From Parcubacteria group bacterium (GTDB lineage Bacteria > Patescibacteriota > Minisyncoccia > Phycocordibacterales > Phycocordibacteraceae): DNA of 64,000 bases. The notes below the pieces were generated by a model. It had not been told where the DNA came from. It searched no databases and saw only the letters and a program-made list of their open reading frames with translations. Every line of letters starts with the position of its first letter. Within the stretch, counting starts at the first letter, position 1. This document shows positions 1-64,000 of this stretch, one piece after another. The stretch spans positions 7,444 through 71,443 of the forward strand of contig JAQBRL010000020.1 of assembly GCA_028286525.1 (NCBI GenBank), given 5' to 3'. The position numbers were made by a program, and so were the translations under genes.

Positions 1-2835
1 GCCCAAGAAAAATGGGAGAAGCTCGACCTGTATGCGACCGATCTCACGGACGATTCGAAGGAGAAGTACTATCTCCTCTTCGAATTCCCGTATCCTTCCG
101 GCGACCTGCATATCGGGCACTGGTATGCCTTCGCGCTGACCGACATCTACGCACGCAAGCTGCGCATGGCCGGGAAGAATGTCCTGTTCCCGATGGGCTT
201 CGACGCCTTCGGCCTGCCCGCCGAGAACGCTGCTATCAAGAATGGCGTGGACCCTAAGAAATGGACGTACGAGAACATGGAGCGCATGCGCACCCAGATG
301 CGCACGATGGGAGCCTCTATGGATTGGAGCAAAGAGGTCGTCACCTGCGATCCCGGCTACTACAAATGGACGCAGTGGCTCTTCGCGAAGCTGTTCGAGC
401 ATGGTCTCGCCGAGCGCAAGAACGCAGCGGTAAAATGGTGCCCCTTCGACAAGACGGTGCTCGCCAACGAGCAGGTGATCGATGGCCATTGCGAACGCTG
501 CGGCCACGAAGTCGAGGAAAAGAATCTCACCCAGTGGTTCCTGAAGATCACCCAATACGCCGAACGCCTCCTGAAGGATCTGGAGCCTCTTCCGTGGCGC
601 GAAGATATCAAGGATGCGCAGCGCGCGTGGATAGGCGAAAGCGAGGGCGCGAAGCTGGTCTTCATGGCGCACACGGGAGAGGAGGATGCACCGGTGCCGC
701 TCGAAGTGTTCACCACCCGCCCGGACACCGTCTTCGGCGCGACCTACCTGGTGCTCGCGCCTGAGCATCCGATGGTCGATGTCTTGATACAGGACGCGCT
801 CAATCCCGAGGCGATACGGGCCTACCAGCGAGAGACCGGTAAAAAGACCGAACGCGAGCGCAGCGAGAACAAGGAGAAGACCGGCGTCGCGCTCGAAGGC
901 ATCACCGCGACGAATCCCGCTACCAAAGAAGAGGTGCCGGTCTACCTGGCTGACTACGTCCTCGCGTCGTACGGTACGGGTGCGGTCATGGCGGTGCCGG
1001 CGCATGACGAACGCGATTTCGAATTCGCGCAGCGTTATCAGCTCCCTATCAAGGACGTCATCGAGCCGGTGTTCGTGCGCACCATCGGCACGGACGCCGT
1101 GCGTCCGGAGGAACCCATGGTAGAGCGCCAGGCGGTGGTCGCTATCGTAAAGCACTGGGGGGAGGACAAGTACCTGTGCCTTCGCTGGAAATCGAACGAC
1201 TGGACCGGCTTCGTCATCGGCGGCATCGAGGAAGGCGAAGAGCCGAGCGTCACGGGCGCCCGCGAGATAACGGAAGAGACCGGCTATAAGAACCCGCGAT
1301 TCGTGCGTGATATGGGAGTGCCCACGCATTCGCAGTTCTATCACGAGGTGAAGCGCCAGAATCGCTTCGCGCATTTCACTCCCCTGTACTACGAGCTTGC
1401 GGACGGCGAGCGCGAGGAACCTTCGGCCGAGGAGCTCGCCATTCACGATATAGAGTGGGTAGCGAAAGAGGATATGGATGCGTATCTTTCACGCGATAAT
1501 GACATCGCCTATATATGGAAGCGTTTCGTCGCTCCTGCGTTCCCATACACGGGCGACGGTATCCTCGCCAACTCGGACAGCTTCGATGGACGCAGCAATC
1601 GCGAAGCGATGACCGAGCTGATCGCGTACGCGGGCGGCGAAGCCGTCAAGCAGTACCGTCTGCGGGATTGGCTCGTCTCGCGCCAGCGCTACTGGGGCTG
1701 CCCGATACCGATCGTCTACGATCCGGAAGGGAATGCGCACCTCGTGCCGAACGACCATCTGCCTTGGCTGCTTCCGGAAGATGTGGATTTCACGCCAGGC
1801 GCCGCGGGTGTCGGTACCTCGCCGCTTTCTACTTCCCGCGAGCTCAAGGAGCGCGTCGAGCGCATCTTCGGTGCGGGTTGGACCCCGGAATACGACACTC
1901 TCGATACCTTCGTCGATTCATCGTGGTACTACCTGCGCTACGTGGACCCCGCGGACGCGCATGATTTCTCGGACCAGGGCTTGCTGAAGAAATGGATGCC
2001 GGTGGATCGCTACTCGGGCGGAAGCGAGCATACGACCATGCATCTTCTCTATGCCCGGTTCTTCAATAAAGCGCTGTACGACCTTGCGCTCGTGCCGACC
2101 TCCGAACCATTCAATGAGCGCTACAACCGCGGCGTCATCCTCGGGCCGGATGGAGCGAAGATGAGCAAATCGAAAGGCAACGTCATCAATCCCGACGAAG
2201 TCGTATCGAAATTCGGTTCGGACGCCGTACGCATGTACCTCGCCTTCATCGGTCCTTATAACGAAACCGGCAGTTATCCCTGGAATCTCGACGGGGCCTT
2301 CGCGATGCGTAAATTCCTGGACAGGGTATACACGCTGTTCGAGGGAACGGCAACGGAGAAATCGAATCCGGAGGTACTCCGTGCGCTCGCGGTAGCTATC
2401 GATAAAGTCACTGCCGATACCGACCGCTTCAAATTCAATACCGCGCTTTCGGCGCTCATGGTGCTGGTTCGGGACCTGGAGAGCCATGCGCAGCTCGCCC
2501 CGGACGCGAAGCGAACGCTCCTCGCCCTGCTTGCGCCGTTCGCGCCTCATCTGGCGGAGCATTTGTGGGAGAAGATGGGCGAGGAAGGAAGCGTGCACCA
2601 AATGGTATGGCCGGAAGCGGACCCCGCACTCCTTTCGGCCAGTGAGATCGTGATAGGAGTACAGGTGAACGGAAAAAAACGCGGCGAAGTGCGCCTGTCG
2701 CTCACTGCTTCTGAAGATGAAGCGCTCATGGAGGCCCGGAAGGTTCCAGCGATCGCGCTGCTCCTCGGAGAGACCGCTCCCGCGCGCGTCGTCTATGTCC
2801 CGGGCCGTATCCTGAACATAGTCACCCAGGGGTGA
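1..2835 (+). CDS. leuS: Leucyl-tRNA synthetase, 5' partial. Carries an internal NUDIX-box insertion of about 155 aa (see findings).
   Basis: Frame-1 translation from nt 1 reads HIGH (LHIGHWY), AVPAHDERDFEFA, YRLRDWLVSRQRYWGCPIPI and KMSKSKGN; the ORF is open at the window start. Confidence 0.95.
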   Translation, partial: AQEKWEKLDLYATDLTDDSKEKYYLLFEFPYPSGDLHIGHWYAFALTDIYARKLRMAGKNVLFPMGFDAFGLPAENAAIKNGVDPKKWTYENMERMRTQMRTMGASMDWSKEVVTCDPGYYKWTQWLFAKLFEHGLAERKNAAVKWCPFDKTVLANEQVIDGHCERCGHEVEEKNLTQWFLKITQYAERLLKDLEPLPWREDIKDAQRAWIGESEGAKLVFMAHTGEEDAPVPLEVFTTRPDTVFGATYLVLAPEHPMVDVLIQDALNPEAIRAYQRETGKKTERERSENKEKTGVALEGITATNPATKEEVPVYLADYVLASYGTGAVMAVPAHDERDFEFAQRYQLPIKDVIEPVFVRTIGTDAVRPEEPMVERQAVVAIVKHWGEDKYLCLRWKSNDWTGFVIGGIEEGEEPSVTGAREITEETGYKNPRFVRDMGVPTHSQFYHEVKRQNRFAHFTPLYYELADGEREEPSAEELAIHDIEWVAKEDMDAYLSRDNDIAYIWKRFVAPAFPYTGDGILANSDSFDGRSNREAMTELIAYAGGEAVKQYRLRDWLVSRQRYWGCPIPIVYDPEGNAHLVPNDHLPWLLPEDVDFTPGAAGVGTSPLSTSRELKERVERIFGAGWTPEYDTLDTFVDSSWYYLRYVDPADAHDFSDQGLLKKWMPVDRYSGGSEHTTMHLLYARFFNKALYDLALVPTSEPFNERYNRGVILGPDGAKMSKSKGNVINPDEVVSKFGSDAVRMYLAFIGPYNETGSYPWNLDGAFAMRKFLDRVYTLFEGTATEKSNPEVLRALAVAIDKVTADTDRFKFNTALSALMVLVRDLESHAQLAPDAKRTLLALLAPFAPHLAEHLWEKMGEEGSVHQMVWPEADPALLSASEIVIGVQVNGKKRGEVRLSLTASEDEALMEARKVPAIALLLGETAPARVVYVPGRILNIVTQG
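1219..1287 (+). other. Canonical NUDIX box (GX5EX7REUXEEXGU) encoded inside leuS
   Basis: The peptide GGIEEGEEPSVTGAREITEETGY fits G-x5-E-x7-R-E-I-x-E-E-x-G-Y exactly. Confidence 0.75.
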
Positions 2836-2836
2836 T

Positions 2837-2865
2837 TTGACGGATATTGATGGATTTGATATAAC
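2837..2865 (+). promoter_or_regulatory. Sigma70-like promoter: TTGACG, 17-nt spacer, TATAAC
   Basis: The hexamers and spacing were read directly from sequence, about 20 nt upstream of the ATG at 2885. Confidence 0.4.
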
Positions 2866-2884
2866 TATAACACACTATTAAACA

Positions 2885-3961
2885 ATGATTATGGCGAAAA
2901 AAGCAGTATCCAAAGGCTCTACGAAGAAGGCGGTGGTCACGAAACTGTCTTTCGACGGGGCGACCCTCGTGAAGAAGCTCCTGGCCGAGGTACCGGACCG
3001 TGCCCGCGAGGTCCTGGTGTACCGGTTCGGTCTGGGCACGTCTTCCGAACGGGAGACCCTCGAGGCTATCGGCGAACGCTGGGGCATCACCCGCGAACGC
3101 GTGCGCCAGATCGAGGCGTCCGGCATCGAAGCCATTCGCCATTCGAATGCATTCCGCGCCTCCGAAGGCGCCTTCGATGAGCTGCGCAATTATATCGAAG
3201 CCCAGGGCGCAGTCGTCCCTGAAGACGTGCTTCTCTCCGGACTCGCCACCGATGAGAAGAGCCGTAATCGCATCCGCTTCCTCCTAGTCGTCGGCAGCTC
3301 CTTCTTCCGCGAACGCGAGACCGACGAGTTCTATGCCCGCTGGCACGTCGACCATCGCACCGCCGAAATGGTGCACGCCGCGCTCACGCGCCTGTACGCT
3401 ACGCTCGACGACGCCGAAGTCCTCTCCGAAGGGGAGATCGTGAACCGCTTCCTTGAGGAATTAAAGGATGTCAACGCCGCGTATCGCAACGAAGAGATAC
3501 TCAAGCGCTGGCTCTCACTCTCGAAGAACATTGCGAGCAATCCGCTGGCCGAGTGGGGCAAGGCGCATGCACCCGCCATCCGCACCAAGGGCATACGCGA
3601 CTACGCCTATCTCGTCATCAAGCAGAAGGGCGAACCGATGCACTTCTCGGAGGTCGCGAAAGCCATTACGAGCGTATTCTCGAAGAAAGCGCATGTAGCT
3701 ACGACGCACAACGAGCTCATCAAGGATTCCCGTTTCGTGCTCGTGGGCCGCGGCCTCTACGCGCTCGCCGAGTGGGGCTACCAGCCGGGCGTCGTCCGCG
3801 AAGTCATTCGCGATGTGCTCAAGAAGAAGCCGCTTACGCGCGATGAAGTCATCGACTCGGTCAAGAAGGTCCGCTACGTGAAAGACAACACCATCCTGGT
3901 GAACCTGAACGACACGCGCTATTTCAAGAAGACTAAGGACGGCAAGTACTCGCTCGTCTAG
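2885..3961 (+). CDS. Sigma-70 region-4-like HTH plus C-terminal HARE-HTH domain protein
   Basis: The N-terminal RERVRQIEASGIEAIRH resembles sigma70 region 4.2. The C-terminal FSEVAKAI...VLVGRGLYALAEWGY is HARE-HTH-like. Confidence 0.55.
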   Translation: MIMAKKAVSKGSTKKAVVTKLSFDGATLVKKLLAEVPDRAREVLVYRFGLGTSSERETLEAIGERWGITRERVRQIEASGIEAIRHSNAFRASEGAFDELRNYIEAQGAVVPEDVLLSGLATDEKSRNRIRFLLVVGSSFFRERETDEFYARWHVDHRTAEMVHAALTRLYATLDDAEVLSEGEIVNRFLEELKDVNAAYRNEEILKRWLSLSKNIASNPLAEWGKAHAPAIRTKGIRDYAYLVIKQKGEPMHFSEVAKAITSVFSKKAHVATTHNELIKDSRFVLVGRGLYALAEWGYQPGVVREVIRDVLKKKPLTRDEVIDSVKKVRYVKDNTILVNLNDTRYFKKTKDGKYSLV

Positions 3962-3995
3962 AATTCGATCGAGTCGAGAGAAAAGATATATACAA

Positions 3996-4024
3996 AAGAG
4001 CCGCGTATTCCGCGGCTCTTTTGG
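3996..4024 (+). terminator. Rho-independent terminator
   Basis: A 10-bp perfect stem (aagagccgcg/cgcggctctt) is followed by a T-run. Confidence 0.6.
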
Positions 4025-4036
4025 TATACTTCCTGC

Positions 4037-5395
4037 ATGTCTTCCGGTGGCTTCGACCTCCTTCACGCAGCGCACGATAAGGGCATCTTCATATCGGCGC
4101 AGCCGTTCATAATCTGCTTCTTGGCCGCGAACTTCGCATTCCTCACCATCGCGCCGCTGCAGACCCTGCACAATTTCGAGTTCCTCGCGCTCACGTCGCC
4201 CGTCTGGCTTCCTATCCTTCTCGGTCGTTTCGCTATCTTGCGGTGGATAAGCGCCAATCGCATGGCATTCCTCTCGAATCAGGAGTACGTCCTGCTTGAG
4301 ATACGAGTCCCGCGCGATGTGCGCAAGACCCCGCTCGCGATGGAAGCGGTATTCTCTTCCATCCACCTCTCTCCCGGAGAATCCACCTGGTGGAAGCGCG
4401 TCGTGATAGGCGCGGTACGTCCTTCCTGGTCGTTCGAGATAGTTTCGCTCGGCGGGCGCGTGCATCTCTATGTGCGCACCCGCGTTGGCTTCAGGCGAGG
4501 CCTCGAGAGCTACATATACGCGCAGTACCCCGAAGTGGAAATAGTAGAGGCGACCGACTACAGCCTCCTCATCGACCCGTCGCATGCTCCGTACGATCTC
4601 TGGGGCACGGAATATAAATTCACGGGCAAGGACGTCTATCCTATCCGCACGTACGCGGAATTCATGAAGCCGGATTCGGCGCTTCCGAAACCCGAAGAGC
4701 AGATAGACCCGCTCGCGCAGATAATCGAATTCCTCGGCTCCCTCTCCCCGAAGGAGCAATTCTGGATACAGATCATGATCCGGGTGAACAAGAACGAGAA
4801 GTATCATGGGAGAAAGACCGCTAGCGGCGATCCGTACACCATCAAGGACGAGCGGAACGACGAGGTGGAGGTCATTCGTACCAGCACCGTCCGCAAGCAG
4901 ACCCATGTGGATCCGGCGACCGGTAAGACCTATGAGACCGAAAGCTTCCCTAATCCGACGAAAGGGCAGCAGAACGCCATGGAAGTCCTCGATCGCAAGC
5001 TTTCGAAGCCGCTATTCGATGTCGGCATTAGATCCCTCTATACGGCTCCGAAAGAGGCATACCAATCGAGCGTCATCAGCCACCTCATCGGCTTGTGGAA
5101 GCCTATCGCGTCGGAGCAGGGAAACTCGCTCGCCATCGCGCGCTGGCACGCCAATTTCGATGATTGGCCATGGGAAGATCGCAAGGGTATCCATCACGCG
5201 CACGTGGCGCACGGTCTCGTGGATTCGTACCGCAGGCGCGCCTATTTCAACGAACCCTATGTCATGCCCTGGCTTATCATGAATACCGAGGAGCTCGCGA
5301 CCATATTCCATATTCCGACCTCGGGGGTCACCACGCCGAGCCTGCCGCGTATACAGTCGTCTACTAGTGAGGCGCCTTCGAATCTTCCTACATAA
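4037..5395 (+). CDS. Hypothetical membrane-anchored protein
   Basis: A long non-Arg-biased ORF with N-terminal hydrophobic helices follows the terminator. No family was recognised. Confidence 0.5.
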   Translation: MSSGGFDLLHAAHDKGIFISAQPFIICFLAANFAFLTIAPLQTLHNFEFLALTSPVWLPILLGRFAILRWISANRMAFLSNQEYVLLEIRVPRDVRKTPLAMEAVFSSIHLSPGESTWWKRVVIGAVRPSWSFEIVSLGGRVHLYVRTRVGFRRGLESYIYAQYPEVEIVEATDYSLLIDPSHAPYDLWGTEYKFTGKDVYPIRTYAEFMKPDSALPKPEEQIDPLAQIIEFLGSLSPKEQFWIQIMIRVNKNEKYHGRKTASGDPYTIKDERNDEVEVIRTSTVRKQTHVDPATGKTYETESFPNPTKGQQNAMEVLDRKLSKPLFDVGIRSLYTAPKEAYQSSVISHLIGLWKPIASEQGNSLAIARWHANFDDWPWEDRKGIHHAHVAHGLVDSYRRRAYFNEPYVMPWLIMNTEELATIFHIPTSGVTTPSLPRIQSSTSEAPSNLPT

Positions 5396-5510
5396 GCATG
5401 CCTATCGCGTCCATCTGCTTCGTTACGGGGCCCGTCCCGCTCATCCGCCGTACTATGAGTACGTCTACTTCCCGTGTCAGCCCGTGCCTCGCATCTGAAA
5501 CCCGCTAGAC

Positions 5511-6521
5511 ATGCTTATGCCAATTACCCAGTGGTTAAAAATAATCTTTTTGGTGCTCAGCATGCATCTTGCGCGTCTCAAATACTGGTACGCGGCGTTT
5601 TTCCTCATCCTCGTTCTCGCGCTGAGCATCTTCTCGTACGTTTTCCTCCTCCCTCCTGCCGGTTTCCATCCGAATACCACGCTCGCGGTCGCGCCGGGCA
5701 CAAGCGTTCGGCATGAGGCTGCGCTCCTGAAGGAGGCGCATGTGATACGCTCCACATTCGTATTCCGTGCGCTCTATCGCCTGATGCCCAGTACGCATGG
5801 CGTGCAAAGCGGTGTCTATGATTTCACGTATCCCATCGGCGAGCTTCGGCTCGCATGGGACTTAGCGCACGGCATTTCCGAAGTGCCCGAGGCTCGAATA
5901 ACATTTCCGGAAGGTACGACGGTCCGGCACATGGGCATGCAGCTCGCCAACACGCTCCCCGGAGTGAACGAACGGGAATTCCGGCAGCTTGCGCTTCCGG
6001 AGGAAGGCTACCTGTTCCCGGACACCTACTTCTTCCGGTCGGACGCTACGACGACAGAAGTGATCGCCATACTCAGATCCAATTTCGAGGACCACTTCGC
6101 AGGGCATGCGGAGCAGTTCGCCGCATTCGGGAAGCCGGAGCGGGAGGTCATCATCATGGCCTCCATTCTTGAAGGCGAAGGCAAGACACTTGAGGACAAG
6201 CGCATCATTGCGGGCATCCTCTGGCATCGCATCGCGCTCGGCATGCCGCTGCAGGTAGATGCGCCGTTCGGGTACGTGCATGGCGCAGCAGGCTATACGC
6301 CTACCGCAGCGGATCTGGCGAGCGATTCCCCGTACAATACCTACCGCACCAAAGGATTGCCGCCCACGCCCATAAACAATCCGGGCGACGTGTCGATACA
6401 GGCAGCCATCACGCCTACGAAGTCCGCGTACCTGTACTATCTGACCGGTACGGACGGGACGATGCATTACGCCAAGACATTCAGCGAGCACATCGCGAAT
6501 CAAAAGAAGTATTTAAAATGA
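5511..6521 (+). CDS. mltG: Endolytic murein transglycosylase MltG/YceG
   Basis: The N-terminal TM segment and the YLYYLTG / GLPPTPI motifs are typical of YceG. Confidence 0.85.
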   Translation: MLMPITQWLKIIFLVLSMHLARLKYWYAAFFLILVLALSIFSYVFLLPPAGFHPNTTLAVAPGTSVRHEAALLKEAHVIRSTFVFRALYRLMPSTHGVQSGVYDFTYPIGELRLAWDLAHGISEVPEARITFPEGTTVRHMGMQLANTLPGVNEREFRQLALPEEGYLFPDTYFFRSDATTTEVIAILRSNFEDHFAGHAEQFAAFGKPEREVIIMASILEGEGKTLEDKRIIAGILWHRIALGMPLQVDAPFGYVHGAAGYTPTAADLASDSPYNTYRTKGLPPTPINNPGDVSIQAAITPTKSAYLYYLTGTDGTMHYAKTFSEHIANQKKYLK

Positions 6522-6942
6522 AAAGTCGCGAGCATGCCGTAGTGGCAGCGGCTCGCGACTCCTCGGCTCTTACCTGGAACATGGCGTCGTTTCCTCGTCT
6601 CGCCGCTCGGTCGACGACCGTTTCTCGATCCTTCCGTCGCGTACGGCCTCTTGGAATTCGCTCTGCGGCAGGCCGCAGCCTCGTTGCTGATCCACGATGA
6701 CCCACGCATGGCCTTGGATGACTCGCGCGCGCCCTATCAGTAAGGCTTTGTTTTCTAAGGGCGCTTCAGGACGGTGGCCATGAGGATGGCGCAGCCGTAT
6801 CACGCGATGGGGTGCTACCGCGAATTCCATCGTTCCAGGTTGTCTATCTTTGGGCAAAGAACTCACCTCCTTTCGATGCAAGCGTAAGGTAACCGCATTA
6901 TTGTTACTTCAGGAAGTTTGTCAAGAATGCTATATAGAATGC

Positions 6943-7974
6943 ATGAAGTATCTCGCTGGAAAAAAGATATTCGTCGGTCTTTCCGGCGGCGTTGATTCCG
7001 CGGTCACCGCCGCGCTCCTGCAGCAAGCGGGCGCTGACGTATACGGCGTATTCATCAAGGGTTGGTATCCCCCGGAGCTCCTGTGCACCTGGGCAAGCGA
7101 CCGTCGTGACGCGATGCGCGTGGCTGCCCATCTAGGCATTCCATTCCATACGCTCGACGCGTCGAAGGAGTACAAGCGATCGGTCATTGACTATCTCGTC
7201 CGTGAGTATGGCGCGGGACGCACTCCCAATCCGGACATTATGTGCAATCGCGACGTAAAATTCGGCGTGTTCTACGAATTCGCCAAAGCCTACGGAGCGG
7301 ACCATATCGCGACCGGGCACTACGCCCGTCAGGAAGGGGGGAGACTTCTCCAAGGACTCGACCCCGAGAAGGACCAGAGCTACTTCTTGTGGGCGATCTC
7401 GCCTCTCGCGCTCTCCATGACCCTCTTTCCGCTCGGCGCGCTCCATAAGAGCGAAGTGCGTACGCTCGCGAAGAGTTTCGATCTTCCGAATGCGGACAAA
7501 AGGGATAGTCAGGGCATCTGCTTCCTGGGGCCGGTTTCCATGGATGATTTTCTCCGCGCCGAGCTCCCGAACCAGCCCGGAAAAGCTATCGATGAGAGCG
7601 GTATCGAAGTGGGCCAGCATGACGGCGTCCTGCTCTCGACGCTCGGTGAGCGCATCGCGCTTAGGAGCGCCGTTCCAGGACCATGGTATGTACTCGAAAA
7701 GGACATTCCGAATAACGTTCTCGTCGTCGCGAAGGAGCGCAGAGCGGAAGCGAGCACGTCCGCACTACACCTTGCAGATGCGAACTGGTTCACCAAACCC
7801 AGCGAGAGCGAAGAAGTGCACGGGCAGTATCGGTATCATGGGCCGTTTGTCGCGGGCGTGCTGCGCGCAGACGTGTTCGTCCCGAACGAACCTGCGACCG
7901 AACCCATCGCGAGCGGCCAATCGCTGGTGCTGTACCAGGGCGACGAAGTACTCGGTGGTGGTATTATCGGGTAA
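6943..7974 (+). CDS. mnmA: tRNA 2-thiouridylase MnmA
   Basis: A PP-loop SGGVDSAV motif is present and the layout matches MnmA. The start was chosen at MKYLAGKK. Confidence 0.9.
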   Translation: MKYLAGKKIFVGLSGGVDSAVTAALLQQAGADVYGVFIKGWYPPELLCTWASDRRDAMRVAAHLGIPFHTLDASKEYKRSVIDYLVREYGAGRTPNPDIMCNRDVKFGVFYEFAKAYGADHIATGHYARQEGGRLLQGLDPEKDQSYFLWAISPLALSMTLFPLGALHKSEVRTLAKSFDLPNADKRDSQGICFLGPVSMDDFLRAELPNQPGKAIDESGIEVGQHDGVLLSTLGERIALRSAVPGPWYVLEKDIPNNVLVVAKERRAEASTSALHLADANWFTKPSESEEVHGQYRYHGPFVAGVLRADVFVPNEPATEPIASGQSLVLYQGDEVLGGGIIG

Positions 7975-8810
7975 TGCCAGTAGAGATAGTTAAAACCGAC
8001 GGAACCACCGAAGCGTTCGATGGCATGAAGCTCGAGTGGTCGCTCCGTCGCGCAGGCGCAACGACGCATACCGCCGAGCGCATCCGGCACACCATCGAAG
8101 CTTCCATTTCGGCCGGTGCGCCCACGCAAGAGATATACAAGCGCGCGTTCCAGATGCTTCGCCATGACGCGCGGCCTGCCGCCGCGCGCTACAGCCTGCG
8201 GCGGGCCTTATTCGAGTTCGGCCCTTCGGGCCATCCGTTCGAGAATTACGTTTCCGAACTTTTCAAGAAAGAAGGATGGTCCGTGGAATATCGCCGCGTC
8301 ATTCCCGGTAAATGCGTATCGCACGAAGTCGACGTGTACGCGACCCGCAATGGGGAATACCTTGCGGCGGAACTCAAATATCATAATGACCCCGGGTACA
8401 AGACCGACGTGAAGACAGCCCTGTACGTGAAAGCTCGCTTCGACGATATCTGGCAATGCGATCCCAAACATGATGAGCACTGTCCGGTCGATCACGGATT
8501 CCTGATAACCAATACGAAATTCACGCGCGATGCGGTGCAGTTCGCCACCTGCTCCGGTATCCAGCTCCTGGGGTGGAGCTACCCCGCAGAGGGAAGCCTC
8601 TATGACCGCATAGTCGCGACCGGTCTCTATCCGGTGACGGCGCTCACCATGCTCAAGAAGACCGAAAAGAGATTGCTTATCGACCAAGGCATCGTTACCT
8701 GCGACCAGGTACGCGAGAACCGCGACGTGCTCCGCGCGCTCAATATCGCTCCGGAACGCATCGGTACTATACTCGCCGAGGCCAACACCCTTTGTAACTC
8801 CTACGCATAA
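7974..8810 (+). CDS. ATP-cone domain fused to an Mrr/PD-(D/E)xK restriction-endonuclease-like domain
   Basis: The N-terminus is ATP-cone-like (VEIVKTDGTTEAFDGMKL...). The middle region has the HEVDVY...ELKYH catalytic signature. Confidence 0.65.
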   Translation: MPVEIVKTDGTTEAFDGMKLEWSLRRAGATTHTAERIRHTIEASISAGAPTQEIYKRAFQMLRHDARPAAARYSLRRALFEFGPSGHPFENYVSELFKKEGWSVEYRRVIPGKCVSHEVDVYATRNGEYLAAELKYHNDPGYKTDVKTALYVKARFDDIWQCDPKHDEHCPVDHGFLITNTKFTRDAVQFATCSGIQLLGWSYPAEGSLYDRIVATGLYPVTALTMLKKTEKRLLIDQGIVTCDQVRENRDVLRALNIAPERIGTILAEANTLCNSYA

Positions 8811-8815
8811 ACGAT

Positions 8816-9601
8816 ATGGCCGACTTCAAGAAGCAGTACAATCCGAATCGGAACGCCGACTGGAACTATGGCGGCCCGAAATGGCGTCTTTCGCGCTCCA
8901 AGATCGAGCTATTCAACGAGTGCCCGCGCTGCTTCTACCTCGATAACAAGCTAGGGACCGCGCGTCCGCGCGGCCCCGCCTTCACTCTCAATATCGCGGT
9001 CGATACGCTCTTCAAGAAGGAATTCGACGCCCACCGGAATGCTGCGACCGCGCATCCGTTGATGACCAAGTACGGTATCGATGCCGTACCATTCGCGCAC
9101 GCGAAGATGGATACGTGGCGAGAGAATTTCGAAGGGGTCGATTACTTCCATGAGCCGACCGGCTTCACCATTTCAGGCGCCGTAGACGATATCTGGGTGA
9201 ATCCTAAAGGCGAGCTCATCGTAGTCGACTACAAGGCGACCTCGAAGGACGGCACCATCACCACGCTCGAGGATTCTTCCTGGAACGAGCAGTACAAGCG
9301 CCAGATGGGGGTGTATCAGTGGCTCCTGCGCAACAATGGATTCGCGGTCTCTTCCACCGGCTACTTCGTATATGCGAACGCACGCTCCGATAAAAAGGCA
9401 TTCGATGGAACGCTCGAATTCGAAGTCACCGTAGTGCCGAGCGAAGGCGACACGAACTGGATAGATGACGTTCTACCCAAGATAAAGGAGACGCTCGATA
9501 GCCAATCCATTCCTCCTTCTGGAAAGGCGTGCGAATACTGCCCGTACCGCGAGGCAGCAGGGAAGAAGCTGCAGGCGATCCACAAAGCAGCGAAGCGGTA
9601 G
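8816..9601 (+). CDS. Cas4/RecB-like PD-(D/E)xK nuclease with four Cys (putative Fe-S cluster)
   Basis: Motifs read as VDDIW, VVDYK and QYKRQMGVYQWLL (QxxxY). Cys pairs are CPRCF at the N-terminus and CEYCPY at the C-terminus. Confidence 0.6.
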   Translation: MADFKKQYNPNRNADWNYGGPKWRLSRSKIELFNECPRCFYLDNKLGTARPRGPAFTLNIAVDTLFKKEFDAHRNAATAHPLMTKYGIDAVPFAHAKMDTWRENFEGVDYFHEPTGFTISGAVDDIWVNPKGELIVVDYKATSKDGTITTLEDSSWNEQYKRQMGVYQWLLRNNGFAVSSTGYFVYANARSDKKAFDGTLEFEVTVVPSEGDTNWIDDVLPKIKETLDSQSIPPSGKACEYCPYREAAGKKLQAIHKAAKR

Positions 9602-9606
9602 GGAAT

Positions 9607-10275
9607 ATGGAAGTCGCGATCGAGCCATCCTGGAAGAAGCATCTGGCGGCTGAATTCGAGAAGCCGTATTTCAAGGAGCTTACCGAGTTCGTTAAAGAGG
9701 AGTACAAAAATACGAAGGTGTATCCGGCTCCGAAGAATATCTTCCGTGCCTTCGAGCTCACGCCGTTCGATACAGTGAAAGTCGTGATTCTCGGACAGGA
9801 TCCATACTTTAATCCGAACCAGGCGCACGGACTGTCGTTTTCGGTCATGGAAGGGGTCCGTAACCCACCTTCGCTGCAGAATATCTTCAAGGAGATCGAA
9901 TCCGATATCGGCGAGAAGCCGAAGAGCGAAAGCGGCGACCTCACGCGATGGGCGACGCAGGGCGTGCTACTTCTGAACGCGACGCTTACGGTGCGCGCGG
10001 GCGCCGCTGGCTCGCACCAATCGCACGGATGGGAAGAGTTCACGGATGCGGTGATACGGACACTCTCGGAGGAACGCGAGCATCTCGTATTCATACTCTG
10101 GGGCAATTACGCTCGTAGCAAGAAAGTCCTCATCGACGCTTCCAAGCATGACATCATCGAGTCGCCGCATCCCTCGCCCTTTTCGGCGCGCAACGGCTTC
10201 TTCGGCTCCAAGCCTTTCAGCAAAGCGAATGCGTATCTGACGGCACATAACGACCTACCGATAGATTGGACCTAA
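9607..10275 (+). CDS. ung: Uracil-DNA glycosylase, family 1
   Basis: The GQDPY, HPSPFS and LLLN motifs are present. Confidence 0.9.
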   Translation: MEVAIEPSWKKHLAAEFEKPYFKELTEFVKEEYKNTKVYPAPKNIFRAFELTPFDTVKVVILGQDPYFNPNQAHGLSFSVMEGVRNPPSLQNIFKEIESDIGEKPKSESGDLTRWATQGVLLLNATLTVRAGAAGSHQSHGWEEFTDAVIRTLSEEREHLVFILWGNYARSKKVLIDASKHDIIESPHPSPFSARNGFFGSKPFSKANAYLTAHNDLPIDWT

Positions 10276-10320
10276 TGCTTCCGTTTTGATTCATATAGTA
10301 AATGCTGATATTTTAGGTAT

Positions 10321-11631
10321 ATGGCTCGCGCATCCGTAAAAAAACAACCGGCCTTCGTCGGCATCACTTTCGTCCGTGAACGGGACGGAATACGTGAGTA
10401 TAAGCTGGAGAAGAACGGCCTCACCATCCTCCTTGCTGAAAATCATGCCGTTCCGGTAGTCGGCTTCATGGTGACTTATCACGTAGGCTCCCGGAACGAA
10501 GCCATAGGCTATACGGGCGCCACGCATCTCCTTGAGCACCTTATGTTCAAGGGTTCGGAGCGATTCAATGCAGATACCGGAAAGGATACTAAGCAATTCC
10601 TCGAATCGCGCGGCGCGTATATAAACGCGACCACATGGTGGGATCGTACTAATTATTTCGAAGTGATGCCGAAACACATCCTGCCGGACGCGATAGCGCT
10701 CGAAGCGGATCGTATGAGGACCGCCCGTATCACCGAGACCGATCGCGAGAGCGAAATGCCCGTCGTACGCAATGAATTCGAACGCGATGAGAATCTTCCC
10801 ATGTCGGCACTCGACAAGCAGATCTGGGCACTTGCCTTCCAGGCGCATCCGTATCATCACAACACTATTGGATGGAAAAGCGACATCGAAGGCGTTTCGA
10901 TCGAGCGTTTGCAACAGTTCTATAACGACTTCTATTGGCCGGATAACGCTACGGTCTCGGTCGCTGGTGATTTCGATGCGGATGAGACCCTCACGCTGAT
11001 TAAGAAGGAATTCGGCCGGCATTCTCGGAATCCAAGTGAGTACCCGCGGGTCTATACCGAGGAGCCGAAGCAGGAAGGCGAACGTCGCGCGATAGTTTCC
11101 CGTGCTGGAAATAACATGGTGGGCGTCGCGCATAAGATACCGAATGCGCATCACGCGGATATGCCCGCACTCCTCGTGCTCATGGCAGTCCTCGACCAGG
11201 GAAAGACGAGTCGTCTCTACCGCGCGCTTGTCGATACCGCTCTCGCGACCGATGTCGCGGTCGCGTGCTACGAGCTCCATGACCCAGCGCTTTTCATTAC
11301 CTACGCATCACTCACGCCAAGCGCGACTCATGAGGAAGTGGAACGAACTATCGTCAAGGAATACGGAATTCTCAAGGAGAAAATGGTTTCGGCGGCCGAG
11401 CTCGCACGCGCGAAACGCCTTCTGCGCACCGAGCTCGCAAAGCGGTGGGATGGCCCGTATCAGTTCCTTTCGTCGCTTAATGAGAGCATCGCTACAGGAG
11501 ACTGGACGCATTTCCTTACCGCGGGCGAAGCGGTGATGCAGGTTACCTCGGCTGATGTGAGACGTGTAGCGAGCACCTATTTGATTTCAGACCAGGCGAC
11601 CGTCGGGCATTTCGTGAATATTGCACCATGA
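10321..11631 (+). CDS. M16 (pitrilysin) family zinc peptidase
   Basis: An HxxEH zinc motif (HLLEHLMFKG) is present. Confidence 0.85.
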   Translation: MARASVKKQPAFVGITFVRERDGIREYKLEKNGLTILLAENHAVPVVGFMVTYHVGSRNEAIGYTGATHLLEHLMFKGSERFNADTGKDTKQFLESRGAYINATTWWDRTNYFEVMPKHILPDAIALEADRMRTARITETDRESEMPVVRNEFERDENLPMSALDKQIWALAFQAHPYHHNTIGWKSDIEGVSIERLQQFYNDFYWPDNATVSVAGDFDADETLTLIKKEFGRHSRNPSEYPRVYTEEPKQEGERRAIVSRAGNNMVGVAHKIPNAHHADMPALLVLMAVLDQGKTSRLYRALVDTALATDVAVACYELHDPALFITYASLTPSATHEEVERTIVKEYGILKEKMVSAAELARAKRLLRTELAKRWDGPYQFLSSLNESIATGDWTHFLTAGEAVMQVTSADVRRVASTYLISDQATVGHFVNIAP

Positions 11632-12899
11632 ATATGAATCGCATCGCTGACCGTATCCTAGAAAAGCAATTCGACGGAGCACGCATCTTCGCAGCGCGCA
11701 CGGGTGTGAAGGATCTCGTCTACATCGAGGGAAGCGTTCATGGAGGATGGAACATGCTTCCGCGCAGGCAGGGCGAGCTCTCCGTACTCGCCGCGGAGCT
11801 ACTCGATGCAGGCACCAAAGGGAAGTCGAAGGACCAAATCCGTGAATCACTCGCGAGCCGTGGTGCGTCGCTGTCGTTCTCATCGGGCGATGAGCGTACC
11901 TATTTCCGCGGCTCCTGCCTTCCAGAAGACATTTCACGCCTTATATCCGTACTCGTGGAGTGTTTGGGCGAGGCATCGTTCCCTCTCGGCGAGGTTAAGA
12001 CGGCGAAGAATCGCATCCATGGCGAGCTCGTCGAGGAGCGAAACGATACACGCGTACAGGCGGCTATCGCGCTCTCACGCCTCATGTACGACCCGAAGCA
12101 TCATAATTACGAAGAGACGACCAACGAGCGCATCGCGGATCTAAAGAAGACAGAACGACCAGGACTCATCGCATTCAAGAAGATGCTTGGATACGGCGGC
12201 CTCGTACTCGCAATAGTCGGCGATATTGATGCCGAGGCAGCACTCATTCTTGCCGAGAAGGCCTTCAAGAAACTCCCAGGCGGGACGAAGGAAGCGCCCT
12301 CTAAGACTCCTAATACCCGCGCGCAGGAAGGGCAGATAACCCTCGTACCTATAACGGACAAAGCGAATATCGATGTATTCATCGGTGCTTCGATTCCTCT
12401 CACGTATAACGATCCTCTCTATCTCCCGTTCATCCTCTTGACCGAGATGCTCGGCGGGCGCGGCTTCACGAGCCATCTCATGGCAACCGTGCGTGAACGT
12501 GACGGACTCACCTACGGGGTCAACTCACGGCCGACCGGCTTCACGGGGGGCGCCGACGGCGCGTTCCAGGTCTGGGCGACGTTCTCGCCAGCAAAATACG
12601 ATGAGAGCGTTGCCGTGCTGCGAAAGGAAATAGATTTCTTCTTCAAGAACGGCATTACGGAGATGGCGCTTGCCGCACGTAAGGAGGAAATGACCGGACT
12701 CTATGCAGTCGGGCTTTCGACTTCGCGCGGGCTTGCGGCAACTCTCCATCAGATAGGTCGCAGGCATCGCGATCTCTCTTACATAGATGATTACCTGACC
12801 CTTCTCCAGGCCGTAACGCTCGATGAGCTTCATAAGGCGGCATCGCTCATTCCCCTCAAGAACCTTTCGCTTGCAGCAGCAGGCACCTTTACAGGTTAG
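11628..12899 (+). CDS. M16 family peptidase, second subunit (probably non-catalytic)
   Basis: It has M16-like architecture without a clear HxxEH motif, and shares a 4-nt ATGA overlap with the upstream M16 gene. Confidence 0.75.
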   Translation: MNMNRIADRILEKQFDGARIFAARTGVKDLVYIEGSVHGGWNMLPRRQGELSVLAAELLDAGTKGKSKDQIRESLASRGASLSFSSGDERTYFRGSCLPEDISRLISVLVECLGEASFPLGEVKTAKNRIHGELVEERNDTRVQAAIALSRLMYDPKHHNYEETTNERIADLKKTERPGLIAFKKMLGYGGLVLAIVGDIDAEAALILAEKAFKKLPGGTKEAPSKTPNTRAQEGQITLVPITDKANIDVFIGASIPLTYNDPLYLPFILLTEMLGGRGFTSHLMATVRERDGLTYGVNSRPTGFTGGADGAFQVWATFSPAKYDESVAVLRKEIDFFFKNGITEMALAARKEEMTGLYAVGLSTSRGLAATLHQIGRRHRDLSYIDDYLTLLQAVTLDELHKAASLIPLKNLSLAAAGTFTG

Positions 12900-12934
12900 T
12901 CAAACGTGTTTGTATATATACCGGAGGAATCGCC

Positions 12935-13150
12935 ATGGCAAAAGGTTTGTTGCACCGTCCTGTCCAGGCTCACGAAGGTTTGGACCTCTATACGCCCCTG
13001 ATGTTCGGGCAGGTAGTATATGCGTGCCCGGAACCAATCCAAAAGGGAACGAGGATGGGTCACGTCGCGGTCAGGCTTGCTGACGACGATATGTCGCCGT
13101 ACTTCTTTATCCCCGAGGAGGCAGTGGACTGGGAAGACACGCTGCGCTGA
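12935..13150 (+). CDS. Small hypothetical protein (71 aa)
   Basis: A strong SD (ggagga) sits 7 nt upstream and a terminator follows immediately. Confidence 0.35.
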   Translation: MAKGLLHRPVQAHEGLDLYTPLMFGQVVYACPEPIQKGTRMGHVAVRLADDDMSPYFFIPEEAVDWEDTLR

Positions 13151-13167
13151 CTCAACCACTACAGGTG

Positions 13168-13205
13168 CCGCCGCAGTCTTCGTAAGACTGCGGCGGTGAA
13201 GTTTT
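13168..13205 (+). terminator. Rho-independent terminator
   Basis: An 11-bp stem (ccgccgcagtc/gactgcggcgg) is followed by gttttct. Confidence 0.6.
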
Positions 13206-13230
13206 CTATACACCGTGATATCTTCATACA

Positions 13231-15213
13231 ATGACCGTTTCAGAAGTACGCACACGTTACCTCGCCTTCTTTGCGGCGCGTGGTCACGTCATAATCCCAT
13301 CAGCACCGATAGTGCCGGGGAACGACCCTACCACGCTCTTTACCTCGTCCGGCATGCAGCCCCTTATTCCGTACCTGCTCGGTAAGGACCACCCGGAAGG
13401 GAAGCGCATCGTTAATTCCCAGATGAGCTTTCGGGCGGGCGATATCGAGGAAGTGGGCGACAATCGCCACACGACGTTCTTCGAGATGCTCGGCAATTGG
13501 TCGCTCGGCGACTATTTCAAGAAAGAGCAGCTACCCTGGTTCTTCGAGTTCATGACGAGCAAAGAAGAAGGCTTAGGACTCGATCCTACGAAACTCTTCG
13601 TCACGGTATTTGCGGGCGACCCCGATACGGGCATGGAGATGGATACCGAAGCCGTGGGCATATGGCAAGAACTCTTCAAGACCAAAGGCATCGATGCCGA
13701 ATTCGCGGATATCGGCAGCGAAGCAGCCGGCTACGAGCACGGCATTAATGGTAACGAACGCATATTCGCTTACGACGCCAAGAAGAACTGGTGGAGCCGC
13801 TCGGGCGTACCTGCCAACATGCCTGCCGGAGAGCCAGGTGGACCGGATTCCGAGGTCTTCTACGACTTCGGTCTTCCGCACGACCCAAAGTGGGGCCCGA
13901 AATGCCATCCGAACTGCGACTGCGGCCGTTTCGTCGAGATAGGGAACTCGGTCTTCATGCAGTTCATAAAGAATGCTGACGGGTCATTCTCGAATCTTCC
14001 GAAGCAGAACGTGGACTTTGGAGGCGGGCTTGAGCGTCTTGCGTTCGCTACGCTCGATAAACCTGACGTTTTTCTCATAGATGTATTTGATACAGCTCGG
14101 AACGCGATTGAATATCTATCCGGAAAAATATATGGGTCAGATGAAAAAATAACAAAGTCTTTCCGCATCATTTTGGATCACATGAGAGCATCCACCTTCA
14201 TCCTTGCTGAAGGTATAGTTCCCGCAAGCACGGAGGCTGGTTATGTCCTTAGGCGTTTGTTGCGTCGCGCAATTCGTGAGACCGATAGATTGGGAGTCAA
14301 GGACAAAGTTCTTGCATCTGTAGCTGAAGAGTTTGCTGACAAATATGCAGACCAGTATCCACGCTTGCAGGAAAATAAGCTCAAGATTTTGGATGAAATT
14401 GCAAAGGAAGAGGAGCAGTTCAGGAGAACACTCGAAACGGGTTTGAAGCAATTCGAGAAGGCAATCAGCATTAAGTCAGGCATTGTTAGCAATGCCGATC
14501 AACGCAAGGAACTTGAAGAACGAGTCTACATTAAGACTCTGGGAGCAGAAACGGTTTTCGAGTTGATGACAACCTATGGCTTCCCAGAAGAACTCATTCG
14601 AGAAGAACTAGCTTCGCACAATATCTCAGTTGATGATTGGGATATGGTCAAAAGCTTGTTCGAAAAACATCGCGAGCTTTCCCGCGCCGGAGGCGCGCAG
14701 AAATTCGCCGGAGGCCTTGCCGACCACTCCGAGCAGACCGTGCGCTACCACACGACGCATCACATCCTACTCAAAGCGCTCCAGATGGTGCTCGGGGACG
14801 AGGTCAAGCAGCGGGGAAGCAATATCACGAGCGAGCGCTTGCGCATCGACTTCTCCTCCCCCGGCAAGATGACTCCAGAGCAGAAAGAAGAGGTAGAGAG
14901 GATAGTGAACGAAATTATCTACCAGGACCTGCCGGTATCGCGCACCGTCATGCCACGGGAAGAGGCCGAGAAGCTCGGTGCCCAGATGGAATTCGGGGTG
15001 AAGTATCCCGACATGGTATCGGTGTATTCGGTCGGTCCTATCCATGCAACAGAGGAGAATCCCGATATTCCGAACGCATTCTCGCTGGAGTTCTGCGGCG
15101 GACCGCATGTGAAGAGCACAAAGGATATCCATGACGGCGGCAAGCGTTTCAAGATACAGAAAGAGGAGGCAGTCGCTGCAGGCATCCGCCGCATCAAGGC
15201 AGTGCTCGAATAA
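13231..15213 (+). CDS. alaS: Alanyl-tRNA synthetase, short form (catalytic, tRNA-recognition and editing domains; no C-Ala domain)
   Basis: Class II AlaRS N-terminal motifs are present. The editing-domain HTTHHILLKALQ and CGGPHV signatures are also present. The protein is 660 aa. Confidence 0.95.
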   Translation: MTVSEVRTRYLAFFAARGHVIIPSAPIVPGNDPTTLFTSSGMQPLIPYLLGKDHPEGKRIVNSQMSFRAGDIEEVGDNRHTTFFEMLGNWSLGDYFKKEQLPWFFEFMTSKEEGLGLDPTKLFVTVFAGDPDTGMEMDTEAVGIWQELFKTKGIDAEFADIGSEAAGYEHGINGNERIFAYDAKKNWWSRSGVPANMPAGEPGGPDSEVFYDFGLPHDPKWGPKCHPNCDCGRFVEIGNSVFMQFIKNADGSFSNLPKQNVDFGGGLERLAFATLDKPDVFLIDVFDTARNAIEYLSGKIYGSDEKITKSFRIILDHMRASTFILAEGIVPASTEAGYVLRRLLRRAIRETDRLGVKDKVLASVAEEFADKYADQYPRLQENKLKILDEIAKEEEQFRRTLETGLKQFEKAISIKSGIVSNADQRKELEERVYIKTLGAETVFELMTTYGFPEELIREELASHNISVDDWDMVKSLFEKHRELSRAGGAQKFAGGLADHSEQTVRYHTTHHILLKALQMVLGDEVKQRGSNITSERLRIDFSSPGKMTPEQKEEVERIVNEIIYQDLPVSRTVMPREEAEKLGAQMEFGVKYPDMVSVYSVGPIHATEENPDIPNAFSLEFCGGPHVKSTKDIHDGGKRFKIQKEEAVAAGIRRIKAVLE

Positions 15214-15233
15214 CCGCATCTCGCGCGTTTCGA

Positions 15234-16382
15234 TTGCTATACTCTGAACACATGGGGTTATTCAAGAAGGCCGGCACCAGTTTTGCGCTCATCGATATCC
15301 GCTCCTCATCCGTTGGCGCGGCGTATGCGGTCATAGATGCCGACCGCGCTCTCACCCTCGTCTACAGCGCGCGCGTACCGCTCGACCCGCACGCCACCGA
15401 ACCGCTGGCCGAAGCGTTGCCGCGCACGCTCGAGAAGGCGCTCGGCCTGCTCGTGAGCGAAGGCGCACCGCTTTTGCACGCCATGGCGGGCACGGGAAAG
15501 GCCGATCATGTCTACGTGACCTTTACGGCGCCCTGGCAGCACTCGGAGGTACGCAGCGCGGTCATCGAGAACGAGAAACCGTTCGTATTCACTCAGGAAC
15601 TCCTCAATGAGTCGGTCGCGGACGAAGAAGGCGAGAACAAGGGACGTACCCGGGTCAGCCAGATGATCATCGCTACGCTTCTGAACGGGTATGAAGTCCA
15701 GAATCCCTTCGGCAAGAAGGTGAACCGCGCGGAGCTCATCCTCCTGTCTTCCTCGCTTCCGGACGATGTCACCGAACTCGTGACGAAGGAAGTGCGCAAA
15801 GCGCTCCACCAGCATCAGATCGAATTCAACGCCTTCATGCCGGAAGCGTTCGTCGCCATGCAGGACCTTTATCCGCATCAACGGGATTTTCTCGTGCTTG
15901 ATGTCGGGAACGACGCCACCGATATGCTGCTCATAAAGCATGGGCTTCTCATATCCATAAGCTCGATGGCCCATGGGGTGAGCGAGATCACGCGTGCGGC
16001 CCAGGGTATGGGGGTTTCCTCCCCGGCAGTCCCGCTTGCTGCGGCGCCGCTCGTCGATATGGGACGCAATACCAGCTTCGCGTCTAAAGTCGAAGAGGCG
16101 GAACGCGAATGGCTTCAGACCATCCGCACCGAGCTGGGCGAGATAGCGAAGCAAGAGCCGCTCCCGCGTACGGTCTTCCTTCTTGCGGAGGAGAACGTGC
16201 GGGACTTCCTCGCGCGCCTGCTCGACGCCCCCGAGCTGCGCTCCCTGTGGCTTTCCGACGAGGCCCTCGCCATCATGCCGGTCCTTCCGATCCATTTCGC
16301 ACCGTTCGTGGGGGTGCAAGGGAACACGGAAATAGACCCGACTCTCGCGCTGCTCGCGCTCTCCGCGGCAAAACGTCTCTAG
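15234..16382 (+). CDS. Hypothetical; actin-like ATPase fold (PilM/FtsA-like)
   Basis: FALIDIRSSSVGAAYAVID and FLVLDVGNDATDMLLI resemble the PilM/FtsA phosphate motifs. Confidence 0.4.
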   Translation: MLYSEHMGLFKKAGTSFALIDIRSSSVGAAYAVIDADRALTLVYSARVPLDPHATEPLAEALPRTLEKALGLLVSEGAPLLHAMAGTGKADHVYVTFTAPWQHSEVRSAVIENEKPFVFTQELLNESVADEEGENKGRTRVSQMIIATLLNGYEVQNPFGKKVNRAELILLSSSLPDDVTELVTKEVRKALHQHQIEFNAFMPEAFVAMQDLYPHQRDFLVLDVGNDATDMLLIKHGLLISISSMAHGVSEITRAAQGMGVSSPAVPLAAAPLVDMGRNTSFASKVEEAEREWLQTIRTELGEIAKQEPLPRTVFLLAEENVRDFLARLLDAPELRSLWLSDEALAIMPVLPIHFAPFVGVQGNTEIDPTLALLALSAAKRL

Positions 16383-16474
16383 CCCCGCGCCGCTCGCGTA
16401 TACCCACCCCGAGCTTTTGACCTTCCCTGCGCTGGTATACTGATTCGCATACTCATCTGTCGGACTCCTTTACT

Positions 16475-17791
16475 ATGCTTAGAGACCTCAACGACATCAT
16501 TCCGCCTTCTCGCCGCCGCTCCATGGAAGGCGGTATGGAGGGCCCTCAGGCCCCAACCCCTGCCGGACAGCCTATAGACATGCGTCCCGCTGCACCCGCG
16601 CCGGTATCGCCTCCGCCTCCGCACGAGGCCCCGCTCCAGCCTGTCCCACCGATGTCGAAGCCTCCGCGCAGGCGCTTCCGCAGCGGCAGCCGCTTTCCGT
16701 TCGCTACCGCGCTCATAGCGCTCGTGGTCATCGCCGCGTGCGCCGGAGTCCTGTACGCGTTCGCGGGGGCGAAAGTCACCATCACGCCCGTTACGAACCT
16801 TGCAACGATACAGAGCGACATGACCGCGACCGCAGGCCAGGGAGATCTCCCATTCCAGCAGATTACGGTCGATAAGACGATGAGCACGAATGTCCCGGCC
16901 GAGAGCACGGTTACGGCAGCGGACCCAGCCAGCGGCAAGATAACCATCACCAATACCCAGACCGCTCCCCAGGCGCTTATCAAGAACACCCGTTTCCAAA
17001 GCGCGAACGGCCTTATTTTCCGCATTCGCGACTCGGTCTCTATTCCTGCAGGGGGCAGCCTCGTAGCTACCGTATATGCGGACGAGGCGGGCGATAAGTA
17101 CAACCTCGCACCGACCACGTTCACCATACCGGGCCTTAAAGGAAGCAAGTCCTTCGACCAAGTGAGCGCTAAGTCGGTCGCAGCGATGACTGGCGGCTTC
17201 TCGGGCTCCCGTCCTTCCGTCTCGCAGGCGACCAAGGATAAGCAGTATGCGGATATACAAGCCAAGCTCGCGGCAGACCTCGCGAAGGACCTTACGGCCA
17301 AGATGCCGGCAGGGTACGTGCTCGTGCCCGGCGCGAGCTTCACGAGCTACAGTCCAGGAACCGATGCGGCTGGAGCCTCAGGTACCGTGACGCTTTCCGA
17401 GACCGGGAACATCACCGCGGTAGTATTTCCTGCGGATGCGCTCGCCCGCGCCATCGCCTTCAAGTCGGTCGGGACCTATGGCGGCCAGCCCGTGACCCTT
17501 AAGGATGTGTCCGGTCTTGCCCTCAAGCCCACGCTCCCGACTCTCGCGCCGGACGCCCAGACCTTCGACTTCAATCTTGCTGGAAATACCACCATTGTCT
17601 GGCAGATAGATCCCGCAAAGATAGCGGCTGCGGTTGCAGGAAAGACGCGCGCCTCCGCTGAAATAGCCCTTAAAAGCTTCCCGGAAGTAGATAAGGGGAC
17701 CCTTCTCCTGCGCCCTTTCTGGGCCAGCAATTTCCCGGGCGATCCCGCCAAGATAAAGGTGATACTGACCAATGTGCCTGCTAGTAAATAA
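16475..17791 (+). CDS. Hypothetical Pro-rich, single-TM extracytoplasmic protein
   Basis: A Pro-rich N-terminus is followed by one TM helix and a T/A/G-rich ectodomain. Confidence 0.5.
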   Translation: MLRDLNDIIPPSRRRSMEGGMEGPQAPTPAGQPIDMRPAAPAPVSPPPPHEAPLQPVPPMSKPPRRRFRSGSRFPFATALIALVVIAACAGVLYAFAGAKVTITPVTNLATIQSDMTATAGQGDLPFQQITVDKTMSTNVPAESTVTAADPASGKITITNTQTAPQALIKNTRFQSANGLIFRIRDSVSIPAGGSLVATVYADEAGDKYNLAPTTFTIPGLKGSKSFDQVSAKSVAAMTGGFSGSRPSVSQATKDKQYADIQAKLAADLAKDLTAKMPAGYVLVPGASFTSYSPGTDAAGASGTVTLSETGNITAVVFPADALARAIAFKSVGTYGGQPVTLKDVSGLALKPTLPTLAPDAQTFDFNLAGNTTIVWQIDPAKIAAAVAGKTRASAEIALKSFPEVDKGTLLLRPFWASNFPGDPAKIKVILTNVPASK

Positions 17792-17852
17792 GGCCGTGCA
17801 TGGAGCTTGCCAGGGAATGCGCCGCGGCTTTCGCTGGCCTCTCGTAGCGTAG

Positions 17853-17881
17853 TTGCAGGATTTTATCGGCTAGGTTACTAT
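17853..17881 (+). promoter_or_regulatory. Sigma70-like promoter: TTGCAG, 17-nt spacer, TACTAT, feeding infA with a very short leader
   Basis: The hexamers were read directly; the -10 ends 13 nt before the infA ATG. Confidence 0.4.
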
Positions 17882-17894
17882 ACGAAGGCTTCAC

Positions 17895-18110
17895 ATGGAG
17901 GAAAAGGCAAGCGATGCGGCAACAGGCACCGTAGAAGAGGTGCTTCCAAATTCGCTATTTCGAGTGCGGATGCCTTCCGGCGAGCTATTGCTCGCCTACC
18001 TTGCTGGGAAGATGCGCTTGCACCGCATTCGCGTATTGGTCGGAGACTCGGTTGAACTGGTCCTCGATCCCTACGGCGGACGCGCCCGCATCGTGCGCCG
18101 TCTTTCCTAA
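17895..18110 (+). CDS. infA: Translation initiation factor IF-1
   Basis: An S1-like IF-1 sequence is present ([20 protein letters not shown]...[16 protein letters not shown]). Confidence 0.9.
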
Positions 18111-18142
18111 AGCCTCACGTAAAGCACTACTTACCCTTACCC

Positions 18143-18259
18143 ATGAAAGTCCGCGCATCCATCAAGGTCCAGCAGCCAGGCGACATCATCGTTCGCCGTG
18201 GCGGTCGCCTGTACCGCATCAACAAGCGCAATCCTCGCCGGAAGGCTCGTCAGGGGTAG
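18143..18259 (+). CDS. rpmJ: Ribosomal protein L36, Cys-less (zinc-independent) form
   Basis: [38 protein letters not shown]; it is not in the ORF track because it is under 60 aa. Confidence 0.8.
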
Positions 18260-18288
18260 TTCGTAATCCTAATTATTTTCTATACAAC

Positions 18289-18669
18289 ATGCGTATCGCA
18301 GGTGTAACTCTTCCCGACGACAAGCAGCTCTATTACGCGCTGCCTCTTATCTATGGCATCGGCTTCACGCGTTCCCGCATCATCCTTAAGGAAGCCGGCA
18401 TCGCCGAAACCAAGAAGGGCAAGGACCTGACCGCAGAGGAAGAGCAGACGATACGCACGCTCGCCGAGGCCTACACCATCGAGGGCGAGCTCAAGCGCGA
18501 AGTGGGCCAGAACGTGAAGCGTTTGAAGGATATCCGCTCCGCACGCGGCGTCCGCCATGAGCGCCGGCTCCCGGTCCGCAACCAGCGCACCAAGACCAAC
18601 TCCCGCACCGTTCGCGGCAACACCCGTAAGACCATGGGTAGCGGTCGCCGCACGCTCGAGAAGACATAA
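18289..18669 (+). CDS. rpsM: Ribosomal protein S13
   Basis: MRIAGVTLPDDKQLYYALPLIYGIG is the S13 signature. Confidence 0.95.
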   Translation: MRIAGVTLPDDKQLYYALPLIYGIGFTRSRIILKEAGIAETKKGKDLTAEEEQTIRTLAEAYTIEGELKREVGQNVKRLKDIRSARGVRHERRLPVRNQRTKTNSRTVRGNTRKTMGSGRRTLEKT

Positions 18670-18695
18670 TCCACGACTCACTACCTTAATTACCT

Positions 18696-19130
18696 ATGGG
18701 AAAGAAACGAATCATCAAAAAGTCGGGACGCGGCATGGATCAGGGACGCAAGGAGCGTGCCCTCGGCAAGGTCGTCAAGAAGCGCGTCGAGCGCGGCGTC
18801 CTGCACGTGGAAGCTACGTTCAATAACACCAAGGCCGTCCTTACCGACGAGAAGGGCAATGCGCTCATGTCCTCTTCCGCAGGAGCCCTCGGCTTCTCGG
18901 GAGCCCGCAAGTCCACTCCGTACGCAGCTGCGAAGGTAGGCGAGCTGCTCGGGGAGCGCGCTATGCAGGTGGGCCTCAAGGAAGCATCGGTCATCATCCG
19001 CGGCGTAGGAGCCGGTCGCGAGTCCACGCTCCGTGCGTTCTCCGGCAAGGGAATCACCATCCGCGCCATCAAGGACGCCACTCCGGTCCCGCACAACGGA
19101 CCGCGTCCGCCTAAGCCTCGTCGCGTATAA
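18696..19130 (+). CDS. rpsK: Ribosomal protein S11
   Basis: An S11 fold sequence is present (GVLHVEATFNNT...ITIRAIKDATPVPHNG). Confidence 0.95.
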   Translation: MGKKRIIKKSGRGMDQGRKERALGKVVKKRVERGVLHVEATFNNTKAVLTDEKGNALMSSSAGALGFSGARKSTPYAAAKVGELLGERAMQVGLKEASVIIRGVGAGRESTLRAFSGKGITIRAIKDATPVPHNGPRPPKPRRV

Positions 19131-19139
19131 CTTTTCAGT

Positions 19140-19754
19140 ATGAAACTAGGACCTAAATACAAGCTTGCAAAGCGCCTCGGAGCAACCATCTTCGAGAAGA
19201 CCCAGACCCAGAAATTCGCGCTTGCGCAGGAGCGTTCGGCGATGAATAAGAAGGGTAGCCGCGGACGCGGACCGACCGAGTACGGCAAGCAGCTCCTCGA
19301 GAAGCAGAAGGTGCGCATCACCTACGGCCTCTCGGAAAGCCAGTTCAGCACGTACGTGGCGAACGCCATGGGCGCGCACGGAGCGAATCCTGCGGAACTC
19401 CTTCATCAAAGTCTCGAGATGCGTCTGGATAATATCGTGTATCGCCTCGGACTCGCGAGCACCCGTCGCTTCGCCCGCCAGATGGTCTCCCACGGCCACA
19501 TCACGGTCAACGGCACGAAGACCACCATCCCTTCGCAAGCGATAAAGATAGGCGACGTCATCGCGGTCCGCGAGGGCTCGAAGTCCCGCGTGCTGTTCGA
19601 GAACTTCGCGGAGAAGTTCGCCGAGCGCCCGCTCCCGTCGTGGCTCCTGTGGGATCCGAAGGCCATGAGCGGGGGCGTGCAACAGCTTCCGACTAGGGAC
19701 TCGGCGGACGCCGCGGGAGATCTGGCGACCGTGTTCTCGTTCTACAGCCGTTAG
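19140..19754 (+). CDS. rpsD: Ribosomal protein S4
   Basis: An S4 N-terminus and S4 RNA-binding domain are present. Confidence 0.95.
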   Translation: MKLGPKYKLAKRLGATIFEKTQTQKFALAQERSAMNKKGSRGRGPTEYGKQLLEKQKVRITYGLSESQFSTYVANAMGAHGANPAELLHQSLEMRLDNIVYRLGLASTRRFARQMVSHGHITVNGTKTTIPSQAIKIGDVIAVREGSKSRVLFENFAEKFAERPLPSWLLWDPKAMSGGVQQLPTRDSADAAGDLATVFSFYSR

Positions 19755-19799
19755 TTCTCGTTCTGATTTATTAATTCGTTAGGTAATTACGATTGAGTT

Positions 19800-20753
19800 A
19801 TGGAATACCACATCACGCTTCCTTCTAAGCCCCGCGTCGTCTCCGAAGAGGGACTTCAGGGCATTTATGAGATCGACTCCCTCTATCCGGGATACGGTCA
19901 TACCCTCGGCAACTCGCTTCGCCGCATTATCCTTTCCTCGCTTACGGGCGCGGCAGTGACCTCCGTCAAGATAGACGGGGTCCAGCACGAGTTCGCCACC
20001 ATCGACGGCGTGCACGAGTCGGTCATGGAGATACTGCTCAACCTCAAGCGCGTGCACTTCGCACTTCATGGGGACGAGCCGCAGACTATCCGCATTTCAG
20101 CTAAGGGGCCTAAGGCCATCACCGCTGCGGACATCAATATGCCGAGCCAGGTTTCCATTACGAACCCCGACCAGCACATCGCTGACCTCGCGGGGAAAGT
20201 ATCGCTCGAGCTCGAAGCGACCATCGAACGCGGTCTCGGCTACGTCGCCCGCGAAGTCCTTACCAAGGAGAAGGTGGACATCGGCACCATCGCGCTGGAC
20301 GCCACCTTTACCCCTATCCGCCGCGTGAACTACGAGGTGGAGAACATGCGTGTCGGCGACCGCACGGACTTCAACCGCCTGCGCATCCTCATCGAGACCA
20401 ACGGCACGCTCACGCCTCGTGAAGCGCTCGAGAACTCGATCGAGATAATGATCCACCAGCTCAAGTCCATCGTCGGCTTCCAGGACAGCGACGAGACGAC
20501 GGAGGGCGAATTCGCGAGCGATTCTTCCGCAGCTTCCACGGGAGGCAAGGACGCCGCGAAGGTGAAGATCGACGAGCTCGGCCTGTCCGCGCGCGTCGCG
20601 ACCGCGCTTGCCGAAGGCGGCATCAAGACGGCTGCTGGCCTCGCCCGCAAGACCCCGAGCGCTCTCAAGGAGCTCGATGGCGTCGGCGACAAGGCCGTCG
20701 GCGAGATAGAGGCAGCGCTTGCTGGCCTCGGCCTCACCCTCAAGGGAGAGTAA
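19800..20753 (+). CDS. rpoA: DNA-directed RNA polymerase alpha subunit
   Basis: Alpha N-terminal-domain motifs and a C-terminal HhH tail are present. Confidence 0.95.
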   Translation: MEYHITLPSKPRVVSEEGLQGIYEIDSLYPGYGHTLGNSLRRIILSSLTGAAVTSVKIDGVQHEFATIDGVHESVMEILLNLKRVHFALHGDEPQTIRISAKGPKAITAADINMPSQVSITNPDQHIADLAGKVSLELEATIERGLGYVAREVLTKEKVDIGTIALDATFTPIRRVNYEVENMRVGDRTDFNRLRILIETNGTLTPREALENSIEIMIHQLKSIVGFQDSDETTEGEFASDSSAASTGGKDAAKVKIDELGLSARVATALAEGGIKTAAGLARKTPSALKELDGVGDKAVGEIEAALAGLGLTLKGE

Positions 20754-20797
20754 TAATTGAGGAAATACGCGACTCGTGATAGGGTACTGAAACTAAT

Positions 20798-21151
20798 ATG
20801 CGACACAGCCACAAAGGACGATCATTCGGACGTGACCATGACCAGCGCACGGCTCTTCTGCGTGGCCTGATGAAGTCGCTTATCATCCACGAGCGTATTT
20901 CCACCACGGAAGCGAAAGCTAAGGAGCTTCGTCCGCTCATCGAGAAGCTCGTGACGACATCCCGCAAGAACACGGTGGCCAATCGCCGCCTCGTAGCAGC
21001 GCGACTCGGCAACGACGACGAGGTCGTGAAGAAGCTCTTCTCGGCTATCGCGCCGCGCTACATGGATCGCGCTGGTGGGTACACCCGCATCACGAAGCGT
21101 CAGTCCACCGCGACCGACGGCCGCAAGACCGCGTACATTTCCTTCGTATAG
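20798..21151 (+). CDS. rplQ: Ribosomal protein L17
   Basis: MRHSHKGRSFGRDHDQRTALLRGL is the L17 signature. Confidence 0.95.
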   Translation: MRHSHKGRSFGRDHDQRTALLRGLMKSLIIHERISTTEAKAKELRPLIEKLVTTSRKNTVANRRLVAARLGNDDEVVKKLFSAIAPRYMDRAGGYTRITKRQSTATDGRKTAYISFV

Positions 21152-21155
21152 CTAT

Positions 21156-21557
21156 ATGGCAGTCAAAACGATAAAGACGAATAAGGGCGGACCGGTGCAG
21201 CCTGGCGAGCACAAGATGTACATCATCGACGCGACAGGGAAATCCCTCGGCCGCGTAGCGAGCGAAGCTGCGTCCATCATTCTCGGAAAGAAGTCGGTGA
21301 ACTACGTTCAGAACGAGGTGCTTCCGGTGGAAGTGACCATTGAGAACGCAGGCGCCCTGAAGATGACCGAGAAGCGCATCGCCATGAAGGAGTACTACAG
21401 CTACACCGGCTACCCCGGAGGCCTTCGTACGCAGAGCATGCAGATGATGATCGATAAGAAGGGCATTTCCGAGGTCCTATACACCGCCGTGGATGGCATG
21501 ATCCCTCGCAACAAGCTCCGCAAGGAACGCATGAAGCGTCTTACTATAAAAGATTAA
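21156..21557 (+). CDS. rplM: Ribosomal protein L13
   Basis: The L13 sequence is present; the start was chosen at MAVKTIKT. Confidence 0.9.
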   Translation: MAVKTIKTNKGGPVQPGEHKMYIIDATGKSLGRVASEAASIILGKKSVNYVQNEVLPVEVTIENAGALKMTEKRIAMKEYYSYTGYPGGLRTQSMQMMIDKKGISEVLYTAVDGMIPRNKLRKERMKRLTIKD

Positions 21558-21559
21558 CT

Positions 21560-21970
21560 ATGGCCGATACCCCTCGTTACACCACGGCCGTAGGCCGCCG
21601 CAAGACCGCAAGCGCACGCGTGAAGGTCACGCCTGCAGCTAAGAACACCATTCTCGTGAATGGCATGTCGGCGCTTGAGTACTTCGGCACCGCAACCCGA
21701 GATTCCATCACCATGGACGTCTTCAAGGCACTCGAGACCAAGCAGAACTACGAGGTCGTGGCTCGCGTGCAAGGAGGCGGCAAGAACGCCCAGGCCGAAG
21801 CCGTACGCCACGCCATGGCCCGCGCGCTCCTCTCTGTGGATGCCGAAGGTCCTGACGCTCGCTCGACCCTCAAGAAAGCAGGATATCTCAAGCGTGATCC
21901 ACGCCACGTGGAGCGCAAGAAGCCAGGTCTTCGGAAGGCTCGTAAGGCCCCGCAGTGGTCCAAACGTTAG
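21560..21970 (+). CDS. rpsI: Ribosomal protein S9
   Basis: The S9 C-terminus ...PGLRKARKAPQWSKR is present. Confidence 0.95.
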   Translation: MADTPRYTTAVGRRKTASARVKVTPAAKNTILVNGMSALEYFGTATRDSITMDVFKALETKQNYEVVARVQGGGKNAQAEAVRHAMARALLSVDAEGPDARSTLKKAGYLKRDPRHVERKKPGLRKARKAPQWSKR

Positions 21971-21976
21971 AGACCG

Positions 21977-22010
21977 CAACCAAAAAACGCCTTCGGGCGT
22001 TTTTTGGTTG
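21977..22010. terminator. Strong, probably bidirectional rho-independent terminator
   Basis: A 15-bp perfect stem (caaccaaaaaacgcc/ggcgttttttggttg) has a ttcg loop and an A-run/T-run on either side. Confidence 0.75.
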
Positions 22011-22047
22011 TAAGGAATCTTCACCCTCGAACGTCTATACAGTATCT

Positions 22048-22521
22048 ATGTGGAAACGGTATTTGATCGTGCTGCTTGCTTTTGTCATCGCTTCGGGAGC
22101 CGCGTACGAATATTACTGGTATCAGCGCGAGCATTCGTCGCTTTCCGACCACGCGCAGGTCCGCATGACCGTGAGCAATCTCGGAGATGTGCTTCAGCAG
22201 GTACCGCTCATAGCGCCCCCTGACATCGTCGCGTTCGCGATGAATAAGTATTACGCGCTCTATGTGCGCCCTGACCTTCTTGCCCAGTGGGAAGCCGACC
22301 CGCTCCATGCTCCCGGCCGCCTTACTTCGAGCCCCTGGCCCGATCGCATCGATACGACGAGCGCGACCAAGAATAAGGACGGTACCTATACGGTGGACGC
22401 TACTATCGTTGAACTCGCCAATGGCGCGCAGGGCCCTCAAACCGCCGACACCATTCATGCACGCTTTACGCTTTCCAAAGGCCCTGACGGCTGGCAGATA
22501 ACGCATTACGAGAAGCTATAG
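22048..22521 (+). CDS. Hypothetical signal-anchored protein
   Basis: An N-terminal TM helix is present; no family was recognised. Confidence 0.5.
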   Translation: MWKRYLIVLLAFVIASGAAYEYYWYQREHSSLSDHAQVRMTVSNLGDVLQQVPLIAPPDIVAFAMNKYYALYVRPDLLAQWEADPLHAPGRLTSSPWPDRIDTTSATKNKDGTYTVDATIVELANGAQGPQTADTIHARFTLSKGPDGWQITHYEKL

Positions 22522-22569
22522 GGCGTTAATCATTCGTTCAGAGGACGAATGACATGATAGCGCGACCAT

Positions 22570-23601
22570 ATGAGGATCGCGCAGATCGCCCCCATCATCG
22601 AACGCGTGCCTCCGACAAAATACGGAGGCACCGAGCGTGTCGTGCATGCGCTTACCGAAGAGCTGGTGCAGCGCGGGCACGAGGTTACGTTGTTCGCGAC
22701 CGGAGACTCCCTCACCTCGGCCACGCTCTCCTCCATCTATCCGACGGCGCTCCGGGAATCGAAGATGAAGGACCTGTACGGCTCGAACGTTTGGAGTCTG
22801 TTCAACCTCGGCAAAGCGTACGAGCGCGCGGAAGAGTTCGATATCATCCATGACCACAATGGCTACTTGGGCTTGCCAGCCGCTAATATTTCGAAGACGC
22901 CGGTCGTCATGACCTGTCACGGCCCCTTTACCCCCGAGAACCGGCATATCTACCGCGAGCTGCGCCATCCGCACCTGGTCACCATTTCGGACTCGCAGGC
23001 GACGGTACCGGGGCTCAATTATGCCGGCACGGTCTACAACGGCCTTGATCTCGAGCCGTATCCGTTCTCGGAGGACCAGGACGGGTACCTGCTTTTCGTC
23101 GGGCGGATATCGCGCGAAAAAGGCCTCCATATCGCTATAGAAGTAGCGCTCAACGTGAATATGCCGCTCATCATCGCCGCAAAGCTCGACGAGACGGATC
23201 GCAATTATTTTACCCAATACGTCGAGCCGTACCTTTCCGAGAAGATACGATGGATAGGGGAAGTGGACGAAGTGGAGCGCAATCAGCTCATGAGCAGGGC
23301 ATTCTGCCTCGTCCATGCAGCAACGTGGCGCGAGCCGTTCGGTCTCACGCTTATCGAGGCGATGGCCTGCGGCGCTCCCGTGCTGGGCACGAATATGGGC
23401 TCCATACCGGAGCTCGTCGAGCATGGGAAGACCGGCTTCGTCGTTAACTCGGTCGAGGAGATGATCGATGCCGTGTTCCAGGTAGAGAAACTCGATAGGC
23501 GTGATTGCCGAGCGCATGTCCTCGGACGATTCTCGGCCGCGCATATGACCGATGGATACGAAGAGGTGTATAGAAAAGCGATCGCTGCGAACCAGCTATA
23601 G
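22570..23601 (+). CDS. Glycosyltransferase family 4
   Basis: A GT-B fold with the EPFGLTLIEAMACGAPV motif is present. Confidence 0.8.
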   Translation: MRIAQIAPIIERVPPTKYGGTERVVHALTEELVQRGHEVTLFATGDSLTSATLSSIYPTALRESKMKDLYGSNVWSLFNLGKAYERAEEFDIIHDHNGYLGLPAANISKTPVVMTCHGPFTPENRHIYRELRHPHLVTISDSQATVPGLNYAGTVYNGLDLEPYPFSEDQDGYLLFVGRISREKGLHIAIEVALNVNMPLIIAAKLDETDRNYFTQYVEPYLSEKIRWIGEVDEVERNQLMSRAFCLVHAATWREPFGLTLIEAMACGAPVLGTNMGSIPELVEHGKTGFVVNSVEEMIDAVFQVEKLDRRDCRAHVLGRFSAAHMTDGYEEVYRKAIAANQL

Positions 23602-24834
23602 CTCCGCGAGCATGGACGCGGCGCTCCAGGCCTGCTTCATGCAGGCGCGCTGGCCGGTTTCAGACACATATTCCGCGAAGCCTTCCTCTGTGGTGTAAAC
23701 AAAAAGCTCGATGGGTGTCTTGAAATGATCCCATGAATGATGCAGGGCCTCGCCAAGCGCCTGCGCCTCCAGGGTATAGCCGAACCTGCGCAGTCCCTCC
23801 GCGACGATAGCGGTGTCATGCGGCCAGATGGAGCCGTTGTGGTAGCTGTTCGGGTCGTACTTGCTCGAGCGCTTGGAAAGGGTGCGGATGCCGGCGTTCG
23901 GCTCGAACAGTTCCGGCGACATGAGAAGGTTCACCAGCTTCGGGATATGCTTCTTCTCGAGAATGGAGTCGGTCTCATGCGCAGCCCAGAGAATGTGGCC
24001 CACGGAAGAGCGGAGCGACGTCAGTCGCGCGCCATCGCCATCGAGCGCGAACGCGATACCGAACTCCGGAGCTTCGGTCACGAAATGCCGATTGAAGCGT
24101 TCCTTCAGTTCGACTGCTTCGCTCTCGATGCTCCAGAGCTTAAGCGCGAGATATGCATAGGCCTGAGCCTCTACGGGCGCTATGGGGTAGGGCGTGGGCG
24201 AGCCATCCTCGTGGAATACGGATTCGCTGCTGTCCATCCAGCTCTGGGTGGCGAGTCCGCCGTGCGTGCGCTCCGGATGGACGCGGTAGGTGAGGAAGCC
24301 GCGTGCATCCGCCTTGATGCTCCCCCGCACCCACGAAAGCGCAGCTTCGATGTTCGGTGCGATGCGCTCCTTGAAGTCCTCGTCCGCGCTCAGGGTCCAA
24401 TAGCGCGCGACCGCGATAAGGAACAACGGCGTGCTGTCCACGCTGTCGTAGATGCGCATCGTACCGTCCGGATAGACGTACCACGGGCGAGCATGATGCT
24501 GCGTCAGGTGCGCATGATTATCCTCGCGGTATTCGTGGATTATCTTGCCCGGCTCCTCGCCGCTTTCGATATTGACTGTAGTGCCCTGAAGCTCGACCAG
24601 GCTCATGAGTATTTTCTTCACGAGCGCGAGCAAGTACGGGTCAGGCGTGCGCTCGTGCGCGGAGAGAAGCTTCAGCGCCGTAATAAGCGAGTCGCGGCCG
24701 AATATGCATCCGTATATCTCCTCTTTACCGGACGCGAGAATGCCTCGAGCGGTCTCGAGCTCTTCGATGGTAGCGCGACCCAGTGTGCGGAGTGCGTCGT
24801 TCATATCTATGTAGACGAGTGTAGTCGACTTCAT
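23596..24834 (-). CDS. Glycogen-debranching-enzyme-like (amylo-alpha-1,6-glucosidase family) six-hairpin glycosidase
   Basis: It has GDE_C-like residues (GSIWPHD, YHNG, GYTLEA) and converges on the GT4 gene with a 6-nt overlap. Confidence 0.65.
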   Translation of the reverse strand: MKSTTLVYIDMNDALRTLGRATIEELETARGILASGKEEIYGCIFGRDSLITALKLLSAHERTPDPYLLALVKKILMSLVELQGTTVNIESGEEPGKIIHEYREDNHAHLTQHHARPWYVYPDGTMRIYDSVDSTPLFLIAVARYWTLSADEDFKERIAPNIEAALSWVRGSIKADARGFLTYRVHPERTHGGLATQSWMDSSESVFHEDGSPTPYPIAPVEAQAYAYLALKLWSIESEAVELKERFNRHFVTEAPEFGIAFALDGDGARLTSLRSSVGHILWAAHETDSILEKKHIPKLVNLLMSPELFEPNAGIRTLSKRSSKYDPNSYHNGSIWPHDTAIVAEGLRRFGYTLEAQALGEALHHSWDHFKTPIELFVYTTEEGFAEYVSETGQRACMKQAWSAASMLAEL

Positions 24835-24909
24835 CTTTCGCGGATAGAGCGATGTCGTGAGCGCTTCATTTTTTGACTAGCTTCATAAATTCAGGCATAT
24901 TCTAGATAT

Positions 24910-25461
24910 ATGCGGGATGAAGACGTGACCATAGAAACCGACGGCTCGGAAGAGCCAGGGGCAAGCGAGGAAGAGCTCGAAGCGGTCGAAAGCCGAGTGG
25001 ATTCGAAGGTGGCAAAGCTGAAAGCCGAGCTCGAGCACGCCAAGAAGGAAAAGCAGGAGTATCTCGACGGCTGGCAGCGCGCCAAGGCCGACTATGTGAA
25101 CGCTCTGAAACGCTTCGAAGAGGACAAACGCTCTGCGATCGCGCTCGGTCAAACCAAAGCGGTACTTCTCTTCATGCCCGCGCTCGATTCGCTCGCACGC
25201 GCGCGCCAAAGCGGCGAGGCTATGCCAGCGGGCTTCGAAGCTATCGCCAAGCAGCTGGAGGAAGCGGGAAAAGCCATCGGGCTCACGCCTATCGGCATCG
25301 TGGGCGAAAAGTTCGACCCGAACCTGCATGAGGCGCTCGGCCAGGATGCAGCAGCTTCAATGGAAGACGATGACACCGTCACCGCCATTCTCGAGCCAGG
25401 CTGGAAGGCGGGAGAAGCTGTTATCCGACCAGCGAAGGTACGCGTCGGACATTTCGAGTGA
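24910..25461 (+). CDS. grpE: Nucleotide exchange factor GrpE
   Basis: An acidic N-terminus, a coiled coil and the GrpE C-terminal beta domain (GWKAGEAVIRPAKVRV) are present. Confidence 0.9.
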   Translation: MRDEDVTIETDGSEEPGASEEELEAVESRVDSKVAKLKAELEHAKKEKQEYLDGWQRAKADYVNALKRFEEDKRSAIALGQTKAVLLFMPALDSLARARQSGEAMPAGFEAIAKQLEEAGKAIGLTPIGIVGEKFDPNLHEALGQDAAASMEDDDTVTAILEPGWKAGEAVIRPAKVRVGHFE

Positions 25462-25476
25462 TAAGCTAGCTCGTAT

Positions 25477-26115
25477 ATGGAAAATGCACCTGACCGGATA
25501 CACGAAGGAGACCGCGGCGCTCAGGCGCTCGACGGAACGTTCGAGAAACTCTATGGCCGCGCACCTGACGGTACCTTTCGTGGCCTTATACCGGATAGCA
25601 ATCTCGATCAAGTGGTCTACTATCACGACGAGACTGGAAAGCCCCATTGGCACTTCATTTCATACGGTTTCAGCCAGTTAGGCGGGCAGCCGCAGGACGA
25701 AGCGGCACCCAGTGACGAGGAAAGCGGTTCCGGTTACGAAGTTACCTTCCGTATCCCACGTACTGATGAGGCAACGGCACCTCAATGGGTAGATCGCGCC
25801 TACAACGACTTCGCGAATTACTCCTTCGAGAATCAAATCGCCTTTCGTCCGTATGACTATGTCGACTACGACTTCGATACGGGAAAGGAGCACGGCTATG
25901 CCGGCTTCATGTTCGTGCAGGATTCACGTCTCAAGGAAATAGAGACGCCCAATGGTACGGTCGCATTCCTACAGGTGGTCCCCGTAAGCGCAGAGCAGCT
26001 CAATACGCTCAAGGTAGCGGAGCCGGATACGCAAGCCTACACGGCTGCAGCCAAGCGCATAATAGAAGAGCTCAAGAGCACTGAGACAGATCTCCTCATC
26101 GCCAACTTTTCATAG
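25477..26115 (+). CDS. SUFU (suppressor-of-fused)-like domain protein
   Basis: HWHFISYGFSQLGG, YEVTFRIPR and AFLQVVPVSAEQL match the SUFU-family HWHY(I/V)SFGLS, (F/Y)E(L/V)TFR(L/I) and FLQIVGV blocks. Confidence 0.7.
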   Translation: MENAPDRIHEGDRGAQALDGTFEKLYGRAPDGTFRGLIPDSNLDQVVYYHDETGKPHWHFISYGFSQLGGQPQDEAAPSDEESGSGYEVTFRIPRTDEATAPQWVDRAYNDFANYSFENQIAFRPYDYVDYDFDTGKEHGYAGFMFVQDSRLKEIETPNGTVAFLQVVPVSAEQLNTLKVAEPDTQAYTAAAKRIIEELKSTETDLLIANFS

Positions 26116-26118
26116 GAC

Positions 26119-26147
26119 TTGAACGCTTCATAATAGAGGCGTAAAAT
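26119..26147 (+). promoter_or_regulatory. Sigma70-like promoter for dnaK: TTGAAC, 17-nt spacer, TAAAAT
   Basis: The hexamers were read directly. The leader is about 55 nt and contains the near-palindrome CGCATTAG-N6-CTAATACG (26175..26196). Confidence 0.4.
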
Positions 26148-26204
26148 ACGAGTACTTGGGCTTTTTCGGGCGAACGCATTAGAAACCGCTAATACGCATT
26201 TCAT

Positions 26205-28109
<1,905 letters not shown>

Positions 28110-28163
28110 CGTACGCTCCTCAACAGCTCCTCGCTTGCCTTTGCGAGCGTCGTATCGCATTGT

Positions 28164-28490
28164 GTGCGAGGACCGAGGGAGGGCCGCATGAAGATAGAAG
28201 ATCGGATACTCCGAACCCTGCGTTTGAGCAATCAGGCGTCATGGCTCACCACGGCAGAGATCATTTCTGCCGCGAAGGGCCGCGATGGCCACGATATGCA
28301 GCTCTACCTGGTCATTGTGGAGCTCGGCAGGCTCGAAAGCCTTGATCTGGTCGAAAGCCGGAAACGTCCCCTTGACGATGAGCTGGAAGTCACCGAGTTC
28401 CATCTCGCCGAAGGCGGAGTAGAGCGTCGTGATTCCGGACCGACCACAGGTCCAGAACCGCATACGCTCAAGCAACGAGAGCTCGCGTAG
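28164..28490 (+). CDS. Hypothetical small winged-helix-like protein
   Basis: About 100 aa, with a predicted HTH-like segment (RILRTLRLSNQASWLTTAEIISAA); the true start may be M at 28188. Confidence 0.4.
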   Translation: MRGPREGRMKIEDRILRTLRLSNQASWLTTAEIISAAKGRDGHDMQLYLVIVELGRLESLDLVESRKRPLDDELEVTEFHLAEGGVERRDSGPTTGPEPHTLKQRELA

Positions 28491-28494
28491 GAAC

Positions 28495-28523
28495 GGGCGG
28501 CATGCGCAAGCAGCCGCCCTTTG
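28495..28523 (+). terminator. GC-rich hairpin (gggcggc ... gccgccc) followed by TTTGCC
   Basis: The stem was read directly. It lies after the wHTH ORF and before paralog 1. Confidence 0.45.
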
Positions 28524-28565
28524 CCTTATCTAAGCGAAAGGGTATAAAGCAGCTGGAGGTGAGCT

Positions 28566-28835
28566 ATGAAGCAACCAAAACCATTCAGTCTGAACGACGC
28601 CGTCACCTGGAAGGCCGCGAGGGATCAGAACTATCGGGTGCGGGAGTATGCACGAGCCTTCCGCACCCATGAAAAAGGTCCGTTCACCGTCGAAGCCCTC
28701 GTCATGCGGAATGTCTGGTGCCTGGTACTGAAAGACGCGAACGGAACGCTCTTCGACCCCGAGAAAACACCTGCGTTGTTGAGAACTCCGGCGTTGTTCC
28801 CCGCGTGCTGGTTCGAACGAGTGTATACGGAATGA
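28566..28835 (+). CDS. Small hypothetical protein, paralog 1 (D-VTW...GPFTVE family)
   Basis: It shares DxVTW-x22-GPFTVE with the ORF at 28912, and a GGAGG RBS sits 8 nt upstream. Confidence 0.45.
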   Translation: MKQPKPFSLNDAVTWKAARDQNYRVREYARAFRTHEKGPFTVEALVMRNVWCLVLKDANGTLFDPEKTPALLRTPALFPACWFERVYTE

Positions 28836-28859
28836 GGGCGGATGCGCACGCATCCGCCC
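28836..28859 (+). repeat. Near-perfect palindrome gggcggatgcgcacgcatccgccc (hairpin or terminator)
   Basis: An 11-bp stem was read directly. It closely resembles the hairpin at 63055..63080. Confidence 0.5.
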
Positions 28860-28911
28860 TTGACCTTTCTCGATGGGTGTATGCTTGACATAGGACAGGA
28901 GGGACGGAGCA

Positions 28912-29184
28912 GTGAAGATGTTTGAGATATTCAATAGAGGCGACCAGGTCACCTGGCGACCCGAGGATGAGTTGCCGGAAGTCATCAAGTCTAATTTGAC
29001 TGACAATGTCGCAGAGTTCGGACTCGGACCCTTTACCGTCGAACGAATCGAGAACGCCCGGAGCTTCGCTGGATTCAATCCGGCACATCCGCAACGTGTC
29101 ATGGTTTCGTTCGAAGGCAAGCTCATTCTCCATCAATTCAGCGGCATTTGTTTCGCGAAAGCGAACCTGGACGGGACGCACTAA
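28912..29184 (+). CDS. Small hypothetical protein, paralog 2
   Basis: GDQVTW...GLGPFTVERIE matches paralog 1, and an SD-like aggaggga lies upstream. Confidence 0.45.
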   Translation: MKMFEIFNRGDQVTWRPEDELPEVIKSNLTDNVAEFGLGPFTVERIENARSFAGFNPAHPQRVMVSFEGKLILHQFSGICFAKANLDGTH

Positions 29185-29203
29185 CGCGCCTCGTCCACCC
29201 TTT

Positions 29204-29232
29204 TTGATACGTTCCGGCATCAGGTATATACT
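29204..29232 (+). promoter_or_regulatory. Sigma70-like promoter for dnaJ: TTGATA, 17-nt spacer, TATACT, giving a leaderless or near-leaderless dnaJ mRNA
   Basis: The -10 ends 8 nt before the dnaJ ATG at 29241. Confidence 0.4.
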
Positions 29233-29240
29233 GCTGCTCT

Positions 29241-30317
29241 ATGGCCAAGAATTACTACGAAACTCTCGGCATCGACAAGAAAGCGAGCCCGGACGATATA
29301 AAGAAAGCTTTCCGCAAGCTTGCCCAGAAGCATCACCCAGACAAGGGCGGGGACGAGGCGAAGTTCAAGGAAATCACCGAGGCGTACTCGGTGCTCGCTG
29401 ACGAGAAGAAGCGCCGCGAATACGACTCGTACGGGCAGACGTTCGCAGGTGGAGCACCTGGCGGCGGGGGATTCGACCCCTCGCAATTTTCAGGCGGATT
29501 CGGCGGAGGCGTCGAGTTCGATCTGAACGACCTCTTCGAGGGATTCGGCGATATCTTCGGAGGCGCAGCAGCCCGCGGTGGCCGCGGCCGCATGAAGCGC
29601 GGGCGGGATATTTCCGTCGATATAGAGATCTCGTTCAAGGAATCCATTCTCGGCGGCAAACGCTCCGTGCTTATCTCGAAAATAGATAAATGCGAGGTAT
29701 GCCAGGGAAGCGGCGCGAAACCAGGAGCCGAGATGGAAACCTGCAAGACCTGCAATGGAGCAGGCCGCATCCATGAGACCCGGGACTCCGTACTGGGAGC
29801 CTTCACGAGCGTGCGCACCTGTCCGACCTGCGAGGGCACAGGCTCGGTACCGAAAGAGAAGTGCGAGAACTGCACGGGCCATGGCGTTCTCAAGAAGGAG
29901 GTGGAGCTCAATATCGACATTCCGCGCGGCATCGACGGCGGAGAGATGATACGCATGCCGGGCATGGGCGAGGCAATAAAGGGCGGCGTCTCCGGCGACC
30001 TCTACGTCAAAGTGCATGTGAAGCCGCACGCCGTATATCGCAAGGATGGCGCGAACCTCATCATGGAGCTTCCGGTGAAGCTTACGGACGCGCTTGTCGG
30101 TACTACCGTCACTATCACGACCATCGACGAAAAGACGCTTGAGGTGAAAGTGCCTCCGATGGCGAAGACCGAGGAGATACTTCGCATCAAAGGTCGCGGC
30201 GTTCACTATGACCAGGCGACCGGCGACCTCCTCATCCGCGTGACCGTGACGCTCCCGAAGAAGCTCTCGAACAAAGCCAAGAAAGCAATCGAAGACCTCA
30301 AGACCGAAGGACTGTAA
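29241..30317 (+). CDS. dnaJ: Chaperone DnaJ (Hsp40)
   Basis: A J-domain with HPD, a G/F region, four CxxCxGxG zinc-finger repeats and a C-terminal domain are present. Confidence 0.95.
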
Positions 30318-30360
30318 TAGCGCGCCAGTCGCTCGTACTACTGCGGTATAATTACGCTTT

Positions 30361-32187
30361 ATGCCGCCACAGGATCCTATTAAAAATACGCGGGCATGGC
30401 CCGTGCTGAAAGATTATACGAAAGCGGCGTTACGCTACCCGAACGCGTTCCTCTTCACGCTCGCGACGGTGATCGGCGTCCAGGTAACGGAGATCATCGC
30501 GCCTCTCTTCCTACGGCAATTCATCGATACCGTCTCAGGTCTTTCCACGCAGCACGTCATTACGCCCGCGGTCATACACTCGTTAGTCGGGTATATATGC
30601 ACCATCGCAGCAACGTGGCTGCTCTACCGCCTTCTTACGCTTGGAGAGATGCGCATCGAGTCTCGCGTGCCGGCGGATCTCACGAACAAGGCATTCGGAT
30701 ACCTCATACACCATAATTACGACTTCTTCGTAAATAACTTCGCCGGTACCCTTACGCGGCGCGTAACGCGGTACGCGCGCGCATTCGAACAAGTGTTCGA
30801 CACCGTGATGTCGAACTTCATTCCGACGTTCGTCTATACCATTGGAGTCATTGTGGTGCTGTATACGCGCAATCATGCGCTCGGCATCGGCCTGTTGCTG
30901 TGGACCCTGTTCTTCCTTGCGCTCATCTACTTCATGACGCAATGGAGGTACAAATATAAGCTCATGCGAGCCGCCGAAGACAGCCGTCTTACGGGGGCCC
31001 TTTCGGATTCCATCGGAAACCATACCGCGGTCCTCTTTTTTGCCGCCGAAGCCCATGAAAAGTCGAGGATAGGGCATATCGTGACCGACTGGTTCGATGC
31101 GAACATAAAGGCCTGGTCCGCCGATCTATGGAACTACACCATCCAGGGGTTCCTTACCCGCGTCGCGCAAGTCAGTTTGCTGCTCGCGGGACTCTATCTG
31201 TGGCAGAAAGGCCTTCTCACCGTCGGCGATTTCATACTCATACAGATCTATATGCTCACCCTTATGGACCGCATCGGGAACATAGGGAGCAGCATGCGGC
31301 GTATCTATGACGCATTCGCTGAAGCCAATGAGATGATACATATCTTCGAGCTGCCGCATGCGATCACGGATGATCGCCTTGCGGTATCGCTGATAGTTTC
31401 TGACGGGAAAGTGGAGTTCGGGAACGTGAACTTCTCGTTCATTCCTGAACGGCCTATCCTCAAGGACTTTTCGCTTACGGTGAAAAGCAAGGAGAAAGTG
31501 GCCCTCGTCGGGCCCTCCGGTGCAGGGAAGTCCACCATTACGAAGCTGCTGTTGAGGCTGTACGATCTCAAAGACGGTGCCATCAAGATCGATAACCTGG
31601 ATATCCGTCATGTGACCCAGAAAACGTTACGCGAGTCCATCTCCTTCGTACCGCAGGAGCCCGTGCTGTTCCATCGCACCCTGCACGAGAACATCGCCTA
31701 TGGCAGGCAGGACGCGAGCCTGGAAGAGATCATCGAAGCGGCGAAGAAGGCCCACGCGCATGAATTCATATCGACATTGCCGCTGGGGTACGACACCTTC
31801 GTGGGAGAACGCGGAGTGAAGCTTTCCGGCGGCGAGCGCCAACGCGTCGCTATCGCGCGCGCCATTCTCAAGAATGCCCCTATCCTCGTGCTCGACGAGG
31901 CGACCTCATCCCTCGATTCGGAGAGCGAGCACCTCATCCAAGAGGCGCTCGATACGCTCATGGGAGGGAAGACGGTCATCGTCATCGCTCACCGCCTTTC
32001 GACCATCATGAAGATGGACCGCATCGTCGTGATGGAGCAGGGGAGCATCGTCGCGCAAGGGACCCACGAGGAACTGCTCGCGCAAGCCGGCTTGTATAAG
32101 AAGCTCTGGAGCATCCAGGCAGGCGGTTTCCTTGGCGGGGAGAAAGAAAGCGGCGAAGAGGAGACCGCAACGGAGGAAGGGGAGTGA
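30361..32187 (+). CDS. ABC transporter, fused permease/ATPase exporter (MsbA-like)
   Basis: Six TM helices, Walker A GPSGAGKST, signature LSGGERQR and Walker B ILVLDEATS are present. Confidence 0.9.
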   Translation: MPPQDPIKNTRAWPVLKDYTKAALRYPNAFLFTLATVIGVQVTEIIAPLFLRQFIDTVSGLSTQHVITPAVIHSLVGYICTIAATWLLYRLLTLGEMRIESRVPADLTNKAFGYLIHHNYDFFVNNFAGTLTRRVTRYARAFEQVFDTVMSNFIPTFVYTIGVIVVLYTRNHALGIGLLLWTLFFLALIYFMTQWRYKYKLMRAAEDSRLTGALSDSIGNHTAVLFFAAEAHEKSRIGHIVTDWFDANIKAWSADLWNYTIQGFLTRVAQVSLLLAGLYLWQKGLLTVGDFILIQIYMLTLMDRIGNIGSSMRRIYDAFAEANEMIHIFELPHAITDDRLAVSLIVSDGKVEFGNVNFSFIPERPILKDFSLTVKSKEKVALVGPSGAGKSTITKLLLRLYDLKDGAIKIDNLDIRHVTQKTLRESISFVPQEPVLFHRTLHENIAYGRQDASLEEIIEAAKKAHAHEFISTLPLGYDTFVGERGVKLSGGERQRVAIARAILKNAPILVLDEATSSLDSESEHLIQEALDTLMGGKTVIVIAHRLSTIMKMDRIVVMEQGSIVAQGTHEELLAQAGLYKKLWSIQAGGFLGGEKESGEEETATEEGE

Positions 32188-32234
32188 TGTGAGTAGCGCG
32201 CGAGGCCTCCAGCCTCGCGCGCTATACTTTACGC

Positions 32235-32756
32235 ATGATCGACCAGTACGCCCTGCAGATAAGCACCCTCGCCACGACCGCGGCGTCCCATTCATGGGCA
32301 CTGGTGAGCAATTTCCTCATTCTGCTCGTCCTGACGGTCCTATTCATACTTTTTTCCTACCGCTCGCGCGGCGGCATCCTCTCGCTCATTCTCGGCTTCT
32401 ACGTCGGCTACGCGCTTTACCTCGTGTTTCCCTACACCTCCATGGTGCTTGGGTTCGGGACCACCCCTCTGCTGAAAGCCATCCTGAGCGTGCTCATGTA
32501 TCTCGTCGCCTGCGTCATCCCGTTCCTATTCGTCGAGCGCATCGTCAGCGGCGGGTACGGCGTCCTCTCGGTGCTTCCGCGCTTCGGGCTTTCGTTCCTT
32601 GCGGCGACCTTCTTGCTTGCGCTTGCCTATCATGTCTTCCATGTAAGCAACATCTACACGTTCCCGGAACCCATGAATACGCTCTTCGCGCCGGACCAGT
32701 ATTTCTTCCTTTGGTTCATCGCGCCGCTAGTCGGTCTGTTACTGCTCGTACACTAG
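32235..32756 (+). CDS. Hypothetical polytopic membrane protein
   Basis: The ORF is hydrophobic throughout, in contrast to the Arg-rich alternative frame 32132..32833. Confidence 0.5.
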   Translation: MIDQYALQISTLATTAASHSWALVSNFLILLVLTVLFILFSYRSRGGILSLILGFYVGYALYLVFPYTSMVLGFGTTPLLKAILSVLMYLVACVIPFLFVERIVSGGYGVLSVLPRFGLSFLAATFLLALAYHVFHVSNIYTFPEPMNTLFAPDQYFFLWFIAPLVGLLLLVH

Positions 32757-32787
32757 ACCCTCATGCCGCTCATGCAAAAGTAACGGT

Positions 32788-32964
32788 ATGGCCGGTATGC
32801 TCATGCGCACAGGACAGATCCTCTTTGTCCTAGGGTTCGTCTATTATTTCTTTTCGCACCATGTGCTTCTCACGGCATTGATAGCCGGCCTCGGCTTCAT
32901 CATTTTCATCCTCGGCGCTGCCCTCTGGAGCCTCGAAACCGGCGGCGACGTCAATTTCAGCTAG
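32788..32964 (+). CDS. Small hypothetical membrane protein (58 aa)
   Basis: MAGMLMRTGQILFVLGFVYYFF... has two predicted TM helices and is absent from the ORF track (under 60 aa). Confidence 0.3.
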   Translation: MAGMLMRTGQILFVLGFVYYFFSHHVLLTALIAGLGFIIFILGAALWSLETGGDVNFS

Positions 32965-33072
32965 TATTTGCTCGCGTCCTCCGCTTGCAATTTAAGTAGT
33001 AGTGTGCTATAGTATATATCACGGTAACGGGTTAGCCGTTACAGCACCTTCCATCCCTGTGGAGAACATCCC

Positions 33073-33540
33073 ATGTCCAAAGGCATCGCTTTTGCGGTTC
33101 TCGCGCCGCTATTCTACGCGCTCGCTAACGTGCTGATCGAGTGGAAGCTCGTTCGCTACAACAACCTCAGCTTGATGGTCGTCTACGCGGCCATCATCGC
33201 CGGTGTGGCGTTCGCCATCCGTCTGGCCGCGCGAGGCGCCGATCCGGCGGCCTATGCGTTCCCGGCCGGCATGAACCTCGTCTGGCTCATCGTCCTCGGT
33301 GTCCTGTTCTTCGTCGCCGACTACCTCTACGTCGGCGCATACACGAGCAACGTGAGCCTGCTCACCATCACGACCATCAGCGTCCTGTTCCCGGTGTTCG
33401 CGTCGCTCATCAAGCTGGTGGGCAGCCGCTTCCTCGCCGGCATGACGTTCACGCCCCCTACTCCCACTCTAGTGATCGCGTACGTCCTTGCGGCGACCGC
33501 GGTCATCCTGGTGGTGAAGGAGGGCATGAAGGCGGCCTAA
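33073..33540 (+). CDS. Small multi-TM membrane protein (DMT/EamA-like)
   Basis: Four predicted TM helices are present; family membership is tentative. Confidence 0.45.
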   Translation: MSKGIAFAVLAPLFYALANVLIEWKLVRYNNLSLMVVYAAIIAGVAFAIRLAARGADPAAYAFPAGMNLVWLIVLGVLFFVADYLYVGAYTSNVSLLTITTISVLFPVFASLIKLVGSRFLAGMTFTPPTPTLVIAYVLAATAVILVVKEGMKAA

Positions 33541-33572
33541 CCGCCGCGCTGCTCTCCACAGGGAAACTATCG

Positions 33573-33606
33573 ACGCCCCGGCTGCACTGGCCGGGGCGTT
33601 TCTACA
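33573..33606 (+). terminator. Rho-independent terminator
   Basis: A GC stem (acgccccgg ... ccggggcgt) is followed by TTTCTAC. Confidence 0.6.
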
Positions 33607-33622
33607 GAGAAGGCACTATTTT

Positions 33623-34030
33623 ATGTTATATAATCCACATACTATGAATTTTGGGGAACACCTGACACTCGACGGATATGGAGGCGATTATGAGCTGCTG
33701 AATGATCGCGAATACGTGCGTTCTTGCTTCGATGAACTCTTGGCCCATCTGGAGATGCATCCCCTTATCGAACCGGTGATCATCGAAGCGCCTGACAACC
33801 AGATCAAGGACCCCGGAGGCTGGAGCGGCTACGTGGTCATCGCAGAGAGCCATATCAGCATCCACACATTCCCGAAACGGAAGTTCATTTCAGCCGATGT
33901 ATACACCTGCCGAAACGGTATGGATAGGGAATATATCACTGAATATTTTAGAACGAAGTTCAAACTGACCGATCTCGAGACTAACTTCATCGTGCGCGGC
34001 ACCCGGTATCCCGAGCATAATCTCGTATGA
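33623..34030 (+). CDS. speH: S-adenosylmethionine decarboxylase proenzyme (pyruvoyl-dependent, SpeH type)
   Basis: LTLDGYGGD and the self-cleavage-site motif VVIAESHISIHTFPK are present; the start is possibly at MNFGEHL. Confidence 0.75.
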   Translation: MLYNPHTMNFGEHLTLDGYGGDYELLNDREYVRSCFDELLAHLEMHPLIEPVIIEAPDNQIKDPGGWSGYVVIAESHISIHTFPKRKFISADVYTCRNGMDREYITEYFRTKFKLTDLETNFIVRGTRYPEHNLV

Positions 34031-34635
34031 CAATACAGGCACTGTTTGGGATTGCCGCCGGCATATTATCGTTCGTCGCATACCCTGTCTACATACGAGA
34101 CATTCTCCGCGGTGAAACGAAGCCGAGCAAGGTAACCTGGTGGGTGCTCGCCTTCCTGAATGCTGCCCTTACCGCGAGCTATTATGCGTCAGGCGCTCGG
34201 GATACGATCTGGATTCCTATCAGTTATACCCTGGGATTCTCTGTCGTAGCGTTTCTTTCTCTCAAATACGGAGAGGGAAATTGGGAAAAGAGCGACTGGA
34301 TCTGCCTTACCGGCGCGGCAGTGAGCTTGTTCTTGTGGTGGTTCCTTCAGTCTGCCGAGGTTGCGCTATATCTTATTATAATCACTGATTTCATTGGTCT
34401 CGTCCCCACTATCTATAAGACGTACAAGAGACCCTGGACAGAGAGCAGGCTCTCTTGGTCAATCGCATTGATCGCCAGCGCGCTGAACGTGATCGCGATC
34501 GAGGATTGGTCTCCCGCAATCAGTTTCTATCCGTTCTATGTAGTGATAACGAATGCTCTTATCGTAGGATTTATATTGTTTCCGAGACATCGTGAACAGC
34601 AGATTGTTGAGCCTCGCAGCGATTCCGGCGCATGA
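34027..34635 (+). CDS. Hypothetical polytopic membrane protein
   Basis: Six or more TM helices are present, with 4-nt overlaps to both the upstream and downstream genes. Confidence 0.5.
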   Translation: MTIQALFGIAAGILSFVAYPVYIRDILRGETKPSKVTWWVLAFLNAALTASYYASGARDTIWIPISYTLGFSVVAFLSLKYGEGNWEKSDWICLTGAAVSLFLWWFLQSAEVALYLIIITDFIGLVPTIYKTYKRPWTESRLSWSIALIASALNVIAIEDWSPAISFYPFYVVITNALIVGFILFPRHREQQIVEPRSDSGA

Positions 34636-35573
34636 TTCCACAATTCCCCGACTTCAAGCAGCTTGAGTTTTCGGACAAAGACGAATTGGAGACATTCGCC
34701 GCTGGATTTTCGCCCTACTCCGATTTTGAATTCGCCAGCTTGTGGGCTTGGAACGTTCAAGAGAACATGGAACTGTCTCTACTACGAAAAAATCTAGTTG
34801 TGCGCTTCACAGATTACGTTACAGGCGCATTTTTTTATACTTTTCTTGGCAAAACCGAACTGAACGATACTGCTGAAGAGCTTATCGCCCTTTCTGAGAA
34901 AAAAGGCTATGGTTCCGTCTTACATCTGATACCAGAGGAGGCTATTACCGGACTTGATACCGACAGATTCGATATTACGGAATCACGTGACCATTTCGAT
35001 TATCTGTACGAAGTGGAGCAGCACGTAACGTATGGCGGCGGGAAGCTCAAATCAAGGCGCAATTTTTTGAATGGCTTCCTGAAGACCTATCCGCATTACG
35101 GTGCCGTACCTCTTGATCTTTCTGACGAGCTCACCCGGCGCGAAGTGCTCGAACTCTGTCGTAGATGGGAAGAGAATAAGGGATTTCCGATCCCTAATGA
35201 GCAGCGGGCTCTGAGCCGTTTTCTCGATGTTGCGCACTTTTTCACGTATAGCGCAGTCGGTATTACGATCGACAGCACGTTGGTAGGCTTCTGCACGACC
35301 GTGTTGCTCCGCGATGGGCGCGCAAACGCGCTTTTCGAAAAAGTAGATATCCGCTATCACGGTATCCATGCGCTGCTTCGGCATGAAGTGGCCAAGAACC
35401 TTATACGCGCGCGCTATACGCATCTTAATTATGAACAGGATCTTGGGATACTCTCTCTTCGCCAGTCGAAGACAGCCTTTAACCCGACCGGCTTCTTGAA
35501 GAAATATAGCGTTTCTCGCAAACGCACGGATGCGTTCGCTTCACAGACTCAACTTCCAGCTGAATTCGACTAG
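34632..35573 (+). CDS. DUF2156 / MprF C-terminal-like (aminoacyl-tRNA-dependent transferase fold) protein
   Basis: Its length and blocks (DFEFASLWAW, GYGSVLHLIPEEA) resemble the LPG-synthase C-terminal domain; the assignment is moderate. Confidence 0.45.
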   Translation: MIPQFPDFKQLEFSDKDELETFAAGFSPYSDFEFASLWAWNVQENMELSLLRKNLVVRFTDYVTGAFFYTFLGKTELNDTAEELIALSEKKGYGSVLHLIPEEAITGLDTDRFDITESRDHFDYLYEVEQHVTYGGGKLKSRRNFLNGFLKTYPHYGAVPLDLSDELTRREVLELCRRWEENKGFPIPNEQRALSRFLDVAHFFTYSAVGITIDSTLVGFCTTVLLRDGRANALFEKVDIRYHGIHALLRHEVAKNLIRARYTHLNYEQDLGILSLRQSKTAFNPTGFLKKYSVSRKRTDAFASQTQLPAEFD

Positions 35574-35630
35574 TGGAGAAGAGTCCTGGACGTTTATTCG
35601 GTTGGTATACTTACATACGAAGCTTGAACA

Positions 35631-35990
35631 ATGCACCGCTCTGCCCATAAAACTACATTCCTCATATGTGTCGGCATATTGGTGTTGATCGTCGCGATAC
35701 ATAATTTCGCTCGCTACTATGTGGCGAAAGATTATCCGTTCCATGTATTTACGAGCTGCGCTCCCTTCATGCACAGCTGCTTTACTGCTGACCCGACCAA
35801 CTCAGATCCGACATTCCAGGGCGGCGCATACGAAAAGGTCATGATCGACGCCGCACATGCACCGATATGCTTAGAGGAGCATACGTGCGCAAATTTCTCT
35901 TGCGATGGGCTCGGCGCACTATGCCAGGTGACGTATTGTTCGCCGGACGCTCTGGAAGATGGCGAAAGCTGCACTAGTTCAACTCAATAG
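35631..35990 (+). CDS. Small Cys-rich secreted or anchored protein
   Basis: An N-terminal TM or signal segment is followed by 9 Cys in about 80 residues. Confidence 0.4.
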   Translation: MHRSAHKTTFLICVGILVLIVAIHNFARYYVAKDYPFHVFTSCAPFMHSCFTADPTNSDPTFQGGAYEKVMIDAAHAPICLEEHTCANFSCDGLGALCQVTYCSPDALEDGESCTSSTQ

Positions 35991-35992
35991 CT

Positions 35993-37639
35993 ATGCTGGC
36001 ATATTTTATACACGCCCAATACTGCTACGAATATCTGGTAAATCAGATCCCGATGGGCCTGCTGCTGTATTCGCACCTACCGACATCGCTTCTTGCCCTC
36101 GCATTCGGGACATATGTGCTCTTCAAGGCACGTACACTTCCAGCCTTTCTCTTCTTCAATGTCTGTCTCATGTTCGCTATCTGGGCAGCATTCGATTTGA
36201 GCGCTTGGTTCGCGTTCCTCGGAGCCGATAATGTCATGTTCACCTGGTCTCTCCTCGATTTCTTTGCGGTACTCATGTTCTTTTTTACGTACTACTTCCT
36301 GTACACGTTCGTGACTGGTAAAGATCTACCGCTCTGGCAGAAACTCATCGGCATCGCTATTCTATTGCCCACAACGGTTATCGCGTTCATGGGAGTGAAC
36401 ATACCGACATACGACCTCAATTCCTGCACCGCGCTTGAGGACAACGCCTACACCATCTACACGTACATTGCCGAAGGGATATACATCCTGGTCACGATAG
36501 CGTTCCTCACTATCGAGTACCTGAAGAAGAAGGAGCGTACGCAACGACGTCGTACTCTCCTCGCCGGTACTGGAGTCCTGATATTCCTCGGGTTCTTCTT
36601 CTCAGCGAGTTTTCTGGTCAGTCTATACGCGAGCAGCGATGCATCTTCATACGTATACAACTATTTGATCTATGGATTATTTGGGATGCCGGTATTTCTC
36701 ATCTATCTTGGGTATCTAATCGTCAGATACCACGCATTCAATCTTAAGACATTCGGGGTACAGGCTCTTGTCGTGGCACTCATTGCAGTCCTCGCTTCTG
36801 AGTTTGCGTTCGTGACTACCCTTACGAGCCGCGTCCTTGTCGCCGTCACGCTTATCCTTACCGGCATTATCGGGACCCAGCTTATCCGGAGCGTTAAACG
36901 TGAAATAGAGCAGCGTGAGCATATAGAAAAACTTGCAGGAGATCTTGAGAAGGCGAATGAGCAGCAAATAGTCCTCATTCATTTCATTACGCACCAGATC
37001 AAAGGCTTCGTAACCAAGTCGCGCAATATCTTCTCGATGGTGCTCGAGGGAGATTTCGGATCAGTGCCAGAGCAAATGAAACCCATGCTCGAAGAGGGAT
37101 TCAGTTCGGACACCAAGGGCATGAACACGATTCAAGAGATTTTGAACGCAGCGAATATAAAAAGCGGGAAGGTCACGTATGCGATGGCGCCATTCGACAT
37201 GAAACTATTCATCGAGGAGATAGCGAAGGAACTCAAGCCTGCTGCCGATGCGAAAGGCCTCGAATTTACGCTTGACCTGGGCATGGGTACCGACGTCGTG
37301 ACAGGAGACCGGGGGCAGCTCGTGAATGTGTTCAAGAACCTCATCGACAACTCCATAAAATACACGCAGAAGGGCACGGTCACGGTACGCCTGAAAAAAG
37401 AAACCGGTAAGGTCATTTTCACGATCGAAGACACGGGTGTCGGGATCACGCCAGAGGATATGAAGAACCTATTCACGGAAGGAGGACACGGGAAGGAATC
37501 CACGAAGGTGAACGTGGAGTCCACTGGTTTCGGTCTCTACATCGTGAAGAACATCATCGATGCCCATAAGGGCAAGGTCTGGGCCGAGTCCGAAGGCGCA
37601 GGGAAGGGGAGCCGCTTCATCGTCGAGCTTCCCGCATAG
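35993..37639 (+). CDS. Sensor histidine kinase with multi-TM N-terminal sensor domain (orphan)
   Basis: About 7 TM helices are followed by an H-box (HFITHQIKG) and HATPase_c N/G1/G2 boxes (NLIDNSIKYT, EDTGVGI, GFGLYIV). Confidence 0.85.
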   Translation: MLAYFIHAQYCYEYLVNQIPMGLLLYSHLPTSLLALAFGTYVLFKARTLPAFLFFNVCLMFAIWAAFDLSAWFAFLGADNVMFTWSLLDFFAVLMFFFTYYFLYTFVTGKDLPLWQKLIGIAILLPTTVIAFMGVNIPTYDLNSCTALEDNAYTIYTYIAEGIYILVTIAFLTIEYLKKKERTQRRRTLLAGTGVLIFLGFFFSASFLVSLYASSDASSYVYNYLIYGLFGMPVFLIYLGYLIVRYHAFNLKTFGVQALVVALIAVLASEFAFVTTLTSRVLVAVTLILTGIIGTQLIRSVKREIEQREHIEKLAGDLEKANEQQIVLIHFITHQIKGFVTKSRNIFSMVLEGDFGSVPEQMKPMLEEGFSSDTKGMNTIQEILNAANIKSGKVTYAMAPFDMKLFIEEIAKELKPAADAKGLEFTLDLGMGTDVVTGDRGQLVNVFKNLIDNSIKYTQKGTVTVRLKKETGKVIFTIEDTGVGITPEDMKNLFTEGGHGKESTKVNVESTGFGLYIVKNIIDAHKGKVWAESEGAGKGSRFIVELPA

Positions 37640-37657
37640 CCCTGGTATAGTGGAGGC

Positions 37658-38890
37658 ATGAACCTCATCGAGGACCTGAAAGCACGCGGACTCGTCGAGC
37701 ATCACTCGGCGGAGCTCGAGAAGATATTCGCGACCAAGCGCACCGTCTACCTCGGCGTAGACCCTTCCGCCGACTCGATGCAAGCTGGCAATCTCGCCGT
37801 GATACTTCTCATGAAGCGTCTTGCGGACGCAGGGCACCGCATCATCCTGCTCGTGGGCGGCGGCACCGGCATGATAGGCGACCCGCGCGAGAGCGGAGAG
37901 CGGACGCTCCCGGACGAACGCGCCATCAAGCGCAACGCGAAAGCGCTTCGCGACCAGATGCAGCGCATCGTGGGCAGCCGGGTGACGCTCGTGAATAACG
38001 CGGACTGGCTGCTGAAGATAAAGCTGGTCGATTTCCTGCGGGATATCGGCAAGCATTTCACCGTGAACGAGCTCATAAAGCGCGATATCATCCGCAAACG
38101 CCTCGAAACGCCGGACGAGAGCATTTCATACACCGAGTTCGCGTACTCGCTTCTCCAAGGCTACGACTATCTGACCCTGAACCAGAAATACGGATGCGAC
38201 CTGCAGGTGGGCGGCTCCGACCAATGGACGAACCTGCTCTCGGGAGTGGAGCTCATCCGCCGCAAGCTCGGCAAGGAGGCCTTTGCAGTGACCATTCCGC
38301 TCGTCACCGACGCAACGGGAAAGAAGTTCGGTAAGTCCGAAGGGAACGCCGTTTGGCTTGCTGCGTCGAGGACCTCTCCTTTCGCGTTCTACCAATTCTG
38401 GCTGAACCAGCCGGATACCGAGGTGGGCAAGCTCATGAAGTTCTATACCTTCCTGTCGCCCATAGAGATAAACGCGCTCATGGAATTGCATGCGCGTAAC
38501 CCTGAACGCCGTACCGCCCAGCGCAAGCTCGCGCTCGAAGTGACCACGCTCGTGCATGGAGAGACGGAAGCGATGCGCGCGGAGAAGTTCACGGACATCC
38601 TGTTCGGGAACGCGTCGCTCGACCAGCTCGCTGCCGCAGAGCGCGAAGCGCTTTTCTCGTCGGTGCCTTCAGCGAGCGTGCCGGACGGCACGAGTATCGT
38701 CGATACGCTCACGAGCACGGAGTTCGTAGCATCGAAATCGGAAGCGAGACGGCTTATAGACGCGAAGGGTATCAGGCTCAACGGCGAAACCGTTACCAGC
38801 GACCGGCCTCTCACCGCATCGGACTTCGAGAAGGGCCTTGCCGTCCTCCAAAAAGGGAAGTCCGAGAAGCTTTTGGTCCGCTTCAAATAG
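37658..38890 (+). CDS. tyrS: Tyrosyl-tRNA synthetase (HIGH motif replaced by QAGN)
   Basis: It is collinear with E. coli TyrRS, including KFGKSEGNAVWL (KMSKS-type) and a C-terminal S4 domain. Confidence 0.9.
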   Translation: MNLIEDLKARGLVEHHSAELEKIFATKRTVYLGVDPSADSMQAGNLAVILLMKRLADAGHRIILLVGGGTGMIGDPRESGERTLPDERAIKRNAKALRDQMQRIVGSRVTLVNNADWLLKIKLVDFLRDIGKHFTVNELIKRDIIRKRLETPDESISYTEFAYSLLQGYDYLTLNQKYGCDLQVGGSDQWTNLLSGVELIRRKLGKEAFAVTIPLVTDATGKKFGKSEGNAVWLAASRTSPFAFYQFWLNQPDTEVGKLMKFYTFLSPIEINALMELHARNPERRTAQRKLALEVTTLVHGETEAMRAEKFTDILFGNASLDQLAAAEREALFSSVPSASVPDGTSIVDTLTSTEFVASKSEARRLIDAKGIRLNGETVTSDRPLTASDFEKGLAVLQKGKSEKLLVRFK

Positions 38891-38892
38891 CC

Positions 38893-39501
38893 ATGGAAAC
38901 CGAATGGGAAGCGACGTTCTGGCCCATCGATAAGGAAAACGTTCGTGCTCGACTTAAAACCGCTGGCGCGTCCCTTATCTTTCCGGAGCGGCGCATGCGA
39001 CGTGTAAATCTATATCCGCCCGACGAAGAGTACGCTCTTCGAGCATGGGTGCGCGTACGGGACGAAGGGGACCGAATCACCCTGAGCCTGAAGGAACGAC
39101 GAGGAGATAATTCGCAGATCGAACACCAAGGCGAGATCGAACTTATCATTGATGATTTCGACCGCGCAGGAGAACTCTTGCGGCACCTGGGATGCCGGGA
39201 TAAGAATTATCAGGAGACCAACCGTGAACTATGGAAATTGCATGGTGCATCGATAACCATCGACGAATGGCCCTGGCTTGAGCCATTGATCGAGATCGAA
39301 GGTATTTCGGAGGAGCATGTGAAAGATGTGAGCACCAGGCTCGGTTTCGATTGGAATGAAGCACGTTTCGATACTGCCGATAAGATCTACGCTCAGAAGT
39401 ATGGTGTCGAGTCTCAGTTCGTAAATCGCAGTATTCCGCGGCTTATCTTCGAGGGAGATAATCCGTTCCAAAATCAAGGCCAAGCTGATATAGTGGCCTA
39501 G
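38893..39501 (+). CDS. CYTH-domain protein (triphosphate tunnel metalloenzyme family)
   Basis: ExExK-like acidic residues lie near the N-terminus (METEWEATF) and the size is about 200 aa. Confidence 0.6.
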   Translation: METEWEATFWPIDKENVRARLKTAGASLIFPERRMRRVNLYPPDEEYALRAWVRVRDEGDRITLSLKERRGDNSQIEHQGEIELIIDDFDRAGELLRHLGCRDKNYQETNRELWKLHGASITIDEWPWLEPLIEIEGISEEHVKDVSTRLGFDWNEARFDTADKIYAQKYGVESQFVNRSIPRLIFEGDNPFQNQGQADIVA

Positions 39502-39505
39502 TTGC

Positions 39506-39588
39506 GCGTCGGTGGTAGAGTGGTCAATTACAACAGGCTGTAAACCTGTCGGCTTCGGCCTACGAAGGTTCGAATCCTTCCCGGCGCA
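39506..39588 (+). tRNA. tRNA-Tyr (anticodon GTA), type II with long variable arm
   Basis: Hand-folded: acceptor GCGTCGG/CCGGCGC; D-arm GTAG...TTAC; anticodon stem ACAGG/CCTGT with loop CTGTAAA; variable arm CGGCTTCGGCCTACG; T-arm GAAGG-TTCGAAT-CCTTC; discriminator A. CCA is not encoded. Confidence 0.8.
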
Positions 39589-39593
39589 CACGG

Positions 39594-39620
39594 AAAGCTC
39601 CCGCAAGGGAGCTTTGTGCA
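39594..39620 (+). terminator. Rho-independent terminator after tRNA-Tyr
   Basis: A 9-bp stem (aaagctccc/gggagcttt) with a gcaa loop is followed by gtgcatat. Confidence 0.55.
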
Positions 39621-39705
39621 TATAGTTGGCAACTTTCCTGGACGGGTGTAGGTTCTACCCATCAACCGGCATGGTACCGGTATTGGACATTCAGTCCGGG
39701 AGGAA

Positions 39706-39966
39706 GTGATGAGCCATCCTATTCAAACCGACCGGCTTGAGCTCGGCCACATCGCCACGTTCCGGTGCGAAGACGGATCGGAAGTCCGCTACCGCATTGG
39801 CGAGGCGAACGATATGACGACCGAGCCCGAGACGCACAGCATCCACTGGCTCGCGCCCTTCGTCGGCAAATGCGTCGGCCATCGGGCCGAGGTCGCCGCT
39901 CCTGAAGGGAACGTCACGTGGATGCGGCTCCTCAAACTGGAGATTCCGGAGCAACTCGCAGCGTGA
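39706..39966 (+). CDS. Small protein resembling the GreA/GreB C-terminal (FKBP-like) domain
   Basis: HWLAPFVGKCVGHRAEVAAPEGNVTWMRLLKLE resembles the GreA C-terminal domain SPLGRALLGKKVGD.V.V..P.G. Confidence 0.4.
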   Translation: MMSHPIQTDRLELGHIATFRCEDGSEVRYRIGEANDMTTEPETHSIHWLAPFVGKCVGHRAEVAAPEGNVTWMRLLKLEIPEQLAA

Positions 39967-40040
39967 GCAGGTTCCTGAACCTTAACCGCCTGGCCGCGCC
40001 CCCACCCGGGACGCGGCCATCGCTTTGCCTGTGCTATCGT

Positions 40041-40997
40041 ATGCCCATGTCCAAACCAGTCCTCCTGTCCGGCATGAAGCCGACCGGCACCGCTCATATC
40101 GGTAACTATTTCGGTGCGCTCAAACAGTGGGTCGACCTGCAAGAGGCAGGTGCCCACGATTGCTTCTTCATGATCGCGGACTACCACGCGCTCAACTTCA
40201 TTCAGGATGCAGGCCAGATGCACGCGCTTACGACGGAACTCGCACGCACCTTGCTCGCCATAGGCCTCGACCCAGAGCGCGTCACCATCTTCAAACAATC
40301 TACCGTCGCGGCTCATACCGAGCTCACGTGGATATTCGATACCATAACCACCATGCCGTATCTCATGCGCGCGCATGCCTTCAAGGATGCCGAGGCGAAG
40401 GATAAGGAAATAAACGTAGGCACCTTCAATTATCCGATGCTCATGGCGGCCGATATCCTGCTCTACGACGCAAAGGCCGTGCCCGTAGGCCAGGACCAGA
40501 AGCAGCATATCGAATACGCACGCGATACCGCGGAGAAATTCAATCGCGTCTTCAATGCCGAAACCTTCATCCTCCCCGAGCCCTATATCATGCCGGAAGT
40601 CGCCATCGTACCAGGTACCGACGGTCAGAAGATGAGCAAATCCTATGGAAACACCATTCCTCTGTTCGCGACACATGAAGAACTCACGAAAGCGGTTATG
40701 GGCATCGTCACTGATTCTTCTGGTGAACGCCCCGGCAACGTATACGCCATCCATCGCCTCGTACGAAGCGAGGATGAACTCGATACGCTCTACGAAGAGA
40801 ACAAGGGCCAGTACAAAGCTCTTAAGGAAGCTCTTATCGAGGACCTCGAAGCATTCATCGCGCCGATGCGCAAACGATACGAAGCACTTGAAGATTCGAA
40901 CGAGATAGACAAAGTACTTACCCGTGGCGCCGAAGTCGCACGAGCGCGAACGGACAAGAAAATGTATGAAGTTCGGTCCGCAATTGGGGTTTCCTAA
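40041..40997 (+). CDS. trpS: Tryptophanyl-tRNA synthetase
   Basis: TGTAHIGNYFGA (HIGH-type) and KMSKSYGN are present. Confidence 0.92.
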   Translation: MPMSKPVLLSGMKPTGTAHIGNYFGALKQWVDLQEAGAHDCFFMIADYHALNFIQDAGQMHALTTELARTLLAIGLDPERVTIFKQSTVAAHTELTWIFDTITTMPYLMRAHAFKDAEAKDKEINVGTFNYPMLMAADILLYDAKAVPVGQDQKQHIEYARDTAEKFNRVFNAETFILPEPYIMPEVAIVPGTDGQKMSKSYGNTIPLFATHEELTKAVMGIVTDSSGERPGNVYAIHRLVRSEDELDTLYEENKGQYKALKEALIEDLEAFIAPMRKRYEALEDSNEIDKVLTRGAEVARARTDKKMYEVRSAIGVS

Positions 40998-41042
40998 TAA
41001 ATTCTGAATAAGGTATCCTCGAATCAGAACAGGAGAGGTTCC

Positions 41043-41318
41043 ATGCCCACACACTGGAATGTGCTATATCTCGTGCTGGCAATCGTGTACGCCGTACCGA
41101 TAGCCTTCTACTGCCGAAATGGCTACTATCTGTTTCGCATCGAGTTCGAATCAATTCCTTCGAAGGAGTACAGGGTTCGGCGTGACGGAAGATATATGAC
41201 CGCGCTTCCTGCTCATTGGATCCGCAAGCTCCGTCGGTTCAGCCGCTACAGTGATCAAATGACGTGGCTGAACATAATCATGGGAGTCCTGCTGGTCGTG
41301 TCGATCCTTGTACCATGA
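41043..41318 (+). CDS. Small hypothetical membrane protein
   Basis: Two hydrophobic segments are present. Confidence 0.35.
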   Translation: MPTHWNVLYLVLAIVYAVPIAFYCRNGYYLFRIEFESIPSKEYRVRRDGRYMTALPAHWIRKLRRFSRYSDQMTWLNIIMGVLLVVSILVP

Positions 41319-41386
41319 AGCGTGGGTTCGGAGCGACCCGGAACGAGAGTTCCGGGTCCTCTCTTTGCGTGCTATTTTAGACCTAT

Positions 41387-42697
41387 ATGCAGGGCCGAAT
41401 ACTGATAGGGGAGCTGGCTTCCCATGTAGGTGAGACCGTGACCATCGCTGGGTGGATAGATGTCCGCCGCGACCAGGGCAAGCTCGTATTCTTCGATTTC
41501 CGCGACCGCAGCGGCCTCGTGCAGGGTGTCATACTTCCGGGCGATGTGACCCTTATGGAGACCGCCAAAAGTACCCGTAACGAGTTCGTCGTGAGCGTAA
41601 CCGGCATCGTGAATAAGCGCCCCGAGAAGAACGTTCAAGAGGGGAAGCTGAACGGGGACATCGAACTCGAAATAAAGGGGATCGAGATACTCTCTAAGGC
41701 AGAAGAACTTCCGTTCGATAAGGACACCGACCTCAATATCGACACGCGGTTCGATTACCGCCCCTACACGCTCCGCAGCCAACGAGATAGAGACATCTTT
41801 ACGGTGCAGGCCACTATACTCGACGCGTATCGCAACTCACTCACGCGCCAAGGCCTCTTGGAATTCGTCGCGCCAGCGCTCGTGGGAGGAGACGCCGAAG
41901 GAGGGGCAGCAGTCTTTAAGGTTGGGTACTACTACGACCAGACCGCGTACCTCGCGACCTCGCCGCAGCTCTATAAGCAGATCATGGTCGGTGCATTCGA
42001 ACGCGTCTTCACCATCGCGAAGATCTTCCGTGCGGAGAAGCACGCGACCACGCGCCATCTTTCCGAGCTGACCCAGATGGACTTCGAGATGGGCTTCATA
42101 CAGGACGAATTCGACGTCATGGCAGTGCTCGAGACCGTAGTTCGCGATACCGTTACTGAAGTAGCGGACAAGCACGCAGCCGAGTTCGAACGCCTGGGCG
42201 CGGAAGTGCCCCAGCTCGGCGAGAAGTTCCCTGTACTTACGCTCGCTGAAGCCCACAAGACGCTCGGAGTCGCTCCGGAAGACGACATGACGCCCGAGCA
42301 CGAGCGCGACATATGCGCGTGGGCGCTCAAGGAGCATGGTTCTGACTTCGTATTCATCACGAAGTTCCCGACCGCTTCGCGCGCGTTCTATACCATGTCC
42401 GACAGAGAGACGCTCAGCCGCGGCTTTGACCTCCTTTTCCGTGGACTCGAGATAAACAGCGGTGCGCAGCGCATCCATGACTATGACGAGATGGTGGCTC
42501 GCATCGTCGAGCGCGGAATGGACCCTGCGAAATTCGCATTCTATCTCCAAGCATTCAAGTACGGCATGCCGCCGCACGGTGGCTGCTCAACGGGGCTTGA
42601 GCGCTTTACGGCGCGCATGCTCGAACTGGGTAACGTGAAAGAGGCGAGTGCCTTCCCGCGCGACATGAATCGTATCGATACGCTCCTCTCCCAATAG
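41387..42697 (+). CDS. aspS: Aspartyl-tRNA synthetase, short (archaeal/non-discriminating-type, 436 aa)
   Basis: Class II motifs 1-3 and an N-terminal OB fold are present, with no GAD insertion. Confidence 0.9.
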   Translation: MQGRILIGELASHVGETVTIAGWIDVRRDQGKLVFFDFRDRSGLVQGVILPGDVTLMETAKSTRNEFVVSVTGIVNKRPEKNVQEGKLNGDIELEIKGIEILSKAEELPFDKDTDLNIDTRFDYRPYTLRSQRDRDIFTVQATILDAYRNSLTRQGLLEFVAPALVGGDAEGGAAVFKVGYYYDQTAYLATSPQLYKQIMVGAFERVFTIAKIFRAEKHATTRHLSELTQMDFEMGFIQDEFDVMAVLETVVRDTVTEVADKHAAEFERLGAEVPQLGEKFPVLTLAEAHKTLGVAPEDDMTPEHERDICAWALKEHGSDFVFITKFPTASRAFYTMSDRETLSRGFDLLFRGLEINSGAQRIHDYDEMVARIVERGMDPAKFAFYLQAFKYGMPPHGGCSTGLERFTARMLELGNVKEASAFPRDMNRIDTLLSQ

Positions 42698-42698
42698 C

Positions 42699-44105
42699 AT
42701 GAAGATCACCCTCGCTAAAGATTCGATAGAGAAGGCACCGAAGGGTTACGTGCGCGTGCGTTTCGTACCGGAGAAAGGAGTAAAGCGCCTCGTGCGGGAA
42801 GGAGGTACGGACACCATCGAGCTCGGCGTCGCTACTCCGATGAATCGCCGGAAGTTCATTACGCTGTGCCGTTCTATCGTCACGACCGCCAAGCAATTCA
42901 AAGCGAAGAAAATCGCCGTCCAGTTCGACACCACGCCGTGGCTCTGGAAAGGCATGGAACAGGTGTCGCCGGAAGACCTTTCCCGTCTCGCTGCAGAGAA
43001 CTATGAGATGGCCAATTTCGAATTCACCAAGTTCAAGACGAAACCGAAGGAAGGATGGAATACCGTGGAGGAAATCATCGTATACGGCCCCTGGGACAAA
43101 GCCGTAGACGCAGGCGCAAAGCGCGGCCAAATGATCGGGGATGAAGTGAATAAGACGCGCTCGCTCGCGAACACTCCGGGAGGCGACATGACTCCCAAAG
43201 GTCTCGCGCAAGCCGCCAAGAATGCCGTACAGGGCCTTCCGGTGACCGTCACCACGCTCACGATGGCGCAGATGAAGTCGCTCGGCATGGGGGCGCTCCT
43301 TGGCGTCGGCAAGGGTTCCATTCATCCGCCGACGTTCACTATCATGGAATACAAGGGCGCGGCGGATGCTCCTATCGTGCTCGCCGGCAAGGGCATTACC
43401 TTCGATTCAGGAGGACTCAATCTCAAGCCATCGAACGCCATCTATGAAATGCACATGGATATGTCTGGAGCGGCCGCGGTCATACACACCGTCGCGCTTG
43501 CGGCACGCCTGAAGCTCAAGAAGCATGTCATCGGCCTCATTCCTTCGGCGGAGAACATGCCCGGGAACGAAGCGTATCGTCCGGGCGATATACTGCGCTC
43601 CATGTCCGGAAAGACCATCGAGGTCCTCAATACGGACGCCGAGGGACGTCTCGTGCTTGCCGACGCCATTACCTATGCAAAGAAATTCAAGCCAAGCGTC
43701 GTCATCGATGTGGCGACGCTTACGGGCGCCGCGCTTTCCGCGCTCGGACTCTACGCAAGCGGCGTCATGAGCCGCGACGAGTCGCTCGCGCAAAACCTTA
43801 CGAAGCTCGGCGAAGAGAGCGGCGATTACGTCTGGCCGCTTCCGCTCTGGGACGAGTACGAGGCAGCGATACAGGGCACCTTCGCGGATATTACCAATAT
43901 CGGCACGGGGCAATCCGGCCGGTACGGCGGCGCTATCGAGGGCGGCATCTTCCTCTGGCAATTCGCCAAGGAGCTTGCGTGCCCCTGGGCGCACCTCGAT
44001 ATCGCTCCGCGCATGACCGCCGCACCGGGCGAGGAGCTCGCCAAGGGTGCCGCCGGCGCACCCGTCCGCCTGCTCATCCGCTTCATCGAGTCATGGAAAC
44101 CGTAA
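42699..44105 (+). CDS. pepA: Leucyl aminopeptidase (M17)
   Basis: NTDAEGRLVLADA and other M17 metal-ligand blocks are present. Confidence 0.9.
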   Translation: MKITLAKDSIEKAPKGYVRVRFVPEKGVKRLVREGGTDTIELGVATPMNRRKFITLCRSIVTTAKQFKAKKIAVQFDTTPWLWKGMEQVSPEDLSRLAAENYEMANFEFTKFKTKPKEGWNTVEEIIVYGPWDKAVDAGAKRGQMIGDEVNKTRSLANTPGGDMTPKGLAQAAKNAVQGLPVTVTTLTMAQMKSLGMGALLGVGKGSIHPPTFTIMEYKGAADAPIVLAGKGITFDSGGLNLKPSNAIYEMHMDMSGAAAVIHTVALAARLKLKKHVIGLIPSAENMPGNEAYRPGDILRSMSGKTIEVLNTDAEGRLVLADAITYAKKFKPSVVIDVATLTGAALSALGLYASGVMSRDESLAQNLTKLGEESGDYVWPLPLWDEYEAAIQGTFADITNIGTGQSGRYGGAIEGGIFLWQFAKELACPWAHLDIAPRMTAAPGEELAKGAAGAPVRLLIRFIESWKP

Positions 44106-44833
44106 TCAAGGAGTCGGGCCTCCACTTCCGCACGGATGCCTACGAAGGCCCGTTCGAGCTCGTGCTCGAACTCATCGAGAAGCGCAAGCTTTCCATAAGC
44201 GACATATCGCTTTCGCAGGTGACGGACGATTACATCCAGCACGTGCGCACGCAGGCGAAATTCCCCATGGAAGACGCAGCGCAATTCATCGGGGTCGCCG
44301 CCACCCTGCTTTTAATAAAATCGAAATCCCTTATCCCTGACTTGGAACTCTCGGAGGAGGAGGAGAGCGATGTGGACGAGCTCAAGCGCAGGCTCACGGA
44401 ATACGAGCGCGTACGCGAGATGATGCGCGAACTCGCGCGTATCTTCGGCCGACAGGTCATGGTCTCGGCAGGGGAACGCGCGCCCGAGGTCGTCTTCGCC
44501 CCCAGCAAAGACCTCACCACTGCGAACCTCACCGAAGCGCTCGCGGATGCGCTGACCGCGCTCGAAAAAGAAGAGAAGCTGCCGGAAGCGCGCGTGCGCA
44601 CCATGATCACCATCGAAGAGATGATGGAGCGGCTGGTTGCGCGCGTGCAGCAGAAACTCACGATGTCCTTCGCCGAATTCGCGGGAGATGCCAAGGAGCG
44701 CGTGGAGGTAATCGTCTCATTTCTGGCGCTTCTCGAACTCGTGAAGCAGGGCGCAGTCGACGCGCTCCAGCACGGTACCTTCGCGGATATCCGCATCACC
44801 AATACCGCCCCCGCGACTCCCTCCTACGGCTAG
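44093..44833 (+). CDS. scpA: Segregation and condensation protein A
   Basis: It has an ScpA N-terminus (FEGPFELVLELIEKRKL) and overlaps the pepA end by 13 nt. Confidence 0.8.
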   Translation: METVIKESGLHFRTDAYEGPFELVLELIEKRKLSISDISLSQVTDDYIQHVRTQAKFPMEDAAQFIGVAATLLLIKSKSLIPDLELSEEEESDVDELKRRLTEYERVREMMRELARIFGRQVMVSAGERAPEVVFAPSKDLTTANLTEALADALTALEKEEKLPEARVRTMITIEEMMERLVARVQQKLTMSFAEFAGDAKERVEVIVSFLALLELVKQGAVDALQHGTFADIRITNTAPATPSYG

Positions 44834-44836
44834 CAT

Positions 44837-45334
44837 ATGAAAACAATTCTCATGATGGTTATGACCGTGAACGGATTCATTGCACGTTTAAACGATGAAG
44901 TACCTTGGTCACCAGAGGAATTCAAGCGTTGCGCCGAATTCGCACGAGAAGCGGGTAATATCATCGTAGGTCGCAAAACCTACCAGATCATGAAGGAGAC
45001 CGACGATATCGACGATGAGATCTTGACGATTGTCATTTCACGAGATGTCTTAGAGCCGCATGGCAATACGGTATATGTGACGTCCCCGACGCACGCGCTT
45101 GCCTATGCCAAAGATAAAGGGTTTGCAACAGCTAACATAGGAGGTGGCACTGCTCTTGTCACCGATTTGCTCACGCGAGGCCTTATAGATGAGATTGTGC
45201 TCGATATCGAGCCGATATTATTCGATAGAGGACTTCCTCTTGCACAAGTTTCTATACCTGATATTCACCTGGAACATCTCTCGACGCAGCAGTTCGGTGA
45301 TACGGTCCGCCTTCGGTACGAGGTCAAGAAATAA
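44837..45334 (+). CDS. Dihydrofolate-reductase-like (RibD C-terminal family) protein, in a lower-GC segment
   Basis: MVMTVNGFIAR...PW and GGGTALVTDLL resemble the DHFR / RibD C-terminal fold. GC is visibly lower than in the flanks. Confidence 0.65.
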   Translation: MKTILMMVMTVNGFIARLNDEVPWSPEEFKRCAEFAREAGNIIVGRKTYQIMKETDDIDDEILTIVISRDVLEPHGNTVYVTSPTHALAYAKDKGFATANIGGGTALVTDLLTRGLIDEIVLDIEPILFDRGLPLAQVSIPDIHLEHLSTQQFGDTVRLRYEVKK

Positions 45335-45388
45335 CAGTGGACAGGAAGGGTTTCCGCGTGTCCCTATACGCGGTATTCTATACGGACT

Positions 45389-45943
45389 ATGGCGCTCCCT
45401 CACTCCGCCCTTCTTGAAGCCGTGCTTTTTGCAGCAGGTGAGCCTCTTAACAAAGCACGGACGACCAAACTGCTTGGTCTTTCCGATGGGGATTTTGCGG
45501 ACGCGGTTATCGCACTCGCCACTGCGCTTGAGGGTAGGGGGCTTGCGCTCATCGAGACCGAGAAAGAGCTTGAGCTTCGCACCGCGCCAGGAGCGGCAGA
45601 CACGATAAAGGCACTGCGCGAGAGCGAGCTTTCGCGCGACCTCGGAAAGGCGAGCTTGGAAACCCTCGCCATGATCCTCTACCGGGGGAGCGCGACCCGC
45701 AGCGAAATAGATTGGGTCCGTGGCGTGAACTCGGCTGCAGCCATCCGCTCGCTTACGCTGCGCGGCCTTATCGAACGCGGCGAGGACGCTACCGATAAGC
45801 GCCGCGCGCGTTACACCGCTACCGTGGATGCGCTCGCCCACCTGGGCGTGAGCAAGAAAGAGGACCTGCCGCGATATGAGGAATTCACCACGACCATTGC
45901 CGCGGAAGAGCGGAAAGGGGAGGAGGACGCGAACGCCATATGA
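45389..45943 (+). CDS. scpB: Segregation and condensation protein B
   Basis: LEAVLFAAGEPL and the tandem winged-helix ScpB layout are present. Confidence 0.85.
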   Translation: MALPHSALLEAVLFAAGEPLNKARTTKLLGLSDGDFADAVIALATALEGRGLALIETEKELELRTAPGAADTIKALRESELSRDLGKASLETLAMILYRGSATRSEIDWVRGVNSAAAIRSLTLRGLIERGEDATDKRRARYTATVDALAHLGVSKKEDLPRYEEFTTTIAAEERKGEEDANAI

Positions 45944-46917
45944 AAGCAGCTGAGCATCCGGACCTGACCACGCTCATCGCGCGCCTCGAGCGGCGTCGAA
46001 GACGCCGCCAAGGCGCGACCACCCTCATGGCCGCCGTCGGCCTCATTGGGTTCGGCGTCATGATGGTACCGGTGCTCGGAAATCATCATTCCTTTTCGGT
46101 GGCGCTGTCCTCCCCGGCGACGAGCACTCCGGCAGCAGGGAATGCCTATGCGCACGTCGCGCTCATCGGGCACGCTGCAGTCGTCTATGATCTATCGACC
46201 GGGCAGATGCTGTACGAAAAGAATGCGGACACGCAATTGCCGCTCGCATCCCTCACAAAACTGCTCACCACCTACGCTGCAGTGACGAATCTTACGCCGG
46301 ATGCACCCGTCGTGATCACCGACACGGCCGTCGCGCAGGAAGGCGATAGCGGCCTTGCCGTCGGCCAGACGTTCGCGCTGAAAGATATCGCGCGTTTCGC
46401 GCTCGTCGCGTCGTCTAACGATGCCGCTGAAGCTATCGCCGAGGCAGCAGCGAGCAGGCACGCGGTCACGAACCAAAGCCTGCTTGCGAGCGCGGCGAGC
46501 GCGGCCGGTCTCACGCAGACCTATGCGCTGAACGGCACGGGGCTCGACGTAAGCGCAAAGGTCGCCGGCGGCTACGGCTCGGCGCACGATATCGCGCTTC
46601 TGGCAGGCGCGCTCCTGAAACAGGCGCCGACGATAGCGCACGCGACGATCGAGTCCGCGATCGCGGTCCGGGACTATACGGGCACCGTGCACACGCTTCC
46701 GAACACCAACCAGGACATCGCACGTGTCCCTAATCCGCTTCTTTCGAAGACCGGATTTACGGACCTCGCTGGCGGTAACCTCGTGGTCGTCTTCGATGCG
46801 GGTATCGACCACCCGGTCGCGGTCGTCGTGCTCGGCTCGACGCGCGATGGCCGCTTCACTGATGTGGAGACCTTGGTAAGCAGTACGCTCGATCATTTCG
46901 CGCAGCTGGCGCCATAG
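45940..46917 (+). CDS. D-alanyl-D-alanine carboxypeptidase (S11, DacA-like)
   Basis: SLTKLLT (SxxK), SNDAA (SxN) and KTGFT (KTG) are present. Confidence 0.8.
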   Translation: MKAAEHPDLTTLIARLERRRRRRQGATTLMAAVGLIGFGVMMVPVLGNHHSFSVALSSPATSTPAAGNAYAHVALIGHAAVVYDLSTGQMLYEKNADTQLPLASLTKLLTTYAAVTNLTPDAPVVITDTAVAQEGDSGLAVGQTFALKDIARFALVASSNDAAEAIAEAAASRHAVTNQSLLASAASAAGLTQTYALNGTGLDVSAKVAGGYGSAHDIALLAGALLKQAPTIAHATIESAIAVRDYTGTVHTLPNTNQDIARVPNPLLSKTGFTDLAGGNLVVVFDAGIDHPVAVVVLGSTRDGRFTDVETLVSSTLDHFAQLAP

Positions 46918-46921
46918 TTCT

Positions 46922-47983
46922 ATGATTTTCAATGCCGCCAGAGTTCTAATCCCTTTCGTTGCTGCGTTCATCATCGGTATCGGCCTTTCGCCCCTGGTCA
47001 CGCATTACCTATATCGCTACAAAGCCTGGAAGAAGATAGGCGGAAAGGGGAGAGGGATGGGCGACGAAACCGGCACGCCTCTCTTCGACTCTCTCCACAG
47101 CGAGCGAGAGGTTTCCACCCCGCGCATGGGTGGCATCGTCGTGTGGGGAGCGACCCTTATTACGGCGCTCCTGGCGATGGTGCTCGCTCAGGCATTCGGC
47201 GGCCCCTTCGTGAATCTCGATTTCGTGAACCGCGGGCAGACGTGGCTCCCGCTCTTCGCGCTCATTGTGGGCGCGCTCGTAGGACTTCTTGATGATATCC
47301 TCGAGGTCACCAAGAGCAGCGGAGGGCTTTCGCTCCGGTATCGCCTCCTGCTGGTGGCGCTTCTTGCCGGGTTTTCCGGGTGGTGGTTCTACGCAAAGCT
47401 CGGGGTCTCCTCCGTCGGTATTCCGTTCTTCGGAGCGATTCCGCTCGGAGTATTTTTCATACCGTTCTTCATCCTCGTCACGCTCGCGCTGTATGCCGGC
47501 GGCGTCATCGACGGCATCGATGGACTTGCCGGCGGCATCTTCGCTATCATTTTCCTCACGTATGCAGCCATCGCATTCGCGCAGAACCAGGTATCGCTGG
47601 CGGCCTTTGCGGCAACCGTTGCCGGCAGCCTCTTCGCCTTCCTCTGGTTCAATATCCCGCCTGCCCGTTTCTACTTATCGGAAACCGGCACCATGGCGCT
47701 CACGGTCGCGCTCGCTATCACCGCCTTCTCGGCGGATGTGCTCGGCGACGGCGTAGGCGTTGCCGTCCTTCCCATCATCGCACTCCCGCTTACGGTGACG
47801 GTCGCAACGAGCGCCCTGCAGGTCATCGGAAAGAAGGTATTCAAGAGGAAGATATTCCGTATCGCGCCTATCCATCACCACTTCGAAGCGCTCGGTTGGC
47901 CGGCCTATAAGGTAACGATGCGCTACTGGGTCATCACTATCATCGCCGGCATCTTCGGTATCTCGATAGCGCTTTTGAAATAG
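46922..47983 (+). CDS. mraY: Phospho-N-acetylmuramoyl-pentapeptide transferase
   Basis: It has the MraY topology and the DD(x)2D-type block GLLDDILE. Confidence 0.92.
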   Translation: MIFNAARVLIPFVAAFIIGIGLSPLVTHYLYRYKAWKKIGGKGRGMGDETGTPLFDSLHSEREVSTPRMGGIVVWGATLITALLAMVLAQAFGGPFVNLDFVNRGQTWLPLFALIVGALVGLLDDILEVTKSSGGLSLRYRLLLVALLAGFSGWWFYAKLGVSSVGIPFFGAIPLGVFFIPFFILVTLALYAGGVIDGIDGLAGGIFAIIFLTYAAIAFAQNQVSLAAFAATVAGSLFAFLWFNIPPARFYLSETGTMALTVALAITAFSADVLGDGVGVAVLPIIALPLTVTVATSALQVIGKKVFKRKIFRIAPIHHHFEALGWPAYKVTMRYWVITIIAGIFGISIALLK

Positions 47984-47984
47984 C

Positions 47985-49094
47985 ATGCGCATTCTCGCTG
48001 GCGATCGTCTGTTCTTCTTCATCGTCCTCATCCTGGTGGTGGGTGGGGCAGCGATGTTCCTTTCCGCTGCGCTTGGACTGCTCGCGCGCCAGAACGCTGA
48101 CCTCGGGCATTTGGCTATCACGCAGCTCGTGCTCGGCCTTATCCCGGGCCTCATTGCGCTCGTCATCATACGCTTCACCCCGCAGAAACTCTTCATGCGC
48201 GGCATCCTCCCGTTCTATATCTTCGCGGTGCTTGCGACCATTCTTGTATTCATTCCCCATGTCGGCGTGCATACCAACGGCGCTACGCGCTGGCTTCAAG
48301 TCGGTCCCGTTACCGTCCAGCCAGCGGAGTTCCTGAAGATAGCGGTCGTGCTCATGTTTGCGAGCTATCTCGCCAAAATGCGCTCCAAGCTCTCTGATAT
48401 GCGGTACGGCCTGCTCGGGTTCGGAGTCATCGTGGGCATCCCTGCCGCGCTTCTCGTCATGCAGCCGAATACCTCTACCTTGCTCGTGCTCGGCGCCACG
48501 ACTGCGGCGATGTACTTCATCGCTGGCGCCCCCTGGCGTGACTTCGCTGTCTTGCTCGTAGTCGCGCTCGTGGGACTCGGCATCATCATCGCCGCGCGCC
48601 CGTACGTGCTGCAGCGCATACAGACATTCGTGCATCCAGCCGATAACTCGCTTACGAGCGGCTATCAGATCCAGCAGTCCTTGATCGCGGTCGGTTCAGG
48701 GGGACTGCTGGGCCGTGGCTTCGGGCAGAGCGTGCAGAAATTCAATTATCTTCCGGCAGCGGTGGATGATGCGATATTCGCGGTATACGCCGAGGAGTTC
48801 GGGTTCGTAGGCGCCGTCTTCCTCGTGCTGCTCTTCCTCGCGTTCGCCGCGCGCGGGCTCATGATAGCGGCGGAGGCGAGCAACGCGTTCGGGACATTCG
48901 CCGCTACCGGACTGACCCTCATCATCACTATCTCGGCCTTCCTCAACATCGGCGCCATGCTTTCCATATTCCCGCTCACCGGGCTTCCGCTGCCATTCAT
49001 CAGTCATGGAGGCACGGCGCTCCTAGCGGCGCTCGCATCCATCGGCGTCATCCTCAATATCGCTGCGAACCGCGCGAAGAAGCGAACGCGTTAG
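47985..49094 (+). CDS. ftsW: SEDS-family peptidoglycan glycosyltransferase FtsW/RodA
   Basis: Ten TM helices and SEDS conserved blocks (PAEFLK, SHGGTALL) are present. Confidence 0.88.
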   Translation: MRILAGDRLFFFIVLILVVGGAAMFLSAALGLLARQNADLGHLAITQLVLGLIPGLIALVIIRFTPQKLFMRGILPFYIFAVLATILVFIPHVGVHTNGATRWLQVGPVTVQPAEFLKIAVVLMFASYLAKMRSKLSDMRYGLLGFGVIVGIPAALLVMQPNTSTLLVLGATTAAMYFIAGAPWRDFAVLLVVALVGLGIIIAARPYVLQRIQTFVHPADNSLTSGYQIQQSLIAVGSGGLLGRGFGQSVQKFNYLPAAVDDAIFAVYAEEFGFVGAVFLVLLFLAFAARGLMIAAEASNAFGTFAATGLTLIITISAFLNIGAMLSIFPLTGLPLPFISHGGTALLAALASIGVILNIAANRAKKRTR

Positions 49095-49098
49095 ATAT

Positions 49099-49578
49099 AT
49101 GACGCTTCCCGAAGCTGAATATTATGCAGGCCTCGCGAAGAAAGGCTGCGGCGCTGCCGTTCTTCTCTTTAATGAGAGAGGCGAACTGCTTATCGTTGAC
49201 CCGAACTACAAACCCGATTGGGGACTTCCGGGCGGTGCGGTCGATGCTGATGAATCGCCGCGACTCGGAGCCCTTCGCGAAGTGCGGGAGGAGCTTGGCA
49301 TCTCCTTATCAACGCTTACGCTCATAGGGGTCGATTACATTCCGAGCAACCCTCCGCGTACCGAGGCGCTCTACCTTACCTTCGATGGAGGTGTCCTGAA
49401 CGGAAAGGAAATCGAATCCATCATTCTGCAGAAAGACGAACTGGACGAGTATCGCTTCGTGGATATCGCTGAAGCCATACAGCTTCTCAATCCACGGCAA
49501 GGAGGAAGATTGCCAGCATGTCTCGAAGCGCGAGCAAAAGGAACGGTCGCCTATACCGAGAATGGTATGCTTACGTAA
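49099..49578 (+). CDS. NUDIX hydrolase
   Basis: A NUDIX box is present (GLPGGAVDADESPRLGALREVREELGI). Confidence 0.85.
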   Translation: MTLPEAEYYAGLAKKGCGAAVLLFNERGELLIVDPNYKPDWGLPGGAVDADESPRLGALREVREELGISLSTLTLIGVDYIPSNPPRTEALYLTFDGGVLNGKEIESIILQKDELDEYRFVDIAEAIQLLNPRQGGRLPACLEARAKGTVAYTENGMLT

Positions 49579-49585
49579 ATAGGCT

Positions 49586-50737
49586 ATGAAAATCGTCTTT
49601 ACCGGTGGCGGCACGGGCGGCCATTTCTATCCGATCATCGCGATCGCGGAAGCTATGCGCGAACTCACGAACGAGCGCCGCTTGCTTGCGCCACAGATGT
49701 ATTTCATCGCTCCTAAGCCCTTCGACCCGGAAGCGCTATTCGAGAACCAGATACAATTCATTGCCTGCCCAGCCGGGAAGATGCGTCGATACAAGAGCCT
49801 TAAGAATTTTACCGACCTCTTTATTACCTTCGGCGGAGTAGTGAGCGCGGTCATTACGCTCTTCCGCATCTATCCGGACGTCGTGGTTTCCAAAGGCGGC
49901 TACACGAGCGTGCCGGTGACCATCGCGGCGAACCTTCTCCATATACCGGTCATCATCCATGAGTCAGATGCGCATCCGGGCCGGGCCAACCTGCTCGCCG
50001 CCAAGCACGCCGCGCGCATCGCCGTCGCGTTCGATTCCGCACGCACGTTCTTTCCTGCAAAAGCCCAAGACAAGATCGCTCGCATCGGCATCCCTATCCG
50101 CAAGGGCGTCGCGTTCGTGGACGCCGAGGGCGCCATACAAGAGCTGGGCCTCGAGCGCACCATCCCGACCATCCTCATCCTCGGCGGCTCCTCCGGCTCG
50201 GCGCACATCAATGAGACGGTGCTGTCGACGCTTCCGGACTTGGTATCCTTCGCGAACGTCATTCACCAGACCGGCAAGGACCTGTTCAAGGAAACGGAAG
50301 GGACGAGCTCCGTTATCCTGCAGGGCAATGAGCACAAGAATCGGTACCATGTCTTCCCATATCTCAACTCGCTCTCGTTGCGCCGCGCCGCAGGCGCGGC
50401 GACGCTCGTCATCTCGCGCGCCGGCTCCACCGCTATTTCCGAGATCTCTCTTTGGAAGAAGCCCGCCATCCTCATTCCTATCCCGGAAGTGGTCAGCCAT
50501 GACCAGCGCACCAACGCCTACGCATACGCCCACACGGGTGCTGCGGTGGTGCTCGAAGAAGGGAACATGACGCCGCACGTGCTCGCGAGCGAAGCGCGCC
50601 GCATCGCGCTGGATCCGGCGGTCGCGAGCGCCATGGCGCTCAAAGGGGCTGATTTCGCGAATCCCGAAGCCGCGCGCATGATCGCGGACGAAGCCCTTTC
50701 TATCGCCCTTGCGCACGAACCGGCGGAAATGGCCTGA
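49586..50737 (+). CDS. murG: UDP-GlcNAc:lipid I N-acetylglucosaminyltransferase MurG
   Basis: GGTGGH at the N-terminus, a GT28 fold and SRAGSTAISE are present. Confidence 0.92.
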   Translation: MKIVFTGGGTGGHFYPIIAIAEAMRELTNERRLLAPQMYFIAPKPFDPEALFENQIQFIACPAGKMRRYKSLKNFTDLFITFGGVVSAVITLFRIYPDVVVSKGGYTSVPVTIAANLLHIPVIIHESDAHPGRANLLAAKHAARIAVAFDSARTFFPAKAQDKIARIGIPIRKGVAFVDAEGAIQELGLERTIPTILILGGSSGSAHINETVLSTLPDLVSFANVIHQTGKDLFKETEGTSSVILQGNEHKNRYHVFPYLNSLSLRRAAGAATLVISRAGSTAISEISLWKKPAILIPIPEVVSHDQRTNAYAYAHTGAAVVLEEGNMTPHVLASEARRIALDPAVASAMALKGADFANPEAARMIADEALSIALAHEPAEMA

Positions 50738-50947
50738 AATGGCCAAATACTTTGTTGCGGGTCCCGCCTCATTTCTCCGTCGTACTATGAGTACGCCTAC
50801 GAAATGCGACTGCCCGCGTCGCGTCTTTGACGCATTGCAGGCACATTTCGAAGAGCGAAGTCGTCCTGCGAAAAATCGACTAAGACTTGGCCAAGCGGCC
50901 CGAAGCGGTCGATTTTTCGTAGGACGACGAAGTGATAAAGTAGCTAT
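50738..50947 (+). other. Structured 210-nt intergenic leader upstream of gltX, containing the shared palindrome motif and a 20-bp stem hairpin
   Basis: The palindrome CGTACTATGAGTACG lies at 50781..50795. The 20-bp stem pairs 50861..50880 with 50907..50926 (one G-U). CCTACGAAA/TTTCGTAGG is a competing helix. Confidence 0.45.
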
Positions 50948-52369
50948 ATGAACGTACGCACAAGGTTTGCGCCCAGCCCCACTGGCTTCATGCATGTAGG
51001 CGGCATCCGCACCGCCCTCTTCTCGTGGCTATACGCCCGCAAGCATGGGGGGCAATTCATATTGCGTATCGAGGATACCGACCAGGAGCGGGAAACGGAG
51101 GGCTCGGTAGGGCACATCATCGAATCCCTGAAGTGGCTCGGTATCGAGTACGACGAGGGTCCGGACATCGGCGGAGCGCATGACCCGTACTTCCAGTCGG
51201 CCCGCCTCGACCTGTACAAGCGCTATGCGGATCAGCTCATCGCGGCAGGGTTCGCGTACGCCGACCCGTTCACCGAAGAGGAAGTGGAAGCACTGCGCGC
51301 GCAGGCGGAAGCCGAGAAGCGTCCCTTCCTGTACCGCGAGCATCGGCCGGAGACGTTCGACGAATGGGACGGCACGCGCCCGCTGCGCTTTCGCGTACCC
51401 GAGGTCAAGCGCTACACCTGGACCGACCTCGTGCGCGGCGAGCTTACGGCGGGTGAGGAAGCGCTCGACGATTTCATACTCATCAAGACGGATGGATTCC
51501 CGACATATAACTTCGCCCATGTCGTGGACGATATAGAAATGGAGATAACCCACGTGATGCGGGGCGAGGAATTCATCTCCTCCACGCCAAAATTCCTCTC
51601 GCTCTACGAGGCGCTCGATACGGCGCCGCCTGCATTCGCTACGATGCCGGTCATCCTCGGACCCGATGGCAAAAAGAAACTTTCGAAGCGCGACGGGGCA
51701 AAAGACATCCTTGAATATCGCGATGAGGGCTATCTGCCGCAGGCCATGCGCAATTTCCTTGCGCTCGTCGGGTGGAATCCGGGTACCGAGCAGGAAGTGC
51801 TCTCGGACGATGAGCTTACTTCCGCGTTCGATATCACGCGCGTCCAGAAGAGCGGGGGAGCCTTCGACGAGCAGAAGCTGCTGTTCATCAATCGCGAATG
51901 GATGCGACGCTTATCGGATGAAGACTTCATACTCGAAGGCGAGCTTGAGGCATCCAGCACCAGCAGATTGCTCGCTGCCGTACCGCTTCTGAAGGAGCGT
52001 GCGTCCACCTTTGCGGAGGCCCGCGGAATGCTTACCAGAGAGCTCGCCTGCCTTTTCTCCACTCCGTCGCCTGAGCGCGACCCGCTCATAGAGAAAGCAC
52101 CGCCCGAAGCCACAAAAGCCCATTTGCAAGCGTTTTTAGGCCTTATAGAGGGGCTTCCGCCGCTTACGCATGCCGATATGGTCAAAGAAGCGCTTATGCC
52201 GTACGCGGATGCGATTCCGAAGGAAGCGGGCGGCCGCGGAGCGGCCCTGTGGCCGCTCCGCTATGCGCTTTCCGGAGCCGAGCGTTCGCCTGACCCCTTC
52301 ACCCTCATCCATATACTGGGCGCAAACGAATCGCTCTCGCGCATCAAGAACGCAATTGATATACTTTAG
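50948..52369 (+). CDS. gltX: Glutamyl-tRNA synthetase
   Basis: PSPTGFMHVGG (HIGH-type) and KLSKRDG (KMSKS-type) are present. Confidence 0.95.
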   Translation: MNVRTRFAPSPTGFMHVGGIRTALFSWLYARKHGGQFILRIEDTDQERETEGSVGHIIESLKWLGIEYDEGPDIGGAHDPYFQSARLDLYKRYADQLIAAGFAYADPFTEEEVEALRAQAEAEKRPFLYREHRPETFDEWDGTRPLRFRVPEVKRYTWTDLVRGELTAGEEALDDFILIKTDGFPTYNFAHVVDDIEMEITHVMRGEEFISSTPKFLSLYEALDTAPPAFATMPVILGPDGKKKLSKRDGAKDILEYRDEGYLPQAMRNFLALVGWNPGTEQEVLSDDELTSAFDITRVQKSGGAFDEQKLLFINREWMRRLSDEDFILEGELEASSTSRLLAAVPLLKERASTFAEARGMLTRELACLFSTPSPERDPLIEKAPPEATKAHLQAFLGLIEGLPPLTHADMVKEALMPYADAIPKEAGGRGAALWPLRYALSGAERSPDPFTLIHILGANESLSRIKNAIDIL

Positions 52370-52372
52370 GGA

Positions 52373-53725
52373 ATGCAGGTACGTTCATTCGGTATTGCCC
52401 TCATCCTGCTCGCACTCTCACTCGCGTTCGTCGGCCCGTTCACGCATAGCGTAGAGGCCCAAGCTGCCGCTGATATCCAGCAGCAGATAGCAGCGCATAA
52501 CAAGCAGATCGCGGACCTCGACGCCGAGATCGCTGCCTACCAGAAGCAGTTGGATGCACTCGGCAACCAGCATCAGACGCTCGCCACTTCCATCAAGTCG
52601 CTCGATACGCAGCGGGCACAGCTCACGACGAAGATCAAATCGTTGCAGCAGCAGATAACGGCGCTCAATCTCGAACTCAAGCAGCTCGGCTATCAGATAG
52701 CGGACAAGCAGCAATCCATCGATCTCAATAAGCGCGCGGTCGCGCAATCGCTGCGCGACATCGCGCTCGCCGATAATTCCTCCGTCGTGGAGCAGGTATT
52801 CTCTTCCAATAATCTCACCGACGCGTGGGCCGCCGTCGATGCGAACGTAACGCTGAACCAAGCGCTCCAAGGGCATACGGCGCAGCTCGTGCAGGTGAAG
52901 CAGGAACTTTCCAATCAGCAGCAGTCGGTCAATCAAACCCAGGCGAAATTAGTGACGGTCACCACCGACCTGGGTACGCAGAAAAAAGCGGTGGACGTTA
53001 CGGTGTCGCAAAAGAGCCAGCTGCTCGCGCAGACCAAGAGCCAGGAGAGCAGCTATCAGAGCCTCATCGCCACGAAGAAGGCGCAGCAGAAAGCATTCGA
53101 AAGCGAACTCACCGCGCTCGAAGGCCAACTGAAATCCGTGGGTACCGCGAGCATCCCGCATGTGGGGCAGGGAATACTCAATTGGCCATTCTCTGCGTCC
53201 TTCGCGCAGCACTGCATCGCGATATCCGGCGTGCTCAAGAACAATTACTGCGTCACGCAATACTTCGGCAATACCGCGTTCGCAGCCTCCGGGGCATATA
53301 ACGGAAGCGGCCATAACGGCATCGATATCGGTATGCCTATCGGCACGCCCGTGCAGGCAGCGCTCTCCGGAACGGTGCTCGGCACCGGCAACACCGACCT
53401 CGCCCATGACGCGGCAGGCAATCAGTGCTACTCATTCGGTAAATGGGTCATGATCAAGCACGCCAACGGCCTTTCCACGATGTACGGCCACCTGTCGCAA
53501 ATAAACGTATCGAAAGGACAGGCCGTCTCTACCGGCGACGTGCTTGGATTCTCGGGCGAGACCGGATACGCGACCGGGCCGCATCTCCATTTCGGCGTGT
53601 ATGCGAGCGCGGGCGTGCAGATACTTACGCTCGGTCAGTTCAAGGGCGGAGCCAGCCCATGCGCGAACGCTTCCATGCCGGTCGCTCCGCTTAACGCATA
53701 CCTGAATCCGACATCGTATCTGTAG
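52373..53725 (+). CDS. M23-family peptidase with long N-terminal coiled coil (EnvC/NlpD-like)
   Basis: A signal peptide is followed by a Q-rich coiled coil and M23 motifs HNGIDIG ... GPHLHFGV. Confidence 0.85.
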   Translation: MQVRSFGIALILLALSLAFVGPFTHSVEAQAAADIQQQIAAHNKQIADLDAEIAAYQKQLDALGNQHQTLATSIKSLDTQRAQLTTKIKSLQQQITALNLELKQLGYQIADKQQSIDLNKRAVAQSLRDIALADNSSVVEQVFSSNNLTDAWAAVDANVTLNQALQGHTAQLVQVKQELSNQQQSVNQTQAKLVTVTTDLGTQKKAVDVTVSQKSQLLAQTKSQESSYQSLIATKKAQQKAFESELTALEGQLKSVGTASIPHVGQGILNWPFSASFAQHCIAISGVLKNNYCVTQYFGNTAFAASGAYNGSGHNGIDIGMPIGTPVQAALSGTVLGTGNTDLAHDAAGNQCYSFGKWVMIKHANGLSTMYGHLSQINVSKGQAVSTGDVLGFSGETGYATGPHLHFGVYASAGVQILTLGQFKGGASPCANASMPVAPLNAYLNPTSYL

Positions 53726-53765
53726 TAGTTCGATCCCTAGTCTCCCCTAACTTATAATTATTCTT

Positions 53766-54209
53766 ATGAGTAAGAAAAAAATATGGCTACCTATAGTAAT
53801 CCTACTGATCATTATAGTTGGTCTGGTAATTGCAATGAATAGGAATAATGCGATATCGGAGCCAGCTTATACAAATGAGACCAATGGTTCTGTCAGTTCT
53901 TCAAATTCATCAACGTCATATGCCCCTACCCCTATTGATCGTTCAAAACTTCTTAGCGGCAAATTTACCGAGAATCGATCTCCGGACGGTAAGTTCATCT
54001 CACACACCTTTGATAATGAACAAGGTGATTCTGGGGTATATCTAAGCACCAGCAGCGGCACTGACGTTAGTGCAACGTACTGTGGCTACTTTAAAGAATG
54101 GTCGCCTGATAGCAAAAAAATAACCGTATTTGTCCCTGAAGAGTGCGGTAAGGGTGTGCCACAGAATGAGACCTTTGAGCTACATGTCGATGGCACTATA
54201 AGTAAGTAA
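53766..54209 (+). CDS. Hypothetical signal-anchored protein (low-GC patch)
   Basis: An N-terminal TM helix is present and GC is much lower than the window average. Confidence 0.4.
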   Translation: MSKKKIWLPIVILLIIIVGLVIAMNRNNAISEPAYTNETNGSVSSSNSSTSYAPTPIDRSKLLSGKFTENRSPDGKFISHTFDNEQGDSGVYLSTSSGTDVSATYCGYFKEWSPDSKKITVFVPEECGKGVPQNETFELHVDGTISK

Positions 54210-54282
54210 GTTTTAAGCGGCACACGATCTCTTACGATCCCGTACCGAATTCCTCGCACCAAAACGTGCTAGCATCGCATAT

Positions 54283-54636
54283 ATGAAAACTAGAACTATG
54301 GTAGAGGTGGTCGGAGCACTACTTCTCATCATTCTCTTTGGCTTCGGATGGGCTCGCCAGCACTCCGCTCCACCTGCCGTGCTGCCTGCACAATCGACGA
54401 GGATCTCGGAAGACGACGCCGCACAGATCGCGCTACAGGCCTACCTTGATTCGAAAAAGAGCACCCTGTCCGCGAGCTGTATTTCTGCAGATACCGTACG
54501 TACGGCAACCGATAGCATCGATTTCAATATACGGGAAATCCATAATGCTGCCTGCGGAGGCGATCCGATGACCGCTCCGCGATTAGAGTCCTATACGGTA
54601 AATCTACAGACGGGTAAGGCAACTCTGGAGCAGTAA
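54283..54636 (+). CDS. Hypothetical signal-anchored protein
   Basis: An N-terminal TM helix is present. Confidence 0.4.
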   Translation: MKTRTMVEVVGALLLIILFGFGWARQHSAPPAVLPAQSTRISEDDAAQIALQAYLDSKKSTLSASCISADTVRTATDSIDFNIREIHNAACGGDPMTAPRLESYTVNLQTGKATLEQ

Positions 54637-54679
54637 TGCTCCAATCTCGTTCCAGCCAACTGCGCTACAATGCCTGCAT

Positions 54680-54898
54680 ATGGCACTAGGGAAGATGGTT
54701 TCGAACCGATTCACGAATGAGAAAGGGAACGATATCTACATACGTGCGAACGAAGAGCCGATACACGGCGTGCCCGGTATCCTTCTGTATATAGCCGGCC
54801 CGGACTCCGACACCGAGATGCACGTCACCCGGCAAGAAGGGCTTGAGCTTCTTATGCTTTTATCGAAGCTTCTGAAACAAGGTCGCCGAACTCGTTAG
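54680..54898 (+). CDS. Small hypothetical protein
   Basis: This is an ORF only, with no RBS; support is weak. Confidence 0.25.
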   Translation: MALGKMVSNRFTNEKGNDIYIRANEEPIHGVPGILLYIAGPDSDTEMHVTRQEGLELLMLLSKLLKQGRRTR

Positions 54899-54965
54899 AA
54901 AGATTCCAGACCGCGTACGCATTGAATTAATGCGCTCTTCATCCTCGCTTGCTAAAGTGAGGTAA

Positions 54966-55862
54966 ATGGAATTAGGCTCCGCGGTAGATCTGCGTACCCG
55001 TAAGATAGGAGCAGTACTGAACACCGCGAGCGGTAGCTGCACGAGTGAATCCGTTCAGGAGATGGAAGCCATCTTCGAAGAATTCGAATTGAGGCCGGTA
55101 CGTATGTGGTGCAGCGCCTCGAACGAGCTTCCGCAGGCATTCGCCGAAGTCGAGAAACGCGACCTCGATGTGCTGGTCGTGCTCGGCGGCGACGGTACCA
55201 TACGGAGCGCCGCGGAACTCTGCAACGAAAACGGCCCGCTTCTCGTGCCGCTTCCGGGAGGCACGATGAACGTGCTTCCTAAGGCGCTCTATGGAAACGG
55301 CTCATGGCAGGACATATTACGCGCCGTACTTTCGAATCCCCAGGTCAAGCCTGTATCGGGAGGGGAAGTCGAGGGGCACCGATTCTTCATCTCCGCCATA
55401 TGCGGGGCGCCTGCGCTGTGGGCGAAGGTGCGGGAATCGATTCGCGAGGGCGAACTCGGCGCAGCCATCGAGCACGGAAAGGCGGCTCTTGACCGCATGT
55501 TCGCGACGAAGATCCACTACCAATTCAATGAGATGCACGAAGGGGAGACCGAGGCGCTCACCATAAGCTGTCCGTTGGTCTCAAGCGCGCTTGAGGATGA
55601 TCGCGAAGTCTTCGAGGCGGCGGTCATAGATGTCAACGATGCGCCAGATGTGCTCGCCTTTGCGACTGCGGCGGCGTTCGGTGCCTGGCGCGAGACCAAG
55701 CAGGTGGCTATCGTCCGTACGAAGAGCGTGACCGTATCTTCCCGCCGGACGCTTCCTATCATCCTGGACGGCGAGACCATGGATGTCGGAAGCGAAGCCC
55801 GCATCGAATTCGTGCCGCATGCATTCAGCGCGCTCGTTCCGACCGATGAAATACTTCCTTGA
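54966..55862 (+). CDS. Lipid kinase of the diacylglycerol-kinase catalytic family (YegS/BmrU-like)
   Basis: VLGGDGT is the DAGK_cat signature. Confidence 0.8.
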   Translation: MELGSAVDLRTRKIGAVLNTASGSCTSESVQEMEAIFEEFELRPVRMWCSASNELPQAFAEVEKRDLDVLVVLGGDGTIRSAAELCNENGPLLVPLPGGTMNVLPKALYGNGSWQDILRAVLSNPQVKPVSGGEVEGHRFFISAICGAPALWAKVRESIREGELGAAIEHGKAALDRMFATKIHYQFNEMHEGETEALTISCPLVSSALEDDREVFEAAVIDVNDAPDVLAFATAAAFGAWRETKQVAIVRTKSVTVSSRRTLPIILDGETMDVGSEARIEFVPHAFSALVPTDEILP

Positions 55863-56406
55863 TTTCGATCGCACGGTATACGACACCGATGCGTTCAAGA
55901 AAAGCGTCGCGCGCCGGCCGACCTTCCTCGAGCTGATACGCCAATTCGAGGCGGCGGTGCTGGAATTCGCACGACCGCACGCGACGATGACGCGGCGTCG
56001 GAGATTCTTGCGCACCTGGGGAACATTCCTAAGCCATGGCCGCTTTACGTTCACGCCCGAAGAGCTCAAGCAGTTCATCTATCCGGACGTCCCGCCGTTC
56101 CTTGCCGCCCACGACTGCACCATCGTCACCTATGGCGTACGCGCATTCATAACCGCGAAAGTTACTACCGCGCTTACGGACCTTCCGCTTACCGATATCG
56201 TGTATACGAGCAGGAAGAAAGGCCGGACTATCGCCCGTCTGTGCGCCCAGGCGGCCGATGACTGCACTTTCATCGACGACATGCTCTTTCAGCTGGCTTC
56301 GGTTGCCCAGTGGTGCCCCGACGTCACCGTAGTGGAGATGCGCCGCAACGGAGGAGCGGGTGACGGTCGCTGGCCGGTCATCCGTTCCCTCGAAGAACTG
56401 CATTAG
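55846..56406 (+). CDS. HAD-superfamily hydrolase
   Basis: Motif I is FLDFDRTVYD (DxDxT). It overlaps the lipid-kinase stop by 17 nt; an alternative upstream start lies at 55783. Confidence 0.55.
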   Translation: MKYFLDFDRTVYDTDAFKKSVARRPTFLELIRQFEAAVLEFARPHATMTRRRRFLRTWGTFLSHGRFTFTPEELKQFIYPDVPPFLAAHDCTIVTYGVRAFITAKVTTALTDLPLTDIVYTSRKKGRTIARLCAQAADDCTFIDDMLFQLASVAQWCPDVTVVEMRRNGGAGDGRWPVIRSLEELH

Positions 56407-57071
56407 GAAGGATTGTCGCGCGTTCGCCAGAGGATGAGGGACGCGAAGGAGCGATGCGGCGACCATTTCGCCGCTATTTCCGTATATACCTCGCGTTTCG
56501 AATTCATAGGTATGCCATACAGCGCTTCCATGGCGCGCACGAGACCGAGATCGCCGACCGAGAACACATCGCTGCGCCCGAGCGCAAAGATAAGGAACAT
56601 TTCGGCCGTCCAGGTGCCGATGCCCCATATGGCGTTTAACCGTAGAATGGCTTCTTCCTCCGGAAGCTTTCGGAGACCCGCAAGATCGAGCTCACCGGAA
56701 CGCACCGCTCGAGAAAGCTCTTTCAGGGTCTTGGATTTCGCCGCCGAAAGTCCTGCCTTGCGCAGGGTAGGGAGGCGCAGCCGGGCAATGGCTTCAGGGG
56801 TGACCGTTCCGCCGCACGCGGTTTCAAGCCGTCCCCAGATGGTGTCTGCCGCTTTCGTGGAGAGCTGTTGGCCGGTCACGGAGCCCGCGAGAGCCGCGAA
56901 CAGCTTCTGGCTGCCGTAGCGCTTTTCGGCGCTCGAAAAATCGCGCACGTGCGCGTAGTGGGCAAGCGCCGCAGCATACAAGATAGGATCCGCCTTCTTG
57001 AGATAGGCGAGGGCAGCGCGATTGCCGTCGAGCTTCTTCGGCAACGCTGTATGGACTCGCTTGGTGGCCAT
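56403..57071 (-). CDS. HhH-GPD DNA glycosylase (AlkA-like 3-methyladenine DNA glycosylase II)
   Basis: The HhH-GPD signature is AIWGIGTWTAEMFLIFALGRSDVFSVGDLGL. The start was chosen at MATKRVH; the track ORF extends to 57218. Confidence 0.8.
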   Translation of the reverse strand: MATKRVHTALPKKLDGNRAALAYLKKADPILYAAALAHYAHVRDFSSAEKRYGSQKLFAALAGSVTGQQLSTKAADTIWGRLETACGGTVTPEAIARLRLPTLRKAGLSAAKSKTLKELSRAVRSGELDLAGLRKLPEEEAILRLNAIWGIGTWTAEMFLIFALGRSDVFSVGDLGLVRAMEALYGIPMNSKREVYTEIAAKWSPHRSFASLILWRTRDNPS

Positions 57072-57083
57072 GGGTGCAGTATA

Positions 57084-57103
57084 GCGTGAACCCGCGTTCA
57101 CGC
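57084..57103. promoter_or_regulatory. Perfect inverted repeat GCGTGAAC-CCGC-GTTCACGC, 13 nt upstream of the AlkA-like start
   Basis: 8-bp arms were read directly; it is a candidate operator or 5'-UTR hairpin. Confidence 0.35.
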
Positions 57104-57313
57104 GGAGCGGGCTTCTCCCAATCTTCATGCGGTAACCGTCACGGTACGGCAGGAAGAGGGAAAGGGAGCGAGTTCTCGATCGCTCATCCCTACCGCGGAG
57201 GCAATTGACATTTTGCATCCTGGTGGGACACTTTTCCTTAGGAACGGCACAGGCCGTGGGGTTCGGATCGCTTTATTCACGCCGCGCTCGCGGCTCGCTA
57301 ACGGTAGTTACCC

Positions 57314-60300
57314 ATGATTCATACAGAAGCTCGTACGTCCCGGCTTTCTCGGAGCCTCGTCGCCCTACAAGCCAGCATCTCCATGCTGAGCCTCATCGCA
57401 TTATCAGTACCGACCAGCGCGCTCGCATCTCCCGTGTTCCATCAGCAGTGCATATTCGTAAGCGACGCTACTACGCAGCAGGGTGGGCATGACTCGGTGC
57501 CGGTCACGCTCCCGCTTAATCAGTACTGGACCGCCACTATCGCTGACGCGGCCTGGATCTGGGGAGAGGATATCTTCGACATCGCCAAATTCGACCCAAG
57601 CGTCAATAAGACCGAGACATTCACCAAGACCTTTACGGTGACCGGAAGCTCCACAGCATCGCTCAATATCGCCGCCGACAACCTCTATACCGCCCGCATC
57701 AATGGCACGGTCGTCGACCAGCATACCGAGGACCCATACCTCGCCAGCAACTTCGAGACGACCCATACCACCGTGATCCCCGCGGGGCTCATCCATCCCG
57801 GAACGAACACTCTCGAAATAGAAGTGACCAACATCGGCGTCGCCACGGATGCGCGCTACAACCCAGCAGGGCTGCTCTACAAGCTCATCGTAGCGGCAGA
57901 CACCTGCGCAGTCGTACCGCCTGTTCCGCCAGGACCCCAGCCGGGACACCTCGTGCTCACGAAGCATGTGGTGAACGACGGTGGCGGGGTCGCTGCTCCA
58001 AGCGATTTCCAGCTCCATGTCATGACGACGGACGAGTCGCCCCTTGATGTCGCTAATAGCCCGCATGCGGGTTCCGATACAGGAATCACGTACGAACTCG
58101 CTCCAGGCGACTATACCGTCTCCGAGGATCCAGGCGCCCACTATCAAACGACCTATTCGGACTTCTGCGCGGGCGGCCATGTGCATATTACGGCGGGCGG
58201 GAATACCGAATGCCTTGTGACCAACACCTTCGTTCCGCCGCCCTCGTGCACCGTCGTAAGCGACCCAAGCACCCAGGAAGCCGGCCATGACTCGGCAGTG
58301 CTCACCTTCATCCATGCGAGCTGGACGCATCTGCTCGATTCCATGGGAGCCAAGTGGATCTGGGGCGAGGACGGCGTCGTTGACCCGGTCGGGAACACGA
58401 CCGAAGTATTCACCAAGGTCGTGCATGTGAACGGCACGCCTTCGAGCGCGACCGTCGACTTCGCTACCGACAATGGCTACCAGGTACGCGTGAACGGCGT
58501 GCTCGTTGGAACCGATCAGATTGCATCTGAGTTCAATTACGGTGCGACCACGACTCTCAACATCCTCCCGAACCTGACCCCGAATGCGGACAACACGATC
58601 GAGTTCACCGTCCATAACTTGGCAATGACAGGCGGCACGCAGCAGACGAACCCTGCCGGCCTCATCTACGCCATCCACATCAATGACAGCACGTGCAGCA
58701 TCCCGGATCCGCATCAGAGTGCGACCATAGTCGCCACGAAGATCGTCTGCGACAGCGATACCGACCTCCCGAACCTCGCCGGGAACTCTCACGCGACCGA
58801 TGCGAACACCGCTTCAGCATTCCTCGCATCGCATCCGTCCTGCCATCTGCAATCTGGCTGGCAGTTCGAATGGGGGAATCAGGATGCAGGGGACGCGGGT
58901 AATGCGCTCATCGGTCCCGCAGGCAATGGCTATACGACCTCAGCGCAAACCGACGGCACAGGCTCGGTCACTATGACGGTGCCGCTCGCGAACGTGAATT
59001 CGATCCATATCCGCGAAGTCCTCAAGAGCGGCTTCATCCCCTTCACGTTCGACTCCGCGAGCTCCACGCCCAATGGAAATAGCGTAAGTGCCGAACTCTC
59101 GTGCCATCAGGACGGCCTCAACTACGATAACCTCGATTACATTAATAGCCCGACCGCGGGAAATACGTATTACTGCGTCGCGTACAACGCGCCAAAGCCA
59201 AGCGAGGGGCCCGGACCAGGAAAGTTCAAGGTCCATATCTTCAAGTATCTTGATAACGGAGACGGCGGGGTAGCGCAGATCCCGAACGATTCGAACGCGC
59301 CGCATTTCCCGATGATCGCGACGTACAGCATCTTCGGTGTAGGGATAAATCTCTTCCCGGGCGATGGCTACGTACTGGGCGACGGTGGGGGAGTGGGAGG
59401 AAGCGATGGAGGCCTGCAATTCGCGGCCAATACCATCCCGCTTTCGCTCGGCGACACGTACGGCACCCATGAGGTGACCGGCGGCGACAGCGTCGTCGTT
59501 GCGAATGCCGATTCCTGCACTCCCGGTAAATACCTGCTCGAGGGATACAAGACCGGCGACACGTTGAGCGATGCGCAATCAGCGACGATAAGCTCCTCCG
59601 CTCCGAATTATCTCGGCATCATGCACGACAAATACGTCATAGTGGTCAACAAGGCGTGCCCGGCAGGGCAGGGCGGAGGCGACACCACGCATACGGACGA
59701 AACCATCGTCGTGCACGCGGGCGACCTGGACACGACCTCTTCTAATCCGCTGCTCGTGATCGTTGCCGGACTCAACAAATGGTTCTTCTACAACGACACG
59801 AACGATACAGTCGACAACACCCTCGGTTCCTTCGTGACCGGTCCTGCGACCGCACCGCTTGGGACCGGGAGCGCGCAGATGACGGATGCGGATGCGAACG
59901 CACGTCCTGACATCGCGACGTATCAATTCTCCGGCACCAAGCTTGCCGATATCACCTCGCTCGCCTTCAGTGCGTATTCGCACAGCGGCGTAGCGGGCGC
60001 AAGCGAATCGCCGTACCTGGTCATGAACGTGGATTTCACGGGCGTCTCGGGCGCCTATCAGCGCCGCCTCGTGTACGTGCCGAGCGATAACGGCAGCGTG
60101 CCGCAGGATGCATGGAATACGAACGATGCCGTGAATGGCGGAGCAGCTAAGTGGGTATATTCAGGTCCGAACTGGCCCGCGACCCTCGTCGGTCCTGATG
60201 CAGGCCTTACGGTACCAGGTACCACCACCCGCACCTGGAGCGCCATACTCGCTGACTATCCGAATGCCCGCCTGCTTCCTTCGGGCGGCTTCGTGGGCGT

Positions 60301-60844
60301 CCGCGTCGGGGAGCCTGGTCCGGCCGCCTACACGGGCAACGTCGACCGGTTCGTCATCGGCGTCAAGACCGGTACCAACATCGATACCAAGACCTATGAC
60401 TTCGAACCGACTGCCATTACTCCCAAGACCGTTATCAATGGTGGCGGAGGAGGAGGCGGAGGTGGCGGGTTCATTACGCGAGCAGGCTCGGTGCTCGGTG
60501 CATCGACTTCCACGCCTGACGTATGCAGTCCTCTGCTTACGAGCTTCCTCAAGCTCGGCTGGAAGAACGACCCTACCCAAGTGAAGAAGCTCCAGCTCTT
60601 CCTCGCGAGCCATCTCGGCATCACGCTTCCGGCTACCGGGGTCTTCGGCCCAGCAACGCTGAACGCGGTGAAGCTCTTCCAGAAAGGCCAGTGGGATAGC
60701 GTGCTTAAACCATGGTTCGGGCAACCGGGTTCCGGCATCTCGAGCGCTGATACGCCGACCGGCTTCGTCTACCAGACGACCAAGTGGCGCATCAATAATA
60801 TCTGGTGCCCCGGAAGCGAAGCGTTTCCAACGACGCTTCAGTAG
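57314..60844 (+). CDS. Large secreted surface protein (1176 aa) with internal duplicated domains, a Gly10 tract and a C-terminal peptidoglycan-binding-like domain
   Basis: A signal peptide is followed by two homologous modules of about 150 aa (…GHDS…WIWGED…NPAGL(L/I)Y…). The C-terminal LFLASHLGITLPATGVFGPATLNAVKLFQ resembles PG_binding_1. Confidence 0.8.
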   Translation: MIHTEARTSRLSRSLVALQASISMLSLIALSVPTSALASPVFHQQCIFVSDATTQQGGHDSVPVTLPLNQYWTATIADAAWIWGEDIFDIAKFDPSVNKTETFTKTFTVTGSSTASLNIAADNLYTARINGTVVDQHTEDPYLASNFETTHTTVIPAGLIHPGTNTLEIEVTNIGVATDARYNPAGLLYKLIVAADTCAVVPPVPPGPQPGHLVLTKHVVNDGGGVAAPSDFQLHVMTTDESPLDVANSPHAGSDTGITYELAPGDYTVSEDPGAHYQTTYSDFCAGGHVHITAGGNTECLVTNTFVPPPSCTVVSDPSTQEAGHDSAVLTFIHASWTHLLDSMGAKWIWGEDGVVDPVGNTTEVFTKVVHVNGTPSSATVDFATDNGYQVRVNGVLVGTDQIASEFNYGATTTLNILPNLTPNADNTIEFTVHNLAMTGGTQQTNPAGLIYAIHINDSTCSIPDPHQSATIVATKIVCDSDTDLPNLAGNSHATDANTASAFLASHPSCHLQSGWQFEWGNQDAGDAGNALIGPAGNGYTTSAQTDGTGSVTMTVPLANVNSIHIREVLKSGFIPFTFDSASSTPNGNSVSAELSCHQDGLNYDNLDYINSPTAGNTYYCVAYNAPKPSEGPGPGKFKVHIFKYLDNGDGGVAQIPNDSNAPHFPMIATYSIFGVGINLFPGDGYVLGDGGGVGGSDGGLQFAANTIPLSLGDTYGTHEVTGGDSVVVANADSCTPGKYLLEGYKTGDTLSDAQSATISSSAPNYLGIMHDKYVIVVNKACPAGQGGGDTTHTDETIVVHAGDLDTTSSNPLLVIVAGLNKWFFYNDTNDTVDNTLGSFVTGPATAPLGTGSAQMTDADANARPDIATYQFSGTKLADITSLAFSAYSHSGVAGASESPYLVMNVDFTGVSGAYQRRLVYVPSDNGSVPQDAWNTNDAVNGGAAKWVYSGPNWPATLVGPDAGLTVPGTTTRTWSAILADYPNARLLPSGGFVGVRVGEPGPAAYTGNVDRFVIGVKTGTNIDTKTYDFEPTAITPKTVINGGGGGGGGGGFITRAGSVLGASTSTPDVCSPLLTSFLKLGWKNDPTQVKKLQLFLASHLGITLPATGVFGPATLNAVKLFQKGQWDSVLKPWFGQPGSGISSADTPTGFVYQTTKWRINNIWCPGSEAFPTTLQ

Positions 60845-60870
60845 GCTTCCTCTCCATCTCGCTTACTCAC

Positions 60871-60900
60871 AACCCCGCCTCTGGCGGGGTTGTCGTTTAC
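60871..60900 (+). terminator. Rho-independent terminator
   Basis: The aaccccgcc/ggcggggtt stem is followed by a T-rich run. Confidence 0.55.
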
Positions 60901-60924
60901 CGGTTCTTGTTATATAAAAGAAGT

Positions 60925-61968
60925 ATGGTGAAATCAAAACCGACGCGCCGCATGCGAGCGCTCCTCCTCGCCGGAGAGTTCGCGGCTCTGGGTGCTGCGT
61001 CGGTCATCCTCCTCGTCTTCCTCGCTTCCTCGCTCGATGGTCTCTTGGTCCGAAGCGGCCAGGGAGCTGCCGTCATCACCTCCATGCTCGTGGACCTCGC
61101 GAATACCGATCGAGGCGTGAATCATGTCGGCGAACTTACTATAAGTCCGACCTTGACCAGCATTGCGCAGGCCAAAGCGAACGACATGGCCGCTCGCGGC
61201 TACTTCGCCCATGTCTCGCCGGAAGGGCACGACCCCTGGTACTGGTTCACGCAGGGCGGCTACCTCTTCTCCTACGCAGGCGAGAATCTTGCCGTGGACT
61301 TCTCTGACTCCGCGGACGTGGAGCAGGCGTGGATGAATTCCCCGACCCACCGTGCGAACCTCCTGAACGGGCATTTCACTGAAATAGGTATCGCGACCGC
61401 CGTCGGCACCTATCAAGGGCACCAGACGACCTTCGTCGTGCAGGAATTCGGTACGCCCGCCCATGCAACCCAAACGGCTGCGATAACGAACGTGACGAGC
61501 CCTACGGCTCCTACCGATATCGCGCTCGCAACGACTATCACCCCTTCGCCTCGACCAGTCGCACGGCCCCTAGCCATAGCGCGGGCGACCACTACTACCG
61601 GAAGCGCGACCGCCACCCCTGCCATTATCCAGCCAGCTGCACCGCACGCGACCGAGGTGCTGGGAGCCGCGGCTACCGGCCTTTCGAACCCGCCTGCGCC
61701 TCAGCAGTTGGGTCTTACCGCGCTCTGGAACGTCTTCGCTGCCTCGCCTAAGACCACGCTGCGCTACGCATACTATCTCTTCGGGCTTCTCATCCTTATC
61801 GCGCTGGTCATCGAGACCGGCATCGAACTCCGCCGGCACCATATGAAGCATGTATTCCTCGCGATAAGCCTCCTCGTCCTCATGAGCGGCCTCTTTATGG
61901 CGGCGAACGCATTCGTATTCACGAATCCCATCATCGCTGACACCGGAGCAACCGTTTCGGGCACTTGA
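60925..61968 (+). CDS. CAP/SCP/PR-1 domain protein with C-terminal TM segments
   Basis: CAP motifs are YFAHVSPEGH, GENLA and HRANLLNGHFTEIGIA. The start was chosen at MVKSKPT. Confidence 0.75.
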   Translation: MVKSKPTRRMRALLLAGEFAALGAASVILLVFLASSLDGLLVRSGQGAAVITSMLVDLANTDRGVNHVGELTISPTLTSIAQAKANDMAARGYFAHVSPEGHDPWYWFTQGGYLFSYAGENLAVDFSDSADVEQAWMNSPTHRANLLNGHFTEIGIATAVGTYQGHQTTFVVQEFGTPAHATQTAAITNVTSPTAPTDIALATTITPSPRPVARPLAIARATTTTGSATATPAIIQPAAPHATEVLGAAATGLSNPPAPQQLGLTALWNVFAASPKTTLRYAYYLFGLLILIALVIETGIELRRHHMKHVFLAISLLVLMSGLFMAANAFVFTNPIIADTGATVSGT

Positions 61969-61987
61969 TACGCTATACTTCCTTCGT

Positions 61988-62188
61988 ATGATCAGATTCC
62001 TCATCATTTTGGCCATATTGATACTCGCCCTGTCCTTTTTCGGCATTTCTATACGCAGCATCGTCCAATCACCGACCGGCCACGACAATTTTACCTTCAT
62101 GTGGGAGCTCATCAGGACCGGCTGGCACATACTGCTTGGCTGGTTCCATGTCTTGGTCGCCACCATCCAGGCAGTGCTTCCGGGGTAA
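61988..62188 (+). CDS. Small hypothetical membrane protein (66 aa)
   Basis: Two hydrophobic helices are present. Confidence 0.35.
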   Translation: MIRFLIILAILILALSFFGISIRSIVQSPTGHDNFTFMWELIRTGWHILLGWFHVLVATIQAVLPG

Positions 62189-62319
62189 TACTCGAGCGCC
62201 ACATACTGGTCTTTTTGTCCAAGATATGGCTTTATAAGGCCATATTCTTGACAAGGAAGCCAGACTTGACGAACCCGAAAGCAGCCCTCTAGGGTTAGGT
62301 GATGGACGGCCCGAACCCC

Positions 62320-62348
62320 TTGACAAAAGAAGCTAAAGCTGCTAGTGT
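62320..62348 (+). promoter_or_regulatory. Sigma70-like promoter: TTGACA, 17-nt spacer, TAGTGT
   Basis: A consensus -35 and correct spacing were read directly. This argues for the 3D-protein start at 62380 rather than 62299. Confidence 0.45.
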
Positions 62349-62379
62349 GGCTTTACGAGGCCGTTTTTCGACCTCTCCT

Positions 62380-63009
62380 ATGAATCTAATCGCTACAGCC
62401 CTAGTAATGGGGATTCTTTTTTTGCCCGGAACGGCATTCGTGCCGGCGCACGTGGAGGCTTCCACGACGCCAGCGACGAATTCCGCTTCGAGTGATGACC
62501 CTTCCCCTATGAAGGCAGCTGCCGCGCCTGCGGTCGCTGCCTCGAGCTACAACGTGAAGCTTACGGCGTATAATGCCGTGGCTTCGCAGACCGACGGTGA
62601 TCCGTCCATAACCGCCAGTGGCGCGGCTTCTAACTCCGAAGTCATCGCGGCTCGCTCGCTCGACCTCGCAAGCGCGCTGCCGTTCGGCACCGTGGTGCAG
62701 ATCACGCGCACGGCAAACGACACGCCCGGCTGTAATTTCCATAAAGTCGAATCCCAGATCGGGTACCGCGTCATTGCGGACACCATGAACGCACGCTGGA
62801 CCAAGCGCGTGGACGTGGAACTCGATGCAGGCAATACCGTGAAGGTCGAGGGTAAATCGATCAATCCCGGCCTTGCGCTTGGCGTATGCAGCACGGTCAC
62901 CGTGAAGGTAGTGGGGCATGTCGCGCTCTCGCGGATACCGGGCACCCAAGCGGAACTCGCGCAGCTCATAGCGCCTACCGCAGCCGGCGCACTCGCGCTC
63001 AATAAATAA
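62380..63009 (+). CDS. 3D-domain (MltA-like double-psi beta-barrel) cell-wall protein
   Basis: After a signal peptide, VKLTAYNAVASQTDGDPSITASGA ... LPFGTVVQI is the 3D-domain signature. Confidence 0.7.
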   Translation: MNLIATALVMGILFLPGTAFVPAHVEASTTPATNSASSDDPSPMKAAAAPAVAASSYNVKLTAYNAVASQTDGDPSITASGAASNSEVIAARSLDLASALPFGTVVQITRTANDTPGCNFHKVESQIGYRVIADTMNARWTKRVDVELDAGNTVKVEGKSINPGLALGVCSTVTVKVVGHVALSRIPGTQAELAQLIAPTAAGALALNK

Positions 63010-63054
63010 TTCCGTAGGTACGTGAAAGAATTCGAGGGATCGAACGTCTAAAAA

Positions 63055-63080
63055 GGGCGGAACGCGCACGCGTTCCGCCC
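63055..63080 (+). terminator. Terminator hairpin gggcggaacgcg-ca-cgcgttccgccc followed by TTTCG; probably bidirectional
   Basis: A 12-bp perfect stem is flanked by an A-run upstream and a T-run downstream. Confidence 0.6.
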
Positions 63081-63116
63081 TTTCGCGTCGTTTGCTATAC
63101 TAAAAAAATACTCGGT

Positions 63117-64000
63117 ATGCATCTCTACCCTCGTCATCTCATCATCCTTGCGGAGATCGCGCTCATCCTCCTGTGCGCCAGCATGCTTTTCAATATCGCC
63201 CCGGACACCGCGCATGCCGTGACCACCACGAAGACGACTACCGCTAAAGCGACTGCCGTGCAGAAGCCAGCACCGCCCGCTCCGGTAGTAGCCAAGACCG
63301 CATTCGAAGTGTCCGGCTGGATACCGTACTGGCGCACCGCGACCGGAACCGCGGACGTTCTGCCGCATCTTTCCCAAATGACGGAAGTGAATCCGTTCGG
63401 CTACACGGTCAAGCAGGACGGAAGCCTCTTTGACGCGATGAAGGTAGCGGACCCCGCATGGCAGAACCTCTTTACGCAAGCGAAAGCGAAGAAAGTCCGC
63501 ATCATTCCGACCGTCATGTGGAGCGATACGAACGCCATTCACACGGTGCTCTCGAACCCGACGCTGCGCGCGGCCCATGAGGACGCTATCGTCGCCATGG
63601 TGAATCAGAATAACTTCGACGGCGTCGACATCGACTACGAAGGCAAGCTTGCGAGCGACCGCGATAATTATTCCGCGTTCCTTAAGGAGCTCTACGCGAA
63701 GATGGGAAAGAAGTGGGTGACCTGCACCACTGAAGCGCGCACTCCTCCGGACTCGCTCTACGCCACTATTCCGAGCACTCTCGAGTACGCGAACGATTAC
63801 AAGGCAATCGCTAAGTACTGCGACCGGGTGAAGCTCATGACCTACGACCAGGAGTCCGCGGACCTCAAGCTCAACAAGGCATCTACAGGCCTCTATACCC
63901 CTATCGCCGACCCGTCCTGGGTGACGAAGGTGGTGAATCTCGCGAGCAAGGACATCCCGAAGTCGAAGATCGAGATCGGCGTGGCTACCTACGGCTATAT
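63117..64000 (+). CDS. Glycoside hydrolase family 18 (chitinase-like), 3' partial
   Basis: Hand translation finds a signal peptide and the GH18 catalytic motif DGVDIDYE. The ORF is open at the window end, so it is not in the ORF track. Confidence 0.7.
   Translation, partial: MHLYPRHLIILAEIALILLCASMLFNIAPDTAHAVTTTKTTTAKATAVQKPAPPAPVVAKTAFEVSGWIPYWRTATGTADVLPHLSQMTEVNPFGYTVKQDGSLFDAMKVADPAWQNLFTQAKAKKVRIIPTVMWSDTNAIHTVLSNPTLRAAHEDAIVAMVNQNNFDGVDIDYEGKLASDRDNYSAFLKELYAKMGKKWVTCTTEARTPPDSLYATIPSTLEYANDYKAIAKYCDRVKLMTYDQESADLKLNKASTGLYTPIADPSWVTKVVNLASKDIPKSKIEIGVATYGY

Follow-up and report, generated by a model that had tools for sequence, protein, structure and literature searches.

What are three small genes doing between dnaK and dnaJ, and do they belong to the chaperone system that surrounds them? 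The question is raised by a Parcubacteria genome in which we analysed one 64,000-nt stretch of DNA (contig JAQBRL010000020.1; hereafter the window). Here dnaK (26205..28109, forward strand, 634 aa) and dnaJ (29241..30317, forward strand, 358 aa) lie 1131 nt apart and form the 5' and 3' edges of a variable spacer, which holds a 100-aa ORF, two 89–90-aa paralogs (sp1 and sp2), GC-rich hairpins and a promoter-like site touching dnaJ. The first-pass annotation had described the same elements (the 1.1-kb gap, the three ORFs, the hairpins and the promoter), and all of them were found at or near the positions it gave, but it regarded them as one inserted, internally duplicated cassette splitting a normally adjacent gene pair. 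We favor a different reading, to which we assign a probability of roughly 55%, namely, that these are accessory genes specific to the lineage, each equipped with its own ribosome-binding site, and that the spacer housing them is permissive because the transcription units on either side are independent.

Comparison with relatives indicates that the separation of dnaK and dnaJ is not peculiar to this genome. DNA similarity ends precisely at the dnaK stop codon and restarts at 29237, the spacer in between being unalignable, and the gap ranges from 85 to 4332 nt in relatives whose DnaK shows 72% identity or more. In the wider set of related loci, its cargo includes a ~110-aa basic family with an ‘RRHPF’ motif, secreted Cys-rich proteins, a ParE toxin, a Bro-N domain protein, a peptidase S51, a 23S_rRNA_IVP protein and a JAB, ThiF and ThiS-like (ubiquitin-like) cluster. 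Genes of the sp type occur in relatives alone, both together or alongside other partners. Thus, a split pair is normal in this clade, with unrelated cargo and with the dnaJ promoter kept throughout. Nor does the notion of a single inserted three-gene cassette hold, because the first ORF is found only in this genome and the sp1 and sp2 types come and go independently.

The best promoter-like match of the region, TTGATA-17-TATACT (29204..29232, forward strand), agrees with the consensus at 10 of 12 positions, and its −10 box ends 8 nt upstream of the dnaJ ATG. The promoter proposed earlier for dnaJ is therefore present as a consensus match and, moreover, is kept across the clade: the window and 13 of 16 relatives have a TATAGT/TATACT −10 box whose distance to the dnaJ ATG is 7–8 nt at any gap size, including gaps of 85–104 nt, and most of the promoters with this box add a TTTTGC/TTTGAT −35-like element. 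The dnaJ mRNA is probably leaderless, as a promoter ending 8 nt before the start codon implies a leaderless or near-leaderless transcript. In relatives, strong GC-rich hairpins are found 3' of dnaK. The two genes look like separate transcription units in this clade, dnaK having the hairpin behind it in relatives and dnaJ being driven by its own promoter. If so, the DNA between them could change without breaking an operon; its turnover is fast. The slot would then have collected lineage-specific accessory mini-genes rather than one cassette. On this reading its occupants in the window are three small genes independent of one another, with ordinary terminator-type hairpins between them. A strong Shine–Dalgarno (SD) sequence precedes each of the three, a feature that nearly all remaining genes of the genome lack, and sp1 and sp2 are tandem paralogs of ancient origin within a rare family of 80–90-aa proteins. 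A scan of the window for the HrcA-binding CIRCE element, TTAGCACTC-N9-GAGTGCTAA, with up to 3 mismatches allowed, gave 0 matches.

The hairpins had been viewed as special borders of the cassette. Hairpin 1 (28495..28519, forward strand) consists of GC-rich GGGCGGCATGCGCAAGCAGCCGCCC followed by TTTGCCTT (dG −23.3, z −2.1), and hairpin 2 (28835..28860, forward strand) of AGGGCGGATGCGCACGCATCCGCCCT followed by TTGACCTTTCT, with a perfect 11–12-bp stem and a GCAC-type loop (dG −25.4, z −5.3). The two have in common a 26-nt direct repeat, 85% identical, and the pattern GGGCGG-N4-16-CCGCCC is observed 3 times in the window versus 0.17 expected. However, many genes in the window are followed by perfect, GC-rich stem-loops of this style, and the third copy, nearly identical, is located at 63052-63083. 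In two near-identical strains, L082 and L083, a hairpin with a U-run occupies the equivalent position between the sp1-type and sp2-type genes, and the equivalent hairpins of L082, L083 and a third relative, L084, end in UUUU tails. The window hairpins have strong stems and interrupted tails (UUUGCCUU, UUGACCUUUCU), and the consensus terminator scan called neither. Judging from these patterns, they appear to be the ordinary, generic terminator-type stem-loops of the genome, hairpin 1 probably acting as a weak terminator or attenuator for the first ORF. Small same-orientation ORFs of obscure function parted by palindromes are also reminiscent of integron cassette arrays. The attC site, however, is an imperfect palindrome of 57–141 nt with RYYYAAC/GTTRRRY cores, whereas the hairpins here are 24–26 nt long and perfect, with neither core sites nor extrahelical bases, and each spacer gene, unlike an integron cassette, comes with an SD and perhaps a promoter of its own. 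The anatomy of the hairpins thus rules out the integron reading; none of the genes adjoining the spacer is an integrase-like ORF.

More generally, the locus resembles hot spots for accessory, defence or mobile genes in having conserved flanks (here the dnaK stop codon and the dnaJ promoter) around changing cargo, and in displaying presence/absence differences between near-identical strains (L082 and L083). It differs from such hot spots in that neither an integrase or transposase nor an attachment site or target-site duplication came to light at the sp slot, in that the cargo seldom exceeds three tiny genes and usually comprises one to three, and in that the slot lies within a heat-shock gene cluster.

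The first ORF (28188..28490, forward strand; 100 aa, acidic, pI 5.2; NCBI JWO84_453) is the one described earlier as winged-helix-like. A search against 5.8 billion clustered proteins returned only the query itself, there was no Pfam match at E up to 1 and none among PDB sequences at E up to 10, and NCBIfam, PHROG and PADLOC searches were likewise without a match; as far as these searches go, it is an orphan confined to this genome. A candidate relative, the RRHPF family found 3' of dnaK in L003, L084 and L121, was rejected (BLASTP E 4.7; hhalign probability 0.3%). The absence of any homologue would suit the view that the ORF is not a gene at all, being either the 3' untranslated region of dnaK or the shadow of a real antisense ORF, so that only sp1 and sp2 would be functional. 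Consistent with this view, the single-sequence AlphaFold2 (AF2) model reaches a pLDDT of 41 and is uninformative on the fold, and the codon score of 0.42 falls inside the range of the antisense frames of real genes, compared with 0.52 for the antisense ORF at 28239-28475. On the other side, a strong SD (GAGGGAGGG, 28175-28183) lies 4 nt before the ATG, as strong SDs precede all other spacer genes, a hairpin stands directly 3' of the stop codon, base composition by codon position follows the typical order GC1>GC3>GC2, and the ORF is annotated in the NCBI record. We therefore consider the non-gene view unlikely, though it is the strongest of the minority views weighed here.

By contrast with this orphan, sp1 and sp2 are real genes and true paralogs. 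sp1 (28566..28835, forward strand; 89 aa) is basic (pI 9.3) and represents subtype A; its SD, GGAGGTG, is at 28555-28561, and a candidate weak promoter, TTTGCC-17-TATAAA (28520..28548, forward strand), was read by eye and not called by the consensus scan. sp2 (28912..29184, forward strand; 90 aa, GTG start) is acidic (pI 5.5) and represents subtype B, with the SD AGGAGGG at 28897-28903; the NCBI version has 88 aa and starts at 28918. The SD previously attributed to each of the three small genes is thus confirmed, as is the pattern D-x-VTW-(22 or 23 aa)-GPFTVE, which is exact in both paralogs. Their paralogy is weak in direct alignment (BLASTP, 13/46 identities, E 0.006) and becomes firm through an intermediate, P0010, whose E values are 1e-10 to 1e-21 with the sp1 type and 3e-8 to 8e-13 with the sp2 type; sp1 itself aligns with P0010 at 49% across 39 aa (E 9e-11). 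The best pairwise BLASTP within the family has an E of 1e-29. An 81-aa ORF of L082 (7679-7924) is 49% identical to sp1 (tblastn E 1e-22), and P0006, P0009 and P0011 are 36–43% identical to sp2 (E 1e-17 to 2e-20). The members have in common the motif GD-x-V-T/R-W ... G-x-GPF-x-V ... G ... F-S/P-x-x-x-F, with invariant alignment columns F7, D11, G39, P40, F41, G69 and F76, and no stretch of 7–10 columns is conserved in the alignment.

When 1.84 billion representative proteins were searched with the family profile, the only true homologues were P0006, P0009, P0010 and P0011 (E 1.5e-6 to 7e-4), to which local ORF reading added one more. Four large proteins (P0004, P0005, P0007 and P0008) scored through 5–13 separate stretches of highly repetitive sequence and were treated as repeat artefacts; a viral match, L205, has only the motif in common, and the third 89-aa ORF of L082 and L083 is not detectable as a member (hhalign probability 0.8%). 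Word-indexed homology searches with all three spacer proteins returned only the queries, and sp1 and sp2 had no significant match in Pfam, NCBIfam, PHROG, PADLOC or PDB sequences. As the first-pass annotation had wished to see checked, sp homologues do recur between dnaK and dnaJ of related Parcubacteria: the family sits there at 6/6 distinct loci (the window, L082, L083, L084 and the contigs of P0006 and P0009). The nearest species-level relatives (L002, L003 and L004) lack it, and no decayed sp remnants were found in the spacers of L002, L003, L004, L085 and L121. The sp family is, thus, rare, fast-evolving and new, and so far known only between dnaK and dnaJ.

Both types, sp1 and sp2, are represented by a gene in the spacer of L082, and subtypes A and B are old, predating the split from the L082 lineage; consequently, the duplication is not recent, and the internal duplication proposed earlier can be dismissed. 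In L083 an internal deletion has left little more than a short stub of the sp1-type gene. The small genes of the spacer are under purifying selection: the three small spacer ORFs of L082 and L083 differ by 8 synonymous and 0 non-synonymous substitutions. Whereas GrpE, DnaK and DnaJ of the window are 88%, 93% (with L083 as well) and 91–94% identical to those of L082, sp1 and sp2 are only 49% and 36% identical to their counterparts. Thus, the sp genes evolve fast and are dispensable.

Fast divergence and presence/absence polymorphism would also be expected of a conflict module, in which the spacer would encode effectors of a toxin-antitoxin-like, anti-phage or host-interaction kind, basic sp1 being paired with acidic sp2 and the first ORF serving as a DNA-binding regulator, perhaps on the GGGCGG palindromes. 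Indeed, subtype A is basic (pI 8.1–10.2) and subtype B acidic to neutral (pI 4.9–7.7), the perfect palindromes, including the copy at 63052, could be operators, and the ParE toxin, Bro-N and JAB/ThiF/ubiquitin-like cargo occupies the same slot elsewhere. The searches point the other way, since for all three spacer proteins no Pfam or PHROG match had an E below 0.03 and PADLOC gave 0 matches, and phage DNA similarity and viral contig scans revealed no viral relatives. Furthermore, the contigs of P0009 and L084 each carry a single sp gene, with no constant partner, and the first ORF is an orphan for which the helix-turn-helix suggested earlier is unsupported. Such a module is the least probable of the explanations considered here.

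The predicted fold is compatible with a docking function of some kind. The AF2 model of sp2, built on a 6-sequence alignment and not a solved structure, has a pLDDT of 82.9 and a pTM of 0.72. Its five strands (12-15, 41-48, 61-67, 70-77 and 81-83) correspond to an SH3-like small β-barrel, antiparallel and strongly bent, which can be superposed on SH3, Tudor and KOW domains of solved structure, with a helix predicted to be inserted between strands 1 and 2. Small β-barrels of this kind (Tudor, KOW, PetP, NdhS/NdhO, PsaE, R67 DHFR, YorP and HspQ/YccV) would make sp likewise a small, stand-alone module of the partner-docking type, and on the model the sp proteins most plausibly bind another protein or nucleic acid. 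There is no sequence-level kinship with the known SH3-like barrels (identity at most 24%, Foldseek E above 0.5, no Pfam or PDB profile match), and Foldseek searches of the model against PDB and against viral models gave nothing significant. The sp proteins further differ from these barrels in the 14-residue helix between strands 1 and 2 and in a signature of their own (GD-x-VTW, FG-x-GPFTVE and FSGI-x-F).

Could the docking partner be DnaK or DnaJ? All known sp members reside at one slot, and every member retrieved by the unbiased search of 1.84 billion proteins lies between dnaK and dnaJ, as would also be expected if they acted with either chaperone. The carriers are not all close: L084 is only 83% identical to the window in DnaJ and 61% in an ABC transporter, and yet the fold-defining residues are kept, so that retention at this locus spans considerable divergence, which counts against a permissive spacer. 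So does the window itself, where no strong terminator fold follows dnaK or sp2; the small genes may thus share a transcript with the chaperone genes and respond to heat. A precedent exists in Thermus thermophilus, in which dafA is situated 3' of dnaJ in a dnaK-grpE-dnaJ-dafA operon and encodes a protein of ~78 aa. DafA, a small accessory factor, binds both DnaK and DnaJ and assembles the DnaK3-DnaJ3-DafA3 complex, from which substrate displaces it (PMC3727329). By description alone, sp genes are comparable in being small and located inside the dnaK cluster. They differ in lying between a dnaK and a dnaJ that appear to be transcribed separately, not 3' of dnaJ as dafA does, and in being absent from most close relatives; no Thermus protein was among the ten family-profile matches at E up to 0.001. 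By analogy, sp1 and sp2 might assist the DnaK system as accessory factors restricted to this clade, DafA-like or an HspQ-like adaptor, induced by stress through read-through from dnaK, which we regard as improbable. More doubtful still is the fuller version, in which they would be novel clade-specific DnaK/DnaJ partners, SH3-like adaptors or assembly factors like DafA, with basic A and acidic B working as a pair, expressed by dnaK read-through and by SD-led translation amid mostly SD-less genes. Most close relatives lack the family and have dnaK and dnaJ adjacent or separated by other cargo, and one subtype has been deleted within a near-identical strain pair. Moreover, 36–49% identity of sp against 91–94% for DnaK/DnaJ is hard to reconcile with docking on a conserved chaperone surface, and the likeness to HspQ is at the fold level only (rank 35). 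Because the slot holds accessory genes generally in this lineage, the chaperone link is unproven; under the permissive-spacer reading, we infer that the spacer genes have no obligatory chaperone function.

The locus thus yields a new, very narrowly distributed family of small proteins with a predicted SH3-like fold. In addition, in one Parcubacteria clade both the grpE–dnaK and the dnaK–dnaJ spacers of the heat-shock cluster are fast-turnover slots for accessory genes, bordered by the dnaJ promoter, which is conserved and probably leaderless. If the sp family does work with DnaK/DnaJ, organisms whose proteostasis machinery is minimal would have a co-chaperone of a rare, lineage-specific sort; if it has no chaperone role, the locus would still be a handy marker for accessory, defence and host-interaction genes in CPR genomes. 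Even in the latter case, it would have to be explained why spacer genes bear an SD when core genes do not. Among the 44 core genes of the window, just 3 have an SD-like core of at least 5 nt, compared with 3/3 spacer genes (Fisher p 0.0012), and it is present in all eight spacer genes checked in relatives (8/8), making the spacer genes a distinct class by SD use.

Between dnaK (26205-28109) and dnaJ (29241-30317) the window carries three small open reading frames, namely, a 100-aa first ORF (28188-28490) and the genes for two small paralogous proteins, sp1 (28566-28835) and sp2 (28912-29184). Upstream of dnaK lie grpE (24910-25461) and the gene for a 212-aa SUFU-domain protein (25477-26115, plus strand; Pfam PF05076, E 8.6e-23), and an ABC transporter gene (30361-32187) follows dnaJ. 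The three spacer proteins are NCBI entries JWO84_453, JWO84_454 and JWO84_455 of a 'Parcubacteria group bacterium' MAG. A separate assembly, from SRA run SRR13312994, contains a 1504-nt contig 100% identical to positions 27386-28889 and thus also recovers the end of dnaK together with the first ORF and sp1. All elements that the first-pass annotation reported between the two chaperone genes are present: sp1 and sp2 match the pattern D-x-VTW, 22-23 aa, GPFTVE exactly, and all three ORFs have their own Shine-Dalgarno (SD) sequence of 7-9 nt, 4-8 nt ahead of the start codon. However, rather than a three-gene cassette with special hairpins splitting dnaK from dnaJ, the locus is better described as independent mini-genes in a variable spacer with generic hairpins. 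Judging from the sequence comparisons, we consider it somewhat better than an even bet (probability about 0.55) that these are three independent accessory mini-genes occupying a spacer that turns over rapidly throughout the clade and lies between two chaperone genes, each transcribed separately.

The proposed paralogy of sp1 and sp2 is weak in direct alignment (E 0.006, a single comparison) but becomes certain when relatives are included. Word-indexed searches with the spacer proteins returned only self matches, and an exhaustive HMMER search of 1.84 billion representative proteins with an sp1+sp2 profile yielded four genuine small homologues (P0006, P0009, P0010 and P0011); four further matches were repeat-protein artefacts. 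Reading the ORFs of L082, a contig from a relative, revealed an additional sp1-type gene (7679-7924), 49% identical to sp1. Type A, comprising sp1, this 81-aa L082 protein and P0010, is basic (pI 8.1-10.2), whereas type B, comprising sp2, P0006, P0009 and P0011, is acidic to neutral (pI 4.9-7.7). P0010 bridges both subtypes (E 1e-8 to 1e-21), implying that the tandem paralogs derive from an old duplication preceding the split from the L082 lineage, and not from the suggested internal duplication within an inserted cassette. The AlphaFold2 model of sp2, based on a six-sequence alignment, is confident (pLDDT 82.9, pTM 0.72) and predicts a strand, a 14-residue helix and four strands. The family has no sequence-profile match in Pfam, NCBIfam, PHROG, PADLOC or PDB, so that its resemblance to SH3-like proteins is one of fold rather than family. 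Overall, the paralogs define a new, rare family of small proteins, SH3-like according to the model, that is tied to one locus. The small spacer ORFs of L082 and the near-identical contig L083 differ by 8 synonymous and 0 non-synonymous changes, indicating purifying selection.

Recurrence beside dnaK and dnaJ in other genomes was found, as all four database homologues are encoded between these genes. The order is dnaK, 93-aa ORF, sp, dnaJ, ABC transporter in the P0006 contig; dnaK, sp, dnaJ in that of P0009; and dnaK, 113-aa ORF, sp, dnaJ in the related locus L084. In L082, grpE and dnaK are followed by a 55-aa single-pass transmembrane peptide (7489-7656), sp1-type and sp2-type genes, an 89-aa ORF (8387-8656) and dnaJ. 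L083 has the same order with the sp1-type gene shortened to a remnant of ~11 codons (approximate reading) left by internal deletion, and no ABC transporter after dnaJ. Both the 55-aa and the 89-aa protein are encoded by mini-genes conserved in the spacer of the closest relatives but absent from the window; the latter protein has a GD-x-V...G..P-x-TV pattern faintly like the sp motif, although its relationship to sp is not significant. A seven-member family HMM found nothing beyond the known loci in 80 GrpE-anchored loci from species-representative genomes and 80 metagenomic loci anchored on the clade-specific DnaK C-terminus, and six-frame searches of five related spacers found no decayed sp copies.

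In relatives whose DnaK is at least 72% identical, dnaK and dnaJ lie 85 to 4332 nt apart, and across a wider set of related loci the gap holds unrelated genes. These encode secreted Cys-rich proteins (L004, L085), a ParE toxin (L134, L144), a Bro-N domain protein (L153), a peptidase S51 (L127) and a 23S_rRNA_IVP protein (L159). The 4.3-kb gap of L098 (6354-10686) encodes a 492-aa protein with Prok-JAB, ThiF/E1-like and ThiS/ubiquitin-like proteins, resembling a prokaryotic ubiquitin-like conjugation or defence cluster. A second spacer-bound family, basic and ~110 aa long (RRHPF/DKRHPLF motif, pI ~11), occurs in L003 (12655-13005) and L084 (522-863), immediately 3' of dnaK in both, and in L121 (7352-7675); it has no Pfam match and no detectable relationship to the first ORF of the window. 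Nucleotide homology between the window and L082 (~84%) ends at the dnaK stop codon and restarts 4 nt before the dnaJ ATG, and sp orthologues are only 36-49% identical, compared with 88-94% for GrpE, DnaK and DnaJ. A role of the sp proteins with DnaK and DnaJ, either as adaptors or in the manner of the Thermus assembly factor DafA (PMC3727329), would be the most interesting, though less likely, alternative: the sp genes are dispensable and diverge rapidly, and the same slot holds unrelated cargo elsewhere, all of which speaks against it. Spacer position is thus not strong evidence of a chaperone function. The grpE-dnaK spacer varies likewise: the SUFU-domain gene is missing from this interval in L082, L083 and L003, and, with the differing content in other relatives, the interval appears to be another variable slot. 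In bacteria, SUFU-like proteins are frequently classed as polymorphic toxin immunity proteins. The spacers of L082 (7404-8935) and L083 (5801-7122) are 98.3-99.4% identical, against ~95-96% for dnaK and upstream sequence, a possible sign that the spacer recombined recently or underwent a sweep. Two long-range inverted repeats were noted: in L084, 17 nt of the RRHPF gene (621-637) are 94% complementary to the GPFTV-coding stretch of sp (1054-1070), and in the window, 18 nt at the 3' end of dnaK (28076-28093) are 89% complementary to the FSGI-coding stretch of sp2 (29126-29143); the chance expectation is, by rough estimate, ~0.002-0.02 per region.

Folding confirmed both GC-rich spacer hairpins (dG -23.3 and -25.4 kcal/mol; z = -5.3 for the second), which share a 26-nt direct repeat (85% identical, 340 nt apart). 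Their proposed role as cassette boundaries is not supported, since similar stem-loops occur elsewhere in the window and equivalent GGGGCGGC...GCCGCCCC hairpins with U-runs lie between the small genes of L082, L083 and L084. About a dozen sites in the window have perfect GC-rich stem-loops (9-15 bp), several of them just 3' of genes. One of them, AAAGGGCGGAACGCGCACGCGTTCCGCCCTTT (63052-63083, between convergent ORFs), closely resembles the spacer pair in the common design GGGCGG..GCGCACGC..CCGCCC; this design could reflect a terminator type used in common or a short repeat element. The spacer hairpins are best read as putative ordinary terminators or attenuators inherited with the locus. Furthermore, a stem-loop of 11-19 bp directly follows dnaK in relatives. 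The putative dnaJ promoter of the first-pass annotation, TTGATA-17-TATACT (29204-29232), is the top promoter-like site of the region. A TATAGT/TATACT-type -10 box lies 7-8 nt 5' of the dnaJ ATG in the window and 13 of 16 relatives examined, mostly with a TTTTGC/TTTGAT -35-like element ~17 nt upstream. As this arrangement holds even where the gap is only 85-104 nt, dnaJ probably forms a transcription unit of its own, with a leaderless or near-leaderless mRNA, in the whole clade, and its predicted promoter is not a product of insertion. The same promoter-start geometry is found at many other window genes, grpE and the ABC transporter gene among them.

An SD-like core of at least 5 nt is found at just 3 of the 44 core genes on the plus strand of the window, versus 3/3 of its spacer genes (Fisher p 0.0012 for the window) and each of the eight inspected in L082, L084, L003 and L121, setting spacer genes apart as a distinct class in translation mode. 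Their codon scores are positive (0.23-0.42), at or below the low end for core genes (0.44-0.89). The first ORF, initially considered winged-helix-like, has no homologue or profile match, and its AF2 model is uninformative (pLDDT 41). Codon statistics do not separate it from its own antisense ORF (28239-28475, minus strand, 78 aa, TTG start; 0.52 versus 0.42 for sense), but the strong SD, ATG start and hairpin just past the stop favour its being a gene. A literature search combining Parcubacteria, Shine-Dalgarno and leaderless found nothing. At many window genes (e.g. grpE, 24873-24909; dnaJ, 29204-29240; ABC transporter, 30340-30360), a -10-like hexamer ends 6-8 nt upstream of the start codon and no SD is present, suggesting that leaderless or SD-independent translation is widespread in this Parcubacteria genome.

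Follow-up and report, generated by a model that had tools for sequence, protein, structure and literature searches.

The window (the whole stretch of 64,000 nucleotides analysed here) carries a conserved five-gene module of a reduced-genome Parcubacteria lineage within the candidate phyla radiation. Its genes encode a SpeD-like decarboxylase, a seven-helix membrane protein (TM7), a free-standing DUF2156 enzyme, a cysteine-rich membrane-anchored protein (CysR) and a sensor histidine kinase (HK) (Table 1). Both the membrane protein and the 313-aa open reading frame (ORF) described in the initial annotation are present where it placed them, and so are the neighbours it named: a protein of the AdoMet_dc family, a 119-aa protein rich in cysteine and a histidine kinase of 548 aa. 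The ATGA overlap that it noted between the genes for the membrane protein and the enzyme is present at position 34632, where the enzyme's ATG and the TGA stop codon before it form a 4-nt overlap (read as gcATGAtt); a second 4-nt overlap, at 34027–34030, joins the stop codon of the speD-like gene to the start of the TM7 gene.

Table 1 Features of the locus, in window coordinates.
Feature	Coordinates	Strand	Remarks
155-aa five-helix DMT/EamA-like membrane protein	33073..33540	+	ORF; GC 0.626, outside the low-GC block
GC-rich hairpin followed by UUUCU	33572..33600	+	12-bp stem, -25.1 kcal/mol, z -4.3 versus shuffles
SpeD/AdoMetDC-family pyruvoyl-dependent decarboxylase proenzyme	33623..34030	+	PF02675, 86.9 bits
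TM7, 202 aa, 7 TM helices, predicted PQ-loop/SWEET/KDEL-receptor 3+1+3 fold	34027..34635	+	AF2 model
Free-standing DUF2156/LPG_synthase_C tandem-GNAT protein, 313 aa, cytoplasmic	34632..35573	+	PF09924
CysR, 119 aa, N-terminal TM anchor and ~90-aa ectodomain	35631..35990	+	8 conserved cysteines
Sensor histidine kinase, 548 aa, multi-TM N-terminal half of ~300 aa	35993..37639	+	HATPase_c, 94.5 bits

The five genes (33623–37639) have a GC content of 0.486–0.513 and a GC3 of 0.52–0.64, ranking second to sixth lowest among the window's 59 ORF-level genes (mean GC 0.574, s.d. 0.041). The GC dip noted earlier for 33.6–37.6 kb is real, at ~7–9 GC points rather than the 10 first reported. A hairpin marks the 5′ edge of this low-GC module and is likely the terminator of the upstream gene; a simple terminator scan missed it because of its short T-run. 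Consensus scans for promoters and terminators gave chance-level hits only, and an Rfam scan of 32–38 kb returned no match.

The 313-aa product had been likened to the catalytic domain of aminoacyl-lipid synthases, and a hidden Markov model search detected the expected DUF2156 fold: the PF09924 model (LPG_synthase_C) matches with 57.1 bits (cut-off 27.5; E = 1.9e-15) over profile positions 9–297 of 298, and is carried by 120/120 homologues among the matches listed. As annotated, the enzyme stands alone, with no TM segment and no flippase domain, and it contains two GNAT domains in tandem. In DUF2156 transferases, a positively charged helix between these domains, alpha(+), binds the tRNA acceptor arm (PMC8913301); such a helix is found here at residues 137–152. 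Across 56 sequences, Lys or Arg occupies position 138 in 31, position 140 in 36, position 142 in 37, position 143 in 54 and position 151 in 40, and acidic residues are nearly absent at the core positions 139–149. We propose that the protein is an aminoacyl-tRNA-dependent aminoacyl transferase.

Only the Pfam model and structural comparison reveal the relationship of this enzyme to the MprF synthase domain. Searched against the PDB, a profile of the 56 clade members matched 2hqy alone, with no MprF chain even at E values up to 10, and no NCBIfam MprF model matches either the enzyme or TM7. Structurally, the enzyme is almost equally distant from MprF and from the amine-acylating Fem/Sbb17 proteins, and it has no FemAB Pfam match. 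A contig search with the single enzyme protein yielded only three distant non-Parcubacteria loci (24–28% identity), in uninformative gene contexts unrelated to the module (DUF362/ferredoxin, rubrerythrin, DctM, EPSP synthase, thymidylate kinase).

The membrane partner, initially read as a 6-TM protein, has seven TM helices in its AF2 model (pLDDT 91). Structure comparison of this model indicates a 3+1+3 fold of the cystinosin/KDEL-receptor/SWEET (PQ-loop) type, with relatives including cystinosin (7zk1), KDELR (8apy), AtSWEET13 (5xpd) and SemiSWEETs, and the predicted topology has the N-terminus outside and the C-terminus inside. Unlike the PQ-loop/SWEET superfamily, TM7 has no detectable half-repeat (hhalign of the two halves, probability 0.6%), and Pfam models of the MtN3-like clan matched 0/51 TM7 homologues at E values up to 5; TM7 itself matches no Pfam or NCBIfam model. 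The proteins are bacterial and full-length, and are fused to or paired with cytoplasmic enzymes. The family comprises 4,879 clusters at 50% identity, with fusions elsewhere to methyltransferases, to a STAS domain and, in one TM7 protein, to a degenerate ArgRS-like domain. A 2018 survey listed only about 20 bacterial 7-TM PQ-loop/SWEET members by sequence (PMC5972207). Solved PQ-loop relatives transport cystine, and Lys/Arg are carried by family members. Two invariant prolines, P33 and P136, lie in the loops after TM1 and TM5 of TM7, an observation that is suggestive only.

The SpeD-like protein scores just below the cut-off of TIGR03330 (75.3 versus 75.65 bits). It conserves the self-cleavage Ser (in ESH) together with the His and Cys residues, and has HTFPK where solved AdoMetDCs have HTWPE. 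Its start may be Met8, because homologues align only from residue 10. In other loci its position is occupied by PvlArgDC, and ornithine decarboxylase activity has been demonstrated for SpeD homologues of candidate-phyla-radiation bacteria (PMC10407285); the substrate may be SAM, arginine or ornithine.

At the other end of the module, an alignment of 14 homologues of CysR has eight conserved Cys columns; a homologue search retrieved 4 proteins only, because the protein evolves fast. CysR lies 3′ of the DUF2156 gene in 9/38 loci and is fused to the C-terminus of the enzyme in P0024, a fusion to be treated with caution because it was seen on a single 2.5-kb contig. Neither CysR nor M275 (a 275-aa membrane protein found in other loci), S95 or c13 belongs to a significant Pfam or NCBIfam family. 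NCBIfam HK models align to kinase residues ~250–547, mostly 300–547, and full-length orthologues of the kinase in L004–L008 are 48–53% identical to it. A tblastn search with CheY found no receiver domain in the window, leaving the kinase without a cognate response regulator nearby. An hhalign comparison of M275 with the N-terminal membrane half of the kinase detected no homology (probability 2.5%), and the two module types therefore do not differ by a simple reshuffling of domains.

Module composition was surveyed over 76 non-identical metagenomic loci, with denominators that differ between parts (for example 38, 43 and 62). The order is pyruvoyl decarboxylase, TM7 or EamA, DUF2156, an extracytoplasmic partner (CysR, or M275 plus S95) and histidine kinase. 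The kinase, which lies within 3.5 kb 3′ of the DUF2156 gene in 33/38 loci (87%), is its most constant partner, and CysR or M275 occurs in 82% of loci. A polyamine gene (pyruvoyl decarboxylase) accompanies the enzyme in ~42%. TM7 or EamA flanks the enzyme in 29/43 loci (67%), never both together, and TM7 is directly 5′ of it in 17/62; about a third of loci have the enzyme without any adjacent transporter. TM7 and DUF2156 also occur as natural single-chain fusions (P0013, P0016, P0019, P0028) in the MprF order, with the membrane part N-terminal and the enzyme C-terminal; P0019 is present on 15 contigs at one syntenic site. Given the predicted N-out/C-in topology, the fused enzyme would therefore lie in the cytoplasm, where aminoacyl-tRNA is. 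A planctomycete metagenome-assembled genome (MAG) carries such a fusion on its own, at 60–62% identity, without polyamine genes. Literature searches on DUF2156, on the candidate phyla radiation with MprF, and on aminoacyl-tRNA with polyamines found no description of the module.

We tentatively favour, at somewhat less than even confidence, a reading in which the enzyme and TM7 form a two-gene analogue of MprF that uses aminoacyl-tRNA to aminoacylate a membrane lipid, TM7 being the putative anchor and translocator. The enzyme would take an amino acid, probably cationic (Lys or Arg), from aminoacyl-tRNA and esterify the hydroxyl of an inner-leaflet lipid that may be scavenged from the host. TM7 would hold the enzyme at the membrane and transfer the head group, once aminoacylated, to the outer leaflet, a role that the EamA/DMT protein would take in other genomes; the mutual exclusion of TM7 and EamA points to transport partners that can replace each other, and not simply to an anchor. 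The kinase and ectodomain protein would sense or tune the state of the envelope. The same control would extend to the decarboxylase, whose polyamine product would serve as a second protectant, cationic and acid-consuming. There is a precedent for adapting a solute-transporter fold to lipid head groups, because the MprF flippase has been classed as a distant relative of the solute-transporter superfamily MFS (PMC7778945).

MprF is the closest known system (B. licheniformis L-PGS, 4v36; R. tropici LpiA, 6lv0/6lvf; P. aeruginosa MprF, 9j8q). Its N-terminal flippase of ~14 TM helices (COG0392/UPF0104) is part of the same protein, whereas here a 7-TM PQ-loop/SWEET-fold protein is encoded by a separate gene, and the similarity is too low for profile searches. 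An aminoacyl-lipid hydrolase gene usually adjoins mprF (PMC7334510), but none adjoins this pair, which counts against a lipid substrate. Among free-standing DUF2156 proteins, the closest known are uncharacterised 2hqy, of Bacteroides thetaiotaomicron, and the fungal ergosteryl-glycine synthase ErgS, which is eukaryotic and sterol-specific; both are without a dedicated membrane partner, decarboxylase or kinase. In mycobacterial LysX (NCBIfam NF002821), MprF is fused to LysRS, which joins an aminoacyl-lipid synthase to the synthetase charging its donor. Resembling this arrangement, a LysRS gene lies two genes 5′ of DUF2156 in two divergent lineages (L005-type and L068), and there is the ArgRS-like TM7 fusion; in the window, however, no synthetase is fused or adjacent to the TM7/DUF2156 pair. 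The LysRS adjacency may be coincidental because the neighbouring gene passes the housekeeping lysS model. With two lineages only and a gene resembling the housekeeping copy, we rejected it as too weak a sign of a lysine donor.

Several observations fit the lipid model poorly and bring in its main rival, which we consider possible though on the unlikely side: N-aminoacylation of a polyamine or other small amine, coupled to transport. Here the decarboxylase would produce agmatine or putrescine, the enzyme would join this polyamine through an amide bond to an amino acid taken from aminoacyl-tRNA, in the manner of FemX and Sbb17 with their amine acceptors, and TM7 or EamA would export the conjugate or import the precursor amino acid. 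The clade's sequence distance from MprF and its nearly equal structural distances to Fem/Sbb17 and to MprF weigh against the lipid model, as does the fact that the PQ-loop fold and the EamA/DMT families are primarily those of small-solute transporters. The TM7 fusions to methyltransferase, STAS and ArgRS-like domains fit a solute transporter equally well or better than a flippase, the polyamine genes are explained only indirectly by lipid aminoacylation, and the transporter-free third of loci is also awkward for it. On the other side, no characterised PF09924 member acts on a soluble amine, and polyamine genes are missing in more than half of the loci as well as beside the planctomycete fusion. 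Nothing obvious would require an enzyme with a soluble substrate to be fused with a membrane protein or a membrane-anchored ectodomain, and our literature search turned up no account of tRNA-dependent aminoacyl-polyamine synthesis. A more specific version appears unlikely to us: tRNA-dependent polyamine conjugation and export, in which Arg or Lys from tRNA would be joined to agmatine or putrescine by N-aminoacylation at the mouth of the PQ-loop-fold/EamA transporter, and the conjugate would be bound or sensed at the surface by CysR and the kinase.

It is improbable that the protein is instead an acyl-CoA-dependent tandem GNAT, such as a polyamine N-acetyl/N-acyl transferase that detoxifies polyamines or readies them for export, and not an aminoacyl-tRNA enzyme at all. 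A Fem-like cell-wall enzyme, which would use aminoacyl-tRNA to attach an amino acid to a lipid-linked precursor of peptidoglycan on the inner membrane face, is very improbable: FemX/FemA and Sbb17 are aminoacyl-tRNA-dependent amide-forming transferases, but our enzyme resembles them at the fold level only, lacks their FemAB match and has no cell-wall or antibiotic-biosynthesis gene context, with mur, fts and penicillin-binding-protein genes absent from ~90 neighbourhoods. We also know of no PQ-loop- or EamA-fold partner that acts as a Lipid II flippase.

Bacteria of the candidate phyla radiation are generally host-dependent and without lipid biosynthesis of their own. If aminoacyl-tRNA is diverted in these cells to decorate scavenged lipids or polyamines, this bears on how they build and protect their envelope, and the MprF design of synthase plus translocator would have arisen at least twice, with membrane folds that are unrelated. 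If the polyamine-conjugation reading is true, it would represent a new class of small-molecule chemistry that depends on tRNA, and TM7 would be the first member of a very large and so far unannotated family of bacterial 7-TM SWEET-fold transporters acting together with cytoplasmic amine-modifying enzymes. The TM7 family consists of bacterial 7-TM proteins whose SWEET/PQ-loop fold is typical of eukaryotes; current family models miss these proteins, which recur as fusions with cytoplasmic enzymes. The module offers a concrete entry point for assigning the family a function, and 2hqy, an uncharacterised structure, would gain functional context.

The initial annotation called the low-GC stretch consistent with acquired DNA. 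That the genes form a recently acquired island or are chance neighbours (a decarboxylase and antiporter for pH homeostasis beside an unrelated enzyme) is highly improbable, and is largely refuted because synteny is conserved. No other multi-gene stretch of the window is as low in GC as the block, horizontal transfer reportedly spreads speD-derived decarboxylase genes within the candidate phyla radiation (PMC10407285), an IS200-type transposase directly follows the kinase in one relative (L004), and the planctomycete fusion could also point to transfer. Against this, the order of the genes and their site between DnaK/DnaJ/ABC and TyrRS are kept in the window, L005/L015/L016, L007, L021, L083 and L093. 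Divergence is comparable to that of the flanks (module proteins 48–63% identity; ABC transporter 54.5%, TyrRS 64%), and the relative GC dip recurs across genomes of 40–57% GC. Base composition is deviant, as in an island, but displaced position and mobility features are lacking: no att-like or flanking repeats, integrase or adjacent tRNA were found, the sole tRNA lying 1.9 kb beyond the block. The gene fusions speak against chance adjacency. Of the initial interpretation, the enzyme family, the lack of a flippase domain and the ATGA overlap stand; the six TM helices and a recent-island reading of the block do not.

Upstream of the hairpin, the 155-aa protein has no Pfam match, and its counterpart in L011 matches EamA weakly. 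Its homologues (cluster c29) lie directly 5′ of the speD-like gene in four loci (L038, L040, L083, L086), and it is a peripheral transporter, possibly associated with the module.

The TM7–DUF2156 link is real. The 202-aa membrane protein TM7 and the 313-aa DUF2156 enzyme, identical to NCBI JWO84_462 and JWO84_463 in the Parcubacteria-group MAG from which the window derives, are encoded in a compact run of genes in which two ATGA overlaps of 4 nt chain the decarboxylase, TM7 and DUF2156 genes, bearing out the ATGA overlap from which the initial annotation read translational coupling. The gap between the genes for the Cys-rich protein (CysR) and the histidine kinase is 2 nt, and the kinase is an orphan here, since the window holds no gene for a receiver domain. 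In four protein clusters (P0013, P0016, P0019 and P0028), TM7, a short linker and DUF2156 form a single chain; the P0019 fusion, present on 15 contigs, occupies the same site as the split pair of the window (DnaJ ... ABC, AdoMetDC, fusion, 275-aa membrane protein, 93-aa protein, kinase ... TyrRS). DUF2156 is also fused to CysR in one cluster (P0024), seen on a single 2.5-kb contig. Another TM7–DUF2156 fusion (locus L009), 60–62% identical to the window proteins, lies on an 822-kb contig labelled Planctomycetes (MAG GCA_021414025.1) and lacks decarboxylase, CysR and kinase, suggesting that the fused pair can work alone; a Parcubacterium may have exchanged it with a member of another phylum.

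Features of the window and of comparison loci (L numbers)
Locus	Feature	Position	Strand	Remark
Window	660-aa ORF	13231-15213		GC 0.527, also low
Window	DnaK	26205-28109	+	
Window	DnaJ	29241-30317	+	
Window	ABC exporter	30361-32187	+	
Window	Membrane protein, 173 aa		+	Between ABC exporter and DMT-like protein
Window	DMT-like membrane protein, 155 aa	33073-33540	+	
Window	Hairpin	33572-33600		
Window	SpeD/AdoMetDC-family decarboxylase	33623-34030	+	
Window	TM7, 202 aa	34027-34635	+	
Window	DUF2156 protein, 313 aa	34632-35573	+	PF09924
Window	CysR, 119 aa, Cys-rich	35631-35990	+	
Window	Histidine kinase, 548 aa	35993-37639	+	
Window	TyrRS		+	Downstream of kinase
Window	CYTH-domain protein plus the tRNA-Tyr after it	38893-39589	+	CYTH protein between TyrRS and TrpRS, its GC low (0.515)
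Window	tRNA-Tyr	39506-39589	+	Directly after CYTH protein
Window	TrpRS, then non-discriminating AspRS		+	
Window	147-aa ORF	53766-54209		GC 0.417, lowest in window
Window	GC dip, GC3 lower too	33623-37639		
L004	GC dip, GC3 lower too	4589-8071		
L016	GC dip, GC3 lower too	7494-11951		
L021	GC dip, GC3 lower too	5543-7714		
L087	GC dip, GC3 lower too	6946-11000		
L004	IS200-type (Y1_Tnp) transposase	8156-8842		
L009	TM7–DUF2156 fusion	6001-7542		
L010	M275 and S95	6969-8104		
L011	M275 and S95	6976-8103		
L093	M275 and S95	7574-8686		
L040	165-aa multi-TM protein	3990-4487		
L005	LysRS	3013-4476		
L007	LysRS	3011-4474		
L068	LysRS	609-2258		

The AlphaFold model of TM7 (pLDDT 91) has seven TM helices, replacing the six first assigned. 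Two independent structure searches agreed on its fold, the best 14 Foldseek matches all being cystinosin, KDEL-receptor or SWEET (PQ-loop) families (probability 0.92–1.0). TM7 shares this fold with the PQ-loop/SWEET clan but was not recognised by the clan's sequence tests: none of 51 homologues matched a Pfam model, and no sequence repeat was detectable between its two halves. Because 13 Lys/Arg fall in predicted-inside loops and 1 outside, the C-terminus is predicted to be cytoplasmic, which is compatible with a partner enzyme on that side of the membrane. The TM7 family is very large and unannotated: a profile run against 1.84 billion representative proteins returned 4,879 clusters (50% identity) with E-values of 1e-3 or below, 482 of them at 1e-30 or below, and neither Pfam nor NCBIfam has a model that detects them. 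Family members P0172–P0320 are bacterial, of ~190–200 aa, with the seven-TM fold taken from one modelled member. Some members carry C-terminal cytoplasmic fusions, to DUF2156, a PrmA-like methyltransferase, SET domains, another methyltransferase, a STAS domain, TPR repeats or a degenerate ArgRS; the last (P0257), in which the HIGH motif is absent, adjoins MetK in locus L092.

The proposed DUF2156 resemblance of the enzyme held up in an HMM search (PF09924, 57.1 bits against a threshold of 27.5). The only solved structure matched by sequence was 2hqy, an uncharacterised free-standing Bacteroides protein (E 2e-21), and a profile of 56 clade members again found 2hqy alone (E 4e-40), missing every MprF synthase-domain structure. 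Structure comparison also ranked 2hqy first (30.7), followed by L-PGS 4v36 (17.4), LpiA 6lv0 (16.8), FemX 6snr (16.1), PaMprF (15.8), the aminoacyl-tRNA-dependent peptide synthase Sbb17 (15.3), Weissella FemX (14.8), FemA (13.9) and, at 12.2 and below, MshD and other acyl-CoA tandem GNATs. The 2hqy-like branch lies about equally far from lipid O-aminoacylating and amine N-aminoacylating enzymes. Conserved Lys/Arg on helix 137–152, between the GNAT halves (R143 in 54 of 56 sequences), identify it as the alpha(+) helix, a requirement for aminoacyl-tRNA use in this family (PMC8913301). Sequence, fold and helix therefore all assign the protein to a free-standing, 2hqy-like branch of the DUF2156 aminoacyl-tRNA-transferase superfamily. 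The protein does not count as an MprF, since it has no flippase domain, its sequence showed no link to MprF and NCBIfam MprF models gave no match.

We compared 80 loci from JGI metagenomes with others fetched by exact protein look-up, and clustered all ORFs. A tblastn recount over 76 non-identical loci, made without reliance on gene calls, describes a conserved module. TM7 lay directly 5' of DUF2156 in 17 of 62 loci. The enzyme was flanked by TM7 (12) or a 10-TM EamA protein (17) in 29 of 43, never by both, so that these transporter partners are mutually exclusive alternatives. A histidine kinase followed within 3.5 kb in 33 of 38 loci, with CysR (9) or the 275-aa multi-TM protein M275 (22) intervening in 31 of 38, and a pyruvoyl decarboxylase (AdoMetDC-type or PvlArgDC) lay within 4 kb upstream in 14 of 33. 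Even locus L011, whose DUF2156 is just 38% identical to that of the window, preserves the trio of AdoMetDC (65%), TM7 (46%) and DUF2156 intact. In L010, L011, L093 and ~20 other loci, M275 (repeated motif PYPSLGD / DFGYPLGD, extra paralogues often upstream) and the 95-aa soluble protein S95 (motif IIKEQELIIGPLAW; likewise 22 loci) replace CysR, with a shorter, GAF-containing kinase; neither protein matched a family model. More distant loci also carry a PLP-dependent Orn/Arg decarboxylase, an agmatinase-family protein, a deoxyhypusine-synthase-like gene, MetK and PrmA-like, NNMT-like or SET methyltransferases. In L040 and five other loci, a 165-aa multi-TM protein without family match sits between decarboxylase and DUF2156, the usual place of TM7 or EamA, and is possibly a third option for the membrane partner. 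Free-standing DUF2156 relatives outside the Parcubacteria lineage have unrelated neighbours.

In the SpeD homologue of the window, the Ser, His and Cys of self-processing are retained, and translation may in fact begin at Met8 (ATG at 33644). The protein may not be a SAM decarboxylase, since it reads HTFPK against HTWPE in solved AdoMetDCs, scores just under the NCBIfam cut-off, is replaced by PvlArgDC in other genomes and has relatives in the same bacterial group known as ornithine or arginine decarboxylases (PMC10407285).

Our finding concerns architecture, with chemistry that can be put to the test, and demonstrates no new activity; the literature yielded no description of the TM7–DUF2156 pairing, of the module or of the TM7 protein family. 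We tentatively favour an MprF-like model, in which the enzyme would take aminoacyl-tRNA as donor and a membrane lipid as putative acceptor and TM7 would translocate the product, because every characterised PF09924 enzyme acylates membrane lipid (PMC8913301, PMC7334510) and the TM7–DUF2156 fusions repeat the layout of MprF. A solute-transporter superfamily (MFS) is itself counted as distant kin of the MprF flippase (PMC7778945), so it is plausible that a transporter fold recognising cationic amino acids could move lysyl or arginyl head groups. A polyamine acceptor, the main rival and somewhat less likely, would better account for the genes around the pair (decarboxylase, agmatinase, SpeY-like, methyltransferases) and fits the other TM7 fusions as well as the small-solute nature of the two partner families, but has no precedent inside PF09924 and leaves the membrane tethering of the enzyme without a reason. 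An acyl-CoA-dependent GNAT is improbable, a Fem-like cell-wall role slightly more so, and chance adjacency or an island is very hard to credit.

In L005, L007 and L068, from two divergent lineages, the second gene upstream of DUF2156 encodes a LysRS that passes the lysS model for the housekeeping enzyme; this recalls LysX, the mycobacterial MprF–LysRS fusion, and the adjacency may be coincidental.

The reported low-GC stretch (33.6–37.6 kb) is real, the most marked multi-gene dip within the window, and GC drops from 0.63 to 0.49 exactly at a strong hairpin (12 bp, -25.1 kcal/mol, z -4.3) followed by UUUCU. Its reading as acquired DNA fared less well, recent acquisition being opposed by several observations. 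The same housekeeping genes bracket the module in several relatives despite the dip, module proteins (48–63% identical to those of relatives) diverge comparably to the flanking ABC transporter (54.5%) and TyrRS (64%), the module is again 4–9 GC points under its flanks in L004, L007, L016, L021 and L087 (genome GC ~0.40–0.57), and no repeats, integrase or adjacent tRNA were found at the module. The dip could arise if codon bias is weaker here than in the neighbouring chaperone and synthetase genes, which are highly expressed, or if homologous transfer between Parcubacteria has replaced the module repeatedly; speD-derived genes are frequently transferred in the same group (Li et al., PMC10407285). 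In L004, the transposase gene directly follows the module kinase.

Follow-up and report, generated by a model that had tools for sequence, protein, structure and literature searches.

The contribution of individual side chains to transition-state stabilisation was first worked out in tyrosyl-tRNA synthetase (TyrRS), whose HIGH histidines, His45 and His48, are textbook residues. Mutagenesis of the Bacillus stearothermophilus (Bst) enzyme in the Fersht laboratory, by Lowe et al. in 1985, reportedly found His48Asn to be nearly wild type, with Asn and Gln acting as mimics of the imidazole nitrogens. The PROSITE class I pattern permits H or T at position 1 of the motif and is not known to permit Q.

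Natural departures from HIGH are known in related enzymes. In bacterial tryptophanyl-tRNA synthetase (TrpRS), the class Ic paralogue of TyrRS, the equivalent of the motif is TIGN, in which Asn18 makes contact with the scissile alpha-beta bridging oxygen (PMC10201369, PMC2879500). IleRS2 carries a natural alteration, G/AXHH, which raises the Ki of mupirocin by up to ~1000-fold at a small catalytic cost (PMC10485003). Among TyrRS, the M. tuberculosis enzyme (2jan) reads HAGH and the solved enzyme of Elizabethkingia anophelis (PDB 6n0w) HIGS; in cultured bacteria, HIGN is found in Demequina, Promicromonospora and Myceligenerans, and HVGS in Weeksella, Empedobacter and Vaginella. No biochemical description or enzymology of any QxGN TyrRS, or of a QxGN motif in synthetases, was found in the literature searched.

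In this study, we report the analysis of a tyrS gene, from a Parcubacteria genome, whose product has Q-A-G-N at the HIGH position. The gene lies in a 64-kb stretch of DNA that is referred to here as the window. Judged from comparative sequence data, QAGN is most likely a natural form of the motif, conserved and recurrent, which does not mark the protein as broken or re-purposed.

Identity of the enzyme and of the motif column

The tyrS gene is separated by 18 nt from an upstream histidine-kinase ORF, and a Shine-Dalgarno sequence (GGAGG, 37652-37656) lies ahead of it (Table 1). Its product was matched by the NCBIfam tyrS equivalog model TIGR00234 at 344.1 bits (cut-off 113.8) over residues 2-408 of 410, and by Pfam families PF00579 (class I Rossmann catalytic domain, E = 6e-72), PF22421 and PF01479. 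The solved bacterial type-1 enzymes 2ts1, 6hb5 and 1jii are ~40-48% identical to it over the full length and share the order of Rossmann, helical and S4-like domains, the tyrosine-binding residues and KFGKS; pairwise HMMER searches against solved TyrRS gave E-values of about 1e-95. The AF2 model (pLDDT 87.5, pTM 0.85) had only TyrRS among its top 50 Foldseek matches, with TM-scores up to 0.82, and a database protein of 100% identity, from a Parcubacteria group MAG, is named "Tyrosine--tRNA ligase". Equivalog model, fold, KMSKS signature, substrate-binding residues and an S4-like domain with a matching tRNA-Tyr thus agree with the bacterial type-1 family (class Ic). An archaeal/eukaryal-type identity was rejected, since the best matches were bacterial type-1 TyrRS and the tRNA-Tyr of the locus is G1-C72; the archaeal-type TyrRS of some CPR bacteria occurs with a C1-G72 tRNA-Tyr (PMC5370408).

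Table 1 Features of the tyrS locus, with positions in the window
Feature	Position	Strand	Evidence
tyrS, bacterial-type tyrosyl-tRNA synthetase, 410 aa	37658..38890	+	TIGR00234, Pfam, solved-TyrRS alignments, AF2/Foldseek
HIGH-position signature M41-Q42-A43-G44-N45	37778..37792	+	HMMER and MAFFT alignments, AF2 model
Mobile loop D75-P-R-E-S-G-E-R82 (= Bst D78-R86)	37880..37903	+	MAFFT alignment, pLDDT
KMSKS-position signature K223-F-G-K-S227, intact	38324..38338	+	HMMER, MAFFT alignments
C-terminal SYY/S4-like tRNA-binding domain, residues 330-403	38645..38866	+	PF22421 35 bits, PF01479 26.5 bits
CYTH-domain ORF, 202 aa, neighbour in the slot between tyrS and tRNA-Tyr	38893..39501	+	Pfam CYTH 28 bits (cut-off 23.2)
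tRNA-Tyr (GUA), presumed substrate	39506..39589	+	ARAGORN; Rfam tRNA 59.6 bits

The literal H-x-G-H is absent from the protein. Residues M41 to N45 are encoded by ATG CAA GCT GGC AAT; Q42 (37781-37783) stands in place of the first His (Bst H45) and N45 (37790-37792) in place of the fourth-position His (Bst H48), and only the Gly is kept. In pairwise HMMER alignments 'dsmqagnl' was placed opposite 'DSLHIGHL' of S. aureus 1jii, B. stearothermophilus 2ts1 and N. gonorrhoeae 6otj, and opposite 'DSLHLGHL' of E. coli 6hb5, the 25 residues on each flank being aligned free of gaps. A MAFFT alignment of 263 sequences assigned the same columns. As no intact HIGH was present elsewhere near the N-terminus, a shifted motif was rejected. 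The AF2 model has a strand at residues 29-34 and, after it, a helix at 43-57, which puts QAGN at the junction of strand and first helix, like HIGH. The preliminary description had reported the replacement of both histidines, colinearity with E. coli TyrRS including KFGKS and the S4 domain, and a position directly upstream of the CYTH ORF and tRNA-Tyr. These observations were confirmed, the first by the multiple alignment it had proposed, the second by the 6hb5 alignment and Pfam, and the third by the gene order.

The remaining catalytic residues are intact. Equivalents of Bst Y34, D38, D78, R86, Y169, Q173, D176, D194, Q195, K230 and K233 are all present in the 263-sequence alignment, and K223, G225 and K226 were invariant in an alignment of 43 sequences. 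The mobile loop differs from that of Bst TyrRS by a deletion of one residue in the K82-R86 region and by the absence of a Lys at the K82 position; R77 and R82 are present. Model confidence is low across residues 71-90 (pLDDT 51-67), as may be expected of a mobile loop. The shortened loop was also found in clade members with HVGH, HAGH or HAGN, and it resembles DPRDVGER of M. tuberculosis TyrRS, which likewise lacks the K82 Lys and has Ala at motif position 2 but carries the canonical His at positions 1 and 4. The loop is therefore not coupled to QAGN, and the loop change was rejected as a compensation for it.

Distribution and lability of the motif

The best 120 homologues, from Parcubacteria/Paceibacteria and 64-100% identical to the query, read QAGN (91), HAGN (13), HVGH (8), HAGH (3), QVGN (2), QIGN (2) and HVGS (1). 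As the 91 QAGN sequences come from independent assemblies, the motif is not a sequencing accident. In a second phylum, the Chloroflexota (Anaerolineae), QxGN was found in 119 of 120 relatives, with QVGN in 112, QIGN in 6 and QAGN in 1; the remaining one reads HVGN. Clustering at 50% gave 142 TyrRS representatives, with positions 1 and 4 occupied by H/N (50), H/H (39), H/S (34), Q/N (11), T/N (7) and Q/Q (1). These counts describe sequences taken by rank of similarity to the query and do not amount to an unbiased census of TyrRS. A literal HxGH is thus present in only 39 of the 142 representatives near the query, and the sequences indicate that in practice the literal HIGH motif is not defining for the TyrRS family. 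The T-x-G-N of seven representatives is TrpRS-like.

Positions 1 and 4 appear to be coupled. The first His is missing in 19 representatives, where position 4 is always N, or in one case Q; H and S were never found at position 4 of an enzyme with Q or T at position 1 (Fisher p = 6.5e-6, uncorrected for phylogeny). Only hydrogen-bond donors, Q or T, replace His at position 1; hydrophobic residues and Gly were never found there. Variants altered at position 4 only, such as HIGS of 6n0w and HIGN of Demequina and its like, have the fourth-position His replaced as in the query and keep the first. On this sequence evidence, the first His appears to be lost from enzymes that already read HxGN, and its loss appears to need a prior Asn at position 4.

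The changes are frequent. A rough NJ tree implied no fewer than 24 changes between His and non-His at position 1 and no fewer than 52 changes of any kind at position 4. HAGN, HAGH and HVGH enzymes are interleaved with QAGN enzymes, some being only ~8-11% apart in corrected distance, and four QAGN/HAGN pairs lie only 0.08-0.11 apart. Since H and Q alternate between near-identical enzymes, the QAGN variant seems close to neutral. No column varied consistently with position 1 across the 22 lineage pairs that differ there; Bst positions 50 and 54 gave weak, unconvincing trends.

The gene is under strong purifying selection. Values of dN were 0.14-0.30 and dS was saturated, being either undefined or no lower than 1.5; dN/dS was well below 0.1. 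Among the relatives, Gln is encoded by either CAA or CAG, and Asn by either AAT or AAC. As Q and N are strictly conserved despite this synonymous turnover, positions 1 and 4 are selected and not drifting.

Genomic context and the cognate tRNA

The order histidine kinase, tyrS, variable slot, tRNA-Tyr, trpS, aspS is conserved irrespective of the state of the motif. HVGH and HAGH enzymes of sister lineages are encoded at this same locus; the gene is therefore their orthologue and probably not an extra copy. Besides trpS, no second class Ic gene was found within the 64-kb window. The gene is presumably the sole tyrS of the genome, of which only a 78-kb MAG contig is known.

The tRNA-Tyr combines G1-C72 and A73 with a long variable arm, and CCA is not encoded. 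Its acceptor stem, GCGUCGG/CCGGCGC with A73, was identical in 15 relatives with QAGN, HAGN, HAGH or HVGH enzymes. The G1-C72 pair fits a bacterial-type, and not an archaeal-type, TyrRS. The CYTH ORF scores under the CyaB equivalog cut-off, and among the loci of the relatives tblastn detected it only in L001; elsewhere the slot holds LAGLIDADG-like ORFs, other ORFs or nothing. Given this variable occupancy of the slot, a functional link between CYTH and tyrS was rejected, and CYTH is not tied to the motif. No RNA leader or T-box was found ahead of tyrS, where the gap to the upstream ORF is just 18 nt; the tRNA was the sole Rfam match. A scan for promoter and terminator consensus sequences gave counts not above those of shuffled sequence.

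Function of the QAGN enzyme

The comparisons above indicate that the QAGN TyrRS is most likely an ordinary housekeeping enzyme with a class I mechanism, in which amide donors serve in place of imidazoles. It would activate tyrosine with ATP and charge the bacterial-type tRNA-Tyr encoded next to it, as class I enzymes normally do. The retained Gly would leave room for the adenine, and two side-chain amide N-H donors would substitute for the two imidazole N-H donors. From their columns we infer the roles of the individual residues: Gln42 would take over from the first His the contact with the gamma-phosphate in the transition state, and Asn45 from the fourth-position His that with the ribose and alpha-phosphate region. 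This would be the same kind of solution as T-I-G-N in bacterial TrpRS. The E. coli and B. stearothermophilus TrpRS resemble the query in having both His replaced, a polar residue at position 1, Asn at position 4 and the Gly kept; they differ in family and amino-acid specificity, and in having Thr where the query has Gln. The TrpRS of the window itself reads HIGN. QxGN is lineage-wide in Paceibacteria and recurrent in other bacteria, Asn apparently having been acquired at position 4 before the first His was lost.

The preliminary description had gone further, taking the double substitution as a hint of altered catalysis, of some unusual form of compensation or of a non-canonical role. Its observation stands, but the inference of an altered or re-purposed enzyme found no support, as QxGN is clade-wide in both Paceibacteria and Anaerolineae. 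No recurrent compensating change accompanies the switches between QAGN and HAGN or HAGH, and the conserved housekeeping gene order, the bacterial identity of tRNA-Tyr and the strong purifying selection speak against a non-canonical role. The underlying premise, that class I enzymes cannot do without the two His, was too strong in view of TIGN in TrpRS and of the small share of HxGH among the representatives.

Whether the enzyme is fully active is a separate matter, and here an alternative overlaps the housekeeping reading and differs from it solely in supposing that activity is reduced. Loss of the first His would then lower kcat for tyrosine activation, which would be tolerated at low translation demand. 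The two large QxGN clades found are those of Paceibacteria and Anaerolineae. Both Paceibacteria, which are episymbiotic CPR bacteria, and Anaerolineae are slow growers. In several class I enzymes, activation drops ~1000-fold when the first His is mutated (PMC10485003), so that full activity with Gln is not to be assumed. Against attenuation stand the strict conservation of Q and N through synonymous codon turnover, the restriction of position 1 to hydrogen-bond donors, and the alternation of H and Q at distances of 0.08-0.11, which suggests near equivalence; we regard an attenuated enzyme as rather unlikely, though it is the most serious of the alternatives. The protein might instead be a diverged paralogue with a regulatory, RNA-binding or other adenylate-forming role, tyrosylation being left to a second, canonical TyrRS. 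Both signature His are indeed absent, the genome is incomplete, and archaeal-type TyrRS does occur in some CPR bacteria (PMC5370408), but that tRNA context differs from the G1-C72 tRNA-Tyr found here. The score far above the tyrS equivalog threshold, the retention of all tyrosine-binding and KMSKS residues, the very low dN/dS, the locus shared with HVGH and HAGH orthologues beside tRNA-Tyr, trpS and aspS, and the presence of trpS as the only other class Ic gene in the window also count against a paralogue. To our knowledge, redundant aaRS genes are rare in the small genomes of CPR bacteria, and such a role seems highly improbable.

An adaptive value was also considered, by analogy with IleRS2. 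QAGN might lower the affinity for natural TyrRS inhibitors that mimic the adenylate or occupy the ATP site, as the G/AXHH change does for mupirocin. The two cases are alike in that a clade-wide change of HIGH in a housekeeping synthetase arose more than once, with natural reversions and a small catalytic cost; they differ in that in IleRS2 positions 1 and 3 are swapped, two His remain and a tie to mupirocin resistance was shown experimentally (PMC10485003). The many independent origins of the variant would suit such an adaptation, but the tyrS locus showed no association with an inhibitor, a biosynthetic cluster or a resistance gene context, and the frequent reversions between Q and H in close relatives resemble near-neutral toggling rather than a selective sweep. 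We consider inhibitor adaptation very unlikely. A broader proposal, also by analogy, appears somewhat less remote but still unlikely: Q/T-x-G-N might represent a convergent, TrpRS-like stabilisation of the transition state, within reach only once position 4 is Asn, as an epistatic ratchet, and with a functional consequence, for example altered ATP/PPi handling or lower sensitivity to natural inhibitors that mimic the adenylate.

If the housekeeping reading is correct, both textbook His have been replaced many times in nature, by Gln or Thr together with Asn, in TyrRS that are likely to be working enzymes. QAGN, HAGN and HAGH enzymes at corrected distances of about 0.1 to 0.3 would then form a natural mutant series for gauging the contribution of the imidazoles. 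For annotation, caution is indicated, as a TyrRS without HIGH need not be a pseudo-enzyme, and the same applies to motif-based filters. The consequence for the 64-kb window is modest, the gene being most likely an ordinary tyrS. A genome-wide avoidance of His in signatures was rejected, as HIGH is intact in the LeuRS of the window and GluRS shows the HVGG that is usual for it.

Placement of the motif and the remaining active site

The tyrS product was matched by the NCBIfam tyrS equivalog TIGR00234 over residues 2-408 of its 410 (344 bits against a cut-off of 113.8), carried the class I W/Y catalytic, SYY C-terminal and S4 domains of Pfam, and was 100% identical to a Parcubacteria group bacterium MAG protein that the database names Tyrosine--tRNA ligase. 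HMMER aligned it at E ~1e-95 with solved TyrRS (S. aureus 1jii, N. gonorrhoeae 6otj, E. coli 6hb5 and B. stearothermophilus 2ts1), and its 'DSMQAGNL' faced 'DSLHIGHL' or 'DSLHLGHL' of these enzymes with no gap nearby. A 263-sequence MAFFT alignment agreed, placing Gln42 and Asn45 opposite His45 and His48 of the B. stearothermophilus enzyme (Bst). The preliminary description, which had reported both HIGH histidines as replaced, was therefore correct; the motif was not shifted, and no intact copy was present elsewhere in these alignments. In the AlphaFold2 model (mean pLDDT 87.5, pTM 0.85), whose top structural matches were all TyrRS, the motif lay where strand 29-34 meets helix 43-57, the position that HIGH occupies. 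The protein is a bacterial type-1 TyrRS by every test but the literal HxGH string, which was also missing in most of its family neighbours.

In the MAFFT alignment, equivalents of Bst Y34, D38, D78, R86, Y169, Q173, D176, D194, Q195, K230 and K233 were retained, and the second signature was KFGKS. The only other oddity of the active site was the mobile loop (Bst K82/R86 region), where DPR-ESGER faced DPSGKKSER; it is shorter by one residue and has no counterpart of the K82 lysine. The loop was rejected as a compensating change for QAGN, because it was common to the whole clade, including HVGH, HAGH and HAGN members. It resembles that of M. tuberculosis TyrRS (2jan, HAGH), DPRDVGER.

Natural variation at the two histidine positions

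Among the 120 closest homologues (64-100% identity), QAGN was found in 91, HAGN in 13, HVGH in 8, HAGH in 3, QVGN and QIGN in 2 each and HVGS in 1; the variant is therefore clade-wide, with canonical and intermediate forms interleaved. HAGH occurred in proteins 78-80% identical to the query (P0008 and P0010), and four QAGN/HAGN pairs were only 0.08-0.11 apart in corrected distance. One base change suffices for either replacement, of His by Gln or of His by Asn, and the relatives encoded Gln by CAA and CAG and Asn by AAT and AAC. The nearest genomes were labelled Paceibacterota, Kaiserbacteria, Parcubacteria or Patescibacteria; two of the nearest bins were auto-labelled Saccharibacteria, yet Saccharibacteria loci (~42% identity) carry HIGH.

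Beyond the clade, a scan in which a single genome stood for each species gave six Chloroflexota/Anaerolineae loci, all with QVGN. When the 120 nearest relatives of one such locus were compared, 119 had QxGN, among them 1-2 Mb contigs and a Roseiflexaceae-labelled entry. Cluster representatives were searched exhaustively with HMMER, which gave 2,120 matches below 1e-30, and 142 of the best 150 were examined. The residues at positions 1 and 4 (first and fourth-position His of HIGH) were H/N in 50, H/H in 39, H/S in 34, Q/N in 11, T/N in 7 and Q/Q in 1, frequencies that are no unbiased census of TyrRS since the sequences were ranked by similarity to the query. One QLGN representative came from a Deltaproteobacteria MAG; HIGN was found in cultured Demequina, Promicromonospora and Myceligenerans, HVGS in cultured Weeksella, Empedobacter and Vaginella, and HIGS in the solved Elizabethkingia anophelis enzyme (6n0w). 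No solved TyrRS among those retrieved was without the first His.

In all sequences examined, Q or T at position 1 was accompanied by Asn at position 4, once by Gln, and never by His or Ser, while with His at position 1 the counts of N, H and S at position 4 were similar (non-His, 18 N and 1 other; His, 50 N and 73 other; Fisher p = 6.5e-6, kinship ignored). Parsimony on a rough neighbour-joining tree put the minimum number of changes at 24 for position 1 (His/non-His) and at 52 for position 4, and no other column changed consistently with position 1 in 22 lineage pairs differing there. We read this pattern as suggesting that position 4 is labile, that Asn there may be permissive for loss of the first His, and that H and Q would be near-interchangeable at position 1 on an Asn background. 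The main value lies in this natural mutant series and in how loss of the first His seems to depend on position-4 Asn.

Evidence for a working enzyme and a proposed mechanism

From the replaced histidines, the preliminary description had suggested altered catalysis, an unusual compensating mechanism or a non-canonical role. Pairwise dN for tyrS was 0.14-0.30 with saturated dS (at least 1.5 or undefined); the gene is under strong purifying selection. The gene order histidine kinase, tyrS, variable slot, tRNA-Tyr, trpS, aspS was kept across relatives whatever the motif state, namely QAGN (loci L001, L003, L008, L012, L013), HAGH (L002, L009), HAGN (L004, L015) and HVGH (L011, L016, L017); the QAGN gene is therefore an orthologue of the canonical ones and not an extra copy. 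In the 64-kb window, trpS was the only other class Ic gene that tblastn revealed. A genome-wide effect on HIGH signatures was rejected, as the LeuRS of the window keeps HIGH and its GluRS has the usual HVGG. The window gene is thus most likely, as judged from these comparisons, an ordinary housekeeping tyrS in which HIGH has an alternative spelling that is typical of the lineage and recurrent.

In Fersht-lab work on B. stearothermophilus TyrRS, Asn and Gln reportedly stood in sterically for the two imidazole nitrogens, and His48Asn is said to have been nearly wild type. Class I synthetases rely on the HIGH residues and the KMSKS loop to stabilise the transition state when the amino acid is activated; the Gly leaves space for adenine, and first-His mutation costs ~1000-fold in several enzymes (PMC10485003). 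In a Q-x-G-N TyrRS, amide N-H donors would take the place of the imidazole N-H donors, with the Gly kept; by analogy, this swap is most likely the mechanism, with activity full or somewhat reduced. The nearest conceptual precedents are bacterial TrpRS, the closest TyrRS paralogue, whose HIGH equivalent is TIGN and whose Asn18 touches the scissile bridging oxygen (PMC10201369, PMC2879500), and IleRS2, whose G/AXHH, described in 2023 as a natural signature variation that had gone unrecognised, is linked to mupirocin resistance (PMC10485003). No description of a Q-x-G-N or T-x-G-N TyrRS was found in open-access text; Q-x-G-N enzymes are widespread in databases and routinely annotated as tyrosine--tRNA ligase, with no biochemical account found.

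Genes around tyrS

Features of the window
Feature	Position	Strand	Remark
LeuRS	1-2835	+	runs off left window edge; HIGH intact
NUDIX domain in LeuRS	~1126-1485	+	Pfam PF00293, 42 bits
AlaRS	13231-15213
tyrS ORF	37658-38890	+	410 aa
HIGH-position signature	37778-37792	+	M41-Q42-A43-G44-N45; ATG CAA GCT GGC AAT
TyrRS mobile loop	37880-37903		DPRESGER
CYTH ORF	38893-39501		Pfam CYTH 28 bits, below CyaB equivalog cut-off
tRNA-Tyr	39506-39589		no encoded 3' CCA
Hairpin	39586-39619	+	-21.1 kcal/mol
TrpRS	40041-40997		signature HIGN
AspRS	41387-42697
GluRS	50948-52369		signature HVGG

The tRNA-Tyr gene lay directly downstream in 15 of the 17 closest loci, the remaining two ending before this could be judged. 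Its acceptor stem GCGUCGG/CCGGCGC and A73 were identical throughout and its variable arm was long; by sequence, its identity is bacterial, whereas CPR lineages with an acquired archaeal-type TyrRS have C1-G72 instead (PMC5370408). A 3' CCA was encoded by 11 of 15 relatives' genes; the window gene, ending ...GGCGCAC-ACGG, lacked it, as did those of L005, L015 and L017. The stable hairpin immediately after it (z = -4.5 against shuffles, no T-run) may serve in processing or termination.

The CYTH ORF noticed beside tyrS in the preliminary description indeed sits between tyrS and tRNA-Tyr, and tblastn found it among the relatives' loci in L001 only. This short slot is a variable insertion site: a LAGLIDADG-like ORF (Pfam PF14528) filled it in L007 and L015, L006, L009 and L017 had a further, unrelated ORF family (~206-217 aa, 'MLYWAEGY' motif), and it was empty in other relatives; the CYTH ORF is therefore not coupled to the motif variant. 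The L006 ORF, the one of its three scanned, had no Pfam match.

The run tyrS, tRNA-Tyr, trpS, aspS was kept across Paceibacteria, and the 64 kb held six aminoacyl-tRNA synthetase genes. For TrpRS, the listed ORF starts at GTG 39918, with homology from near ATG 40041. The inserted NUDIX domain of LeuRS follows the CP1 editing domain, precedes the catalytic domain's second half and has a complete Nudix box (G-GIEEG-E-EPSVTGA-REITEETGY), an unusual case of a hydrolase domain within a synthetase.
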